The notes below the pieces were generated by a model that was not told the DNA's origin, did no database searches, and worked only from the letters and a program-made list of their open reading frames with translations. Positions 1-64,000 of a DNA stretch of 64,000 nt are shown piece by piece. Numbering within the stretch: position 1 is the stretch's first letter; every line of letters begins with the position of its first letter. The translations under genes and the position numbers were made by a program. Origin of the DNA: Alphaproteobacteria bacterium (GTDB taxonomy: Bacteria > Pseudomonadota > Alphaproteobacteria > MPNO01 > UBA830); contig OZ251539.1 in the NCBI GenBank assembly GCA_965243135.1, positions 2,208,001-2,272,000 of the forward strand, in the 5' to 3' direction.

Positions 1-9
1 GTGCCCTGC

Positions 10-185
10 ATGGAGTTCCGGAATCAAGTCAGTCTTCGGAGCGACGGCTGCGGGAGGTGAGTGGGGTCAGTCGCAACCAATTAGCTGTTGCGCGGCGTTC
101 GGGTTCCGGGACGCCCGCGGTCGCTTGCAACGCATGACCTGCCTGAAGGCTTTGGCCGTTCTGGAGGCGGAAGGGCACATGCCGA
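10..185 (+). pseudogene. Truncated N-terminal (HTH-like) fragment of a DUF4338-transposase-type gene
   Basis: Fragmentary translation SRNQLA...FGFRDARGRLQRMTCLKALAVLEAEGH resembles the N-termini of the DUF4338 proteins at 48869 and 56024 (RRQLAHGLCERENWRNEKGELCLASARRIL; RRALSREVCRRLDWRKPDGGLKDMSARVAMLRMHRDG); cut off by the repeat at 187. Confidence 0.35.
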
Positions 186-186
186 C

Positions 187-429
187 GGCGCTCGGCCCGC
201 TTCGAAGGCCGGCACCTGAAACGCCGGCGCCGGACGTCCCTCGGAACGCGTCGACCCGGCGTCGGAAACTCGGGAACGGAATCGCCGGACAGAGGTTCGT
301 CAGCTGCGTTCCGCGCCGGGTCCCGGGCGCTTCTTGCGCACGTTTCCCGGTTCTCAAGGAGACGCTCTCCACCTGGCTCCGGCGGACGGGCGCAACCGGC
401 AAGGCTGTCGCCGGCCCGCAGGCGGCCGA
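187..429. repeat. Dispersed ~230-bp repeat, copy 1 (other copies ~2263-2739 and ~4381-4590)
   Basis: gcgctcggcccgcttcgaaggccgg...ggctccggcggacgggcg recurs almost verbatim at the other two loci. Confidence 0.9.
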
Positions 430-564
430 GCGCCCTCGCGCCGGTCGTTGCGAGGCCGAGCCGCAGCATGCGCGCCGGGGCGTTTTCGGCAAGCGACGCG
501 ACTGCGGCGGCGGAACGACGACCGCGCTTTCAGGAGGGGGACCTCCGCGAAACGACCGCGCGGC

Positions 565-712
565 AACGCCGCCGCGCGCCCGGAGGGACGGCCGCCGGGG
601 AACAAGTCACGCGACGCTCCCTTGAAACGCCGCCGCGCGCCCGGAGGGACGTCGGTCCGCGCCCACGCCAGCGCCTGCCCAGCGGCAACGCCGCCGCGCG
701 CCTGGAGGGACG
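565..712. repeat. Three 26-bp direct repeats with exact 61-bp period and two unique 35-bp spacers
   Basis: AACGCCGCCGCGCGCCYGGAGGGACG at 565-590, 626-651 and 687-712; degenerate copy near 514. Confidence 0.85.
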
Positions 713-750
713 GCTAGAATCGCGCCACGTCCGGAGGTTTGAAATTAGGG

Positions 751-780
751 TTAACTTCCCCCCCCCCCCCCGGCTATACT
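751..780 (+). promoter_or_regulatory. Putative sigma70 promoter with a poly-C14 tract in the -35/-10 spacer
   Basis: TTAACT (751-756), 18-bp spacer containing C14 (758-771), TATACT (775-780); ends 32 bp before the ATG at 813, with a purine-rich RBS (aggaaagg). Confidence 0.55.
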
Positions 781-812
781 CATCTCCGAAACTTCAGGAA
801 AGGGTATTCGTT

Positions 813-1199
813 ATGACAGACGCGGCAATGCCCAGCCCGGACCGCATGCTCGACGCGTACCGGAAGGTGATCCCCTTCGCGCAGGCCTATCGCGAGGACG
901 CGGAGTTCCGCTCCCGGGTGGACGAGGATCCGAAGTCCGTCATGACCGAGCATTACTTCGACGTGCCGCCCGGCGTGGAAGTGCGCATTACGGAAGACAC
1001 GGACGACACCTTCCACTTCGTCCTGCCGCCCGACCCGAACGTCGCCCTGTCGGACGAAGCGCTCGGCATGGTCGCCGGCGGCAAGTCGGCGAGCACGATC
1101 GGAAGCGCCGGCTCCGCCAGTACGGTAAGCACCGTATGCACCACCGCGAGCTGCGCGGCAAGCGCCAGCTCCCTGGGCTCCGCGGGCACCTCGGGATAA
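813..1199 (+). CDS. NHLP-leader (nitrile hydratase-like) RiPP precursor 1
   Basis: Leader motifs AYREDAEFRSRVDEDPKSV...VPPGVEVRITEDTDDTFHFVLPPDP...LSDEALGMVAGG with a double-Gly cleavage site, then core KSASTIGSAGSASTVSTVCTTASCAASASSLGSAGTSG. Confidence 0.88.
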   Translation: MTDAAMPSPDRMLDAYRKVIPFAQAYREDAEFRSRVDEDPKSVMTEHYFDVPPGVEVRITEDTDDTFHFVLPPDPNVALSDEALGMVAGGKSASTIGSAGSASTVSTVCTTASCAASASSLGSAGTSG

Positions 1200-1261
1200 G
1201 CCGGGAGCCTCGGCGGCCGACCGCTCGACTCGTTGTCCGCAATCAAGAGGAGGATCATACC

Positions 1262-1657
1262 GTGGAATTCACTGACATGACGCCCGAGGCAGTGCGGATG
1301 TACCAATCCAACTTCGCCTCGTTCAGATCGTTGTCCGATCGCTACTGGGAGGACGAGACCCTGCGCGGGCGGATCGACGCCGGGGACGTGAGAGACTTGC
1401 TCCCCGACCTCGGGATCGAGGTCTCTTCCGGCACCGACGTCCGAATCGTGGCCGACAGCGCCGATACGCGCTACCTCGTCCTGCCGCCCGACCCGAACGT
1501 CCCCCTGTCGGACGAGACGCTCGGCATGGTCGCCGGCGGCGGCAAGACCGCCAGCTCCGCCGGAACGGTCGGGACGGCGAGCACCATGGCCTGCTCGTCC
1601 GTGCCGTCTTCGGCCAGTTCCGCCGGCACGGCGGGATCGGTCGGCACCGCCTCATAA
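1262..1657 (+). CDS. NHLP-leader RiPP precursor 2
   Basis: GTG start after GAGGAGG; YLVLPPDPNVPLSDETLGMVAGG followed by core GKTASSAGTVGTASTMACSSVPSSASSAGTAGSVGTAS. Confidence 0.88.
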   Translation: MEFTDMTPEAVRMYQSNFASFRSLSDRYWEDETLRGRIDAGDVRDLLPDLGIEVSSGTDVRIVADSADTRYLVLPPDPNVPLSDETLGMVAGGGKTASSAGTVGTASTMACSSVPSSASSAGTAGSVGTAS

Positions 1658-1671
1658 GCAGGAACTTGATC

Positions 1672-2031
1672 ATGGAAATTCATGCGAGCGACTACTTGAC
1701 GAAAGGAACCTACCTGAAGGACGTTCTCGATCCGGGATTTCGAGAACAGATGCAGGAGGCTCCAAACGAGGCCTTGACGTCATGGGGCATAGATCTCCCC
1801 CCCGACGTCGATGTCCGCGTTCATGTGAACACGGACGACACCTTTTATCTGGCATTCCCCCCGGACCCGAACGTCGCCCTGTCGGACGAGGCGCTGGGCA
1901 TGGTCGCTGGCGGCAAGACGGCGAGCACGATCGGAAGCGCCGGTTCCGCCAGTACGTTGGGATCCATACCCAGCACCGCCAGCACCGGGGGAAGCGCGTC
2001 GTCGATGGCATCTTTGGCCTGCGCGAGTTAA
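1672..2031 (+). CDS. NHLP-leader RiPP precursor 3
   Basis: DPGFREQMQEAPNEAL...LPPDVDVRVHVNTDDTFYLAFPPDPNVALSDEALGMVAGG followed by core KTASTIGSAGSASTLGSIPSTASTGGSASSMASLACAS. Confidence 0.88.
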   Translation: MEIHASDYLTKGTYLKDVLDPGFREQMQEAPNEALTSWGIDLPPDVDVRVHVNTDDTFYLAFPPDPNVALSDEALGMVAGGKTASTIGSAGSASTLGSIPSTASTGGSASSMASLACAS

Positions 2032-2119
2032 GCGCAGGATCTGCCTCCTCCTTTCTCCAGGCGCCGCTCAGCGGGCGGCTCCTGGGCGCTCGGGCGTCGG
2101 GAAAAGAGCGCGGCGGTTT

Positions 2120-2739
2120 AACGAGCAGTACGTCGTCGCGACCGCGAAGGACATGCCGCGGGACGCGCTCCACCTCCGCCACGCGCGCTACCGGGCGCGG
2201 CCGGATTCGCGGCGGCTCGCCGACCCCAACCCGTTCGCGCTGCGGAAGCGGGCTGCTGCCGGCGGCGCTCGGCCCGCTTCCAGCAATCCCCGCTAAGGCG
2301 GCCGCATGTCTGGAAGGTGCGCCGAGAAGGCGAAATTACCAATGGACAAGCCGCCGCGACATAAGAAAATCCTTCATTCGATGGCAAATCGCGCCGAATT
2401 ATCCAGAAAAATCTACGAAAAATTTTTCTGAAACCCCATATTTTCCAAGGATTAGAGCCTTAGCGGGAATTGCTGGCCCGCTTCGAAGGCCGGCGCCTGA
2501 AACGTCGGCGCCGGACGTCCCTCGGAACGCGTCGACCCGGCGTCGGAAACTCAGGAACGGAATCGCCGGGCGGAGGTTCGCGAGCTGCGTTCCGCGCCGG
2601 GTCCCGGGCGCTTCTTGCACGCGTTTCCCGGTTCTCGAGGAGACGCTCTCCGCCTGGCTCCGGCGGACGGGCGAAGCTGGCAAGGCTGTCGCCGGGCTGC
2701 AGCGGCCTGCGCTCTGCGCGTTGGCCCGCAGGCGGCCGA
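2120..2739. repeat. Repeat copy 2: coupling-protein-like tail plus the ~230-bp repeat, interrupted by a MITE
   Basis: Matches 4243-4590 and 187-429; encodes EQYVVATAKDMPRDALHLRHARY...RRLADPNPF. Confidence 0.85.
2281..2475. mobile_element. 195-bp MITE derived from the ISNCY-type element
   Basis: 19-bp TIRs CAGCAAT(C/T)CCCGCTAAGGC; 9-bp TSD GCCCGCTTC (2272-2280 / 2476-2484); right end matches the end of the IS at 10485-12133. Confidence 0.92.
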
Positions 2740-2774
2740 CCGCTCGACTCGTTGTCCGCAAGGAGGATCGTACC

Positions 2775-2846
2775 ATGGAATATACCGACATGACGCCCGA
2801 GGCAGTGCGGAAGTACCAATCGCCTCGTTCAGATCGTTGTCCGATC
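2775..2846 (+). pseudogene. Truncated duplicate of the 5' end of NHLP precursor 2
   Basis: 2731-2846 copies 1212-1340 (RBS, MEYTDMTPEAVRKYQS) with small deletions. Confidence 0.85.
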
Positions 2847-3064
2847 ACTGCCGGGGCCGGTCCGAACCGCGCAGCCGGACGGCGAAGCGTTGAGCCATGC
2901 CTCCGCCCCCGTGCCCCCTCCCGCCCCGAAGCGGCGGAGGCTGCGACGCCGCCCAGCGGCCTCGCCTTCGCAAGCGGAGTCTCTGCACTTGCAGGTGGCC
3001 GACCCCGCACCGCCCATGGTATGATGCCAAGCGCACCGCCCCCGGCCCCTGGAGGACTTGCACC

Positions 3065-3529
3065 GTGACCCCGCACGACCTGATACAGACCGCCCGCCGC
3101 CTGACAGAATCCGGCGCGGTGCAGCCCACGCAAGCCGACCTGCGCCGCGCCGTGAGCACGGCGTACTACGCGCTGTTCCATTGCCTGGCTGGCGCCGCCG
3201 CCGACCTGCTCACCGGCAGCGGCAGCCATAGCCCGGAATGGCACCAAGTGTACCGTGCGCTCGAGCACGGAAAGGCCAAGCGCGCGTGTCGGCAGCAAGG
3301 GGCGATGCGCACCTTTCCAACGCAAATCCACAGCTTCGCCAAGGCGTTCGCCGACTTGCAGGGCGCACGGCACGAAGCGGACTACACGCTTGAAGGCCAG
3401 TATCTCAAGCCGAACGTTCTTGCGATAATCAATACAGCCGAGGACGCAATCAACAAGTTCGAGCAAGCCGACATCCGGTACCGGCGCAGCTTCGCTATTC
3501 ACGTGCTGTTCAAGCGGCGCCAGCCATAG
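3065..3529 (+). CDS. HEPN-domain protein (putative toxin/RNase)
   Basis: GTG after GGAGG; DLRRAVSTAYYALFH and LQGARHEADY motifs typical of HEPN (DUF86-like). Confidence 0.8.
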   Translation: MTPHDLIQTARRLTESGAVQPTQADLRRAVSTAYYALFHCLAGAAADLLTGSGSHSPEWHQVYRALEHGKAKRACRQQGAMRTFPTQIHSFAKAFADLQGARHEADYTLEGQYLKPNVLAIINTAEDAINKFEQADIRYRRSFAIHVLFKRRQP

Positions 3530-3539
3530 GAGGTCCGAA

Positions 3540-3836
3540 ATGGATGAACAACAGCTACGCGAGATTGCCGAGGCAGCCTTTAAGCGCCAGTTCGGCGACA
3601 TCGAAATCGTCGGAATCAACATCCGGCAGAGGCTCGACCACGACGACGATCCCGTCGTGGACGTGGACATCATCTACGACGACGAGGAAGGGCAGGTGGC
3701 CGGCCGCGGCTACTTGGGTGTCATGTCGGAAGTCGTCGACAAGACGTGGTACGAGGGGAAGGACGATCTCGGCTATCCTTTGGTCCACCTCCTCCTCAGG
3801 TCCGGCATCGAGCAGGACGACCCGACGACGGTCTGA
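3540..3836 (+). CDS. Small acidic protein, degenerate MNT-like partner of the HEPN gene
   Basis: AGGAGG RBS; 98 aa, DHDDDPVVDVDIIYD; co-oriented 10 bp after HEPN; similar to 6622-6915. Confidence 0.6.
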   Translation: MDEQQLREIAEAAFKRQFGDIEIVGINIRQRLDHDDDPVVDVDIIYDDEEGQVAGRGYLGVMSEVVDKTWYEGKDDLGYPLVHLLLRSGIEQDDPTTV

Positions 3837-4180
3837 CGCCGTGGCGCTCGTTGCCGGCCATCAACGAAGCGGCGCGTTGCGAGCAGGACGCGACAGGTTG
3901 ACGGGATGCTGCGCGGCATGACGGGTTCGGTTCGAGGCAGTCCGGGCGGTGGCTACCCGCGGGAGAGGAGCGGCAGCGACAGTCCGGTCGCGGCCTCCGG
4001 CGGAGCGTTGAGCCATGCCCGACGCTGGCGCATCCGTGACGCCCTCCCGCGCCGCGGGTGTGGGGGTGAGGCCGGGCGTTCACGGCGAGCGGCGGGGTGT
4101 CGGGGCGGCGGAGGATAGCACCGTGCGTAGCGTCCCCGCGTCCGTGCCCCCTCCCGCAACGGGGTCGGCGCAAGGCAGCG

Positions 4181-4590
4181 ATGATGTCGACCGTGAAGGA
4201 ACGGCTGGTGACGCCGGACGACCTCATGACCATGGGACCCGCGAGCAATACGTCGTCGCAACCGCGAAGGACATGCCGCGGAACGCGATCCACCTCCGCC
4301 ACGCGCGCTAACTGGGCGCGGCCGGATTCGTGGCGGCTCGCCGACCCCAACCCGTTCGCGCTGTGGAAGCGGGCTGCTGTCGGCGCTCGGCCCGCTTCGA
4401 AGGCCGGTGCCTGAAACGTCGGCGCCGGACGTCCCTCGGAACGCCTTGACCCGGCGTCGGAAACTCGGGAACGGAATCGCCGGGCAGAGGTTTGCGAGCT
4501 GCGTTCCGCGCCGGGTTCCGGGCGCTTCTTGCACGCGCTTCCCGGTTCTCGAGGAGACGCTCTCCACCTGGCTCCGGCGGACGGGCGAAG
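4181..4590 (+). repeat. Repeat copy 3: relic C-terminus of a TraG/VirD4-like coupling protein plus the ~230-bp repeat
   Basis: MMSTVKERLVTPDDLMTMGP.EQYVVATAKDMPR...LADPNPF resembles coupling-protein C-termini (inference); frameshifted. Confidence 0.6.
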
Positions 4591-4607
4591 CCGCCGGAAC
4601 GCCGCCA

Positions 4608-4745
4608 GGGGTCGTCCGCCTCCTCCTCGACCGCGATGCCACGGGCCGGCGCGCGGCGATCACGCTCGAAGCCCGGGCGCTCGCCCAAGACCCGCCGCCG
4701 TCGTCCTCGCCCCCGAGGACGGCGACTTCAACGACGACCTCGCCA
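4608..4745 (+). pseudogene. Toprim-domain C-terminal relic
   Basis: LLLDRDATGRRAA...VLAPEDGDFNDDL parallels VQDRDAAGERA...PQGKDANDDL at ~60460-60590. Confidence 0.5.
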
Positions 4746-4871
4746 TGGCCGCAGGCGCGCGGCTCGCCCCGTTCCTCGGTCCGGCCCCGGCGCCGTTACC
4801 TGCGCCGCGGTCCAGATGATTCAGCGCAACCCCACCGGCACCCGGAGGACTTTTGCCGTGAACCCGCATGA

Positions 4872-6247
4872 TGTCAAGAACATTTTGAACTGACCGGATT
4901 ATGTACCAAATTAATTGACCGCTTCCGTTGTGGTGGTTGGGCCTGTGGGGAAGTGGTCAGGCGCGAAGCGGCTGTTCACTTATCCACAGGCCTCCAGAGG
5001 ATCGCGTCGAAGCGGGTCACGCGGCCTGCCGGGTTGCGGTTTCGAACGGAGCCCCGTCGGCCCGGTAGAGGGCAAGGCGTCTGGGGCCGTGGAAGACGGC
5101 AAGGGTGTGGTCGGGGTATTCGTGGACCCGGACCCTGGCCTTGACGTAGTGGTGACGGTGGCGATCGGCCGGGATTTGCAGAGTGCGTCCCTTGTACCGC
5201 ACCGTGTTGTCGTTCGAGACGATCCGCTCCTCGTGGACGCAGAGGATGTCGTCCAGGCCGCCGGCGAAGGGCACGAAGGCCGACCCCTCGACCTCGGGCG
5301 GGGTCGCGAAGCGCCGGTTGTGGTCCGGCAGGTAGACCTCCTTGAGGAAGCGGTTGGCCTCGGCCATGTCGGCGATGCCGGCGAGCCTGAGTTCCTGGGG
5401 CAGGCGCTTCTGCAGGGTGCCGAACATCCGCTCCGAGCGCCCCCGGGCCTCGGGCGAGTAGGCGGCGACGTGCTCGACGCCGAGCTGGCGAAGGGCGCGC
5501 CCGACTTGGGTCGGGTTGTCCTTGTCGACCTTGCCGCCGGCTTCGGGCGTGTGGAAGTAGTGGCTGCCGCGGTCGGTGTAGAACGAGCAGAACAGCCCGC
5601 GCACGCCGACCACCTCGCGAAGCGCCTGGAAAGTCGACATGGTGCCTTCCTCGGCGACGAAGAAGGCCGAGTAAATCTCGCTGGTGGCGTCGTCCATGGT
5701 GACGATCAGGTCCCACTGCCGACCGGACACCCACTCGTGGCGCGAGCCGTCCTGGTGCAGCGCCGGGCAGCGCACGCCGCGGGCGCTTGCGCCGATGGGC
5801 GCCGCGGCGCGGCGCGGCCCGCGTGCGGCCATGGGCCTGCAAGGTCAGCCGGACCCAGTTGTAGCTGCGCCGGACGCCATGGCAGGCGACCAGCTTCTCG
5901 TGAAAGTGCCTGGCGTTGAAGTCCCAGTACCGGGTGTCGAACAATTCCAGAACCTGCGCCACCTCGTCTACGTCGGCCCGGCGCGCCGAGACCCGGCCCA
6001 AGCGGCGGTCGTACAACCCCTCCGCGCCCTCCGCCTCGTCGCGCCAGCGCCGGAAGGTGCGTTCCGAAACGCCCAGTATCTCCGCCGCCTCGCCTTGGCT
6101 CAGCACACGGGTGCGACCGTATACCTCTTCGAACTTCATCAGTCCCTGTCGTTGTTCCGTCCGCCGCCACCTCCTTTGGTCTGGAAGCCTTCTAAATCCG
6201 GACAGATCATTTGGTACATGGACCGGACATATCATCTGTTACTGACA
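4872..6247 (-). mobile_element. IS1202-family (formerly ISNCY) insertion sequence with an 18-bp target duplication
   Basis: Ends TGTCA...TGACA; flanking direct repeat TGCCGTGAACCCGCATGA at 4854-4871 and 6248-6265. Confidence 0.85.
5017..6139 (-). pseudogene. IS1202/IS481-like DDE transposase, frameshifted
   Basis: HTH (EAAEILGVSERTFRRW) in one frame; LHQDGSRHEW, MDDATS, YTDRGSHY and SPEARGRSER in another. Confidence 0.88.
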
Positions 6248-6621
6248 TGCCGTGAACCCGCATGACTTGATGGAAGCCGTCTTCCGCCTTATGGTATCAT
6301 CGTGGAATGCGCCATGGCCACTACCACCTTCAACCTGCTCGAAACGGCTGGAGTCGAGACTCGGCAAGCCGAAACCGTAGTTTCGGAAATGCGTGGCCGG
6401 CGCCCGTCATTCCCGCGGCGAGCGCGCCTTCCGGATTCAGGGCGCTGGCATCGTCGCCGCCGCGCTTCGGTTCCTGCCGACCATGCGCCCGGAGTACGGC
6501 TTCTCCCCAGGGAAGCGGGACGTCGCGGCGAGAGGGCGGGAGCGGCGACTCACGCCGACGATAGCGTAAAGACTCCCCCGTTTTCCACACCACCGGACAC
6601 CACCAGACAGGTAGCGGAGCG

Positions 6622-6915
6622 ATGAAACAGAAGATTCTGGAACGGGCGCGCAGCACCGTGGAAGGCTTCCTGCACCGGCAGTCCACCGCGCTCACGGTGC
6701 TTTCCGTGGACCCGGAAGTGGATGGCTACGGCGACGATCTCCTCTTGATACGCTTCACCTATGACGACGGAAACGACGCCGAGGGGCTTCCCGACTCCCC
6801 GGCGATGCGTGAGTTGATAGATCGCTTGTGCACCGAACTCCAGGATGCGGACATCGAGGCGTCTCCCGTCGTCTCGTTCACCGCCGAATCGGAGGTCGGG
6901 AACGAGCCGGAGTAG
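6622..6915 (+). CDS. Small acidic MNT-like protein upstream of a HEPN gene
   Basis: 97 aa, EVDGYGDDLLLIRFTYDD...PVVSF; directly precedes HEPN. Confidence 0.6.
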   Translation: MKQKILERARSTVEGFLHRQSTALTVLSVDPEVDGYGDDLLLIRFTYDDGNDAEGLPDSPAMRELIDRLCTELQDADIEASPVVSFTAESEVGNEPE

Positions 6916-6921
6916 CGCATC

Positions 6922-7343
6922 ATGGAACCGGAGCACCTCTTGCGGATGGCCTCCGACCTTGTGGAGGCCACCACCGGTCGACCGCGGCGGGCGGATTTGT
7001 GCCGCGCCGTCAGCGCCGCGTACTACGCTTTGTTCCACTGTCTGGCGCGCAGCTGCGCGGACAGTTTGGCAGGCCAAGCCGGCACGGTCGGCAACCGTGG
7101 CGGCGCGTGTACCGGGCGCTGGAGCACAGGCAGGCCAGGACGCGTTGCGAGAACGTGCCGTCCTCGTTTCCCGAAGGCGTGCGGCAATTCGGGCAGACGT
7201 TCGCAGCGCTGCAGGGCAGACGCCACCTGGCGGACTACGACCCGGACTACCCGTTCAGCAAATCCAACGTGATCACGGACGTCAACAACGTGCGAACATC
7301 GACCGATCAGCCGTCACGGATCGGACCACGCCGTGCGCCTTGA
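6922..7343 (+). pseudogene. HEPN-domain gene, frameshifted and truncated
   Basis: DLCRAVSAAYYALFH in one frame; WRRVYRALEH and LQGRRHLADYDP in another; paralog of 3065-3529. Confidence 0.75.
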
Positions 7344-7420
7344 CGGTTCGCCACAAGGACCTATCTTGACCGTACGGTGCCGTTATCGGCCGCCGTGCCA
7401 ATGGACGAAAGGGAAATACG

Positions 7421-7795
7421 TTGTTGATCGACATCGATTCGGGCAGACCAATCGAGAGAATTCCCTTTCGCGACATATTCAACCTCATAAAAAAGAGATT
7501 GAGCGAGGAAGAATTCAGCCAAGTAGTGGGCGGAATCAACGAACGGATCGACAAGGCCGGCGGCGAAATCGCCACCGCCGGTTGGCTGCCGGGCTCCGAC
7601 TGGTCGGGCACGCCCTTCTGGTGCCTCTACACGAAAGCAGCCATGAAGAACACGGATCTCGCGGCAAAAATGTTTGGCCTCATGGTCTGGTTCACGGTCA
7701 TGGAACGCCCCGAACGCTGGGGGTCGGGCCGATACAAGGTGAACGACCACGACATCGGCAGTCGCACGTACTTTATCCTTGGGTCTCATCGATGA
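7421..7795 (+). CDS. Hypothetical protein (124 aa)
   Basis: TTG start after AGGGAAA; globular protein-like composition with lower GC than shadow ORFs. Confidence 0.6.
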   Translation: MLIDIDSGRPIERIPFRDIFNLIKKRLSEEEFSQVVGGINERIDKAGGEIATAGWLPGSDWSGTPFWCLYTKAAMKNTDLAAKMFGLMVWFTVMERPERWGSGRYKVNDHDIGSRTYFILGSHR

Positions 7796-8354
7796 ACACC
7801 AATGGCGCGGCTTGCGAAGCGAAAGGAAAATGGCATGTCCAATGAATGCCGTCCGGTACACGAGATGACGGTCACGATTAAATCGGACGAAACCGGAAAC
7901 TGTCTCGAATACACCCGCTTTTCCGAAGACCCGAGAACCATGTCGCGTGAGAAGGGTTTGGGGTTCTACCCGCGTCGTAAATGTTTCTCCGCTGTGCTTA
8001 CAGCTCACATGTCCATTACCCGCGGGAAGTGTCAGTGACAGACGACATGTCCCGTCCATGCACCAAACCCTCACGGTCGCGCCTGCTCACCCCGTAGCAT
8101 GTAACTTCGGGCATGGTTCACCCGGCCTCGCGCCGTTCGCCGGCATAACCGTTCCGCGTTCGGGCGACACGGGGCAGCTCTCAGCGTCACGCTCCCGAAC
8201 TCTTGAACGGCGCACTCCGCCGCAAAAAAAATCTTCGATTCGCGGAACGGTTTTGCGCGGCCGGCAGCTCGGGGTGAGTCACAACAAGAAGGCTCCCTGA
8301 TGGCGTCGTCGCAGTCACGGGTCGGCGAAACGGTGTCCCGTCAAGGAACGGCTC

Positions 8355-8512
8355 GTGACATCCGATGCGACGCTCGGCCCCGACGAGCAGTATGTCGCCG
8401 CGACTGTGAAAGATTTGCTGCGGGACGCTACTCTCCGCCATGAGCGATATTGGGCGCTGCCGGATTCACGACGACTCGCCGATCCCAACCCGTTCGCGCT
8501 GCTTTCCGGATG
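8355..8512 (+). repeat. Diverged further copy of the coupling-protein-tail relic
   Basis: GPDEQYVAATVKDLLRDA.LRHERYWALPDSRRLADPNPFAL matches 2120-2245 and 4230-4365. Confidence 0.7.
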
Positions 8513-8633
8513 CGTCGCTAACGCGGCGCGGGATTGCCCCGGCATCTTGACTCGCCGACCGGCCCTCCAGACAATGCCCTCGTGCTGCCGATAGCCTGCA
8601 TTGCGCTCAAGAGTTGATAGGGGAACCCAAAAA

Positions 8634-9329
8634 ATGGACAACGATCCTAAATGGAAAATATATGAGCGTGCCGTCGCCTGGTTTACGATGGAAAACGCGA
8701 GTATAAATTCCTCCATCACCCCAAATGCGTTTCTTGTCGGCTCGATCAGCGGAACCAAGAGACAGATAGACATTCTCATTCAGCTTGATTGGCAAGATCG
8801 TGAAACCACGCGTCGTATCATTATCGACACCAAGCTGAGGAAACGAAAGCTCGACATAGGGGACGTTGAGCAATTCGAGGGATTGATGAAAGATGTAGAA
8901 GCGCATCATGGAAAACTAGTTTGTACCAACGGATGGACGGCGGCAGCAGAAGAACGCGCAGGAAAAAACATCGATCTTGAAATCATATCGTTCGAAGAAG
9001 TCCTGTCAGATTCACATTCGATTATCTTGTGTCCACACTGCGAAAGTCGCCCCCACGGGGGAGTAGTGTTTTTTTGGGAACCACCGCTTCCATTTATATT
9101 TTTCGGTCTAGAAGTTGCGACGCTAGTTTTTCTTGGAAAGTGCGATGGATGTCGCAGATTTGCCGTCTCGTGTGGCGGATGCGGGGAAATCCTTATCGTC
9201 GACAATTCGCGAGAATTCACTTGTGGGTGCGAATACATTTATTATGCTGACGAAAAAGACGGCGAACGGATGCTTTGGGTTAAATCTCCGATGGGCGAGA
9301 TACCAATCGATGACTGTCCACTAACGTGA
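8634..9329 (+). CDS. Mrr-like (PD-(D/E)xK) restriction endonuclease with C-terminal Zn-binding motifs
   Basis: WKIYE..V, GSISGTKRQIDIL, IIIDTK, DIGDVEQF, GKLVCTNGWT; C-terminal CPHC, CDGC, CGGC and CGC. Confidence 0.8.
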   Translation: MDNDPKWKIYERAVAWFTMENASINSSITPNAFLVGSISGTKRQIDILIQLDWQDRETTRRIIIDTKLRKRKLDIGDVEQFEGLMKDVEAHHGKLVCTNGWTAAAEERAGKNIDLEIISFEEVLSDSHSIILCPHCESRPHGGVVFFWEPPLPFIFFGLEVATLVFLGKCDGCRRFAVSCGGCGEILIVDNSREFTCGCEYIYYADEKDGERMLWVKSPMGEIPIDDCPLT

Positions 9330-10484
9330 ACTTAATATTTCCCCGGGTATCCGCTAACCGTCTCTCACGTCATCGGCTCGATCAAACCAGGACTGGTCGT
9401 CTCTGACGGTTTCTCTCAGATCCGGGCGGCTGAGGTAGCCGGCCAACCTGCGAAAGTACCTTGTCATGGCCTTCAGATCGTTGAGGTCGCTTGCAGCGAT
9501 TTCAATCACTTCGCATCCCGTGTTGTTTCTCAAAAAATCGCGGATCAAGCGGTCGCGTTCCGCAGTCTCCGGGTTTCCATGCAGGTGTCGGCTTAGTCCG
9601 TCAAGATAAATGCAGACTCCCTCGTCTTCCTCGTCGCCAGGGTAGAATACGTCGGGCGTCGTCGTGCCGATCGCCCGGTCAAGACGGATCTGACGGCCGC
9701 GCACGCCTTCTTCGAAACCGGCCGCCAGAAGAAGCTGACGGAGCGTTCGTTCCGCCTGGTTCACGGGATACGACCCTTCCCGCGGTTCCTCGGAAGGCTG
9801 CCTGGACGGGATATCGTGCGATAATTCGAGAGCCGCCCCATAAGCCTCAAGCCGCAGGAGCGCCTCCCCCCGGTTCAAATGCTTGTGATAGTAGGCGTTG
9901 CGGAAGGTCTGGAGACAATCCACGCACGAACTCTCGCAAACGGAAGGGCAATCCTCCACCACTTCCCGCGCGACGTTGACCACCTCGCCGAAACGTTCCA
10001 CGATCTGGGAGAGAAGGCCCGATCCTCCGGGCATCGGATCCCAGAGCAGGGCGTCGACCTCGTCGCGCTCCACGTACCCGACAACCAGGATCTGCAGATC
10101 GTCCATGTGCATGTCGAGAACCCGGGCCGCGGCGAAGCGAAGCGCCTCGAGCACGCTGAAAGCTACCGTCTGGTTTTCGCATGCCGGCAGCGACAGGACA
10201 TCCGCGACCACGTCTGCATAAAAACCGACCGGTGCGCATCTCTTTCCGCAACGCTCCTCGTGAGAGGCGACGAACCGGTCGTATTGGACACCCGAAGCAA
10301 GCGGAGAGACGCTCTGGCCGCACACCGTGCACAGGGGGTATCCAAGACGGGCGAAACTCCCGATAGCGGAAGTTGCGCCGACATTGACCAACCGCAGGCG
10401 AACGCCGCGTCTGAGATGCAGGCTTTGTCCTCCCCAGTCGAAGGCGGTCCCCCCGTTGTGCTGGCCGCGCTCCAGACCGTGAAC

Positions 10485-12133
10485 CAGAAATTCCCGCTAA
10501 GGTGGCCGCCCTTTGCGAAAGGCGCGTCGAGATAGCGTCGTTACCGAGGGACCAGCCGCCGCGACGCACCTTCCCCGCTTCGGCTTGGTGCCGACTTAGC
10601 CTTGACCATCCTGTTTCCCCTGAAAAACTTGCTTTAGCACATTCGGTCACGGTGCCAGGTCAGGAGGTGTCGTAGGGAATTCCCTCTGCTTTCCGGTATC
10701 CAAACGCGATCATTCGGTAGAGTGTTTCCCAGTCCTTCAAGAAGTATTCGAGAAACAATCCCCGCGCCTTTTCCCAGAAGTAAATGGGCCGCTTGGCCTT
10801 CGTTTGCGCCTGTTGGAACAGTTTGCAACATCGCTGTTGAATCTGGTCAATCAGGAACGCCAGCATCATCAGGAACGCAAAGACCGTCGACAGATTCTTG
10901 TTACCGTGACCGAAGTTGTGCTCAAAGCAGTAGCCTTGGTTCTTCAGGGTGTTGAAAGTTTCGTTCTCGATCTTCCAGCGCGCCCGCCCGGTGCGCATCA
11001 ACTCCATCAGGTTCCCTTCGTCAATTGGCAGATCCGTGACCCAGGAGAAACGTTGTTTCTTGCCGTTTGGGAGCTTCTCCCAGTATTCGAGAAAGTTCAC
11101 TTTGAGGTCGAAGTGCGTATCGTTCAGAGGCACTCCGTTAAGATACCGGAATTCGTGCCGTATGTTGTCACCGTCCGTGAACTCCCGGCGCTCCACGGAC
11201 GGCGCGTTGTTGACCCACTCGAACAGGAACTTGTGGTCGCCGGGCTTCGCCCCCAGTATGAAACGCATGTCTAACTCCTTGAGAAGATTGGCATGCGGTC
11301 CGTTCGAGGCCAGCCCATCTTCCAACACAACCAGCTTCAGGTGCGGGTGTTCGCGACGCACATCTTTCAGAAGCCGTTTCGCTGCGTTGCGTTCGCAATC
11401 GTTCTTTTTTGCGCCGTCTTCCTTCAGGATCGGTTCCGGTGCAAACGGAAAAACCTCCTTTTGTTCCGGATGCACCAGAACGGCTCCCAACATCTGGTGG
11501 TAGTAGGTAATCGTACCGTCGCGGTGGTGTTTCTCGCAGCAATTTTTACAGTGCACCTTGTCCGACGAGAAGTATCCCGTTCCATCGATCGAAAGAGCGT
11601 AATGCCCGTTCAGACAAGTGTATTCTTCCAATCCCTTGCCTCGTTGCAAAACCTGGAACATCTTCGTGAAACAACGCCGCAATTGCCGCGGACAGACTTC
11701 GTCAAGCCGTTCGCGCATCGCAGTGTCCGACGGCACGCGCTTGACGCCGTATAAGGTCGCGAGGTTGTGCCGAACCACTTCGTCGGCGTGCGCGGCCTCG
11801 TCGAATTGCAGAAGCGACGCATACTTCATACCGAACACCGCTAGACCCGACATCAGACAGTCCGTCTGGTTCAGCCCCCTGCTCGCGATCGGATCTTCGA
11901 TACGGTCGAAACAAGCTCGCACTTCCTTCAGCAATCCCGGAGCGCTGAGCGTCTTGCGCATGCCTGGCATTCTGGCCATTTTGGTTACAATCCCGCCTCG
12001 CCTTCGGACCACTTTCCAGAGAAAAATGCTCCGCTCGAAGGCAAATAGCCCCGAATCACCTCGAAAAGTCCACGAAAGACTTTTTTCCGGCCCCATATTT
12101 TTCAAGGGTTTCGAGCCTTAGCGGGAATTGCTG
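10485..12133 (-). mobile_element. ISNCY-type IS (1649 bp), apparently intact
   Basis: TIRs CAGAAATTCCCGCTAAGG / CCTTAGCGGGAATTGCTG; 9-bp TSD ACCGTGAAC (10476-10484 / 12134-12142). Confidence 0.93.
10660..11979 (-). CDS. DDE transposase (ISNCY-type), 439 aa
   Basis: SIDGTGYF, KNDCERNAAKRL, EDGLASNGP, GRARWKIENETFNTLK. Confidence 0.9.
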   Translation of the reverse strand: MARMPGMRKTLSAPGLLKEVRACFDRIEDPIASRGLNQTDCLMSGLAVFGMKYASLLQFDEAAHADEVVRHNLATLYGVKRVPSDTAMRERLDEVCPRQLRRCFTKMFQVLQRGKGLEEYTCLNGHYALSIDGTGYFSSDKVHCKNCCEKHHRDGTITYYHQMLGAVLVHPEQKEVFPFAPEPILKEDGAKKNDCERNAAKRLLKDVRREHPHLKLVVLEDGLASNGPHANLLKELDMRFILGAKPGDHKFLFEWVNNAPSVERREFTDGDNIRHEFRYLNGVPLNDTHFDLKVNFLEYWEKLPNGKKQRFSWVTDLPIDEGNLMELMRTGRARWKIENETFNTLKNQGYCFEHNFGHGNKNLSTVFAFLMMLAFLIDQIQQRCCKLFQQAQTKAKRPIYFWEKARGLFLEYFLKDWETLYRMIAFGYRKAEGIPYDTS

Positions 12134-15100
12134 ACCGTGAACGGCCACTCCGAGCTGAAAGCGGAGTTCCTCCTCGTCGGAAATATGCGACCGATGGACC
12201 AGATCCACGTCGCAGACCGAAATGGTTCTCAAACGGCCGGCGCTCAATCCGGAGAGCTCCGTTCCGGCCTCGGTCTCCTTTACCGCCTGCCTTTCGGTCG
12301 ATACCTCGAAGACCGGCATGTCGACCCGTTCCTCGTCGACATTCAGATGGAAACGCCGCGGGACGAACCGGTGACCGTTCGCGTAAACGAGATTGCCCGG
12401 CACGTATTCCCGCAGCGCCAGACTCGGCGGCCGCGGCAACGCGAATTCCCCCACTCCGCTTTGCCAAAACGGGATCTCGGCCGTACCGAGGACCGAACCG
12501 ATCTCAAGCCCGTAACCGGGAAGGAATCCTTCCGCGGCGAGAACTCCAAAGGTGTAGGCATCCTCGTAGCCTTCGGCCTCGTGCCGCATGCGCCGCCTTG
12601 TCTCCTTGAGGCGTTTGACGAGGCGGTCGCAACGCCGGAACAGGGCATCGTCCTCGGGTTCAAGAGCGCCGCGCTTCTCGCGCAGAACGTTCAGCCGCCG
12701 GATCTGGGTCATGGCCCACGCCAGTCGCCGGCGCAATCGGGCGATTACGTTTTCGAGTTGGTCCACCATTCCGGCGACGTGGCCGCGCAACGCTTCCGGA
12801 CTCGTCACTTCCGCGTCGGCATCCGGCCAGTTGCGGGAAAACGCCTTCTCCATGTACGCGACAAGATCTTCGAGATCATGCTCGATCAATTTCCGCAGGG
12901 GCGATAAATCGAACGGCTCGGAACGGACGGCTTCGCCTTCGAACAGGTAGGCGCTTACCCGCGGCGGCAGGGCCTGGCCCAGCGCGGCCTCGATTCGCTC
13001 CCCGTCCGGGCGCGAGGGATCGTGCGCCCGTTGGTAAAGCCTGGTGATCGTTGCGGCGTGAACATGCTTGGCGACCATCAATTCGTTTCGCAGGTTGAAC
13101 GCGGGCGGGTCGACGCGGCCGGCCAGCATCTTGAGGGGCTCCGCGAAGTACGCGCGATCATGGGAAACGGAACGGCAATAGGCCAGGTCCACGGCCATGC
13201 GGTGACGCCGCCCGGCCCGTCCGGCCCGCTGCCAATAGTTGGCCGGGAGCGGGGGCACGTTGCGCATGAGCACCGCGTCGAGTTTGCCGATGTCCACGCC
13301 CAGTTCGAGCGTCGGCGTACAGACGAAGGCGTTGACGGCGTCCGATTCTCCCTTGAACAGGTTTTCGAGGCGTTCTCGCTCCTCGTTAGGGACCATCGCC
13401 GTGTGCTCCTCGGGGCGGAGCATCGAATAACCCTCGTCCAGAACCTGCAGGTCGTAGTTGTCCGGATCTTCCGGGACGAACTCGATTTCGCCTTCGCAGC
13501 GCCATGCGGGGCATTTCCGAAGGGGCGTTCGACGGACTGTGCGGCGCCGGCAACTCCTGCAACGCCAAACGCCCTGATTGCCGCGCAGGCGGAGCCGGTC
13601 CGCATCCACTTGGTAAACCCGGCTGACGCCCGACAGAGCTCTGCCCTTGGCTCCCTTGAGCCGAACGGGCTTGAGCACGCCGAACTCCGCGAGACAGCCG
13701 AACAACTCCTCAAGGAACTTTTCGGCGTTCTCCGGCAGTACGCCCCACTTCCTCGCCATCTGCCGGATCGTCGTATCGCCCCGGTCGCTGAACCACTGGG
13801 TCACGAGTTGAGGCTTTTCGTCGCGCTCGCGACGCAGCTTGGTCCCCGTGGGGTTGCCGAAGCGAGGCAGGTACCCCTGCTGTATCTCGAGGTCGCCTTC
13901 CAACCAATACCTGGAGAAAATCTCCTGTTCCGGGTCGTGCAGGACGCGCTTGCGGCGGAGGTAATCGAGCAGGCTGGCCACTCCTTCGCGGAATTCCTCG
14001 GGAGCGAGAGCCAATCGATCCGCCGTCGCCCGGGATAACGCGGCGGTCAGGCCCTCGTATTCGACCTTCATGCGCCCCCAGGGCTCGAGCCCCACCGGCT
14101 GACGGGCGGACTGGGTTACTTCGCGCAGCACCTGAATGCGCAGGAATTTTCGGCGTTCCTGCCCGTGCCTTCCGCCCCCGCCTTCCTTGCGGACGACCTG
14201 CCATACTTCGGGCACGAGCGCGCGCGACAGCGTTTCGTCCCGCTCCAGAACGTCGTCCATGTACAGGGCGAGGTCACCGACGGAAACCGGACCATCCTTC
14301 ATTCCCTCGGCCATCAGGGAACGCAAGCGGTAGCGGCGGGCGTGGTCCTTCATCCACCCCGCCTGGAAAGCGGCATCCTGCCGGTTGTCGCAAAAGACCA
14401 GCAGCCGGGGCCGTTCGGAGTGGTGCACCATGTCCTGGGCGAGAATGTGCACGTCGGCCACGTGAGTTGCGCGAACCGGCCGGGCCGGCTCCCGGTACCG
14501 CCCGTTGATCCTCCTTCCGGTCGCCCCGCATGAAAGACAACTTGAGAGGAAGCCCGGGTTGTCCTTGTTTTGCCGCACCGCGAACAATTCGACGCTTTCG
14601 CCCGTCCGTCCGCATCCGCGGCACCGGGTCACGGCGTCGGGATGAGCCGTTCCGCAGTGACGGCAAAAGTAAAGGGGGCTGGTGCGGGCGTGCCGGTCGA
14701 TGTCCTCGTCGGCGCTGCCCCCGACGATCCTGTCCGTCAGGACGACGCGGCGGCCGCCATGGGTTTCCTCCAGGGGCTTCCAGTAGGTCGCCTCGCCGAT
14801 CGCCTCGCCGCCGCCCGGCGCCTTGCCGTTGAATTCGAAGTCCTTGAGGAAGGCGACGAAATAGTGCTGACCGCAGGTGGTGCACGTCGTCACCGGAAAA
14901 TGCGCGTGCGCGTTCTCTTCGGCGGCCGCCTCGTCTTCCGCGGCCAGCCACAGCCTGGGGCCGTTGCCCTCCTCGGGAAAGCTCGCCACCGCTCCGCCGA
15001 TGCCCCTCACGAAGCCGTGCAGCACCGGACGAAGAAGCGGCCTGCCCGCCGCGCTCGCCGCCGCTCCGAGAGTCAGCCAGCAGAGGATCTCGGCTTCGTC

Positions 15101-17821
15101 CACGGACCGGCCGATAACGGGCTCGAGTTCCGGGGGCAGCTCGTTCAGCGCGCGCGGAGAAGCCAGCGCCTCGTTGAGCCGATAGACAAGTTCGTTGCCG
15201 GACAAGGCGGCGTACAGCGCGTCCTGCCAATTGCCGGCCGGAAGCGGCGCGCCGGACAGGTCTTCGAGCGCGCCGCCGACGGCCGTTCCCGGATCGGTCT
15301 CGTCGTCCACGGCGCGGACGCAACGGGCGAGGAGTTCGGCCGGGTCGAGCGCCGGAGCCGGCGGCAGAGAGCGGTCTTCCGTCCAGATCTCGGGTTCGTA
15401 GGACTCGTTCACCGTAACGACTTCGTCCTTCGGGACGCCGAAGAACCGCGCCGCGAAATCCCGCGCGGCGTCGGGACTGGACCGGTCCGCGATGGTCGCC
15501 GATGTCGCGACGCAGACCGTTTCGTTCGCCCCGCAAAAGGTTCTCAGCCGGCGGATCAGGCAGGCCGTCTCGGCCCCCTGGGCGCCGGTGAACGTGTGAG
15601 CTTCGTCGAAGACGAGGAAATCGAGGCGGGCGTCGGCGAACAGGCCGATATCCTGCTGCCGGGTCAGCAACAACTCCAGTTGCTTGACGTTGGTCAGGAG
15701 GACGCGGGGCTGCCGGCCCGGCGCGCGCATGATCTCGCGGGAGCAGACCTCCTCCGGCGGATAGACGGTTTCGCTGCGTTTTTCTTTCCTCACCCTGGCG
15801 AGCTCGGCCTCGTAATCGGCCTGCGACGCCCCGGCAGGCAGGCGGATGCCGGCCACCTGTCTCTCCTTTTCCGGCGTCTTGCCCACGTACATCCCGAACG
15901 GAATGCCCGTTCCGGCGAGAAGGGAGCGCAAACGGCCGAGCTGATCCTCGGCCAGGGCGTTCATCGGGTAGACGATCACCGCGCTGACGCCCGGAGCGGT
16001 TTCCCCGTCGCGCAAATCGAGGCACTTGCTGATGATCGGGTAGAGAAAGGACTCGGTCTTGCCCGAACCCGTTCCGGTGGACACCAGCGTCGTTTTTCCG
16101 GAGCGGATGGCCCGGACCGCCTCCTCCTGATGGCCGTACAGTCGGGAGATTTCCGCCGGAATTCGCTGGCGCATATGAGGATGGAATACTCCGTCGCGAA
16201 CCAGTTCGTCGATGGCGGCGCCGAGACGGAAGGAACGCGAGAGGCTGACATAGGGGCCCTTGAGCAGAGGCGAGTCGCGGGTCGAATCGAGGGAGAGCAG
16301 GCGATGCATCTGAGTGCGCATGTCCTCGTCGACGAAGGGGTAGGCCGTCAGCTGGTATCGCAGAAAACTGCGGACGACTTTTTCCGTAAAAACGACGGGG
16401 TTCAGGGCCATGGGCGTTCCTAATCGAAAAGCGTTTTCCCGGCGCCCGTTCGGAAGGCTGGAGAGAAAGCTGCTTCTGCCGGAGCCGTCAGAGGATCTTT
16501 CTCACGCCCCGAGGTCATTGCGAGCAACTGCGCGTAGCCTTCCTCGCCCAACAGATTGCGGGCGTGCAAACGGCACTCCCTCCAGGACTCCTCGGGGTCC
16601 TGGCCGAGCTGCCAGTCGAAAAAGCGCGGACCGAGGCTATCTCCGACCTTCCGGACTTCCCTCGCGCGTTCGTCGCGGCCGAGACCGTAATCCGCCAGGC
16701 GCAGGGATTCGGGAAGCATCCAGCCGTCGCCGTCGTTTTGCCCGCAGAATGCGGCGATACCCTCGTCGACGTCTCCACGTTCGGAAATCTTCCCTTGGAG
16801 ATCGTCGAACGCTACGAGCGTCAGAACGGTGTGGCGCAGCTCGGGAGGCTGGTCCTTGTTGACTCGCCAGAATCCCTTCGCCGCCAATTCGTCGGCCTTC
16901 GACAGCCTGTCCGCTTCGCCGACGGGCAAGTCGCAATCCCGGAGAATGTAACGCAGATCCTCGACGGAAAGTCCGAAAAGCACCGCAACGATGGCGTCCA
17001 GCATGCAATTCAGCCTCAGTCTCTCGTGCGGCGTCGAAGCCCATTGCTCCCTCCAGGCGGAATCCCGCTCCCGCAGATAGATCCAGAGCGGCGAGAACAC
17101 CTCGTGATTCGCCGACATCCGGGCGACCAATCGCGTCAGAATTAACCTGGTTTCCGCCGTGAGCGTTCGCGAATCGAGCAACGGAAACTCCTCGACAACG
17201 GCATAGTTGAGATGAAGGTCTCCGATGCGCAACCGCGCCACGAAATCGAGGACGAACGAGCCCAGCTGGGCTTGAAGGGGCAAGACGTCGGGCATGTGGC
17301 CCGGCGCCAGGCACGGGGCGGCATGGACCGCCGGCGTCGGCGGAGTGAGTGCGCTGACCATCGTTCGCCGGTTAACCGCCTTCGAGATGTCCTTGAAAAG
17401 CAGTCGCGCCAACCAGGGCGGGCGGTCTTCGGTTCGGTCCCGGAAATCGAGTTCGCTCATCAAGTATTCCGGCTCTATGGTCTTCTTCGACGGATCGATC
17501 GGCTTCCATACTGCGCTCCGTCCCTTGCCCCGAACCCATCCCGAGCTGGAGAAATCGAACAGGCTGAACACCTTGGCGCCGTACACGGGCACCGCCGTTC
17601 CTTCGATCGCTTCTTCATCGATCCAGTGCTCGCCGTCTCGCGAGAAAACGATTCCTTCGGCATTATTCGCGCGTCCGGCGGGCATCGTGCCGGACAAAGC
17701 CTTCCAATTGCCCTTGATCCAGCGGTTGTACTCGTCGGGACGGTATCCCTCCTCCTCCCATTTTGGTCGCGGAGGGAAAAGTTTCGAGTCGCCAGTGGTA
17801 TCGAACTCCCTCGTATAACTT

Positions 17822-18063
17822 CAGACCTCCTGACATCGCGTAAATTCAATTTGCCAGCAGGGGGCCCTCGAACGCCAGTTTCAGCCCGGTGCCGAGGTAG
17901 GCATGGCCTTCGCGAGTGACCATGGCACAAAGTTCCCGAAGCGCCGTGTTGAAGCGGGATTGGGACACGGCGCTCTCCAGAAAGTGGTACATTCTAATTT
18001 ACGACGAACTGGGGAAAAATCAAGCAAAATCTTCCAGTTACGCATACCATGTCAGGAGGTCTG
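17822..18063. mobile_element. 242-bp MITE of unidentified family inside the MTase gene
   Basis: 15-bp perfect TIR CAGACCTCCTGACAT; 5-bp TSD AACTT (17817-17821 / 18064-18068); excision restores WNVSYTREFDTTGDSKLFPPRPKW. Confidence 0.9.
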
Positions 18064-20261
18064 AACTTACGTTCCAGCTTCCGGGACCATTTTCGCCGAG
18101 GAGCGCGGAATTTCCGTAGATCTTTTCGAGCAATTCCAGATCCCACGAGGACTCGATCTCCAGGATGGACTGCGAACGCGGAGAAAGGCGGTCTATCTGA
18201 TCCCGGGCGTAATCGGCGGCGCAAAGTTCCGGCCGCTCCCAATCCTCGAGGCGACGCCGCATGAACGCCGTCCGAACGGTTTGCGTCTTTCCGCCTTTTT
18301 CGGCGATGACTGCATTAAATTTCATAGCTCTGTGGATGTCGAAAATACCGTCGCGATTCTCGAAGCCGAATATCCATTCCCACTTCCAACGATTAAGGAA
18401 AAGCTGGCGAAGATCGCCGGTGCCATGGTCGGAGTAGAGGCCCGAGGGCACGATGAATCCGATGCGCCCTCCGTCCTTCAGCAAGGCATGCGCTTGCTCG
18501 AGGAACAGCTTGTACCGGTTGAGGTCGGCGGACCCTTGGTGCCGGAAGGGGCGTCCACCGCGAACGTAGCCCGCGCTCTTCGAACGGCTGCGCCGCCAGT
18601 GCGCATGCAATTCCCCGTTCCGAAGGCCCTTCACGATCGTAAAGCGCCTGTCGCTTTTCGCGTTCATGGAGGGGTCGCCGAAGGCGCTGTCGCGGTGCTT
18701 CACGAAGTTGGACAACGCACGAAAACCGGCGTTGTACGTCAACCATTCCCTTTCGATCACTTCGTCTTTTTTGAAATAGAGAGTTTGATACCGCAGCGCC
18801 TCCTGCTTGCCGTAGGAGGGATATAGCGGGTCTCTGTTCGAGAAGAATTCCCTGGAATACGGTTTCGCGGTATCCCACGGCGGATTGCCGAGCATGGCGT
18901 CGAAGCCGCTTTTTCCGTCCCGGAAAACGTCTGGGAACTCGATCTCCCAATGAAAAAATCGCTCGCGGGACGCTACCCGGGCGGCAATCTCCCAAGTCGC
19001 CTCCGGCGGATCGGCGAGCGTCGACGGAAGCGGCGCGGCGGCGAGTTCGTCAGCGGGCCAGAACCAGCAGGCGCACCAAAGGTCCATCGCCTTCGAGAGC
19101 GTGCGGTAGGCGTCGGAATCGAGGATGTCGTCGTGATATGCCCGGGCGCGCTCGTCCGTACGGTGGACGGGCAGGGCGTGAAGGTGGGTCAGCGTGTCGA
19201 GCGCGTTGTCGTGAACGGAAATCGCTTTTTCCTGCAGGTCTTCCGAAAACAGCGTGGGGCCCGACAGGAAGACTGCGAGATCGGGCGTCAGCTTGTCTTT
19301 CACGAACGCCTTTATGGCCCTGGCGCGCACATCTTTCTCGAAATGGACCCCGTTCGAATGGGTCTTGTCGCCGCCCTCCCGGTTTTTCCAGGCCATGACC
19401 GGATAGTGCTGAAACTGGTCGAACCACGCGCCGACGAGGCTGTTGCCGCACTTGATCTTGTGATCGAGGAAAGAAAATGGCAGCGCGCGATCCATGGTCT
19501 CGACCCAAAGCGCCAGCTTGCAAAGCTCGACGGCCAGCGGATCGAGATCGACGCCGTAGAGGCAACGCTCGACCACGTGCCTGCGGAGCACGGCCTTCAG
19601 CCGCGGTTCGAAGAGATCGTCGTCCGGCGGACAAGGCAGCAGTTCCTCGCAAAGGCCTTCGCCGACGTCGCCGGTCAACGGCCCGACAACGGAACTGTCT
19701 CCGCGGGGAGCGATCCTTCCATGGTGGTGGAGCGATGCGTACAGGGCTTCGGTCAGAAACCGCAACGCCGCCAGGGGGAACGAGCCGGAACCGCACGCCG
19801 GGTCGCAGATCTTCAAATCGAGGATTTCTTCCGGGAGCCTCGGAATCCACTCGTCGGTCGCGGCCGCCCCGGCGGCTACCGGTTCGTAAGCCAGCGGCAG
19901 AAGAGTGCGCTGCACGGTGGGAACCGCGAGGCCGGGCCGGGTATAGAACGAGCCGCTGCCCTTGCGCGTTCCGCCCCAGCGCACCAGATACCACTCGCCG
20001 GGCAAAACGACGCGAACGATCAGCTGACGGGCTTTTCGGAAAACGGTTTCTTCATACTGCAAACGCTTCTCGGGGGTCATCTTTCCGCGCGGTTTCCGGA
20101 CGAGGCCGCCGGCCCCGACTGCGCGAACGGCCCAGGCTTCGGCTCGCAGGCGGGCGTTGTGCCGCTCGTCGCCTTCCGGGATTTCCGCACTCTCGTTCGA
20201 CTCTTCCTCTGCTTCTCCTTCTACATCTTCCTCCTCGACCTGCGGTTCACCAAACGCCCTA

Positions 20262-20277
20262 CCCCCCCCCCCCCCCC
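20262..20277. repeat. C16 homopolymer (G16 on the coding strand) at the MTase frameshift
   Basis: Sixteen consecutive C; the reading frame breaks exactly here. Confidence 0.9.
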
Positions 20278-21683
20278 GTCATCGCTGGTATCCTTCAGGG
20301 CCTTCAACAGGTTGTTGAGCGCCGAATCGTCCATCTCCTCCAGCCGGCTGAGCGGCAGCGCGGGATGGTTCCCGACCGCGAGGAAAATGATCGGGTTGCC
20401 GGGCGGCGCGGTCCGCAACTCGAAATCGAGCAAGCCCTCGTAAAGGATGCCGATGTACTCGCTGGAGAGGTCGGAAAAATCCACCGGCGCCGGAATCCAG
20501 GTGCGCGACCAGCCTTGGCGAACCTTTATCCGCGTCCGCGTGATCCGCTCCAGAATGCGATGGACCTCGGCGTCGGCCATCACCTCCCGGTCGAAGCAGG
20601 CGGTCTCGAAAACCGAAAGCGCGCGGGAGAGCCCGTCGGAGGAATCGGGTTCGCCCGAGGCGAAAAGCGCGCCGCCGTAGGCTGGAACGGGCAAGTCCGG
20701 ATGGTGCGACCCGTCGCGAATCAGACGAAAGAGGGCGAGCACCCGCGGCCAGGCGCTCCACGACCGGGCGAGGCGGTTTCCGCCGCGAGCCGCGGTCTTT
20801 TCGAGGGACTCCAGCAAGCCGGTCAGGCCGTAGCCGCTGTGATAGAGGTCGTTGTCCCGCGGCAGCAAATCGCGCGATTCGGCAAAGAGCACGATCACCA
20901 TCCGCATGACGACGCGCACGGCGGCCCGATAGATCTCGGCCGGGTCGGCGCAGCGTTCTTTCAGGGCTTGTCCGTGGCTCCGCACGAGCGCCTCGACGGC
21001 TTCCCGGACGCGCTCGCCCAAGACCTGCGAGAGTTCCGCCTGTCCCTTGCGGCTGTCGAGAATCGCCTGGAGCAACGGGGCCGGGCCGTCGCTGCCGACC
21101 GGGATCCACGCGCCGGGGGACAGCAGAGTGCGCAGGGCCGCGACCTGGTCCGACAGCTTCCCCTCTTCGAACCACAGGTCCGCGTCCCATTCGCACCAGG
21201 CATCGAAATCGAGGCCGGCGAAAACGAGGCGCCACTGCCGGCCGTTGGTGACGACGGCCAGCTTCTCGCGCCCGCCCCGCAACCACTGGAGAACGCGGCT
21301 CGTCGCCCTGCGGCCGCGGCCGACGCCCACGCGTTTCTCGCGGTCGAGAAAGACGGGCAGAACGCCGCCCCGGTCGCCGGTCCACAGATGGTCGGGTTTG
21401 ATCCTCCCGCCGGCAACGGCGGCGCGGCCCTGCTCGGCGGGGACGCCGCTTCCCCGCCGCCAGCCGCTTGCAGTAAATCCGCAGACTCTCTCGAGCGCGA
21501 ACGCGACGAATTCCGGCGTTGACGCGCGGTCGTCGAGCATCACGGCGCTTCGCCGGCGCAATTCGCTCTCGACGGCCGGCGGCAGGGCGTCCGGCGCGAA
21601 ACGCGCGATCTCCTGAAGCCTTTGAGGATCGAGAAGCAGGCCCCCGTGGCGCAGCCGTTCCCAACCTGGCAATTCCGTCCGGT

Positions 21684-24600
21684 TCAAGGCGCTTCTCCGG
21701 CAAGGCGGAATTCCACGACGACCGGAAAGACCTGCGCCTCGCCCGTCATCGAAAAGCGATTGGGCAGAACGCGGGCCAGAATTCGCTCGCGCTCCTTTTC
21801 GAGTTGTCCGCGCACCTCCTCGAAATTGCGTCGCCGCCGGGCGCGTTCCGCCTCCTTTTCCTCTATGGAACGGTCGATGCGTCCCAGGCGGTTCGCCTCG
21901 TCGAAGAGAGTTCCTTGGCGCTTCTCCTCCTTCAGCCTCTCGATCTCGCGTTCGAGTCTGGCGAGGGTGGTTTCCGCGATCAACGCCGAGACCTCGCCCT
22001 GACGGCTGCGGTAACGCTCGTCCTCCTCGCGCCGCGCGCGGTCTCCGTCGCGCTCCAATTGAGTTCGCAGGCCGGCGGTCAGCGATGCCGCATGCCGGCG
22101 AACGAAAGCTTTGAGCTCGGGTTCCACTTCGCAGAAAATTTCCTGGGCCCGCCGCTGCGGTTCCTCGCCCCGGGCAGGCTGCGCTCCGCGGAGTTCGCGG
22201 GCAGGGCAGTGCGGGAGGGGACCGCCGAGCGCGCCTCCGGTGACCGGAAAGCGTATCGTTCTCACCCAGTGGTGATAGGTTTCGCGCAGATCGTTGACGG
22301 CCAGTTCCTCCAGACTGAGAAGCACGGCGGCATCGACGCCCGCCGGCAGTTCTCCGATGCTTACCGTCCAGCGGGATACTTCGTCGCCGGTTCCCGGAAA
22401 CCGGCGGCGGCTGAGCGAAACGAGTGCTTTCTGCAGCATCGGGTGGGACAAGTGGATCAGGCGCGTGTCGGGACGCGGCGCGAAAATCTTCCGCCTGCCG
22501 GCATCTTCAAGAAAAGGTTCCACGCCGAAAGCCAGCCGTACCACCGGCCCCTTGCTCCTCCCGTCGCCCGTAGTCGCGCGCAGCGAGTCGTCGATAACGT
22601 CGCTCCATTCCGGCAGGCCGGGATTGACGATCCGGCAGGTGCCGTCATGGTCCGAGCGGTCGAGTTGCGGCCGGCCTGCGCGTATCGCCATCGCGGCTTC
22701 GAGGGTGTCGCGTACGGCGGCGGGGTCGAGATCCACCTCGGCGGCGACGTTGCGCAGATCCCGGATGCCCGCCTCCGCGCTTGCCGCATCGGTCGCAACG
22801 GCGGAATCGGCGTCGAGCGCGGCCCGACCGCGGGCCAGTTCGACGCTCCGCTCGAGATGGTGCTGGACCTGAACGAGTTCCTCGCCTTCGACCAGACGCC
22901 GATGCGCCGCTTCGTCGAACAGCTCGTTGACCGACCCCAGATCCTCGCGGATTTCGTCGGACTTGCGGATGACGTGCGCCAGAAACTGGAGATCCTGATC
23001 CTGGTCGCTGACGAAATGGTGAATCGTCACGTCGCGCGCCTGGCCGTGGCGGTCCAGCCGCCCGTTCCGCTGCTCCAGCCTGGACGGGTTCCAGGGACAG
23101 TCGTAGTGAAGCATGTACCGTGCGGTGCGCTGAAGGTTGAGGCCCTCGGCCGCCGCGTCCGTGGCGACGAGTATCCGCACCTCGCGGGAGGGATCGTTGA
23201 AGGCGGCCTTCACGAGGTCGCGCTGGAATTCGTCCATGCCGCCGAAGAGCGTGAGGATTCGTTCCTCCTGGTAGCGCTCGCGGAGGCGCCGCACTATGTA
23301 GTCGAGCGTCGTCTTGTACTCCGTGAAGACGACAAGCCGTTCGTCGTCGCGCCAGCCGCCGCCTCGCCGGAGCAACTTTTCCACGAGGCCGCACAAGGCG
23401 TCGAACCGGGCGTCTTCCGCCGGGTCGCGGTCTTCCGCGAGGCCCAGCCGGTCCACCGCGAGGTCGATCTCGTCGATCTCCCGCGCAAGCTCCGTTCCGA
23501 ACGACTTGAGCCATGCGCCGACCACGGTCGAGGCCGTGGACTCGCGCAACTGGGTCTCGCGGTCGTCGGGGATTTCCTGGTGCAGGGCGCGCGCTGCGGC
23601 TACCACTTCGCTGTCCGCCGCAGGCTGGGTCTGCTCCAGACCGTCCTTGCACCTGCGCCACGACTCGGCGAACGCAACGGGGCAACTGAGCAGCCGCTTG
23701 CCGAGAACTTCGATCGCGAAACTGCCCGACCGCCGCCGCGCATTCTCTCCGCGGGCGATCTGCGACCGCACCCCGGTCCGGAAAGCGGCGAACGCCCGGC
23801 TCACCGACGCTTCGGCAGGGGACAGACTCAGCTCGACCGCCCGCGGCGGCATGCGCGTGCAGAATTTGGGCGGATCGGTGCGGTCGTTGATCTCGCTCTT
23901 GAGGCGCCGGAGAACCACCTGCTTGATGCGCTCTTTCTGCGCGGGATTCAGTTCGCCGGTCTGGCTGAATCGCAGCGGATCCAGAATCTCCAGAAGCCCC
24001 GTGAAGGAACGCGTATGGCCGTTGTGCGGGGTGGCGCTGAGAAAGATGCGATGCTCGAATTGCGGAGCGACGAGGCGCAGCATGCGGCAAAGATCGCTGT
24101 CGTCGCCGAACGGCGAGGGCATGAGGTTGTGGCACTCGTCGACGATCAGGAGATCCCAGGGCAGATGCGGCGACCCCTCCGGCGTTCGGCAGGCGGCGAG
24201 GAATTGTTCGAGGACGTCGTCCTGCCGCAGGTAATGATAGGAGGAGATGATGCGGCTGTACGATCGCCAGGGATTGGCGTCGAGACCGAGCCGCTTTCGC
24301 AGCTTGTCGGTCTCGGAACGGTCGACGAGGTTGAAGTGAAGAGAGAACTTGTCCCACAGCTCGTCCCGCTGCCATTGCAGGCGCAGCGAAGCCGGCGTCA
24401 GCACCAGCACCCGCTGGATCCGCCGGCGGATCAGAAGTTCGCTCAGGATCAGACCGGCCTCGACGGTCTTCCCCAGGCCGACGTCGTCGGCGATGAGCAG
24501 GTTGACGCGCGGCATGCGCAACGCCTTGAGCAACGGCACGAGCTGGTAATCCTCGACCTGGATGGCCCCGTGGAACGGGCTCGACACCGGCAACCGGTCG

Positions 24601-24905
24601 ACCGGTCCTTCGCCGTCGAGGTACGGCATGGTCGCCGTCCATCGCGTCGCGCGCAAGAGCGCGTTGAAGTCGTCGGCCGGCATCGGATTATCCGCCACTT
24701 GCGGCAACGCGTTCGGTTTCAGAACGGAAGTACGGGCTTCCAGTTCCCAGACAAGCGTCTCGTCCCGAGGCAGATGATCGTCCTTGTATTCCACCTGGAC
24801 GAGGTGCAGGCGGCCCGAATCGCCATCGAACGGCTCCACGCTCGCGATAATGCCGCGGCGATTTCTGACCGTCGCCACGGCGCCGACGAACGGATTATCG
24901 GTCAC
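21684..24905 (-). CDS. drmD: SNF2-family helicase, DISARM DrmD-like
   Basis: YQLVPL, LLIADDVGLGKTVEAG, DECH, SATPHNG, ATDAAAEGLNLQ, WNPSRLEQRNGRLDRHGQ; stop overlaps the MTase start (TTGA). Confidence 0.85.
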   Translation of the reverse strand: MTDNPFVGAVATVRNRRGIIASVEPFDGDSGRLHLVQVEYKDDHLPRDETLVWELEARTSVLKPNALPQVADNPMPADDFNALLRATRWTATMPYLDGEGPVDRLPVSSPFHGAIQVEDYQLVPLLKALRMPRVNLLIADDVGLGKTVEAGLILSELLIRRRIQRVLVLTPASLRLQWQRDELWDKFSLHFNLVDRSETDKLRKRLGLDANPWRSYSRIISSYHYLRQDDVLEQFLAACRTPEGSPHLPWDLLIVDECHNLMPSPFGDDSDLCRMLRLVAPQFEHRIFLSATPHNGHTRSFTGLLEILDPLRFSQTGELNPAQKERIKQVVLRRLKSEINDRTDPPKFCTRMPPRAVELSLSPAEASVSRAFAAFRTGVRSQIARGENARRRSGSFAIEVLGKRLLSCPVAFAESWRRCKDGLEQTQPAADSEVVAAARALHQEIPDDRETQLRESTASTVVGAWLKSFGTELAREIDEIDLAVDRLGLAEDRDPAEDARFDALCGLVEKLLRRGGGWRDDERLVVFTEYKTTLDYIVRRLRERYQEERILTLFGGMDEFQRDLVKAAFNDPSREVRILVATDAAAEGLNLQRTARYMLHYDCPWNPSRLEQRNGRLDRHGQARDVTIHHFVSDQDQDLQFLAHVIRKSDEIREDLGSVNELFDEAAHRRLVEGEELVQVQHHLERSVELARGRAALDADSAVATDAASAEAGIRDLRNVAAEVDLDPAAVRDTLEAAMAIRAGRPQLDRSDHDGTCRIVNPGLPEWSDVIDDSLRATTGDGRSKGPVVRLAFGVEPFLEDAGRRKIFAPRPDTRLIHLSHPMLQKALVSLSRRRFPGTGDEVSRWTVSIGELPAGVDAAVLLSLEELAVNDLRETYHHWVRTIRFPVTGGALGGPLPHCPARELRGAQPARGEEPQRRAQEIFCEVEPELKAFVRRHAASLTAGLRTQLERDGDRARREEDERYRSRQGEVSALIAETTLARLEREIERLKEEKRQGTLFDEANRLGRIDRSIEEKEAERARRRRNFEEVRGQLEKERERILARVLPNRFSMTGEAQVFPVVVEFRLAGEAP

Positions 24906-25077
24906 GGTGCCGGTTCTTCATGCTTCCATAGCCTTGCGAATCTGCAAAACGGCCCCTCCACGGTTGCAGGATAGTCGCGGCAGGCAAGCGTTCAAGGGGG
25001 GCAAAATGCCGAACCTGTGCACGTTATCCCGCGCCGCATTCCTTGCAGGCGCTCCGAACGGCGCGCATCGCGGCCGT

Positions 25078-26738
25078 TCAGGTGACCCTCGTCGGCAGAT
25101 GCTCCGGCAGTCCCCCCACGATTACTTCCTCGTCCTCGTCGTCCCAGAAGAAGTACAGGCGGAAGCCGTAACGCGAATTCCGTGCGCTGCTGCCCTTCAG
25201 GTGTCGATCCAGCTCTCGTTTCTTTCCCTTGTGCGTGAGGAAATAACTGTCCCCGTGTTCGCCGGACCTGTCCCCCGAGAATGTTCGTTGCTCCTGAATT
25301 CCTTCCGTCGCCAGCGCTTCCAGGTAGGCCTCCCTGAGTTCGTTGCCTCCTTCGCGGCGCATCGGCACGTAGTGATCTCGCAGAATGAGCAGTGCGCGGT
25401 ACGCCAGCGGCGCGTCTTTGAATGGGGATTTCTTCGCCCCCCGCTCGGCTGCTTGACGCTGCCCGCGAGGTGCCTGGTCGACCACTGCTGCAAATCTTCG
25501 AAAGTGTCCGGAATTTCGTCTTCGACCCGCTCGCCATGCGCCTTCCGGCCCTCCAGATACGCGATTCGCGATTTCAGACCCCAGTTTTCTTCCCTTGCCG
25601 CTTGTAGCTCCACGCGCAATTGGCGCGACTCGCTGTCGACGGTTTCGAACAGATACTCCTGCTTTTCCCGGTTGAGATCGTCGATTTCCGCCTGATACAA
25701 TGCGAGAAGATCCTGTTCGGACTTCACGGTTGCGGCTTCCGCCTGCTTTCGCAGCTTCTGGGCGGCTTTCTTGACCTCGACATAGGGCGGAAGCTGACGT
25801 CTCCAATCCTGCCGGTCGACGGTTCCGCGGAGGCAGTTCGTAACGAGAAAATTCGCGAATTCCGACGGCCCCCCAGGCCAGTCCGATATCCGGGCGCCGA
25901 GCGCAAGCGGATGTTCATGACGCCGCGCGCTGTCCGGGTCGAAACCCGGCCTGTAGGTCCGAACGGCCTGCCGGAAAACTGAAAGCTCCTTTCCGACCGG
26001 TCAGAGCGTAAGTGCCTGTTGCCGTGACGACGACGACATGCGCAGCGCCGACCGTCCGCTACGGACTCCGCCGGAATCAGGGCGGTGCCGGGATTTTCGT
26101 TGTTTTCGGCGGTCGTGATGGCGACGACATCCTGTCGGCGGTCAGGGCTCCGCATCAGGTCGAGAAGCCGGACCGCCTCTTCCGACGTGTCGATCAACCA
26201 TGGCTCCCGGCGGCCTGCCGTCGACGACGCCGCCGAAGTTGTCCACGACTTGTTTCACGAACCCCGGAATGGTCGGAAGATATTTCGGATTTCTTTCCAT
26301 CCGCGCTACGCAGGTGACGCGCACGCCGAACTTGATCGCGTCGTCCCGTTTGGCGATCGCGGTTTCCGTGACCCAGGAACGCTCGGCGACGCTTTTGTCG
26401 GCAGCGTCCAGCCGCGCCGCCCAATCATCTTCGAGAAATGTCGCTTCCGTTCGTTGCGAACCGACATCCGCGAGTTCGAAGCTGTCGCCCCGCCACGCCT
26501 CCGGCGGCAAGCCGGCACGGTTCTTCATCCACAGCAACACCTCCTGGCGTATTCCGTCGAACGCCTTGTCGAGATCGCCAGCGTGAATCTCCATCGTCAC
26601 TTGGCTGACGGGTTCGACCCGCGATCGTTGCAATCGTGGAAGCATCGGCGCCAACTGGGCGGCGAGAGACCCGTTTGTCTGTCGAACTGGTCCTTTTTTC
26701 GCAGCATATCCGCTGCCCGAGTCTGCACCGATAGTCAT
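25078..26738 (-). pseudogene. Frameshifted ~500-aa defence-island protein with a coiled coil and a C-terminal RelE-like domain
   Basis: Coherent protein across four frames, ending HLKGSSARNSRYGFRLYFFWDDEDEEVIVGGLPEHL; start uncertain. Confidence 0.55.
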
Positions 26739-27429
26739 TGCGCCGGGCGTCCACGCAGCCGCAGGCGTGCAAGAGGAGTTCCGGCCAGGCGCCCCTCGCC
26801 TGCGAACGTTGGTCCAGCGGGAGCCTTCAGGCGTTGGGCGGCGGCGTAACCGATACCGGCTCAGGCGGCTTTTCCATGATCGACGAACGCGGCCACGAGG
26901 CATTCGGCCATGCGGCGTGTCGCCCGTCCGCTGTCGTGGTTGAAGCGGCCCCTTGCCAGCCATGTCGTCGACAGGGACAACGAGAGTCCTCCAACGCCGC
27001 GCAGGCCACGGCGCTCGGGCCGGGATCCAATCGCTGCGCTCCACGCTGTCGCCATTCTCGCCAGCAGAGAACATGGTCCTTCCGCTCCCGCGTTTCGGGC
27101 GTTTCCGGTTTTTGCTTCGACTTCGGACAAATTTTCCACATTTCTGCAAGCTGTTCCAGCGAAGAGGCGTCTGCGCCGTGCCATTCTTGTCGGCTGCCGT
27201 CCGCTCGGCACCCCGCTCCGGCCGCCTGTCGGCAGGCGGAGGACTGCGAAACGAAAACGGATATCGGGTTGCCCCGGCGCCGCGCGGCAAACCCGGGGCG
27301 AGCCGGGCCGTGACGCGGACGATTTGCGAAAAAAGAAAATGGAAATCCGCAACTTCCGACGGAAGGTTCCGAACTGGCCGACCTGATACTGCGATGCTCC
27401 TCGTGCATGGCGAGCAGGCGATGGACGGG

Positions 27430-28560
27430 ATATTCAGCGTCCAGACATGGCAGGACTTCAGTTGTCGCGGAAAGCGTTTCTGGCTTGCGGGACCGGACGA
27501 GGATTGCGACGCTCGCCCGCGAGCCCCGCAGCGCGGCGCGTCGAACCTGTATTTCCCCGTTGTCGAGTCCGCCCTCAGCATTCCGCCGTGAACGGGCCGG
27601 ATCCAGCAAGCCCTTGGAACCTGCTGGATGTCGAAGCTCAGGCAGAGGAACAGCCAACCATCGTTCGCGCTCTGGCCAGAACGGACCTGCAATCGGCGCT
27701 GGCCGAGCTGAATCTGAACGTCAACGATCTGAACCGAGAGATCGGGAACCGGCTTGAAATCTACGGCGACGACGCGACTCTGGATATACGCGGCGAGGGG
27801 TATCGCCAGCTGTCCTCAGGCATGGCCGCGCCCGAAGCCGAGGACTTCGAGGTTCGAAACGTAACGATTCCCGAACGGCTCCGCCCGTTCTTCGCTCGCG
27901 TAGGGCGCGTCGCAAGATTGCGCGAAGTGCGGGCATTGCATGGCTTTACAAGAACCTCCGGATGCCGAAGACGGTCCCGGAGTCTCTCCGCTTTCAGCCG
28001 ATCCCGGGGAATGGCTCCCGGCGCTCGAGGTTCGTGGCAAGGGGAAATTTCTTGCCTCAACCAGAAATCCCTGCGGTTTTGGGAAAAACGGGATTGCGTG
28101 ATTGGAGCGCGTCCGCAGAATCGACGATGCATGGAAGCGCGGATGGAGGGAGCGCCACGGGGAGAGCAGGCCTTTCCGGAACGTCATGCCCCGCTTCCTC
28201 ATGGCCCACACGTTTTCCCGCGCGCTCATGAGGCAACTCACGCTTGAAAGCGGTTACTCGACGGCCGCGGGAGCGCCTGCATGTGGGACAAGACCAGGAA
28301 GGAATGGCTGGCGTGCCGGTCTACACCGCGATTTCCGGTTCGGACGGAACGCTCGGCGGATTGCAGCGGCAGGGAAAACCTTGGCCCGAGAAACGTGCGG
28401 TCGTGGCCGGGCGACGGAATGACCCTCTGCGTATCGAGGGGGCCGCCGCCGACAGGCTTTCTCTGGCGGTGCGCCATGTCTTTGCGATGGGTGCCTGAAA
28501 CGGTCTGCGAGGAATAGCCGGTTTCTCGATCTGTCGACGCTCGCAGGGCTGCCCGACAAT
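27430..28560 (+). pseudogene. Degraded DrmB-like DUF1998 gene
   Basis: Fragments QRGASNLYFPVVESALSIPP, RLREVRALHGFTR, WLPALEVRG, HTFSRALMRQL, DGTLGGL, PETVCEE. Confidence 0.7.
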
Positions 28561-28672
28561 CCTGAAGCAAGGTTCTTTTCCGCTGGCCTTTCAAGCTTGA
28601 AATGCGACAGTTGGCGCACGGCATGGCGGCGACCGCTTTCGCGCCGTCGCTGTAGGCGGTTCCTGCCGTCCG

Positions 28673-29851
28673 TTATGCGATTTTCGGCCAATCGAGCTTG
28701 TCGAGTTCGGGTTGCGGTATCTTTCCGTGCGTTCTGAATGCCTTTTGAAGCCGTTTTTCAAGCCAGCGCAGTCCACGGGTGGATAGCCATACGGCTGGCT
28801 GCTGCCTGTAGGCAAGTCGCGGGTTGGTGTTGCCGTCGCCGCGAGCCGCATTGCGCTGCGTCGAAGCGAACGAATCGGAATCGAGGTTTTTCATCAGTCG
28901 CTTCAGGGAGACGCAGTTCTTCAGAGTGCCCGCGAGGAATTCGGCGTGATGAACGCGGATATACGCAGGAAAGTCCTTTTTCCATCTGCGCTTGCTGATT
29001 TCTTCCTGCGTTGCGGTGTCCCGGTCGTGATCGTGCGCCATCGCAATGGCGCGTCCGTAGATTCGTATGTCGTGTGCGGAGCCTTTCGTAAATGCGCCGA
29101 TGAAAACGACATCGCCGTCTTTGACTTTCCGCGGCCGCTTGTTTTTCGGATAGCAGACGGCCCAATGGGTTCCCGAATCTTCAAGCAGATCGAAAATCGG
29201 GACGGTCAGCGAGAACCGGGAACGGCTCGTGCCCACGAACTTCACGAAAGCTCGGGCGGGGTTCGCCTGGCCGCCAAGCACCGGTCCCGCTTGGCCGCGG
29301 CTCAACGGTATCCCATGGTCTGGGAGGTCGTTTCCTGAGCCGGGCCGTCCGCGAGCCATGCGATGGCGCTCGACTTCCTCGCTCCAGTCATCGATTTTCT
29401 TGATCGTGAGATCGCGGCCTCCGGCTTGCGCGACATCGCTCCACAACTTCTCGAAATACGCCCCGCACGCGGCGACGATGCCGGAATCCTTAGTGATCAG
29501 GCCGAACTCGCGATTGCGCGTGAGCGCGGCTTCGGTCAGGTTCGCGGAGGTGACTATGCCTTTGTTCCCGCCGAACAGGTAAAGCTTGGCATGCAGATTC
29601 CGTACTCCCCTTACGGCGGCGCCTCGCTTAAGCAGTTCGCGCAAGGCATCAAGGTCGCTGACTCCTTCGAAAAAATCGGAGAGACTGAAGCGGGTGACGA
29701 CCCGAATCGATTTCTGGTTGGATGGAAAGAGACGCTTGACGGTCGATGACTTGATGAATGGGCAAACGATGCGGATTTCCCTGCGATTTCGTTTGAAGGC
29801 GGTGCGCAATTCGCGCTCCCATCCTTTGTCCACCAGACGGTTCGTGTTCAT
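28673..29851 (-). CDS. Phospholipase-D-family nuclease with a C-terminal EVE/PUA-like domain (392 aa)
   Basis: LHAKLYLF...TSANLT...NREFG (HKD motif); second domain RPRKVKDGDVVFIG...IYGRAIA. Confidence 0.75.
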   Translation of the reverse strand: MNTNRLVDKGWERELRTAFKRNRREIRIVCPFIKSSTVKRLFPSNQKSIRVVTRFSLSDFFEGVSDLDALRELLKRGAAVRGVRNLHAKLYLFGGNKGIVTSANLTEAALTRNREFGLITKDSGIVAACGAYFEKLWSDVAQAGGRDLTIKKIDDWSEEVERHRMARGRPGSGNDLPDHGIPLSRGQAGPVLGGQANPARAFVKFVGTSRSRFSLTVPIFDLLEDSGTHWAVCYPKNKRPRKVKDGDVVFIGAFTKGSAHDIRIYGRAIAMAHDHDRDTATQEEISKRRWKKDFPAYIRVHHAEFLAGTLKNCVSLKRLMKNLDSDSFASTQRNAARGDGNTNPRLAYRQQPAVWLSTRGLRWLEKRLQKAFRTHGKIPQPELDKLDWPKIA

Positions 29852-30468
29852 TTCATCGCTCCATGAACGGATTTTCTGCGTATCGGTGCGGCGCAAGCGC
29901 ATTCGCGAGCACGCGGCCCTCGCCGGCACGGCCTCGGAGATCGACAGCCGGTCCAGTACGCGGCTAACCTCTTTGCACGCGCTCTCCCGGTCGCTCGGCA
30001 TTCTGGCCTCCGCCTCTGCGGCCGCTTCGAAATGCGCCGCCACCCGCTCGACCTGATCGGCGTCGCGTTCCCAAGCCGCATAACGCTTGTTCAGGACCGC
30101 ATCGAGTTGTTCCGCGGATACCGTCCGGGCGATCCACCGGACTTTTCCTTTGGAGATTTCCATGTGCGTGCCTGGGTTGCGGAGACTGTTCATCAACCCC
30201 GATTTCGGAACGCCTTCGGGTTCTCCGCCGCGACCCAGGCTTTCCGTCGCCGAGCGGCCTGAGCCTCCTGCTGCCCCTTGCCGCTGCCGTGCCGCTTGCG
30301 CTCGACGGCGATAACCCGCTTGTTCCCTCGGCGTCATGGCGTTCGCCTCCTGTGCGCTCTCCGCCTCGGCGTTGCATGCCTCGCGCAGTTGTTCGGAACG
30401 CCTCACGTTCGCGCTGCATTCGGGAGTCTTGGTGATTCCACGTAAGCGTTCGGTCGTGGGGTGACGGT

Positions 30469-31325
30469 CTATTTGTTGAGGCTCTTCCTCCAGTCCCGCC
30501 GCAGGGGCTTCAGCCAGATGTCCTTGACCGGGAGAGCACGTTCTTTCCGGGTATCGAGCTTGCCGCGGCCCTGCGTTTTGCCGACCTTGATCCAGTTGGC
30601 GGCCCGGTAGCAACTTCCTTCGAAGCGCAGCGCCTCGCAGAAGGTCTCGAGCAGGACCGGACGCAATGCGTAGCGGCGCTCCCAGTCGTCCGGCAGCCGT
30701 CGTTCGATCAGAGCGAGGGGACGCGAGATTTTTGATCCGAACCCAGGGCAAGATCAAGAACCGGGCATTGTTGACTGCCAGCGGCAGATTGCGGCGGCGG
30801 GTCTCGGGGTTCCACGAGTTCGTCCCTGGGCGCGATCTTCCAGGCCGCGGCGCCGAAGCCGAGGACGGCGAGGGGTTCGCCGCCAGCTGCCCGGACCAAG
30901 TATCGCATTTGCGCGCCGGGCAGCGTGGAGTAGCCAAGATAGTGGTAGCGAGCGACGAACTCGTTCCAGAGGCGGCCTTCGCCCGCGTTCCGGACAGGCT
31001 CCACGGCGACGGGCTGGACATCGGCGAGACGTTCGGGGACCAGGAACAGGGGCCTGTCGGTCGCGGGGCCGGGCACGATCGGACGGCGTACGGTCGGCGT
31101 TTGCCTTGGCGGCGGCAGGACGATCACGCCGTCGCGATGCATGCGCAACATGGCCACCCGCGCGCTCATATCCTTCAGGCCGCCGTCGGGCTTGCGCCAG
31201 TCGAGGAGCCGGCAGACCTCCCGCGACAGCGCCCTGCGGCTGAGGCTGCCCCTCAGGGAGCGGATCATGTCGATCTCGTCCTCGGAGAAGTCGCGCCCGC
31301 AGTAGCGGCAAGGGCCGCCGCTCAC
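30469..31325 (-). pseudogene. DUF4338 (DruA-like) gene, frameshifted
   Basis: RYHYLGY, VNNARFLILPWV, LETFCE...GSCYRAANW; paralog of 55152-56024. Confidence 0.85.
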
Positions 31326-33048
31326 GGTCCCTGGGGGAGAGCGGGATGCCAGGAACGCAGACGCTCCTCGCCGGCGCCCCACGGCAGCCAGTCAGCAGGA
31401 CCTTCGGGCGGCGGACCGCGATGACGGGCGCAAGCATAATCGAGCAGCCAGCTGTACGGCGAGATGCCGGCCATCTCGAGCGTGCCGAAGATGGAATAGA
31501 GCATGCCCGCCAACCGCGCTCCGTCCACGCTTTGCGACCCGAACGAAAGCTTCCGGCTGAGGCCGCGCAACCCGCGTTCGGCGGGGTTGTTGTCCATGGG
31601 AACGGCCGCGTTGTCCACGAAGGTTGTCAGACCGTCGCGGTGGCGCAGCAGGGAGTCCAGAGGGCCGCGTTGCGCCGCGCTCTCCGGGAGCGCGTCCCGC
31701 GCCTTTTTCGCCGCCGCGAAGAACGCTTCGGCGAACCTCGCGAGCCGCCGCTGGGCGGCGGCGTTGCCCGGGCGCGCCAGACGCCTGGCGTTGAGACGGT
31801 ACAATGCGTGACGAAGCCACTTTTGGGCGAACTGCGCGAGGTTCGGGTAGCCGGTCTCGAGGTTGACGAAGTCGCGCCTGGCATGGACCCAACAATATGA
31901 AAGGACGATGCACCCTTCCATGACGCGTGCCAGCTTCCGATAGGCGGAGTAGCGGTCGCAGACCAGGTGAGCCGCCTGTTCGGGCGAGCCGAGCCCTCTG
32001 AACAACTCAAGGGCGGCTTCCGCGCTGCGCGACGGCAACGATGCGGACCGCGTCCGCCGCCCGGGCGGCCCAGGCGCGAGCGTTGCCTCCGTCCTCCTCG
32101 CCCAACTCCCGTCCACCCTGTCTCGTCGCCGTGAACGATCGGCGCCTTCGACAGGTGCCGGGAGATCTCTTCGTCGAGCGGCTCGAACAGGCGCAGGAAC
32201 CGTCGCTGGGCGTCCGCCAACGTGCCGGGCGCAATGGCGAGCCCGTGCTGGCCCAGCGCGCGGCAGACCGAACGCAGCGGACGATGCAGGCCATACCTCT
32301 CCGCCAGGACGTTCGCCCAGACGGAGACTCCATATCGGGTATTCGGAAACAGCCGCGCCGGGGCCGGGCCGACGACCTCCTTTTCCGGTCGGCAGGTACA
32401 GGCCGGGCGCAGCCGCTTCCGTCGAATCCTCCGGACGTAGGTGACGGTCCTGGTTTCGACGAGCTCCGCGTCCTTCCAACCGTTCGAGACCCAGGCCTTG
32501 CCGCAGTCCGGGCATGTGCGCTCGTCCGGAATCGACTCTTCCTCGCGAACGGGCAGCTCGGGGCGCTGCGTGCGGCCATGCGATGGCGTTCCCTGGCGGC
32601 GCCCCCGGCGTCGACCGGTTGCCGCAGGCCGCCGCTCGCTGCGGCGCCCGAACAACTCCCGGGCAAACCTGCGGCTGCGGGACTTCAGACTCTCGTTCTC
32701 CGGCGTCTCCGCAGCTCGACACGGGGGCGGCACCTCATGTCTCTTTATCTCGGCGTCGCAGCAACACTTCTCCGCTTTCGCGGTCTCCAGCTCCCGGCCG
32801 AGATCCGCATTCTCCCGGCGCGACGCGGCCAGCTCCCGGCCGAGATCCGCACTCTCCCGGCGCGACGCGGCCAGCGCCAGACTGAGATCCGCACTCTCCC
32901 GGCGCGACGCGGCCAGCGCCAGACTGAGATCCGCATTCTCCCGGCGCGACGCGGCCAGCTCCCGGCCGAGATCCGCACTCTCCCGGCGCGACGCGGCCAG
33001 GCCGCCGCCCGACAACTCGGTCCCCGGAAGTGAATGTTCGCTCGACAT
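31322..33048 (-). pseudogene. tnpC: IS66 TnpC transposase, frameshifted
   Basis: CPDCG, HGDETGW, CDRYSAY, CWVHARRDF, DNNPAERGLR. Confidence 0.88.
32787..33000. repeat. Five 42-bp tandem repeats (14-aa LAASRRE(S/N)ADL(G/S)(RE/LA)) in the TnpC N-terminus
   Basis: gagatccgca(c/t)tctcccggcgcgacgcggccag repeated with 42-bp period. Confidence 0.9.
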
Positions 33049-33266
33049 GGCGACCGTGGAGCCAAAAACGCGTGTCCAGCCCCCGCCCGAATCATTCGCC
33101 AAGCTTAACCGAACGTTTACTCCGCGAGGAGCGCCGGGCCGCCAACCAGGGGTGGACAGCCTCAGGCACCCGGACGCGCTCTCCCGGTCAAGGATGCCTG
33201 GTTGAACCCTTGCCTGGAGGCGAACTCTCAACACCGTCACCCCACGACCGAACGCTTACGATTCCA

Positions 33267-33461
33267 CAGCAATTCTCGCTAAGGCGGGCGCATGTCCGGA
33301 AGGTACGCCTCGAAGGAGAAATTACCAATAGACAAGCCGCCGCGACACAAGAAAACCTCTCATTTCAAGGCAAATTGCACCGAAATACCCAGAAAAATCT
33401 ACGAAAAATTTTTCTGAAACCCCATATTTTCCAAGGATTAGAGCCTTAGCGAGAATTGCTG
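33267..33461. mobile_element. 195-bp MITE, second copy
   Basis: TIR CAGCAATTCTCGCTAAGGC; its 9-bp TSD GTGATTCCA lies at 30432-30440 and 33462-33470, separated by the later IS66 insertion. Confidence 0.9.
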
Positions 33462-33583
33462 GTGATTCCATGCCTTGCCGTGCGCACGGTGCCATGCGAG
33501 TGGAGCGTCCAACCCGGTTCGCTTGGGAGCCGATAGGGAATGGCCATGCGGTAGACGCCCCTGCCGCATTCCCGGCGATACGC

Positions 33584-36500
33584 TCAACCTGCCGCCCGCG
33601 CCGACGCGGTTAGGGATCCGGAAAGATCGAGGCCGAACGCCGTGATTCGGACATCACTCCGCTCTTCTATGGCCTTCGCCTCCTGCTCAAGGAAATCGAT
33701 CAAACTCGGGAAGTTCATATGCTTGTCTTCCGGCCGTTCCCAATGGCGACTCCCATCACCGTGATAGGTGATCAGCAGGCAGCCCGCGCTGCAATGCCGC
33801 ATGTATTTTCCCAGAAGTTGATCATGAAGCGCTTCCTTGAGTTCGGACGCCGACCATTTGTCGGCGATTTTCAACTCGATCACCGCCTTCTGGTCTCCGG
33901 ATAAAAGCCGGATGTCGGTACGCTTTCCGTCGGCGACCGCTTCCTCCCGAGTGACTTGGTACATGCCCTTTGACATGAACTTCAAAAGCCTAGCGATAGT
34001 GCGCTGCATTCCGGTTTCGTCTATGCCGCGAAACTCGCGCCGGTCGGAAAAATCGCCATGCTGGAGTTCTTCGGCGATATCGTCCAACCGGTCGAGCATG
34101 ACCGAAAACAGGCCGTTCCTGTCGTTGGGCGGCGTTTCGAGGCCCTCGACCAGTTTCACCACGTCCTTGGGGTCGAACGGGCTGAACTCGGCGTCGAAGG
34201 CGGATGCCTCAAGATTCGATGACAGGAGACGTTCCCGGATGTCGACAAAGTCGCTCTCCTGCGCGAGTCCGCGGACGGCCTGCCGGGCTTTCGGTCCCCG
34301 CACGTTCAGCAGCCTGCCGAGCATGCCGTCCCGTACATGTTGGGCATTGTCCCGCTCCGCGGCGGCGATTTGCAGGACCGCGTCGGCGTCGAGCATGCCG
34401 TCCCGTACATGTTGGGCATTGTCCCGGGCACTTGGGGAGTAGACCCCCGTGTGGACCAAATCTTCCGCAGGGCGAATATGCCGGTAGGCGCACCGGACAA
34501 GCTGTTCGAACACTTCGGTGCTCCCGCCGTCGAGACGCAAACCATCAGGGCTGCGGAAGAGCGCAGCGAACGCCTCGGTCGCCTTGCGGTCGGCATCGGT
34601 CGCCTTGGAAAGCCAGTCCGTCAGCGCCTGCGTTCCCTGCGGCGCATCGGATTCGAACAACCCTCTGAGCCAGACGAGCGCGAGCATGCTTTCCGGATCG
34701 TCGCGGTATCGTTCTGCGCATAATTCGGAAATCCGGCGTCGATCCGCTTCGCCGTCGAGCAGGACTCGCAGGACTCGCAGGACTTCTTCCAAACGCAACC
34801 TCCAACGCCGATTGGCAGGATCCGCGACGTCTTCCGGCCATTTTTCCAGCCAGTTCAGCAAGCGAGGAGCCAATAGCCGCTTCAAGCCATCGTCCGAATA
34901 AGTCAGACCGTGCAGAAGAGGAAGGTGGTCCTGCTGATGGCCGAAGCGAAGCTGATCGAGCGCTTCGCCGCCTATCGCCTCTTCGATCGCCTTCGGACGA
35001 GACCTGGCGAGATCGAGGATGAATGGAGCCAGGCCGTTCAACTCGACGGTCGAATAAATTGCGGCTTTCCTCGCTTCTTCGTCCGAGAGCGCTTCTGCCC
35101 ACCCGGACCCAGCGGCTTCGGCCGAGACGCCGTTGAGGCCGAGAATCCAGGATGAGGGAACGTACTTCGCGCCAGGCGGCTGTTCGGACCAGAATTTCGG
35201 CTGCACGGTTCGCCAGTATGCGCAAAAGGCCTTTTCGGCGCGGTCGGCGAATTCCGGGCTGAACGCTTCGACCAACGCGCCTTTGTTCCAGACATTCCGC
35301 CGACTTTGCCGAGGTTCGCGATTCTCGAGCCATTCGACGATCCGTTTGAGCGTATCAAGCCTTTTCTCCTCGGAAAAAGCGGCCTCGGGATTGTCCACCA
35401 CATGGCGGCGCCATCGCCTCCTGTCCTCCCGCTCCTCCTCCGCCTCCAAAGCTTGTTCTCTCTGCAAACGCTCTACTTCACGATCCTGCTTCCGGACCTC
35501 CTCGCCCGGTTCCGGCGGGTTCGCGGCAGCTTCCAGAGCGGAGCGCAGCGCCGGGTCGTCTTTCGACGCATCGCGCATTTCCCGAAGCATTGTCTCGCTC
35601 CGCCCGCTCCCGAGGCCGATCAAGGCGTACAGCGCGACAGGTCGGCGGGCCGGCTGTTTCTTGTCCGCAAGGGCCGCCAACAGCCAGGGACGGTCCTCAT
35701 TGGTCAGCCGCCCCGTGAGACCGTTCTGTGTAGCCCATATGCGCGTCCAGTCATTGGCGGCAGGATGAGTTTTGTCGATAAACTCGAGTTCCGCCCAAAA
35801 CGCCTCCCGTCGCAGCGAACGGCGGAACCGGTCCCGGATGGCTCCGTCTTTCCGGGCTCCCTTGGCGAACCGGGAGGCAATCGCGCAGGCGCGAATCAAG
35901 TCATGCGACGATCGACCTGCGGCGATCTGCCGCTCGCACAGCGCAGCCAGGGAATTCGCGAAGTGTTCGAACTCGCTGCGAAAGCGCCATGGATCCTTGT
36001 CAGACCTGCGTCCCCGCAGGATCAATTCGACCATGCCGTCGCGCAGGGAGCATGCCGCGTCTGAAAGCGGGTCGATTTTCTTGAACCTCTCGCGCAGGTT
36101 CCAGGCGAATTCCCGCCCCGCGCCTCCCGGGTCGCCAGTACGCTCCATCAGCGCGATCAGAGACCCGGCTTCGATGAATTCCGGGAACAGTTCCGCCGCG
36201 ACCTCGCTGACGATTTCGTCCGGCCAGGAGTCGGGCTGGTCCAGCATCTTGCGCACGAGTTCGCGTACGTCCCCGCAGCGCTCGCATGCGGCGAGAGCGA
36301 GGACCGCGGTAACGCGATGGCGAGGCGCAAACGATTCGTCGCGAGCCGCCGACAACGCCAGATCGGCGCATTCCTCGACGGGTCCCAGCCAGATCAGCTT
36401 CGTCAACAGTTCTCGCGCGTCCTCGCTCGGAGGCCCGCTTTTCCATGCGCCGCGTATCGCTTCCGCAAGCTGCGGATGCGCGAACCGGCGCACCTCGTTC

Positions 36501-37957
36501 ATGTTCAACCCGCGCCATCCTCCGCAGTTGTACTTTTCAACGAATGCCTTGACGATCTTGCGTCGGTCCTCCAATTCGAGCGATCCCGGGTCGCCGTGCG
36601 AGAGCAAGACCTCGGGCGCCCGCCCGATCAATTCATTGCGGACCTCGGCATCATCCAGGGCAAGCCATGCGGCGATCGGGCGCGTGGAGGGGAGCACCAA
36701 CTCGTCGCCGCCCTTTTCCGCAAACAGCAGGCGGAACAGGGCACGCCTGGACATGCCTCGCTCGCGCAGCGAACGCAGAAGCCGGGCCGACAAAAATTCC
36801 TCGACCGAACGGTGATGGAAGCGGACGCGCCCGTAGGTGGCGGGATCGAACAGGCCGCGGCGGAGCAGCGTGCGCCGTTTCTTGGGCGACCATGACGGAA
36901 GCATTCCGGCTGGATCGAGCGTTCCGTCGCCCGGATCGCCGCCCGGTTCCGGTGAACGAATGGTTCGCGTCCGGGTCAACGCGAGTCCGAAGGCAAGCAT
37001 TTCGGCTCCCCGATGGGCGTCTGCGTCTTCGAGGTCGCCGGCATCGGGGCGGTCGGGATCTTCCTCCTTCAATTTTGCTTCGACGTTCGCCTCATGCTGT
37101 TCTTTCAGGGTGCCAAGTCGCCCGTCATGCTTCCAGGCTGCGATCAGCGTTGTCAGATCCATGGGCCGTCTGGCGAAAGTCCACGCCCCTTGCCGTGCGA
37201 TCTCCTCAAGAAACGCGGCCGGATCTTCGACATCGTGTTCTTGCGCAAAGAGTTCGACCTTGGCGTCGCTCAACGAAAGCATGACCACCGTTCGGAGCGG
37301 AGCTTCCGGAGGCGAAGGCGCGTTTTGGCTCTCCGAACCGAAGTGCGCTCCGTGATCCGGGACGTTCAAACCGAGACAATCGGATACTTCGCCATTCACG
37401 ACACCCATGAATATTTCCTCGGACGACTGCGGGGGAACCCCGCTTTCCTTCGCCGATACCGGAAGAAGAGTCCGAAAAGCGTCCTCATCGACTTGCGGAC
37501 GCCAGTCGCTGAAGCGGCACGAAACAACGATGCGGGCGCGGGCAAGATGGTCTGCGATGTCCCTGGACAGGTTCAGGAACGCCTCATCGAGCTTGCGTTC
37601 GGTAAGCTTCAGCTCGTCCACCGCGTCGAGGAAGAACCAGGCCGTCCCGGAATCGCTCGATTTCCATTCCGCGTATCTCTCTTCCTCGTCCGGCAACAGG
37701 CATTCGGCGACCGATCCGCGACCGAGGCGTTCAAGCGGCAGGAAGAACGCGAACTTGTCTTCCTCGGAAAGTCGCCGCGCCTGCTCGCGCATCTCGGTCG
37801 TCTTTCCCGAGCCGGCTTCCGCCAACAGAACGACCCGGCAGTATTCCAGCAATTCCGCCCAGCCGACGCCGGACCAAGTGTCGTGCAGCGCCAAATCCGC
37901 GTCTTCGGGTTCCTCGTTCTTCAGGTCGCGAAATCGGCGGTCGAGATCAACATACAT
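33584..37957 (-). CDS. STAND/NACHT-like NTPase with a long helical region and a C-terminal PD-(D/E)xK nuclease (1457 aa)
   Basis: Walker A LAEAGSGKT, Walker B FFLDAVDE, VVSCR, RFHHRSVEEFLSA; C-terminal REE...RTDIRL...VIELKI...QL..KY. Confidence 0.82.
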   Translation of the reverse strand: MYVDLDRRFRDLKNEEPEDADLALHDTWSGVGWAELLEYCRVVLLAEAGSGKTTEMREQARRLSEEDKFAFFLPLERLGRGSVAECLLPDEEERYAEWKSSDSGTAWFFLDAVDELKLTERKLDEAFLNLSRDIADHLARARIVVSCRFSDWRPQVDEDAFRTLLPVSAKESGVPPQSSEEIFMGVVNGEVSDCLGLNVPDHGAHFGSESQNAPSPPEAPLRTVVMLSLSDAKVELFAQEHDVEDPAAFLEEIARQGAWTFARRPMDLTTLIAAWKHDGRLGTLKEQHEANVEAKLKEEDPDRPDAGDLEDADAHRGAEMLAFGLALTRTRTIRSPEPGGDPGDGTLDPAGMLPSWSPKKRRTLLRRGLFDPATYGRVRFHHRSVEEFLSARLLRSLRERGMSRRALFRLLFAEKGGDELVLPSTRPIAAWLALDDAEVRNELIGRAPEVLLSHGDPGSLELEDRRKIVKAFVEKYNCGGWRGLNMNEVRRFAHPQLAEAIRGAWKSGPPSEDARELLTKLIWLGPVEECADLALSAARDESFAPRHRVTAVLALAACERCGDVRELVRKMLDQPDSWPDEIVSEVAAELFPEFIEAGSLIALMERTGDPGGAGREFAWNLRERFKKIDPLSDAACSLRDGMVELILRGRRSDKDPWRFRSEFEHFANSLAALCERQIAAGRSSHDLIRACAIASRFAKGARKDGAIRDRFRRSLRREAFWAELEFIDKTHPAANDWTRIWATQNGLTGRLTNEDRPWLLAALADKKQPARRPVALYALIGLGSGRSETMLREMRDASKDDPALRSALEAAANPPEPGEEVRKQDREVERLQREQALEAEEEREDRRRWRRHVVDNPEAAFSEEKRLDTLKRIVEWLENREPRQSRRNVWNKGALVEAFSPEFADRAEKAFCAYWRTVQPKFWSEQPPGAKYVPSSWILGLNGVSAEAAGSGWAEALSDEEARKAAIYSTVELNGLAPFILDLARSRPKAIEEAIGGEALDQLRFGHQQDHLPLLHGLTYSDDGLKRLLAPRLLNWLEKWPEDVADPANRRWRLRLEEVLRVLRVLLDGEADRRRISELCAERYRDDPESMLALVWLRGLFESDAPQGTQALTDWLSKATDADRKATEAFAALFRSPDGLRLDGGSTEVFEQLVRCAYRHIRPAEDLVHTGVYSPSARDNAQHVRDGMLDADAVLQIAAAERDNAQHVRDGMLGRLLNVRGPKARQAVRGLAQESDFVDIRERLLSSNLEASAFDAEFSPFDPKDVVKLVEGLETPPNDRNGLFSVMLDRLDDIAEELQHGDFSDRREFRGIDETGMQRTIARLLKFMSKGMYQVTREEAVADGKRTDIRLLSGDQKAVIELKIADKWSASELKEALHDQLLGKYMRHCSAGCLLITYHGDGSRHWERPEDKHMNFPSLIDFLEQEAKAIEERSDVRITAFGLDLSGSLTASARAAG
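34318..34426. repeat. Perfect 37-bp direct repeat flanking a 35-bp unique insert (in-frame, +72 nt)
   Basis: CGAGCATGCCGTCCCGTACATGTTGGGCATTGTCCCG at 34318-34354 and 34390-34426. Confidence 0.9.
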
Positions 37958-38907
37958 TGTCCGGTCTTCCTTGCGGCCCCCGCATGCTCCCTCGAGACGC
38001 CGCGCAAGGCGGCGACACCTTCCGCCCAGGCTTTTGCATGGCTTCGCTGGAGCCTCTCGGGCATCGGCTCGGCATCCTTTGAATCTCTGCCGCGAGGTCG
38101 GCCGCCTACCGCGCGGCTCGGCAAGCCGTCAACCTGCCGGCCATGTCGCCATGCGTTTGCCGCATCGTCGGCATAACCGCGCTCTTCACCCGAGGCGTTC
38201 GCCGAAAAAATGCACGGCGCACCCCGCCCATAATCGAGCGCCCGCCGGGTCGCCGCTTCACCGGGAAACATACCGACAACTGCATTATAGCGAGCGACAT
38301 GGAACTGGACCACGCTCCTGCGACGGCCCCCGCCAATTGGGATATCCCGTTTTCCGGGGGCAAATTCTGGTCCGTGTACGCCACCCGCCAAAAAAGCACC
38401 CGTCCGTTCCGCCGCGCCGCAACGCTCCACCGTAGGCCGTCCCGAACCTTCTGGAGCGAATCGCGGTGCAAGGTGCCGAGAACGAAGTCAACCTCGCCTA
38501 ATTTTTCGAGACGCTCGCCGACCGACCGTGAAAAAACTCGTCGCCGCCAACCCGGAGGCAGCCACGCCGTGCGACGCCGGCAAGCAGACCGTCCGCAAGA
38601 TCGTCGTCTCGTAACGGCTGCGTCAATCCGCGCTTTCCCCGGCGTCCTTCTCCTGCCGCAGCCGCGCTTACTCGTCCGGCCAAGCGTCGCGCCGGCAACG
38701 CGCCATACCGTCGGCGCTGCGGAAGATGCGTTTTCCCATTTCGGGCAGGCGCACGCCCCCAGCCTACCGGACCACGAGGCCAATCCCGTCCTTCCCGGCG
38801 TCGGCGACGATACCCTCGATAACAGCCTCGATCGTTCGTTCATTTACGGTAGCGACAGCTATAAGATAGTTTGCAAGCGATGGCGTTTTCTCATCTTCGG
38901 TACTGTA

Positions 38908-40806
38908 ATGGAACTGTTAACGGAACCGGCCGTTTGGCTCGGTTTAGTCTCCGTGGGAGTGCTCGCGGCCTGGCTGAAGGGGTTCCTCAACCAATTCCTG
39001 CCGCCGCCGCAACGGGCATGGTTGGCCATCGCGAATAGTTTGTTCGCCATCAAGACTGGTTTTCGGACCGAATCGCCACCCCCCGAGGATAGGTTTCGTT
39101 TTGTGTTGTGCTGGCTGGAAGACGACACCACGGGACGCGACACGAAAACTGTCGGGCAGGCGTTCACGGGGGTTGAGGGTGTCGAACTGGTCCGCTCCGC
39201 CCGCATTGTGAAGGCATCCGGCGCAGCGGATGAGTGGCTGCCGGCGATGCGCAAAGGCGCCCGCACGGTTCTGGATGAATGGAAAGCCGACCTGGCGGTC
39301 GCCGGCTCGGTCAAGGAATCTGGAAAGGCTCTGAACCTGTGGGTCGTGCCGCGAGAAGGCGACGGCACGCTCCGTCGAGCGGACCGAGCATACGAATTGA
39401 AGAACGTGACACTTCAAAAAGAGTTCCACGAAGACCTCCGAGCGCAGCTTGTCGCTGTGGCGCTCAGGGCCGTGGCACCGCTCGCCGACACCGAAGTGCG
39501 CGGTCGAGTTCTGGAAAAAGAGCTGACCGCCGCCACCGAGAAGCTCGCGACTTTGCTTAAGGGCGCCACAATCACTGGGGGTGACCGTCGCGCTGCCTTG
39601 TCTTTGGCGTATGGTGACGCCCTAGCGGCCCTTGGCGAGCGGGAGAGCGGGCGGAAGCGTCTGGAGCAGGCCGTTGATGCCTACACGCAGGCGCTTGAGG
39701 TGTTCACCCGTGATGGTGCGCCGCTCGCTTGGGCCGGGACGCAGAACAACCTCGGCAACGTCCTTCGGACCTTGGGTGAGCGAGAGAGCGGGTCGGAGCG
39801 TCTGGAGCAGGCCGCCGACGCCTACACGCAGGCGCTCAAGGAGTGCACCCGCGAGAGTGTGCCGTTTGACTGGGCCATGACGCAGAACAACCTCGGCAAC
39901 GTCCTTGCGAACCTTGGCGAACGGGAGACCGGGCGGAAGCGCCTGGAGCAGGCCGTCGACGCCTACACGCAGGCGCTTGAGGTGTTCACCCGTAATGATG
40001 AGCCGCTTCAATGGGCCATGACGCAGAACAACCTCGGCAACGCTCTTCGGATCTTGGGTGAGCGAGAGACCGGACGGGATCGTCTGGAACAAGCCATCGG
40101 CGCCTATACCGAAGCGCTCAAGGAGCGCACCCGCGAGCGTGTGCCGTTTGACTGGGCCGTGACGCAGAACAACCTCGGCAACGCCCTTGCGAATCTTGGC
40201 AAGCGAGAGAGCGTGCCGTCGCGTCTGGAGCAGGCTGTCGGCGCCTACACGCAGGCGCTTGAGGTGTCCACCCATGATGATGCGCCGCTTCAGTGGGCCA
40301 TGACGCAGAACGATCTCGGCAACGCCCTTCAAGCCTTGGGTGAGCTTGTGCAATCGCCGACACGCTTGGAGCAAGCCATCGCTGCCTACGCGCAGGCGCT
40401 TGAGGAACGCACCCGCGAGTGCGCACCGTTTCAGTGGGCTGCGACGCAGAACAATCTCGGCATCGCCCTTCAGACCTTGGGTGCGCTTGAGAAATCGCCG
40501 ACACGCGTGGAGCAAGCCGTCGACGCCTGTACCGAAGCGCTCAAGGAGTGCACCCGCGAGAGTGTGCCGTTTGACTGGGCCGTGACGCAGAACAGTCTCG
40601 GCATCGCCCTTCAGACCTTGGGTGCGCTCGAGAAATCGCCGGAACGCATGCAGCAGGCCATCGCTGCCTATACCGAAGCGCTTCAGGTGTTCGACGCCGA
40701 GGCGACGCCCCAAGACTGGCAGATGGCGCAGAACAATCTTGCTCTTGCCCGCAATCTCCTGCGCGAAATGGAAGCCGAACCCGGATCGGAAGACATTCCG
40801 GGTTGA
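38908..40806 (+). CDS. Membrane-anchored tetratricopeptide-repeat protein
   Basis: Hydrophobic N-terminus (AVWLGLVSVGVLAAWL); about eight 47-aa repeats WAMTQNNLGNAL..LGERE.G..RLEQAV.AYTQAL with 141-nt period. Confidence 0.85.
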   Translation: MELLTEPAVWLGLVSVGVLAAWLKGFLNQFLPPPQRAWLAIANSLFAIKTGFRTESPPPEDRFRFVLCWLEDDTTGRDTKTVGQAFTGVEGVELVRSARIVKASGAADEWLPAMRKGARTVLDEWKADLAVAGSVKESGKALNLWVVPREGDGTLRRADRAYELKNVTLQKEFHEDLRAQLVAVALRAVAPLADTEVRGRVLEKELTAATEKLATLLKGATITGGDRRAALSLAYGDALAALGERESGRKRLEQAVDAYTQALEVFTRDGAPLAWAGTQNNLGNVLRTLGERESGSERLEQAADAYTQALKECTRESVPFDWAMTQNNLGNVLANLGERETGRKRLEQAVDAYTQALEVFTRNDEPLQWAMTQNNLGNALRILGERETGRDRLEQAIGAYTEALKERTRERVPFDWAVTQNNLGNALANLGKRESVPSRLEQAVGAYTQALEVSTHDDAPLQWAMTQNDLGNALQALGELVQSPTRLEQAIAAYAQALEERTRECAPFQWAATQNNLGIALQTLGALEKSPTRVEQAVDACTEALKECTRESVPFDWAVTQNSLGIALQTLGALEKSPERMQQAIAAYTEALQVFDAEATPQDWQMAQNNLALARNLLREMEAEPGSEDIPG

Positions 40807-40959
40807 GGTACGTCCGGACTCCGTTCGAAACGGCAAGAAGTCCGGCGGTGGTCGTCAAACCCGCCCCGAGATTGCCGGGATAACGCCGGAACCTGAACCT
40901 GTCGTTCTGGACCGCCGCCGGTTATCCGCAGACCCCGGCTTAAGGCTCTGCCGCCCCGC

Positions 40960-41630
40960 CAGCTTCATCGTTCGCGCCCTGTCCTGCGGAACAGGTAGCG
41001 AAAACTGTCGGCACCGCGCTTGACAAGAACCACGCGGCTTTCGCCGTTCTCGTCGAGGGCGGGAGCGAACCCGTTCCTGCCGGACGGACGCCATTGCGGA
41101 TGCCGAACAGGCCGGGGCGCGAGATGGCGGAACCCATGGCGTCCTGCCGAACTGCGTGGACCAGGAAACCATGCGGAGCTCGACGGCGCCGACGGCCCCC
41201 CTCTCTGCGATCGTCCATACCGGAACGGAGCCATGGAACGCTGCCGAGAACGTGGACAACTTCAGGAACCCCATCCCGGAGTTCCACAAGTTGCACGCGC
41301 GGTATACCGTCCAGAACGCTCAGAGGACCGACTGTTCCGCCTACGAAAACAACCCCGCAGCGGCTTGTTTCCGGTTGTACCGGGCCGCCGGGGAACTGGA
41401 CAAGCTCCTTCCGCTGGACAAGTATCGCTCTTTACTCCACCTTCTCATCATGATCGCGGTGCCGGGAGCCGGATGCTTTCCCGAAGCCGCGCCGAAAGGA
41501 GCGCCTCTGATTTCGCTCAACATGCGGCCAGGACCCACGCCGCCGACATGGCTTCGAGCCGCGAACTCATGGCCGATCTTGCAGCAGAAAGGTTCGATGC
41601 CGAAACGGGGGACGCTTGAAGTCCGCGCTC
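40960..41630 (+). pseudogene. Possible Rpn/YhgA-like (transposase_31) relic
   Basis: Fragments ..TVGTALDK, MAEPMA, IVHTGTEPWNAA resemble Rpn motifs; heavily frameshifted. Confidence 0.35.
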
Positions 41631-42121
41631 GACGGCATCGTCGACCTGCTCCGGGAAGCGAAGACCCGCTTCAGGGCCGGCCGGACCGCCGGGGAACTCC
41701 TCGCGTACGGTCGCCACTGAAACGGGCGCCGGAAACCGAGGACTCTCCGGAGGCCGCGTTGGAAGGATCGCCGCGGATGGCGCTGAACCCGCTCAACGCC
41801 GCAATGCGCTCTGGCGCACGATGCGGTTGGAGGGTACGGCCGGGTCGGAGCCTCGGTAGCCGCTGTACTGGAAATATCGACTCGCCTGTTTCGCAAGCTT
41901 CCGCACACCGTCCTGACGGTATTCAACCCGGCAACGCGAGCCCATGCGCCTTTAGGAGCTTTCAGGGAATCGCTTCGCGCCCGGCGCGTGTATGTAACGT
42001 TCGTTTTATGCTCTATAGTCCGACCGGAACCACTTCCTCGGCGAAGATACCCGGACCCGTGGGCGATGTTTGATCTCGGTTCGGCGCCGGGTCCGGCCGG
42101 CGGAAGCACGAGGCGGCTTAG

Positions 42122-45052
42122 ATGACCTACCAACCTCTTCACGATGTGCTCGAGTCTACGGGCTATCTAACGAATGGTCAGCCAGCGCAGGGTGTGCACT
42201 TGGACGACGATGCCCGCAGCAGGTGTCGAGCCCGGGATTTTTCTCCCGACGCCATGTGGCGCAGCGAGTCGGCGCTCACTGTCTACTTCAAACAGGAACA
42301 AAGCACTCCACCCGATGACCGGGTTGCCGGATGGCATCGGGAGATCTGGAACTTAGGTATCGTGCCTCTGCTATGGGTGGTTTCGCCGGATGGAGTAGAT
42401 ATCTACAACGGATTCGGTCGACCAAAAAAAGCGGAAGATGCCGCCGAGCACCGGTTGGATACCTTCGGGAAGATCGAAAGCGAGTTGAACAGACTCGATG
42501 CTTTCGCTGGTCGGCTTGCCATGGAGACAGGCCAGTTCTGGCAGCAGGTCGGCACCGTTGATCGTAAGACCAGCGTCGACCGGCAGCTATTGTCCGATCT
42601 CGCCGCGGTTGAACATGACCTGATGGCAATGGACTTGAACCGTTCCAGTGCGCAAGCGCTGATTGGACGATCGATATTCACGCAATATCTTATTGATCGC
42701 AGGATCATTACGAGCGAGTTCCTTGAGCGCGGCTACGGACACAGAGCTCTCGCGTCCGTGTTGCGGAACCGACGCACTACTGAGCGGTTATTCAACTGGC
42801 TCCGTGACACCTTTAATGGCGACATGTTTATGTCGACGGATCCCTCCTCGCCGACCTCTGGACATCTCTGCAGAGTGGCGGATTTTCTTGACGCTGTGGA
42901 TCCCGAGACGGGGCAAAGAACGCTCTTTCCGTACCAGTTCGACGTGATACCGGTGGAGTTGATCAGCACGATCTACGAGCAATTCGCTCATTCCAATCCA
43001 TCGTCTGAGGACACCGAACCCGAGACGGATGTTTATTATACCCGGTTATCTCTCGTTTCCTTGATTCTCGACGAGATCATGGAGGGATTGACCGGAGAAG
43101 AAGTTGTGCTCGACATTACGTGCGGATCGGGGGTTTTTCTGGTCGAAGCTTTGCGGAAACTTGTCGCCCTCCGTTCCGGTTCGAATGAACCGCGCCGTGA
43201 AGTGATCCGTTCTACGCTGCACCAGCAGATCTACGGCGTAGATATCAATGACGCTGCGGTACAGGTTGCAGCATTCAGTCTTTATCTGGCTGCCCTGGAA
43301 CTGGATCCGGATCCGCAGCCGCCCGAGGCGCTGAAATTCGAACCGCTGATCGGCAAAACTCTTATCGTTGGCAACGCACGGAATATCGAAAATACGCCGG
43401 AATGGAATGCTTCGCTGACCGAACGAGGCCGCCGGAAGACGTTCGACGTCATTGTGGGCAATCCGCCTTGGAGCTATCCGGGCAAAGCAGACCCTATAGC
43501 ACGGCGTGCTCGGCGCAACCGGAGCGGTGTACTTGCGCCTCGTGGGGAGAGCCTCAATTTTGTCATTCGGGCCATGGAGTTTGCCTCCGATGAGACAAGA
43601 TTCGGCTTGGTTCTGAGCGGCATCCAGTTTTTTAGTCGCAGCAAAACGGGTGCTGCGGCCGTACGCTATATCATCGACAAGCTGTCTCCTGTGACCCTGA
43701 TCAACCTGTCGTACCAGTCGCGGTGGCTTTTTTCACGTGGCAATTTACCCGCAATTATCCTCTTGGCAAAACGCCAACTTTCGGACCGCAGCGAGATTAC
43801 TACCGTACAAATCCCGTGGTCTCCAGCTAGTGCGCGAACCCACGCATTCGATATCTCGCGCGACGACATTCTTACGCTACCGTTAGCCGATTGGCGCAAA
43901 AGGCCAGAGTTTCTCAAGGCCGCATTTTTCGGACTGCGGCGCGATCTGGATTTGTTAGACAGACTGACAACCAAGCATGCGTTGCTATGCGACCATCTCA
44001 AGGAACTCGGCACGGGATTTCACGCGGGTTTGACGATCGGAAATCGGAGCCGTGATTCAAGTTTCCTTCAAGGACTTCCATTACTGACAAAAAACGATCT
44101 TCAATTAATTTCTGCACCAAGCAGTTTAACTTCGTACAGCGACGAAAAGGCGGAGAGACCCCGCAAACGTGAAATTTATCAAGCACCGTTGTTGCTCATG
44201 CGGCAGTTCTTGAAGGGTGACGGGCGACTTGCAGCTGCTGATTCCAGACGGGACATCGTGTTCACAGAGGCATATTTCGGCGCGCCGCTGCCGAATATCG
44301 GGACGGCCCGCTTGCTCGCCGCGATTCTGAGTTCGTCGCTCGCCTCCTGGTTTGTTCTGATGACTGCCTCTACTTTCGGACTTTCGATGCGGCGGGTGTT
44401 GCTTCGGGACATCGAGAGCTTGCCGATTCCCGATCTCGAAACAGCCCTGCATTCCCACTCCGGCCGACATTTGACACGGCTTATTCGGAAATTGCAGCGA
44501 GATCCGTCGGATAGCGACGATTGGCGAACGCTTGATGAGGCTGCCTTCGACCTGTACGACTTGGACGATGCCGACCGCATCGTCGTGCGAGACGGCCTGT
44601 TCCGGGCGAGATGGCAATGGAGGTCCGGTAGACTCGAATCCGTCGCCGCCGCCGATACTGAGCATGTTCTTGCCTATGCGAATGCGTTCCTCGCAGCGAT
44701 CGATGTTTGGCTCTCGGCATTGAATCGCCGCCATATGCGTGCCGAGGTTTTCGATTTGCCCATGTCCGCACCGCTTCGGGTGGTTCGTTTCGTCCTTGAG
44801 GAACGTCCCGGGCCTTCGGTGGCGAAAGTTGCGCAACCGCAAGGACAATTGCGAGGCGTCCTTCATCGAATCGGCGAACGTCTGGATCTCCAGCTGGGGA
44901 CGGCCTTGGTCGGACAAAGGGCGCTACGGGTGTACGCGCCCAATGAAGTCGTCGTCATCAAGCCCGCCGCCCGCCGTCACTGGATGGGCGTGTCGGCGCT
45001 GGAAGACGCAGACGCCGTCATCGCAGAGAGCATTTCCGGAACGGTCGCGTGA
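42122..45052 (+). CDS. N6-adenine DNA methyltransferase (type IIG/I-like, 976 aa)
   Basis: IPVELISTIYEQF, YYTR, LDITCGSGVFLV, IYGVDIN, VGNPPW; intact. Confidence 0.88.
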   Translation: MTYQPLHDVLESTGYLTNGQPAQGVHLDDDARSRCRARDFSPDAMWRSESALTVYFKQEQSTPPDDRVAGWHREIWNLGIVPLLWVVSPDGVDIYNGFGRPKKAEDAAEHRLDTFGKIESELNRLDAFAGRLAMETGQFWQQVGTVDRKTSVDRQLLSDLAAVEHDLMAMDLNRSSAQALIGRSIFTQYLIDRRIITSEFLERGYGHRALASVLRNRRTTERLFNWLRDTFNGDMFMSTDPSSPTSGHLCRVADFLDAVDPETGQRTLFPYQFDVIPVELISTIYEQFAHSNPSSEDTEPETDVYYTRLSLVSLILDEIMEGLTGEEVVLDITCGSGVFLVEALRKLVALRSGSNEPRREVIRSTLHQQIYGVDINDAAVQVAAFSLYLAALELDPDPQPPEALKFEPLIGKTLIVGNARNIENTPEWNASLTERGRRKTFDVIVGNPPWSYPGKADPIARRARRNRSGVLAPRGESLNFVIRAMEFASDETRFGLVLSGIQFFSRSKTGAAAVRYIIDKLSPVTLINLSYQSRWLFSRGNLPAIILLAKRQLSDRSEITTVQIPWSPASARTHAFDISRDDILTLPLADWRKRPEFLKAAFFGLRRDLDLLDRLTTKHALLCDHLKELGTGFHAGLTIGNRSRDSSFLQGLPLLTKNDLQLISAPSSLTSYSDEKAERPRKREIYQAPLLLMRQFLKGDGRLAAADSRRDIVFTEAYFGAPLPNIGTARLLAAILSSSLASWFVLMTASTFGLSMRRVLLRDIESLPIPDLETALHSHSGRHLTRLIRKLQRDPSDSDDWRTLDEAAFDLYDLDDADRIVVRDGLFRARWQWRSGRLESVAAADTEHVLAYANAFLAAIDVWLSALNRRHMRAEVFDLPMSAPLRVVRFVLEERPGPSVAKVAQPQGQLRGVLHRIGERLDLQLGTALVGQRALRVYAPNEVVVIKPAARRHWMGVSALEDADAVIAESISGTVA

Positions 45053-45717
45053 AATTGCCGACCGATGTCCCGGCTGCCGTCGGCCGGCCGTCTGTAGACC
45101 TTGCAAGCGAGATAGCGGGGGCGATACTGCGAACCGTCGAGGCCGGCTGGAGGCTTGCTATGAAGTCGCCGGACGTAAGTGCGGATGATCGGGAAGTAGA
45201 GATCACGGAGCGGCTGCGCGATGGGATGCGCAGTGCGTTGAACTCCGGAATGTTTAAATGGAAAGGCAACATGTTCGTATTTCCCGGAACCCAATCCCGC
45301 TCTCGTCCGGATGTTTTAGTGCCGGATGGCCTAACGGACATTTCGATTTTCTTGGTTGGGATAGGCCGACGTTTGGAAGAGCACGATCCCCATGCAGTGA
45401 TCGAGTGCAAGCGAATCACCGGCAAAAATGCGGATTTGTGCCGCAAATACGTTGTGGAAGGCATTGATCGTTTCCGAACCGGAAAATATTCGGGGAACCA
45501 CTCGATCGGTTTCATGGCCGGGTATTTAATTTCCGGAGACGAAAAATCCGCAGTTAACGGTGTTAATCGCTATCTGAAGGGTAAATCGCGCAGTGCCGAA
45601 AGTCTACGGCGGTCGCATCTCATCGCTGAATCCTGGGTGCGGCAGAGTCAGCATGAACGAATGGGGAAATCACCAATAGAATTGTATCATGCACTATTGT
45701 CGTTCGTTACCGCATGA
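45049..45717 (+). CDS. Putative PD-(D/E)xK nuclease coupled to the MTase
   Basis: GTGA overlap; GLTDISI...VIECKR...YVVEGIDRFRTGKYS. Confidence 0.65.
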   Translation: MKLPTDVPAAVGRPSVDLASEIAGAILRTVEAGWRLAMKSPDVSADDREVEITERLRDGMRSALNSGMFKWKGNMFVFPGTQSRSRPDVLVPDGLTDISIFLVGIGRRLEEHDPHAVIECKRITGKNADLCRKYVVEGIDRFRTGKYSGNHSIGFMAGYLISGDEKSAVNGVNRYLKGKSRSAESLRRSHLIAESWVRQSQHERMGKSPIELYHALLSFVTA

Positions 45718-46326
45718 TGAAACGTTTTCGCCGCACCATTTTCTGTCGGCTGACAGCCTGGCCCGCATCTTGGGGTTTGCGATGGCCGGAACGCCTCTGC
45801 AGTCGGGTGCGAAGATACGCCTCCGCGACCGCCGCGACAAGCAACCGTTTATGGGCGGATCATCGGCTTCGGCGCGGTCGGAACGCGCCGATTTGGCGAG
45901 AACGGAGGTCTTGACTTGCGGTGTTGTGCCAAGTCGTCCAGTGGAAGCGCAAAACCTTGCAGGCAATGCATACGAGGCCACTTCAGCTACCTTGCCGTCG
46001 TAGTGCGAAAAAAAGAGGGATAACGACAGCATGACGCAGCCCTACCAACGCGGTACGGGGAAACGCACGCGAAGCGGCGGAGTTGTTGCACGACCGCGCC
46101 GCCGCAGCTCGCGACAGCGCGTTTTCTTTACGCGGGATTCCTGATAGGGGTCCCGCGACGGCCGGAGTCGTCGCCTGCGTCGCCCCGCCGTCCGGGGGCT
46201 TTCGGCGGGCGGCTGCCGGAATCGCGGCGTCGGACGGTCCGTGATCCCGCGCCGGCCGCGTCCGCAAGGACGCTATCCGGTTCCGGTCCAGCCGTCGTCT
46301 CGTTCGGTGCCTGTAGCGATAACGAC

Positions 46327-49300
46327 ATGACGGACGCTGCGAATAATACGGCCGCCGACGCAACCCCGGACCAGCTCCGGCCGCCGCCCGGCCTTGCCGA
46401 CGGTCGAACGGAACCTGCGCTTTCCGACCGGGTTCCCGGTTCGCAAGAGACTGCGGATCTGCCGCCGCCGCCCGCCGCGCCTGATCGTCCTGAAGAACTG
46501 TTGCCGCCCGCTCCGCCGGCCGGCATGGCGGACGAAACCGGAGACAGGTTGCTCGGAAAGATTCTCGGGCGGATCCCGGAAGCGGAAACGAACATCGGAA
46601 AGCACATCGACGAGCGGCTGGCGGAACTGCCGGCCGCCATCGAAAGGCGCCTGACCTTTCATCCCCCCATTGTCGAGTCCTTGAGCATGTCGTTGTTCCG
46701 TAGCGCCTTGTATATTTGAACGTAGGCCTTGAGGTAGCCGTAGCCCTGCCAGATGGTCCCGGGCAAGGGCTGGCGTTGGGATGAAGCCCGCGAGCCGTCC
46801 CACGTCGACCACGAAGGTCTGGACGTCGAGGTTTTCGGGCGGCGACCTGCTCTTGACCATGCCTCGTTCGGCAAGGTCGAGATAAAGCACCGCAATTTCA
46901 TCTTCGTCCGCGACTTCGGCGGCGGGGGCGTCCGGCCTGTCCCGCGCCATGCGCTGGAAGTCGAAGACCCGGCATGCGGTAATGGCGTCGAAAGCAAGGC
47001 ACTTTCGGAGGTCGTCGGCATCGTCGAACTGCCGGTCTTCGATGCCCATGCCGGACTTGAGGGCCTTGAAGTATTCTTCGATCGTCCAGCGCCGTTCGTA
47101 CCACTTTACGACGCGCACCGCGTCGTCTTTCTCGGGTTTGCCCTCCGTCGTGAGCAACAGCCAGTCGAGGCCTTGCGGTCCTGCGACCGACACGGCGAGC
47201 ATGGAGAGAGGCGCGTCGCCGGTCCTGTCGCCGGGCGGCACGAGCCGGACGCGGGCGGCGCGGATGTCAAGCGTCACCTCGCGTTTCTTGCGCGCCCGCT
47301 TGCCGCCGCAGGCGGCGAGGTTCAGCGACCTCCGGGTCAGCACCGGCTGTTCCGCCATGTGGTTCCAAAGCCCTTTTTTGCTGCCATCTTCGCACAGCAC
47401 GCGCCGCCGCTTCGAGCGGCAGGCGCGCACCACCAGGCCGGCACCCGCCGCGACCGCCCTCGACAGCAGTTCCCAGATATCCCCTTCCCGGTCGCACACG
47501 GTGATGACCTGCGTGTCGGGGCAGGCGCGCGCGATTTCCTGCGCCTTGTCGAAGTGGCCAGCGGACGCTCTCGCTTTCGTCCTTGTCGTCGCGCATGGTG
47601 GCGTCGATCTCGAAGACCCCGAGCGGGCGTCTTGAGGTCGTGATCGCAAGTCCGAAGTGGGCGGCGATGCCTTTGGTTCCCGACCCGCCGCCGCCGAGCG
47701 GCACCAGGCCGGAGGTGGCTTGCAGGCCGTTGTAATTCAGCATCGTCGTGTCCTGGACCGCTAGAACCACGCGCTCCTTGCGGCAGCGCTCGACCATGCA
47801 TTCCTTGTGCGACTCGAGAACGTGCTCCATGCTCACCCTCGGATTCGACAGCAGCCGGTAGGCTGCTTTCTGATCTTCCTTGTCCGGGCACCGGTACCGG
47901 TTCGCCGGGCCGTGCCTCCCATGCGCGCCCCATTCGTACCACCGCGAATGCGTCCGTCCGGGTGCGTTCCGCGTCCCATTCCGCCCAATCGTCGGACGGA
48001 GGTGCCTCCGGGGCGAGGCCGAGCATCCGTTCCGGTTCCCGGCGCAGCCGCTCTTTCCAGTCGGCGGCCAGCGGCTTCATCCAGACCGACCGTGCGACGC
48101 CCCTCTCCATGGCGCCTGGCGGCAACCCCGACGTCGGCCTGCCGCAACGCTCCCATCCTGCCGCGCGATAGCAAGCGCCGGAATGGTCGGGAGAGACGTA
48201 AGTGTAGGCCATGAGCGGACGCACGCCGTAGGCGGCTTCCCAATCGCCGGGCAGTCGCGTCGCCGCGAGGTCGAGAACGTGCGACGCAAGCCCGCGCACG
48301 CGCACCCCCGGCAACAGCAGAAACCGGTTATTGTTGACCATCCGTTGCAGGTTGGCGACCCGTGCGTCCGCCGACCAGCCGACGAACTCATCGCGCGCTT
48401 TCTGGTGCCAACTGGCGGCGCAGAAAGCGATGCCGCCCAGTCGGCCATGACGGGACGACACGATCCAGTAACACCTTTGCGCGCCCGGCGGACGCATCCA
48501 TCGCTGCGGATGATGGGTTGCCATCATCGAGCGCCACCGCTCCTTGTCGGCGCTCCCAGAAACCGGTTCCAGCGCGACTTCTCCGACCTCCGCCAGACTG
48601 CAGCGAAGCGACAGGTTCGGAAAATTCCGGGCCGGCGCCTTCTGCGGCAGGCGCTCCTGCGGCGGCGGCAAGGCGATCCCGAGTTTCTCGGCGAGCTTCG
48701 GCAGGATCCGTCGCGCCGAGGCGAGGCAAAGTTCGCCCTTCTCATTGCGCCAGTTCTCGCGCTCGCACAGCCCGTGGGCCAACTGACGCCGGGTGCGACC
48801 ACCCTCGGCGACTGCCGCTCGGAACCACTCGATACTGTCCGCATGGAAACGGTGAAGTCCAACTTGCATACGCCGAAAGTAGCGTCACCGATTCATGGAA
48901 TCAACTATTATTTGACGAAAGGCGCCTGACCGCCCCGCCGCGCCGCAACGCGCCGCCGGCGGCCGCCGCTCCCGAAGACGCCGGGCAAACGGTCGTTCAG
49001 GCTTCCGAAGCCGCGACCGTCGTTCCGCCCGTCGCGGATGTCGAACCTGCCGGACAGGCCGGCTCCCCCGCAAGCGTCGCGGCCGCCGCGGCCAAACTGG
49101 AAAAGCAGGTCCGCACCCACGCCGCCGACTTCCAGCGCTGGCAGTCGGTCAACCGGACCCGGAGCCGGCGGCTGGCGGCCGCCGCCGTCGCTGTCGGAGC
49201 GCCGTGCCTGCTCGCCCTCGGCCTGCTCCTTCCGGCGCAGTTCGCGATCCTTCCGGCGCCGGACCCCACCAACGGCTGGCGGGACTTCGTCTGGAACCGC

Positions 49301-49381
49301 TTCGGCTCGGAAATCGCCGACTGCGTCCTCCGGGCGCGCGCCGCCGGCAAGCGGTCCGCTTGCGAGATCGTCGTCCCGTAG
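46327..49381 (+). pseudogene. Pro-rich membrane protein (possible mobilisation accessory) split by an IS4-like element
   Basis: ...AAIERRLT|APPRRN... rejoins in frame across the direct repeat; C-terminal TM segment and DPTNGWRDFVWNRFG. Confidence 0.6.
46651..48915 (-). mobile_element. IS4-family (IS50/Tn5-like) element encoding a DUF4338-transposase fusion, decayed
   Basis: Direct repeat CGAAAGGCGC(CTGACC) at 46641 and 48916 (10-16 bp, exact boundary ambiguous); DUF4338 motifs (NNNRFLLLP, GACYRAAGW) then KAAYRLL, QDTT, CDREGDIWE, WLLLTT, RWTIEEYFKALKSG. Confidence 0.82.
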
Positions 49382-51053
49382 CGGCTACGCCTGAGACAGC
49401 CCGCGGCGGCCGGCCCGCCGCCCGGCCTCCTTCTCCCGCAAGGCGCGCCGCCGCGCCTCTTCGTCCGGCCAATGGTCGCGCCGGCAATGCGCCAGGGCGT
49501 CGGCGAGGCGGAAGATGCGTTCTCCCGTTTCGGGCGGGCGCGCGCCCCCGGCCTGCCGGACCAGGAGGCCGATCCCGTCCTTCCCGGCGTCCTTGCCGTC
49601 GGCCGCGATATCCTCGACGATGGCCTCGATCGTCCGTTCTTCCGGCGACGCCGCCCACGGCCCGGCCTCGACCGTCTCCGTCCACCGGAGAACATCGCCG
49701 TGCGCGAGATCGGCGGGACCCGCGACGGCCGCCTCCGCGAGTTCCGCGCCCGGCGCCTCGAGCCGCGAGGCGCCGGGGTCGTCCGGCCAGAGCGGTTCCC
49801 AGATCGCGTCGTCGCGTTCGTGGGCCTCTTCGACCTCCCGCACCGTCCAGGAGACGAGGTCGCCGCCCGCGAGGTGCGGGCCGTAGGTTTTCGCGTCCGC
49901 GAGAATGGCGCGTCCGGCGGCGAGCAACCGTTCGCTCTCCGCCCGCCAGCCGGCGTAGGAGGGAACGTCCCTTATCGACGTCGCCGCGCTGCGTTCCCAT
50001 TCCGCGAAGAGTTCCGTCCGCCGCGAGTCGCTCCTGTCCGCGGCCGCGACGTACTCGTCGATCCGCCGCCGCGCCGTCCGTCCCTCCTCCAGATAGTCCA
50101 GCGCCCGGTCGATCTGCCGTCCGGCGTCGTCGTCCAGGTCGGCGCGGATCGCTTTCATGCGTTCGACGAACTCCGCGTGGCCGTCGAGGTACATGACGTG
50201 GACGCCACCGTCGTCGGCGAGGGCCGAGCACTCCTTCCAAGCGGCGTTCAGCCGCTCCAGCCGTTCCTGAAGGCGCCGTCCTTCCGCCGCCCGTTCCGGA
50301 TCGACCGGCCGCTCGCCGCGATCGATCGCCCGGAACACGTCCTCGGCCGTACGCGCGCCGCGGAACGCCTCGCGGATCTTCTCCAGAAGCCGCGCGATCC
50401 GCGCGAACAGCCAGGAGACCTGCGCGCCGGCCTCGAGCCGGTTTTCGCTCCATCGGCGGTAGGCTTCGGCGACGGCCTCCTCGATCTGCGCCTCTTCCGG
50501 CCGGTCGGCGTAGCACGTCCGGATGCCGAAGGCGGCGAGCCATTCGTCCCGCGCCCGCGCCGCGAGCGCTTCCCAATCGCCGTCGGAAAATGCGCCGAGA
50601 TCCCGCAGCGCGTGGACGATCTCGTGCCGCAGCACGCTCCGCATCGCGCCCGGTTCGGCCAGCGCGACCTCGATGACGCCGCGGGCGTAGCGGCCCATCG
50701 CCTCGTCCGCCGGATCCGCGGTCAGCCGCAGGCCGACCGCTCCGGCGCCGATCGCGTCGAGTTCCGCCCGCAACTCCGCGAACGCCGCTTGCCGCTCCGC
50801 CTCCGAGAACGTTCGCCGCGGCCCGTCCGCCTCCATCCTCAGAGCGCGTTCTTCCGGCCGGAGCCGTTCGATCTCCCGTTCGACGGCCGCTCGCGCAGCA
50901 CTCGCCACATGCGGGCGTTCCGCGAACGCCTTCATACGTTCGACCAGCTCGCCTCCCCCGCTGCCGCCCGTTCGCGTGATTTGGTCGTTCCAGTCCTCCC
51001 GCAGCCGATCGTAGAGTCTCCAGCTCTCCTGCCAGGCGAGAACGGATGTTTTG

Positions 51054-53192
51054 CAGGCCTATCCCACGCTATTTTTTGTGCGTCGCGCTGGGTCGCGCTG
51101 GCCCCAACCGGGGAACCGGACATGCCTGCGGCTTGGCCACGGCGGTTTTTGGCACCATTCGTTGTGTAACCAACCACGAACTGCAGACCACACAAAACCG
51201 TTCCGCGAGATTTTTTCGCGGCGGCGCTCGCCGTTCGAGAGGAGCGTGACGCTGTGGGCTGTCCCGTCTGTCTTCACGCCGAGACGCCCGAACTCGGAAC
51301 GGTTATGTCGGCGCGAGGCCCGGAGAACCGTACCCAAAGTTGCACGGGGTGAGCAGGTGTCGAGCGTTGGGGGCAGGGAGAGGAGAAGCGGAGAAGAGAG
51401 GGGGGCGACACCGCGTCGGCGAAGCGTCAAGGCAGGAGAATGGCCTCCATCCCCTTTTGACGATCAAGCGAGATGGTGCGCATGGCCTGCGCGACGCCGT
51501 CGAAAGCCTTGTGAAAGATTACCGCGCAGGCGATGTTCCCGATGGTCGCATTGTTTGCGGGGCCGAAGCCGACGCTGAACTGCGAGTCGTCTTCCCGGAA
51601 GTTGACGTCGCGGACGCGATGGTTCTTGTTCTCGACGCTCCAGTGTCCGCGGTTGAAGGCGAGCAACTCTTTGGCGTCAGCCTCGGCCAGGGAGGTGATG
51701 CCGTAGGCGTGTTGTTTGTACGCCGGTCTTCACAATCTCCCGTTCGCGGGTAACGCGGAATATCTGCTTGACGTGAGGGTAGTTGATCGCGCCCGGGAGG
51801 GGTCTGACGACATGGATGTGGCGCCGGTCGATGCGCCCGTGGGCGGGGTCGGCTTCCTCGGAGAAACTGGCGTCCGCATCGCGTTCCCATGTCTCCAGAT
51901 GTTCGCACGTCTCGGGCGAGTTGCCCTTGATCGACAACAGGTAGTCGGCGCGATGCGTTTCGACGCGGGCGGTGTCCCTGGTCGTGTGAAGGGCATCGAG
52001 ACACGGCCCGACACGTCGACAGTTTCAAGCAGTGTGCGGACAGCGGCGATCTCTCCGCCTTCATCGTGAAAGCCGATGCTGGCGAGCGGGATGCCCGTGT
52101 TGTGCTCGACCAAGGTTGCGATTTCGGTGGAGCCGGTGCGGTTGGCCCGGGCGCTTGCCGTCGCCCGCGCGCCCGATGCGCGGTGCCGAGTAGCGGGCAT
52201 GCGCCTTCTCAAGCTCGACCGGGGTTAGAGATGACGCGGTGAATGGTGGATTTCGAGACGGCCACGCCCTGTCTTCTTGTTCTTCCATGCGCCGAGCGCT
52301 TCGAGTTCGTCCTGGGTCAGCGACTTCGCGTAGTCGGCGGCGGCCACCGGTCCACGGAACCCGGCCAGCCAGGCAAGCATGTAGATGCTGAAGACCGACG
52401 CTGCGGAATGTTTCCGCCCTTGCGCCCGGCGAAAGTCGACGATTTCCGCGACGCGAAGAGCACGAAGTTCGCCAGGCTTTTTCCTCGAAACGGCCCCCGT
52501 CCGTTCCCACTCCGCGGGTAGTTCATTGGCGCGCAGAAGGCGCTGCGCGTCGCGCCGAAGGGACGTAAAGCTGTTTGGGCGCACCGTGCGGTTCCGTGTA
52601 CCGACCACCTGGAATATCCCTTTGAATCTCCGACATGAATCCAGCCGCCCGCCTTGTAGATAGTGCCTTCGAAACGGGACGGGTCGACAAAGGTTTCGGC
52701 CAACAGCAGCCGATGCCGCGCCTGCCAGTCGTCGCTGAGGCGGTTCAGCATCTGCGCCAAGGACGCCAGGTTGCGGCACATGCTCTGCTTCGCCAGCGAC
52801 ACGAAGCGGGTGTTGTTGGCTCGCAGGCGCCGAAACTGGTTCGCAGGCTTCCAGCCGATCCCCCGTGGCCGGCACTTGAACGCGCCGGTTTGCCAGCCCG
52901 CAAGCGCCAGCCAGCGGCCTCGACATGCGACCACATACCGCAAGCCGCGACCGGCGAAGCGCTTGAACTCCAGGTAATGGTTCTCGCGAACGAGAGCGTC
53001 CCACTTGACCCGCTCGTCCGGTCGAGCCAAGCGAACCTCCACCGCTTCGAGCGAAAAATCTTCCATGTTCGGCGCGGAAATCTCAGCCATGGCCTGTGAG
53101 TAACCGAATCGGTTGGCGAAAGCCAGAGAAAAATACGGCGCAGTGAAAAAAAATGTGGAATCACGCCGCTACTCTAGCGTGGGATCGCCCTG
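51054..53192 (-). mobile_element. ISAs1-family element encoding a DUF4338-transposase fusion, decayed
   Basis: 18-bp TIR CAGG(CCT/GCG)ATCCCACGCTA; 9-bp TSD GATGTTTTG (51045-51053 / 53193-53201); DUF4338 (NHYL, ANNTRF, ETFVDPSRFEGTIYKA) then ISAs1 motifs (GEIAAV, IKGN, HGRIDRR, HWSVENKNHRVRDVNFRED). Confidence 0.88.
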
Positions 53193-55151
53193 GATGTTTT
53201 GTCGCGGTAGTGGAATCCGCCGCTCAGATGTTCTATAGTGATAGCCGAGAACCTCGTGTGATCTAACGTTGCTTCCTCCGCGGAACCGGCGTTTGCCATG
53301 ACGGCGAGGTTCTCAGTCCTTTCGGAAATGTGATCGTAGAAGCGCTGCCCATCCGGCATTTCCCTTACGGTCAGGCGAACTCGCCGGAGTTCGCCATCCA
53401 GATCGACCACCCCGGCAAAGTGGTGGAACGCCCGGACATTCCTGTCTCCTTTGAGGGGCCGCTCGCTTTCGTAGCGGATACAAGTTCGAAGCAGATCGGG
53501 AAGCGCTGGCACGATCTCGATGTTTCGCCTGCCTTCCCCTCTGATGCCCCTGACGCCAACCAGACCGCCTTGCGGTGTAGTCCGGTAGCCTTCTTGAGAC
53601 CTCGCCGGCCGACAAGAACTTCCCATCCTGTGTCAGAAATTCCCGCTAACTCGTAGTGGTCGTGCCAAATGCAAAGAACTCTCTCGACAGGAGGCACGAC
53701 CGTCAGGACAGACGTCTAACGTTCGGCTTTATGGCCGAGCTTTCGTTGGTTATGTTTCCCCCTGAAGAACCTGCTACACACTTCGAAAATTTATTATGTC
53801 AGGAAGTATCGTAAGGTTCCAGAATCGGTTTCTTGTACGCTATCGCACGATAAAGCGCTTCCCAGCCTGGTAATGAAAAGTTGAAGAACATAGTCCTCAA
53901 CTTCTCCCAAAAGTAGCTGGAACGCTCGGCTTTCTTCTGTGCTCTTTGAAACAGATTGCAACATCTCTGCTGAATCTGGTCGATCAGGAAAGCCAGCATC
54001 TAAGCCAAGACATTCGACAGATGCTTGTAACCATGACCGAAGTTGTGTTCGAAGTTGTAGCCTTGGTTCTTCAGGGTGTTGAAGGTCTCGTTCACGCCAG
54101 CGCGCACGTCCGGCGCGCATTATCTCCATCAGGTTGTGGTCCCCTACTGGCAGGTCTGTAACCCAAGAGAAGCGTTGTTTTCCACCGTCGGGACGCTTTT
54201 CCCAGTACAAAGTTGACTTCAAGGTCGAAATTCGCGTCGTTGAGTGGCGCTTTGTTAAGATATCTGAATTCGTGCCGTACATCTTCTTCATCGGAAAATT
54301 CGGCACGTTTCACGGATCGTGACCTGTTCACTAAACAAAAATTTGTGATCACCCGGCTTGGCGCCTAGTATGAAGCGAAGGTTCAACTCCTTGAGACGGA
54401 TGCGGGCCGTTCGAGGCAAGCCCGTCCTCTACCAGTTTCAAAAACGGGTGCTCCCGCCGCACATCGCGCAACAATCGCGTCGCTGCGTTGCGTTCGCAAT
54501 CGTTTTTTTTCTTTCCGTCTTTCTTGGTAATCGGCTCCGGTGCAAGAGGGAAAACTTCCTTTTGTTCCGGGTGTACGAGAACTGCCCCCAACATCTGGTG
54601 GTAGTACGTGATTGTTCCGTTCCTGTGGTGCTTTTCACAACAGCTTTTACAGTGCACCTTGTGAGATGAAAAATATCCTGTTCCGTTAACGGATAAAAGA
54701 TAATGCCCGCCTAGACATGTGTAACCTTCCAGACCTTTTCCACGTTGAAGCAACTGGAACATCTTCGTAAAAGCGGGACGCAAACTATGAGGGTCCACGT
54801 CGTCCAGACGCTCGCGCAACCTGCTGTCGGAAGGTGCCCGCTCTATCCCGTACAACGTCGCAAGATTATTGCGAACCGTTTCATCAAAACGTGCGTCACG
54901 ATCAAACTTTAAAAGAGCTTCAAACCAAATACCGCAATCCCCGACATCAGGAAATCCGAAAGAGCGAGGCCTCGACTCGCCGTCAGATCCTCAATGCCGT
55001 CGAAAACCTCCCGGAGCGCCTTCAGCAATCCTGGAGCGCTGAGTGTCTTGCGCATGCCTGGCATTCTGGCCATTTTGCCCGCCTCGCCTTCGGACCATTT
55101 TCCAGAGAAAAATGCTCCGCTCGAGTAAGCGTTCGGTCGTGGGGTGATGGC

Positions 55152-56024
55152 CTATTCATTGAGGAGCCGCCTCCAGTCCCGGCGCAGGGGTTTCAGCCAG
55201 ATGTCCTTGACCGGGAGAGCGCGTTCTTTCCGGGTATCGAGCTTGCCGCGGCCCTGCGTTTTGCCGACCTTGGTCCAGTTGGCGGCCCGGTAGCAGGTTC
55301 CTTCGAAGCGCGTGCTCTCGCAGAAGGTCTCCATCAGGGCCGGGCGCAACGCGTAGCGGCCTTCCCAATCGTCGGGCAGGCGACATTCAACCATGGCAAG
55401 GATGCAGGACGCGAGGTTTTTGATCCGGACCCACGGCAAGATCAGGAACCTTGCATTGTTGACCACGAGAGGCAGGTTGCGGCGGCGGGTCTCGGGATCC
55501 CACCCGACAAGCTTGTCCCGCGGCGCGATCTTCCAGGCCGCGGCGCCGAAGCCGAGGACGGCGAGGGGTTCGCCTCCGGCGGCCCGAACGAAGTATCGCA
55601 TCTGCGCGCCGGGCAGCGTCGAATAGCCGAGATAGTGGTAGCGAGCGACGAACTCGTTCCAGAGGCGGCCTTCGCCCGCGTTCCGGACGGGCTCAACGGC
55701 GACGGGTTGGATATCGGCGAGACGCTCGGGGGTCGGGAACGGGGGCCTGTCGGTCGCGGGACCGGGCACGAGCGGACGGCGGACGACCGGCGCGCGCCTT
55801 GGCGGCGGCAAGACGATCACGCCGTCGCGATGCATGCGCAACATGGCGACGCGCGCGCTCATATCCTTTAGGCCGCCGTCGGGCTTGCGCCAGTCGAGGC
55901 GGCGGCAGACCTCCCGCGACAGCGCCCGGCGGTGGAGGCCGCCCCTCGCGATCAGGCCGCGGATCATGTCGACCTCGTCCTCGGAGAAGTCGCGCCCGCA
56001 GTAGCGGCGGGGGCTGCCGCTCAC
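55152..56024 (-). CDS. DUF4338 (DruA-like, Mom/GNAT-related) protein, 290 aa
   Basis: GTGA-coupled to tnpC; RYHYLGY...GAQMRY...FGAAAW...RD..VGW...VNNARFLILPWV...ETFCE...GTCYRAANW..VG.TQGRGK. Confidence 0.88.
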   Translation of the reverse strand: MSGSPRRYCGRDFSEDEVDMIRGLIARGGLHRRALSREVCRRLDWRKPDGGLKDMSARVAMLRMHRDGVIVLPPPRRAPVVRRPLVPGPATDRPPFPTPERLADIQPVAVEPVRNAGEGRLWNEFVARYHYLGYSTLPGAQMRYFVRAAGGEPLAVLGFGAAAWKIAPRDKLVGWDPETRRRNLPLVVNNARFLILPWVRIKNLASCILAMVECRLPDDWEGRYALRPALMETFCESTRFEGTCYRAANWTKVGKTQGRGKLDTRKERALPVKDIWLKPLRRDWRRLLNE

Positions 56025-57667
56025 GGTCCTTGGGGGAGAGCGGGACGCCAGGAGCGGAGACGCTCCTCGCCTGCGCCCCACGGCAGCCAGGCAGCAGGGC
56101 CTTCGGGCGGCGGACCGCGATGCCGGGCGCAGGCATCGAGATAACCGAGTAGCCAGCGGTACGGCGAGACGCCGGCCATCTCGAGCGTGCCGAAGATGGA
56201 ATAGAGCATGCCCGCCAACTGCGCTCCGTCCACGCTATGCGACCCGAACGAGAGCTTCCGGCCGATCGCGAGGCCGCGCAGGCCGCGTTCGGCGGGGTTG
56301 TTGTCCATGGGAACGTCTGCGTTGTCGACGAACACTGTCAGGCCGTCGCGGTGGCGTAGCAGGGAGTCCAGAGGGCCGCGTTGCGCCGCGCTCTCCGGAA
56401 GCGCGTCCCGTGCCTTTTTCGCCGCCGCGAAGAACGCTCCGGCGAATCTCGCGAGCCGCCGCTGGGCGGCGGCGTTGCCCGGACACGCCAGACGCCTGGC
56501 GTTGAGTCGGTACAATGCCGCAATGTGACGAAGCCATTTTTGGGCGAACTTCGCGAGGTTCGGGTAGCCGGTCTCAAGGTTGATGAAGTCCCGTCTGGCA
56601 TGGACCCAACAATATGAAAGGACGATGCACCCTTCCATGACGCGCGCCAGCTTCCGGTAGGCGGAGTAGCGGTCGCAGACCAGGTGAGCCGCCTGTTCGG
56701 GCGAGCCGAGCCCCCTGAACAGTTCAAGGGCGGCTTCCGCGCTGCGCGACGGCAGAATAACGATGCGAACCGCGTCCGCCGACCGGGCGATCCATGCCCA
56801 GGCGCGAGCGTTGCCGCCGTCTTCTTCGCCCAACTCCCGTATCCACCACCCTGTTTCGTCGCCGTGAACGACCGGCGCCTCCGACAGGCGCCGGGAGATC
56901 TCATCGTCGAGCGGCTCGAACAGTCGCAGGAATCCCCGCTGAGCGTCCGCCAACGTGCCGGGCGCAATGGCAAGCCCGTGCTGACCCAGCGCGCGGCAGA
57001 CCGAGCGCAACGGACGGTGCAGGCCGTACCTCTCCGCCAGGACGTACGCCCAGACGGAAACTCCGTACCGAGTGTTCGGAAACAGCCGCGCCGGAGCCGG
57101 GCCGACGGCCTCCTTTTCCGGTCGGCAGGTACAGGTCGGGCGCAGCCGCTTCCGTCGAATCCTCCGGACATAGGTGACGGTCCTGGTCTCGATGAGATCC
57201 GTGTCCTTCCAACCGTTCGAGACCCAGGCCTTGCCGCAGTCCGGACACGTGCGCTCGTCCGGAAGCGACTCCTCCTCGCGAACGGGCAGCTCGGGGTGCG
57301 GCGTGCGGCCGTGCGACGGCGTTCCCTGACTGCGCCCCCGGCGTCGACCGGTTGCCGTAGGCTGCCGCTCGCTGCGGCGCCCGAACAACTCCCGGGCAAA
57401 CCTGCGGCTGCGGGACTTCAGACTCTCGTTCTCTGCCGTCTCTCGGGGCGGCGCCTCGCGTCTCTTTTTCAGGATTCTAATCAGCGCCATCGCCCGGTGG
57501 AAAGCTCCCTGCCACCTCTCGGCGTCGCGGCGAAACTTCTCCGCTTTATCGAGTGCGCTTTCCAGCGCCTGGCAGAGAGCCGCATTCGCTCGGCATGCCG
57601 CAGCCAGAGCTTGGCCGTCGCCCGACAGCTCGGTCCCGGAAAGCGTGCGTGCAGATTCGACCGCCAT
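56021..57667 (-). CDS. tnpC: IS66 TnpC transposase, 548 aa
   Basis: LFGRRSER, CPDCG, HGDETGW, CDRYSAY, CWVHARRDF, DNNPAERGLR; no tnpA or tnpB. Confidence 0.9.
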   Translation of the reverse strand: MAVESARTLSGTELSGDGQALAAACRANAALCQALESALDKAEKFRRDAERWQGAFHRAMALIRILKKRREAPPRETAENESLKSRSRRFARELFGRRSERQPTATGRRRGRSQGTPSHGRTPHPELPVREEESLPDERTCPDCGKAWVSNGWKDTDLIETRTVTYVRRIRRKRLRPTCTCRPEKEAVGPAPARLFPNTRYGVSVWAYVLAERYGLHRPLRSVCRALGQHGLAIAPGTLADAQRGFLRLFEPLDDEISRRLSEAPVVHGDETGWWIRELGEEDGGNARAWAWIARSADAVRIVILPSRSAEAALELFRGLGSPEQAAHLVCDRYSAYRKLARVMEGCIVLSYCWVHARRDFINLETGYPNLAKFAQKWLRHIAALYRLNARRLACPGNAAAQRRLARFAGAFFAAAKKARDALPESAAQRGPLDSLLRHRDGLTVFVDNADVPMDNNPAERGLRGLAIGRKLSFGSHSVDGAQLAGMLYSIFGTLEMAGVSPYRWLLGYLDACARHRGPPPEGPAAWLPWGAGEERLRSWRPALPQGP

Positions 57668-58030
57668 GGCAGCCGTATACAAGAACAAAAGAAGAGTGTC
57701 CAGGCCTGGGCGATTCGCCTGGCTCGACAGCCCGCTTCGCAACCGAACGCTTACTCTCCGGGACTTCGCGAGAAACCTGTTGCCGGGTGCCAACCAGAGG
57801 GGCGGCGTAGGCCGCGGCAGTACCCGAAACGAACGCGCCCTCCCGGTCAAGGACGTCTGGTTGAAGCCCCTGCCTGGAGGCAGGCCTCAACGTCGCCACC
57901 CCACGACCGAACGCTTACCCGCTCGAAGGCAAATAGCCCCGAATCGCCTCGAAAAGTCTACGAAAAATTTTTTTCAGATCCCATATTTTTCAAGGATTTC
58001 GAGCCTTAGCGGAAATTGCTGATCCTGTGT

Positions 58031-59596
58031 CAGAAATTCCCGCTAACTTGTAGTGGTCGTGTCAAATGTAAAGGACTTTCTCGGCAGAAGGTGCGACCGC
58101 CAGGACAGACGTCTAACGTTCGGCTTAATGACCGAAGCTTTCGTTGGTTATGTTTCCCCCTGAAGAACCTGCTACACACTTCGAAAATTTATTATATCAA
58201 GAAGTATCGTAAGGTTCCAGAATCGGCTTCTTGTGTCCGAACGCTATCGCACGATAAAGCGTTTCCCAGCCTGGTAGTGAAAAGTTGAAGAACATAGCTC
58301 TCAACTTCTCCCACAAGTAGATGGAACGCTCGGCTTTCTTCTGTGCTCTTTGAAACAGATTACAACATCTCTGTTGAATCGATCAGGAAAGCCAGCATCT
58401 TAGCAAAGACATTCGACAAATGCTTGTAACCATGACCGAAGTTGTGTTCGAAGTTGTAACCTTGGTTCTTCAGGGTGTTGAAGGTCTCGTTCACGCCAGC
58501 GCGCACGTCCGGCGCGCATTATTTCCATCAGGTTGTGATCTCCTACTGGCAGGTCTGTAACCCAAGAGAAGCGTTGCTTTCTGCCGTCGGGATGCTTTTC
58601 CCAGTACAAAGTTGACTTCAAGGTCGAAATTCGCGTCATTGAGTGGTGCCTTGTTAAGATATTCGTGCATTACACCTTCTTCAAAATTCGGCACGTTTCA
58701 CAGATCGTAACCTGTTCACTAAACAAAAATTTATGGTCTCCCGGCTTGGCACCCAGTATGAAGCGAAGGTTCAACTCCTTGAGCTGATGCGGGCCGTTCG
58801 AGGCAAGCCCGTCCTCTACCACTATCAATTTCAAAAATGGATGCTCCCGCCGCACATCGCGCAACAGTCGTGTCGCCGCGTTGCGTTCGCAATCGTTTTT
58901 CTTCTTTCCGTCTTTCTTGGTGATCGGCTCCGGTGCAAGAGGGAAAACTTCCTTTTGGCGCACGAGAACTGCCCCCAGCATCTGGTGGTAGTATCGTTCC
59001 GTTCCTGTGGTGCTTTTCACAACAACTTTTACAGTGCACCTTGTGAGATGAAAAATATCCTGTTCCGTCAACGGATAAAAGATAATGTCCGCCTAGACAG
59101 GTGTAACCTTCCAGACCCTTTCCGCGCTGAAGCAATTGGAACATCTTCGTGAAAGCGGGACGTAGGGGGTCCACGTCGTCCAGACGCTCGCGCAACCTGG
59201 TGTCGGAAGGCGCTCTCTCTATCCCGTACAATGTCGCAAGATTATTGCGAACTGTTTCATCAGAACGTGCGTCGCGATCAAACTTCAAAAGAGCATCAAA
59301 CCAAATATCGCAATCCCCGACATCAGGCAAAGGGCGACGCCTCGACTCGCCGTTAGATCCTCAATGCCGTCAAAAATTTCCCGGAGCGCCTTCAGCAATC
59401 CCGGAGCGCTGAGCGTCTTGCGCATGCCTGGCATTCTGGCCATTTTGGTACGATCCCGCCTCGCCTTCGGAGCACTTTCCAGAGAAAAATTCTCCGCTCG
59501 AAGACAAATAGCCCCGAATAGCCTCGAAAAGTCTACGAAAAATTTTTTTCGGACCCCATATTTTCCAAGGGTTTCAAGCCTTAGCGGGAATTGCTG
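58031..59596 (-). mobile_element. ISNCY-type IS copy 3 (decayed transposase 58197-59443), tandem with copy 2
   Basis: Same TIRs; third ATCCTGTGT at 59597-59605. Confidence 0.9.
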
Positions 59597-61965
59597 ATCC
59601 TGTGTCTTCGTTCGTATGTATGCCTCTGATGCCATTGCTGGAATCCAGAGCCCATTTCAGCATGGGTTTTCCCACGTCGTCGATGCCCGCGAACATTGCT
59701 CTGGATTTGATGACCGGAATCATCCCCTTATCCAGCAGCCACGGCCGCTTTTCCGCTCCCTGCAGGACGCCGCCGCTCCAGTCGACCTCCGGCAGACCGG
59801 GTTCGTCCTCCGCCTGCCGCGCCGCGCCCGTCCGCGCCGGATCCACCGGCCGTTTCCCGCGGTCGATCGCTTGGAACACGTCCTCGGCCGTCCGCGCCCC
59901 GCGGCCGCGGAATGCCTCGCGGATCGTCTCAATCAGCCGTGCGATCCGTGCGAATAGCCATGAGGTCCGTTCTTCGGCATCGAGCCTGCTTTCGCTCCAC
60001 CGCCGCCAGGCTTCTGCCACCGCCTCCTCGATGACGATCTCTTCCGGCTCGCCTGCGTAGCGTTCGCGAATGCCGAAGGCGTCGATCCAGTCGTCCCGCG
60101 CCCGCGCCGCGAGGATCTCCCATTCATCCTCGCCGATCGCGCAGAGATTCCGCAGCGCGTGGACGATCTCGTGCCGCAGCACGCTCCGCATCGTGTTCGG
60201 CTCGGCCAGTGCGACCTCGATGACGCCGCGTGCGTAGCGGCCTTCGACGCCCTTTTCGAGATCCGCGGTCAGCCGCAGGCCGACCGCCCCGGCGCCGATC
60301 GCGTCGAGTTCCGCCCGCAACTCCGCGAACGCCGCTTGCCGCTCCGCTTCCGGGAACGTCCGCCGCGGTCCGTCCATTTCCGCGCGCCGCGCCTCGCGCG
60401 GTCCGCCGGACGCGCCCGTCAACGGGCCGAGCGCCGCCCGCAGCGCGTCCGGTCCCGAATCGAGCAGGTCGTCGTTCGCGTCCTTGCCCTGCGGCAGCGC
60501 CCGCGAAACCCGGACCTCCGAGTCGGCGAACCGCGCCTGCAGCGCTTCCCACGCCCGTTCGCCCGCCGCGTCGCGGTCCTGAACCAGAACCGCCTCGCGG
60601 ACCTGCGCCGGAATTTCGACGCCGGCGATCCTTCCGGCCGACAGGGTCGCCGCCACCGCCAGCCCCCGGCGCTCGCCCGGGGTCAGCACCCGCAGGACGG
60701 CCATGGCGTCCTCGATCCCCTCGCACAGCGCGACCCGTTTCGCCGTCCGCGGATCGCCGAACCAGACCGCGCCGCGACCGGGCATGCCCATGTTGCGCTT
60801 GCGGCCCTCGATTTCGGCCGGGCGGCCGTCCGGCGCGAGGAAGATGCGGTGAACCGCTTCCAGGGTTCCGTCGGGCGTCCGCACCGGCGCCAGCAGCGCC
60901 GGCAGCGCCCTGGTTTCGCCGTCCGCGCATGGCCGCTCGCCGCGCGGATCAGGTCGAGCAGGTCGCCTTTCTCGCCGGTCGCGGCGTCGGTCCACTTGCC
61001 CCGGCGGCCGCCCGCCAGGTGGACGTAGAGCGACTGGCCGCGCTCTCCCGCCACCGACCCCGCCTGCCAGTAGTTGCCGGCGCGCCGGCCGTTCGGCAGC
61101 CAGGTCCGGCAGACTTCCTCCGCCCGCGCCGCCAGCGCCGCGGACAGGTCCGCCGCCGAGGGCCGCGTCGCGCTGCGCTCGGGCGCCGGCGCCATCTCCT
61201 CCTCCGCGTTCCGGAACGTGGATCCGCCGTTCCGTTCATGCCCGGGCGCGGCGGCCTTCCGATAGCCGTCCGCGCGAAGGTACTGCGTCTCGAATTCGTC
61301 CAGGTCATCCTTGTCGATCCCGGCGACGCGGTCCAGCACCGGCGCGTAGCGGCGGGGCTTCGCCCGCCAGCGCGCCGCCGTCTCCAGCGCCGCCGCGCGC
61401 CGCGCCAGCGTCGCGGCGAAGGCCGGCTCGGCCGCCACCGCCGGGCCTTCCCGGCGCGCCCGCTCGCGCAGGTATCCCCAAGCTTCCATGATCTCGCCGC
61501 GTTCGCGCGCGAAAGCGCGCATCTCCTCTCCGTAGCGCAGGTCGAGGGCGGCGTTGCGGACGGCGCGCGCCATCCGCGCGCTCCAGTTGTCGTTCGCCCC
61601 GCGCGCCTCCGCCGTCCGCCCGGCGTCGTTGGCCGGCTCCGCGTCTTCGCCGCCGGCCGCCTCGCGCCGTTCCGGACCCGCGGCCCGTTCGGCGTCCGCT
61701 TCGACGCCGCGTGGTGAGCGATGACCGGAACGCACGCCGCGAACGAAAACCAGGCATTGGAGGTCATTGCGGCCTGACCGCAGAAATCCTTTTCCGGAAC
61801 GAAACAGGATTTTACAAAAATAGGTCTGCACCCCGCCTCGCCCACCAGACATGAAGGCGATTCGGTGCAGGAAACGGCGTCATCGGAGTTCGCTCACGGG
61901 TGCTCTCGATACCAAGCGCCGCTATCGGCAACCAGCGTTCGATTAACCGAACATCGGACATTTTG

Positions 61966-62706
61966 TTAAACCCACTCCTCAGCATGTTCCATCAAAATCT
62001 CTTCACTCATCGGGAAAAAAGATCTGTTTGTCGAGAAAAACCTCGTTAACTTATTGTTTAGTGGACGCAAAATGACTCCTGCGCGATCATGTATTTCCTC
62101 ATATGTTTGACATTTTTCCAGACCATCGTTGAGTGCATTCCAATGCCTTTGTCTAGCCGTTCGCAAACGTTCGACGTTCAAACCAAGTATTTTAATTGTC
62201 TTGCACGTCTTCTCGAAAGAAAATCCAGTTTTAGCGCAAGCCGCCTCGTCTGCCACGATTTTACCGTCGCGCCGAACCCTTACCACGGACGGAAACGCAG
62301 GCAACGCTCTGGGATCGATAAAGTCCGGATCCATGGTGTCGCCTTTCGCTTCGCCGCAGCTACGATTCTGCCTGATTGGATCAAGCTTCCGCTCATTGTC
62401 AACTTCGTGCTTCCGCGTTCCGCCCTTGCAACAAGCGATCAAATTAGCTGCGTCAAGCTCCCGCTTTCCCCCTTCTAGACTGTTCCGTGGAACTACATGT
62501 TCGACTTGGCGATCAAGTTCGGCAAGATCAATCTCGCAATATCCGCAGAGTCCATGTTGAACGCCCAAAAGTGCTTCGATCAGCTCTCGATATGCCGCCC
62601 CGGAATCGTGATTTCGAAATCCCGTCCAATCTGCACCGCGCCCCTCAAGTTCAAGGTAAGCGACGAGACCAGGCGTGGGATAGATTAAATCCCGGATTCG
62701 TTTCAC
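61966..62706 (-). CDS. ptuB: HNH endonuclease, PtuB/TIGR02646-like
   Basis: QHGLCGYCE...VEHVVPR...NLIACC...SCGEAKG; GTGA overlap with the ATPase. Confidence 0.8.
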   Translation of the reverse strand: MKRIRDLIYPTPGLVAYLELEGRGADWTGFRNHDSGAAYRELIEALLGVQHGLCGYCEIDLAELDRQVEHVVPRNSLEGGKRELDAANLIACCKGGTRKHEVDNERKLDPIRQNRSCGEAKGDTMDPDFIDPRALPAFPSVVRVRRDGKIVADEAACAKTGFSFEKTCKTIKILGLNVERLRTARQRHWNALNDGLEKCQTYEEIHDRAGVILRPLNNKLTRFFSTNRSFFPMSEEILMEHAEEWV

Positions 62707-63965
62707 CGGGGTTTTTCCGCAGTTATCTTGCGCCACCTGATTTCGATATCGGCTGTGTCGAGATCATAGTCATCCGGCGAGAGTTTTTCGAGTTTGCGCC
62801 TCAATTTCAGCGCTTCCTTGGTTTCGCCATAACCATCGCCGACAAGGTTCATGTATTCGTGCAGCGCAGAAGTAAACTCGTTATCGGGAGGCCGTTCAGC
62901 GACGCCCATGACTGCGGAAAGTACGCCGCCAGCCGTAGCGCCGTAAGTCGGCGCCGCTGTTCCTCCGGCAACGATCTTGTCGCCCTCGCGAGCTAATTCG
63001 ATAATATGATGAGGTTTAATGGTCGTCAGCACCTGCGGACTATGCGTGGATACGATGAACTGCGTGTTGGGAAACGTATCCGACAGATCGCTCAGAATGC
63101 GCTGCTGCCAAGCAGGATGCAGATGCAGGTCAATCTCGTCTATCAGGACGATCGCCTCTGATTTAAGCGGATCTTCGAGGTGTGGATTTCCCTGCGCCAT
63201 TCGCCTCGATAAATCGGCCGCAAGCGCCATTGCCATGCGGTAGCCGCCACTAAGTTGGTTGGTCTCCAATTCTTGCTTCTTGCCCTTTTCGGATCTTACG
63301 GATATGAAAAAACGAAGCGGACGCTGCTTGACGCGAGGTTCCGACAATCCCGTCATGGATGCGATTGCCGTGCGCACCGCTTTCAATTCTTTCAGTTGAT
63401 AACCAAAGTCTTTTTGCTCCTTCTGCTCTCTTAGCTCCTCATTCTCCATGGCGTAAAACCACCGGAAAAACTCTCTGAAGTTGGGTCGCGCGGACAGTGC
63501 GCCTTCCAGGGCCGCGTATCGCGGAAACTCGGTCTTGGGCTGACTACGGGATAGCGGCGCCTCGAACATCGCGCGGTCCGTGTCGTAGTAAGCGACGATG
63601 GGAAGATCCAACGGCGCGGCCTCTTCCCGATCTGCGTCGACGATACTGTCAATGGCATTTCTAAGTTCTCGTCGAGAGGTCTTCCGCCTCTGTCCGCTTA
63701 TCCCGCGATCCCATTTTATGCCATCGCATGTCGTCAAAGTGACGCGCAAAGGATTTAGTCCGCGCCGGTCGGATTTGCGAAAACTTATGCTCGAAACGTC
63801 GGGCAACAACCTCAAGATTGCGCCGAAACCAACAGCGATCGCGCTCAGAACGCTGGTCTTGCCGTGAGCGTTCGCGCCGTGAAACACCGTCAATTGCGGA
63901 TCCAGCGGCAGGTCGAGTCGCTCGATGGCCCTGTAATTTTCGATTTCCACGCGGTCCAGCTTCAT
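62703..63965 (-). CDS. ptuA: ABC/AAA_21 ATPase, PtuA-like
   Basis: HGANAHGKTS, QLSGGY, LIDEIDLHLHPAWQ, QFIVSTHSPQV. Confidence 0.82.
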   Translation of the reverse strand: MKLDRVEIENYRAIERLDLPLDPQLTVFHGANAHGKTSVLSAIAVGFGAILRLLPDVSSISFRKSDRRGLNPLRVTLTTCDGIKWDRGISGQRRKTSRRELRNAIDSIVDADREEAAPLDLPIVAYYDTDRAMFEAPLSRSQPKTEFPRYAALEGALSARPNFREFFRWFYAMENEELREQKEQKDFGYQLKELKAVRTAIASMTGLSEPRVKQRPLRFFISVRSEKGKKQELETNQLSGGYRMAMALAADLSRRMAQGNPHLEDPLKSEAIVLIDEIDLHLHPAWQQRILSDLSDTFPNTQFIVSTHSPQVLTTIKPHHIIELAREGDKIVAGGTAAPTYGATAGGVLSAVMGVAERPPDNEFTSALHEYMNLVGDGYGETKEALKLRRKLEKLSPDDYDLDTADIEIRWRKITAEKPR

Positions 63966-64000
63966 GTTCGACGCTTCCGCGGTTCCGTCAGCAGGCACCG

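Follow-up and report, generated by a model that had tools for sequence, protein, structure and literature searches.

Three consecutive intact ORFs on the + strand, at positions 813-2031 of the window (the whole 64,000-nucleotide stretch of DNA analysed here, positions 2208001-2272000 of a 6.10-Mb single-contig genome of 65% G+C), encode NHLP-leader precursor peptides, which we call p1, p2 and p3. These are probably substrates of a proteusin pathway of the dehydrazole type (azole plus dehydroalanine) whose enzymes are encoded 1.57 Mb away in the same chromosome, and the window trio is most likely a spare precursor set matured in trans. We base the dehydrazole-type reading on the NHLP leaders, on the 92.1% identity of the trio to a second trio at the head of a maturation cluster, on the enzyme content of that cluster, and on the conservation of its gene order in other genomes. 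The peptide class itself is not new, having been in print since 2023.

Precursor genes and their products

The p1 gene (813-1199, +) encodes 128 amino acids, divided into a 90-residue leader (813-1082) and a 38-residue core (1083-1196). The p2 gene (1262-1657, +; 131 amino acids) starts with GTG and has a leader of 93 residues counted from this codon (1262-1540) and a core of 38 (1541-1654), while p3 (1672-2031, +; 119 amino acids) has a leader of 81 residues (1672-1914) and, again, a core of 38 (1915-2028). In all three the core runs directly into the stop codon. The GTG start of p2 has AGAGGAGG 7 nt upstream; an in-frame ATG also occurs at 1277. The initial annotation recognized the trio as NHLP-leader RiPP precursors from the sequence alone, and the NCBIfam model for the NHLP leader, TIGR03793, bore this out by matching p1 (E 2.5e-14, 52.9 bits), p2 (7.9e-9, 35.3 bits) and p3 (1.3e-12, 47.4 bits), p1 alone passing the curated cut-off of 50.9 bits. 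Pfam NHase_alpha also gives weak matches to all three.

The leaders end in LPPDPNVALSDEALGMVAGG (p1), LPPDPNVPLSDETLGMVAGG (p2) and FPPDPNVALSDEALGMVAGG (p3), for which the common form is PPDPNV(A/P)LSDE(A/T)LGMVAGG. Each is closed by VAGG and so has the double-Gly cleavage site of the NHLP class. A proline-rich stretch, an L-x4-L motif and a double glycine are given as traits of proteusin leaders (PMC10858898), and p1-p3 have all three; an NHLP leader with the first two is shared with the srp proteusins described there.

Counted from the first GG, the cores are exactly 38 residues long and consist mainly (~80%) of Ser, Thr, Gly and Ala (31/38 in p1 and p2, 30/38 in p3), with two Cys in p1 and one each in p2 and p3. 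Ser, Thr and Cys together make up 18-20 of the 38 residues, and each core has five Ser-(Ser/Thr/Cys) pairs; all three cores are thus of the kind expected of a dehydrazole, rich in Ser/Thr/Cys and with Ser placed before potential azole residues. These residues recur with a period of three: their autocorrelation at lag 3 is enriched in p1, p2 and p3 (p = 0.005, 0.03 and 0.008, against 5000 shuffles per core), and at lags 1, 2, 4 and 5 the same shuffles gave no enrichment. Set in the register of nostatin A, the p1 core has Ser or Thr at positions 2, 5, 8, 11, 14, 17, 20 and 23, then at 27, 30, 33 and 36, which makes up to 12 candidate azole positions, four of them preceded by Ser. Examples of the triads in the window cores are S-T-I, S-T-V, S-C-A and S-S-L. 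What the initial annotation had read from the letters (the convergent leader end, the 38-residue cores, the Ser/Thr/Gly/Ala triads and the one or two Cys) proved correct in every particular.

With so few Cys per core most heterocycles would need Ser or Thr, a point that counts against the dehydrazole-type reading. Matches of the cores to the NCBIfam 'thiocillin family RiPP' are weak (E 0.007 and 0.0002, below cut-off) and were taken to be compositional, and the thiopeptide idea was dropped.

Upstream of p1 there is a sigma-70-like promoter match at 751-780 (+; TTAACT, 18 nt, TATACT). It is a consensus match only; in the region two such matches were observed against 0.2 expected from shuffles. 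Between its hexamers the spacer has 14 consecutive C (758-771). In 400-2500 nothing resembling an intrinsic terminator was detected.

A second trio elsewhere in the chromosome

Searching the genome with p1-p3 (tblastn) revealed a second trio at genome positions 3781462-3782681, along with about a dozen other NHLP paralogs. The second p1 (3781462-3781845) is 92% identical to that of the window at the amino acid level (10 residue differences), the second p2 (3781911-3782300) 95%, and the second p3 (3782325-3782681) 81.5% (22 residue differences). The similarity extends beyond the coding sequences. By blastn, window 695-2122 aligns over 1441 columns with genome 3781345-3782783 (92.1% identity), and window 442-591 aligns with genome 3781203-3781363 (85.8%), so that the segmental duplicate (442-2122, +) takes in the promoter region and the three genes, and it stops ~70 nt before the start of the YcaO gene of the cluster. 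The cluster copy has kept both promoter hexamers and has a shorter C run. The window trio is a duplicated copy of the cluster's own precursors, promoter-like region included.

Is the trio then an orphan, as the initial annotation had it? As regards local enzymes, it is. A Pfam scan of 46 window ORFs (taken from a GC3-based ORF picker, no gene caller being used) showed no RiPP enzymes, only defence and mobile-element families, and whole-genome searches placed every YcaO, DUF4135, PoyD-like and C39 peptidase gene outside the window; the two approaches agree with the earlier statement that no YcaO, LanM, epimerase or exporter gene lies within the 64 kb. The sequence just upstream of base 1, where a biosynthetic cluster would have removed the orphan status, has housekeeping genes instead: the 20 kb contain genes for EF-G, L7/L12, L10, L1, NusG, SecE, EF-Tu, a SpoU methylase, tRNA-Trp, tRNA-Gly and tRNA-Tyr, and no maturase. 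As regards descent, it is not, the trio being a 92%-identical copy of the one at the head of the cluster rather than an independent set. The idea of a dispersed precursor library held up well, since TIGR03793 at E up to 0.01 marks 22 stretches of the genome, 15 of which lie outside the 3.78-3.82 Mb cluster.

Spare set or decaying duplicate?

The trio lies at the margin of an island of defence genes and IS elements, which includes DISARM-like DrmD and DrmC, a DrmMI/type IIG enzyme split into three parts, a DruE-like helicase, Septu PtuA/PtuB, a Toprim primase, and transposases of the IS66 and other kinds. It is flanked by direct copies of a 228-nt repeat, one upstream (194-421) and one downstream (2475-2702, 93%), with a third at 4389-4616 (85%), and other dispersed repeat families also surround it. 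Some 700 nt downstream of the trio is a p2-type relic (2761-2821, +), which has the RBS and the first ~16 codons of such a gene and then unrelated sequence. It belongs to repeat family D6 and is 90% identical to 1248-1308 (by blastn, 2731-2855 matches 1212-1349 at 84%); it has ATG at the codon where p2 has GTG. Mobility of the precursors, which the initial annotation proposed, is no more than suggested by the flanking repeats and the island context.

An alternative is that the trio is silent or in decay, a duplicate without a role that was left behind when the repeats rearranged and whose genes are becoming pseudogenes. The repeats, the truncated relic, the position at the island edge, and a nonsynonymous excess in the p3 core all speak for such an origin, which we nevertheless consider unlikely on the evidence of the genes themselves. 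Compared with the cluster copy, p1, p2 and p3 have dS values of 0.13, 0.08 and 0.17 and dN/dS values of 0.28, 0.26 and 0.68 (Nei-Gojobori counts from our own script; the numbers are small). At this synonymous divergence all three reading frames remain intact, and in p1 and p2 (dN/dS ~0.27) the copies differ mostly at synonymous sites. The window copy has also kept its RBS and start contexts, the promoter hexamers, the recognition motif and the 38-residue core length. Further, a p1 97% identical to that of the window (P0001) occurs on another contig of the protein collection. The p3 core is the exception, with 14 nonsynonymous and 2 synonymous changes (small numbers), and this could reflect relaxed selection rather than diversification. 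The repeats and the relic beside the trio show that decay does occur at the site; this, like the changes in the p3 core, counts against the dehydrazole-type reading.

A search of sequencing runs listed 11 read sets with matching sequence; they come from 5 studies, carry the labels sponge metagenome, metagenome or a coded organism, and include no RNA runs. Reads of 4 runs gave only contigs of 60-509 nt at at least 96% identity, none spanning the trio or its flanks.

Relatives in other genomes

In a tree of 34 precursors every window gene is nearest to its own cluster paralog. The pairing is starred for p1 (96/89) and for p2 (98/99), and for p3 there is no resolution of the pairing inside its clade of 4 rows, which is itself starred. 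Each of the types p1, p2 and p3 has a starred clade of its own in which other genomes are also represented (99/98 with 4 rows, 100/99 with 5, and 95/98 with 4). This pattern indicates that the duplication took place within this lineage and that the three types are older.

One genome-contig scan yielded nine loci, in MAGs titled Alphaproteobacteria, Gammaproteobacteria, Acidobacteriota and Candidatus Porisulfidus, each with 3-6 tandem precursors. Their enzyme content was scored on 56 of 100 called ORFs of at least 140 amino acids. In three (L005, L007, L008) the precursors are followed by a fused YcaO gene, a SagB-type dehydrogenase gene and a LanM-like gene, in that order; three more (L006, L010, L012) have the YcaO and LanM-like genes with no separate SagB ORF among those scored, and L012 has a PoyD-like gene too. 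L009 breaks off after the YcaO gene, and the ORFs scored in L011 and L013 include none of these enzymes. Of 50 tblastn rows, the 28 with full Ser/Thr-rich cores were kept (the 22 dropped were incomplete, consisted of a leader alone or carried another type of core). Core length in these is exactly 38 in 17 of 28, or in 23 of 34 when the six genes of the host genome are added, and ranges from 36 to 41.

Precursors far from any YcaO gene are not confined to the host genome. Whole-genome searches of five of the genomes behind these loci gave 7-32 precursor-profile matches and 1-2 YcaO genes in each, and in two of them full-profile matches, core included (G001, 943788-946040; G002, 3656242-3658273), lie ~0.6-1 Mb or more from any YcaO gene, measured on the circle. 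The distribution of the precursors among relatives is patchy: 4 of 30 sampled relatives of the host have a match, namely three of the four other genomes of the genus and one of 12 from the same order but another family.

The conservation of p1, p2 and p3 as separate clades and the near-fixed length of 38 residues raise the idea that the three core types give a single multi-component product made of rigid (X-azole-X) rods of defined length. The unlinked copy would then be a separately regulated and possibly phase-variable supply, an idea prompted by the 14-C run in the promoter spacer, which differs in length from that of the cluster copy and from that on one metagenome contig. We regard this combined scheme as speculative and rather improbable; were it true, the supply of precursors would be switched independently of the enzymes. 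The initial annotation took the conserved length to suggest a fixed scaffold or a three-component product, and the one observation in favour of the latter is that each precursor type is conserved as its own clade across genomes. We read the length and the triads as family traits of a known class, that of the dehydrazoles and nostatin A, and not as signs of something new.

The maturation cluster

The cluster at 3.78-3.82 Mb begins with the second trio, followed in the same orientation by genes for a fused YcaO cyclodehydratase, a SagB-type dehydrogenase and a DUF4135 (LanM-like) dehydratase, the three enzyme genes occupying genome 3782853-3789143. The YcaO protein (778 amino acids) matches TIGR03882 and TIGR03604, both above cut-off. 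The dehydrogenase (456 amino acids) has Nitroreductase and ThcOx Pfam matches and is 88% identical to a TIGR03605-positive homolog, and the DUF4135 protein has 849 amino acids, with DUF4135 itself at residues 162-520; tblastn confirmed that these two are separate genes. The combination that characterizes dehydrazole loci, a YcaO and an azoline dehydrogenase next to a DUF4135 protein, is thus found directly beside the cluster trio and 1.57 Mb from the window trio.

Within the 27 kb after the DUF4135 gene come a PoyD-like radical-SAM protein (315.8 bits, below the cut-off of 325), an NHLP exporter, a TolC-like protein, two Asp/Asn beta-hydroxylase homologs (PF05118), further precursors, and a second YcaO gene that is 97% identical to the first and inverted. 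The exporter (HlyD/ABC1(C39)/ABC2, genome 3.794-3.801 Mb) is of the dedicated NHLP kind, with TIGR03794 at 267.9, TIGR03796 at 1020.7 and TIGR03797 at 843.3 bits, all above cut-off. The genome has two YcaO genes, one DUF4135 gene and one PoyD-like gene in total, all between 3.78 and 3.82 Mb. Maturases for a trans-acting system, on whose presence elsewhere in the genome the initial annotation depended, are therefore at hand: YcaO, SagB-type, DUF4135, PoyD-like and exporter genes are all there.

The PoyD-like gene and the two PF05118 genes, together with the abundance of small residues in the cores, raise the alternative that the cores are mainly substrates of the epimerase and the beta-hydroxylases and give a polytheonamide-style D/L peptide. 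We think this distinctly improbable, given that the paralogous trio directly precedes the genes for the YcaO, dehydrogenase and DUF4135 proteins and shares their orientation, and that the order precursor-YcaO-SagB-LanM recurs across genomes, whereas the PoyD-like epimerase has a precursor of its own next to it (L002:1692-2069). The Ser/Thr/Cys period is moreover three, not two, and in carnazolamide biosynthesis, as described, the radical-SAM epimerase comes in as the final enzyme and alters a single residue (PMC10676384).

The 849-residue DUF4135 protein deserves comment. Its AlphaFold model (pLDDT 92.2, from an alignment of 38 sequences) has LicM2 (E 3.6e-27) and then CylM (2.6e-24) as its top Foldseek matches, and the last ~195 residues align with LanCL1 with probability 1.00, over about half of the LanCL1 fold. 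No LANC_like Pfam match was found in the protein at E up to 1. Its C-terminal domain has a single Cys, hence no Cys-Cys-His zinc site, and TIGR03897 scores 253.6 bits against a cut-off of 304, matching only positions 78-704 of 932. The model fits a DUF4135 domain joined to a zinc-free cyclase-like domain. Ninety-five of the 120 listed proteins match it near full length at at least 47% identity, in a clade of ~830-900 residues; among those listed the nearest named match is a Kouleothrix 'LanM', and the Chryseobacterium protein is not among the matches. The genome gave no match to PF05147 (LanC), in a search that is weak in that 14 control genomes gave none either.

That the trio encodes prochlorosin-like class II lanthipeptide precursors with thioether rings is highly improbable, for although NHLP leaders serve some class II lanthipeptide synthetases (PMC12537861) and a LanM-like gene is present, each core has only one or two Cys as ring partners, LanC-like domains were found neither in the genome (PF05147; controls also empty) nor in the DUF4135 protein (E up to 1), and that protein has no zinc site and matches TIGR03897 below cut-off and only in part.

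Comparison with known systems

The closest described pathway is that of carnazolamide from Chryseobacterium carnipullorum (Pei, Zhu and Nair 2023, PMC10676384), with the precursor CcaA, the YcaO protein CcaB, the dehydrogenase CcaC, the radical-SAM epimerase CcaD and the DUF4135-cyclase CcaM. According to that paper, the NHLP precursor of a dehydrazole is heterocyclized by the YcaO/dehydrogenase pair, and the dehydratase, DUF4135 fused to a zinc-free cyclase domain, then acts, independently of the leader, only on Ser preceding an azole. The paper counts ~50 dehydrazole clusters, the majority from Proteobacteria and Actinobacteria; in one, as in the host genome, two YcaO genes occur with a single dehydratase and several precursors. 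Clusters of the host type may already be included in its Supplementary Fig. 21. Shared with carnazolamide are the NHLP leader and Ser/Thr/Cys-rich core, the YcaO protein, the dehydrogenase, the PoyD-like epimerase and a DUF4135 dehydratase that lacks zinc ligands. The Ser-(Ser/Thr/Cys) pairs of the window cores fit the rule of Ser-before-azole dehydration.

There are also differences from the carnazolamide pathway as published. The window precursors are unlinked from the enzymes; the core is 38 residues and Cys-poor, against 30 residues there; the YcaO gene is fused to a leader-binding domain; and no S-methyltransferase was seen here. The leader of carnazolamide is removed by an S8 protease, whereas here the C39 peptidase/ABC exporter would be expected to cut after GG. 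CcaM is described as having 1015 amino acids and a cyclase domain of ~370 residues, against 849 and ~195 here, about half the size. This half-size domain is a further point that counts against the dehydrazole-type reading.

Nostatin A from Nostoc sp. CCALA 1144 (2024, PMC11583998) is likewise an NHLP proteusin, made from the precursor NstC by the cyclodehydratase NstD, the oxidase NstE, the PoyD-like epimerase NstF and the LanM-like NstG, four enzyme types that the host cluster shares. It is described as repeated three-residue blocks of Dha/Dhb, azole and unmodified residue, and such blocks match the period of three in the window cores and would explain their triads. In the published account it has a 30-residue core with a higher number of Cys, it carries a sactionine bridge and a methylated Pro introduced via an extra radical-SAM enzyme, and its precursor gene lies inside its own cluster, unlike the window trio.

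More distant systems share single features with the trio. Goadsporin, the spongiicolazolicins and the thiopeptides also combine azoles and dehydro-amino acids on Ser/Thr/Cys-rich cores, but are described as using split LanB-type, glutamyl-tRNA-dependent dehydratases and short leaders (PMC10676384). The srp proteusins (SrpE, with the YcaO enzyme SrpC and the brominase SrpI; PMC10858898) have in common with the trio a YcaO enzyme and a sponge-associated setting. They were set aside as the class of the trio on account of their short LCCCW core and hallmark brominase, and no DUF4135 dehydratase is described in the sections of that paper cited here.

Proposed pathway and implications

By analogy with carnazolamide and nostatin A, the NHLP leader, with its proline-rich stretch, L-x4-L motif and GG, would dock the precursor on the YcaO enzyme, which together with the dehydrogenase would convert the mid-triad Ser, Thr or Cys to oxazole, methyloxazole or thiazole. 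The leader-independent DUF4135 enzyme would then dehydrate Ser directly before an azole; azole-dependent dehydration by the 849-residue protein is an extrapolation from the described enzymes. The single PoyD-like epimerase may invert some residues, and the C39 peptidase domain of the NHLP ABC exporter would cut after GG and export a 38-residue product. In this pathway the extra trio would add to precursor dosage, with p3 adding a variant core.

Prochlorosins provide a precedent for such an arrangement: many dispersed ProcA precursors with long conserved leaders are served by one ProcM in trans. The likeness lies in the scattering of precursor genes around one enzyme set; the prochlorosin leaders are of the Nif11 type, and ProcM is a true LanM whose zinc cyclase forms lanthionine rings rather than azoles. 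The trio shows that the dehydrazole class, like the prochlorosins, can keep precursor genes far from the enzymes, so that genome mining that looks only beside YcaO or DUF4135 genes will miss such precursors. The trio leaves the understanding of these systems unchanged. It makes available three natural substrates (six with the paralogs) for a barely studied RiPP class, and the half-size cyclase-like domain of the DUF4135 enzyme could help to define a minimal azole-dependent dehydratase.

Precursor duplications, possible leader-core shuffling and a pair of YcaO genes

The two fused YcaO genes of the maturase cluster lie one at either end of this ~30-kb region, inverted relative to each other (12853-15186 in genome stretch L001 and 661-3030 in stretch L003), and are 97% identical over 778 residues. 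Elsewhere in the genome, two more NHLP precursors (3085111-3085410 and 4192398-4192697), both unlinked and separated by 1.1 Mb, have identical protein sequences, a sign that a further precursor gene was recently duplicated. In a same-genus genome (locus L010) the precursor at 717-1034 has a duplicate across the cluster, at 9432-9749, immediately after an IS1595-family transposase ORF (8497-9369).

Leaders and cores may also have been exchanged. A precursor from another genome (L007:10028-10327) has a leader closest to that of p3, the third precursor of the window trio, and a core of the type found in p1, the first (...CTTASC...). Because it pairs these two parts, this protein suggests recombination of leaders and cores within the family.

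YcaO clusters in three genomes are adjoined by a conserved 'leader-only' NHLP-like ORF: L003:3902-4156 (genome 3813902-3814156), L008:10963-11241 and L012:12330-12479, the last two being loci of other genomes. This ORF ends in ...LLHIVLPAP(L/M/P)(K/R) and is without the PPDPN-GG motif (the proline-rich leader end up to the double glycine) and without a core.

Repeats and a variable C run around the trio

A 228-nt repeat has three copies inside 4.6 kb (window 194-421, 2475-2702 and 4389-4616), and its matches are local only. Distinct from it is a ~195-nt element (window 2280-2475), with dozens of copies genome-wide. Each resembles a small mobile or REP-like element.

The spacer of a promoter-like site 5' of p1 (window 751-780) contains a run of 14 C. 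The run is shorter in the cluster copy, the paralogous trio heading the maturase cluster, so that hexamer spacing is 16 there versus 18 in the window, and one contig from a sequencing run with matching reads (X2) has one extra C. Such variation could render the p1 site phase-variable.

Defence genes

The window also holds a DISARM-like defence locus on the minus strand (9354-31021). It includes DrmD (21684-24905, 651 bits) and DrmC (28673-31021, 414 bits), and an MZB-domain ORF (9354-10391) accompanies its DruE-like helicase (12056-16411). Three successive ORFs, at 16420-17697, 18038-20080 and 20221-21687, all scored on a single 1524-position DrmMI/type IIG methylase-nuclease model, matching positions 1151-1493, 435-1104 and 2-340, respectively; this gene may be split or broken. 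The Septu genes ptuB (61966-62736) and ptuA (62703-63998) form a pair, the latter ending two bases short of the window end.
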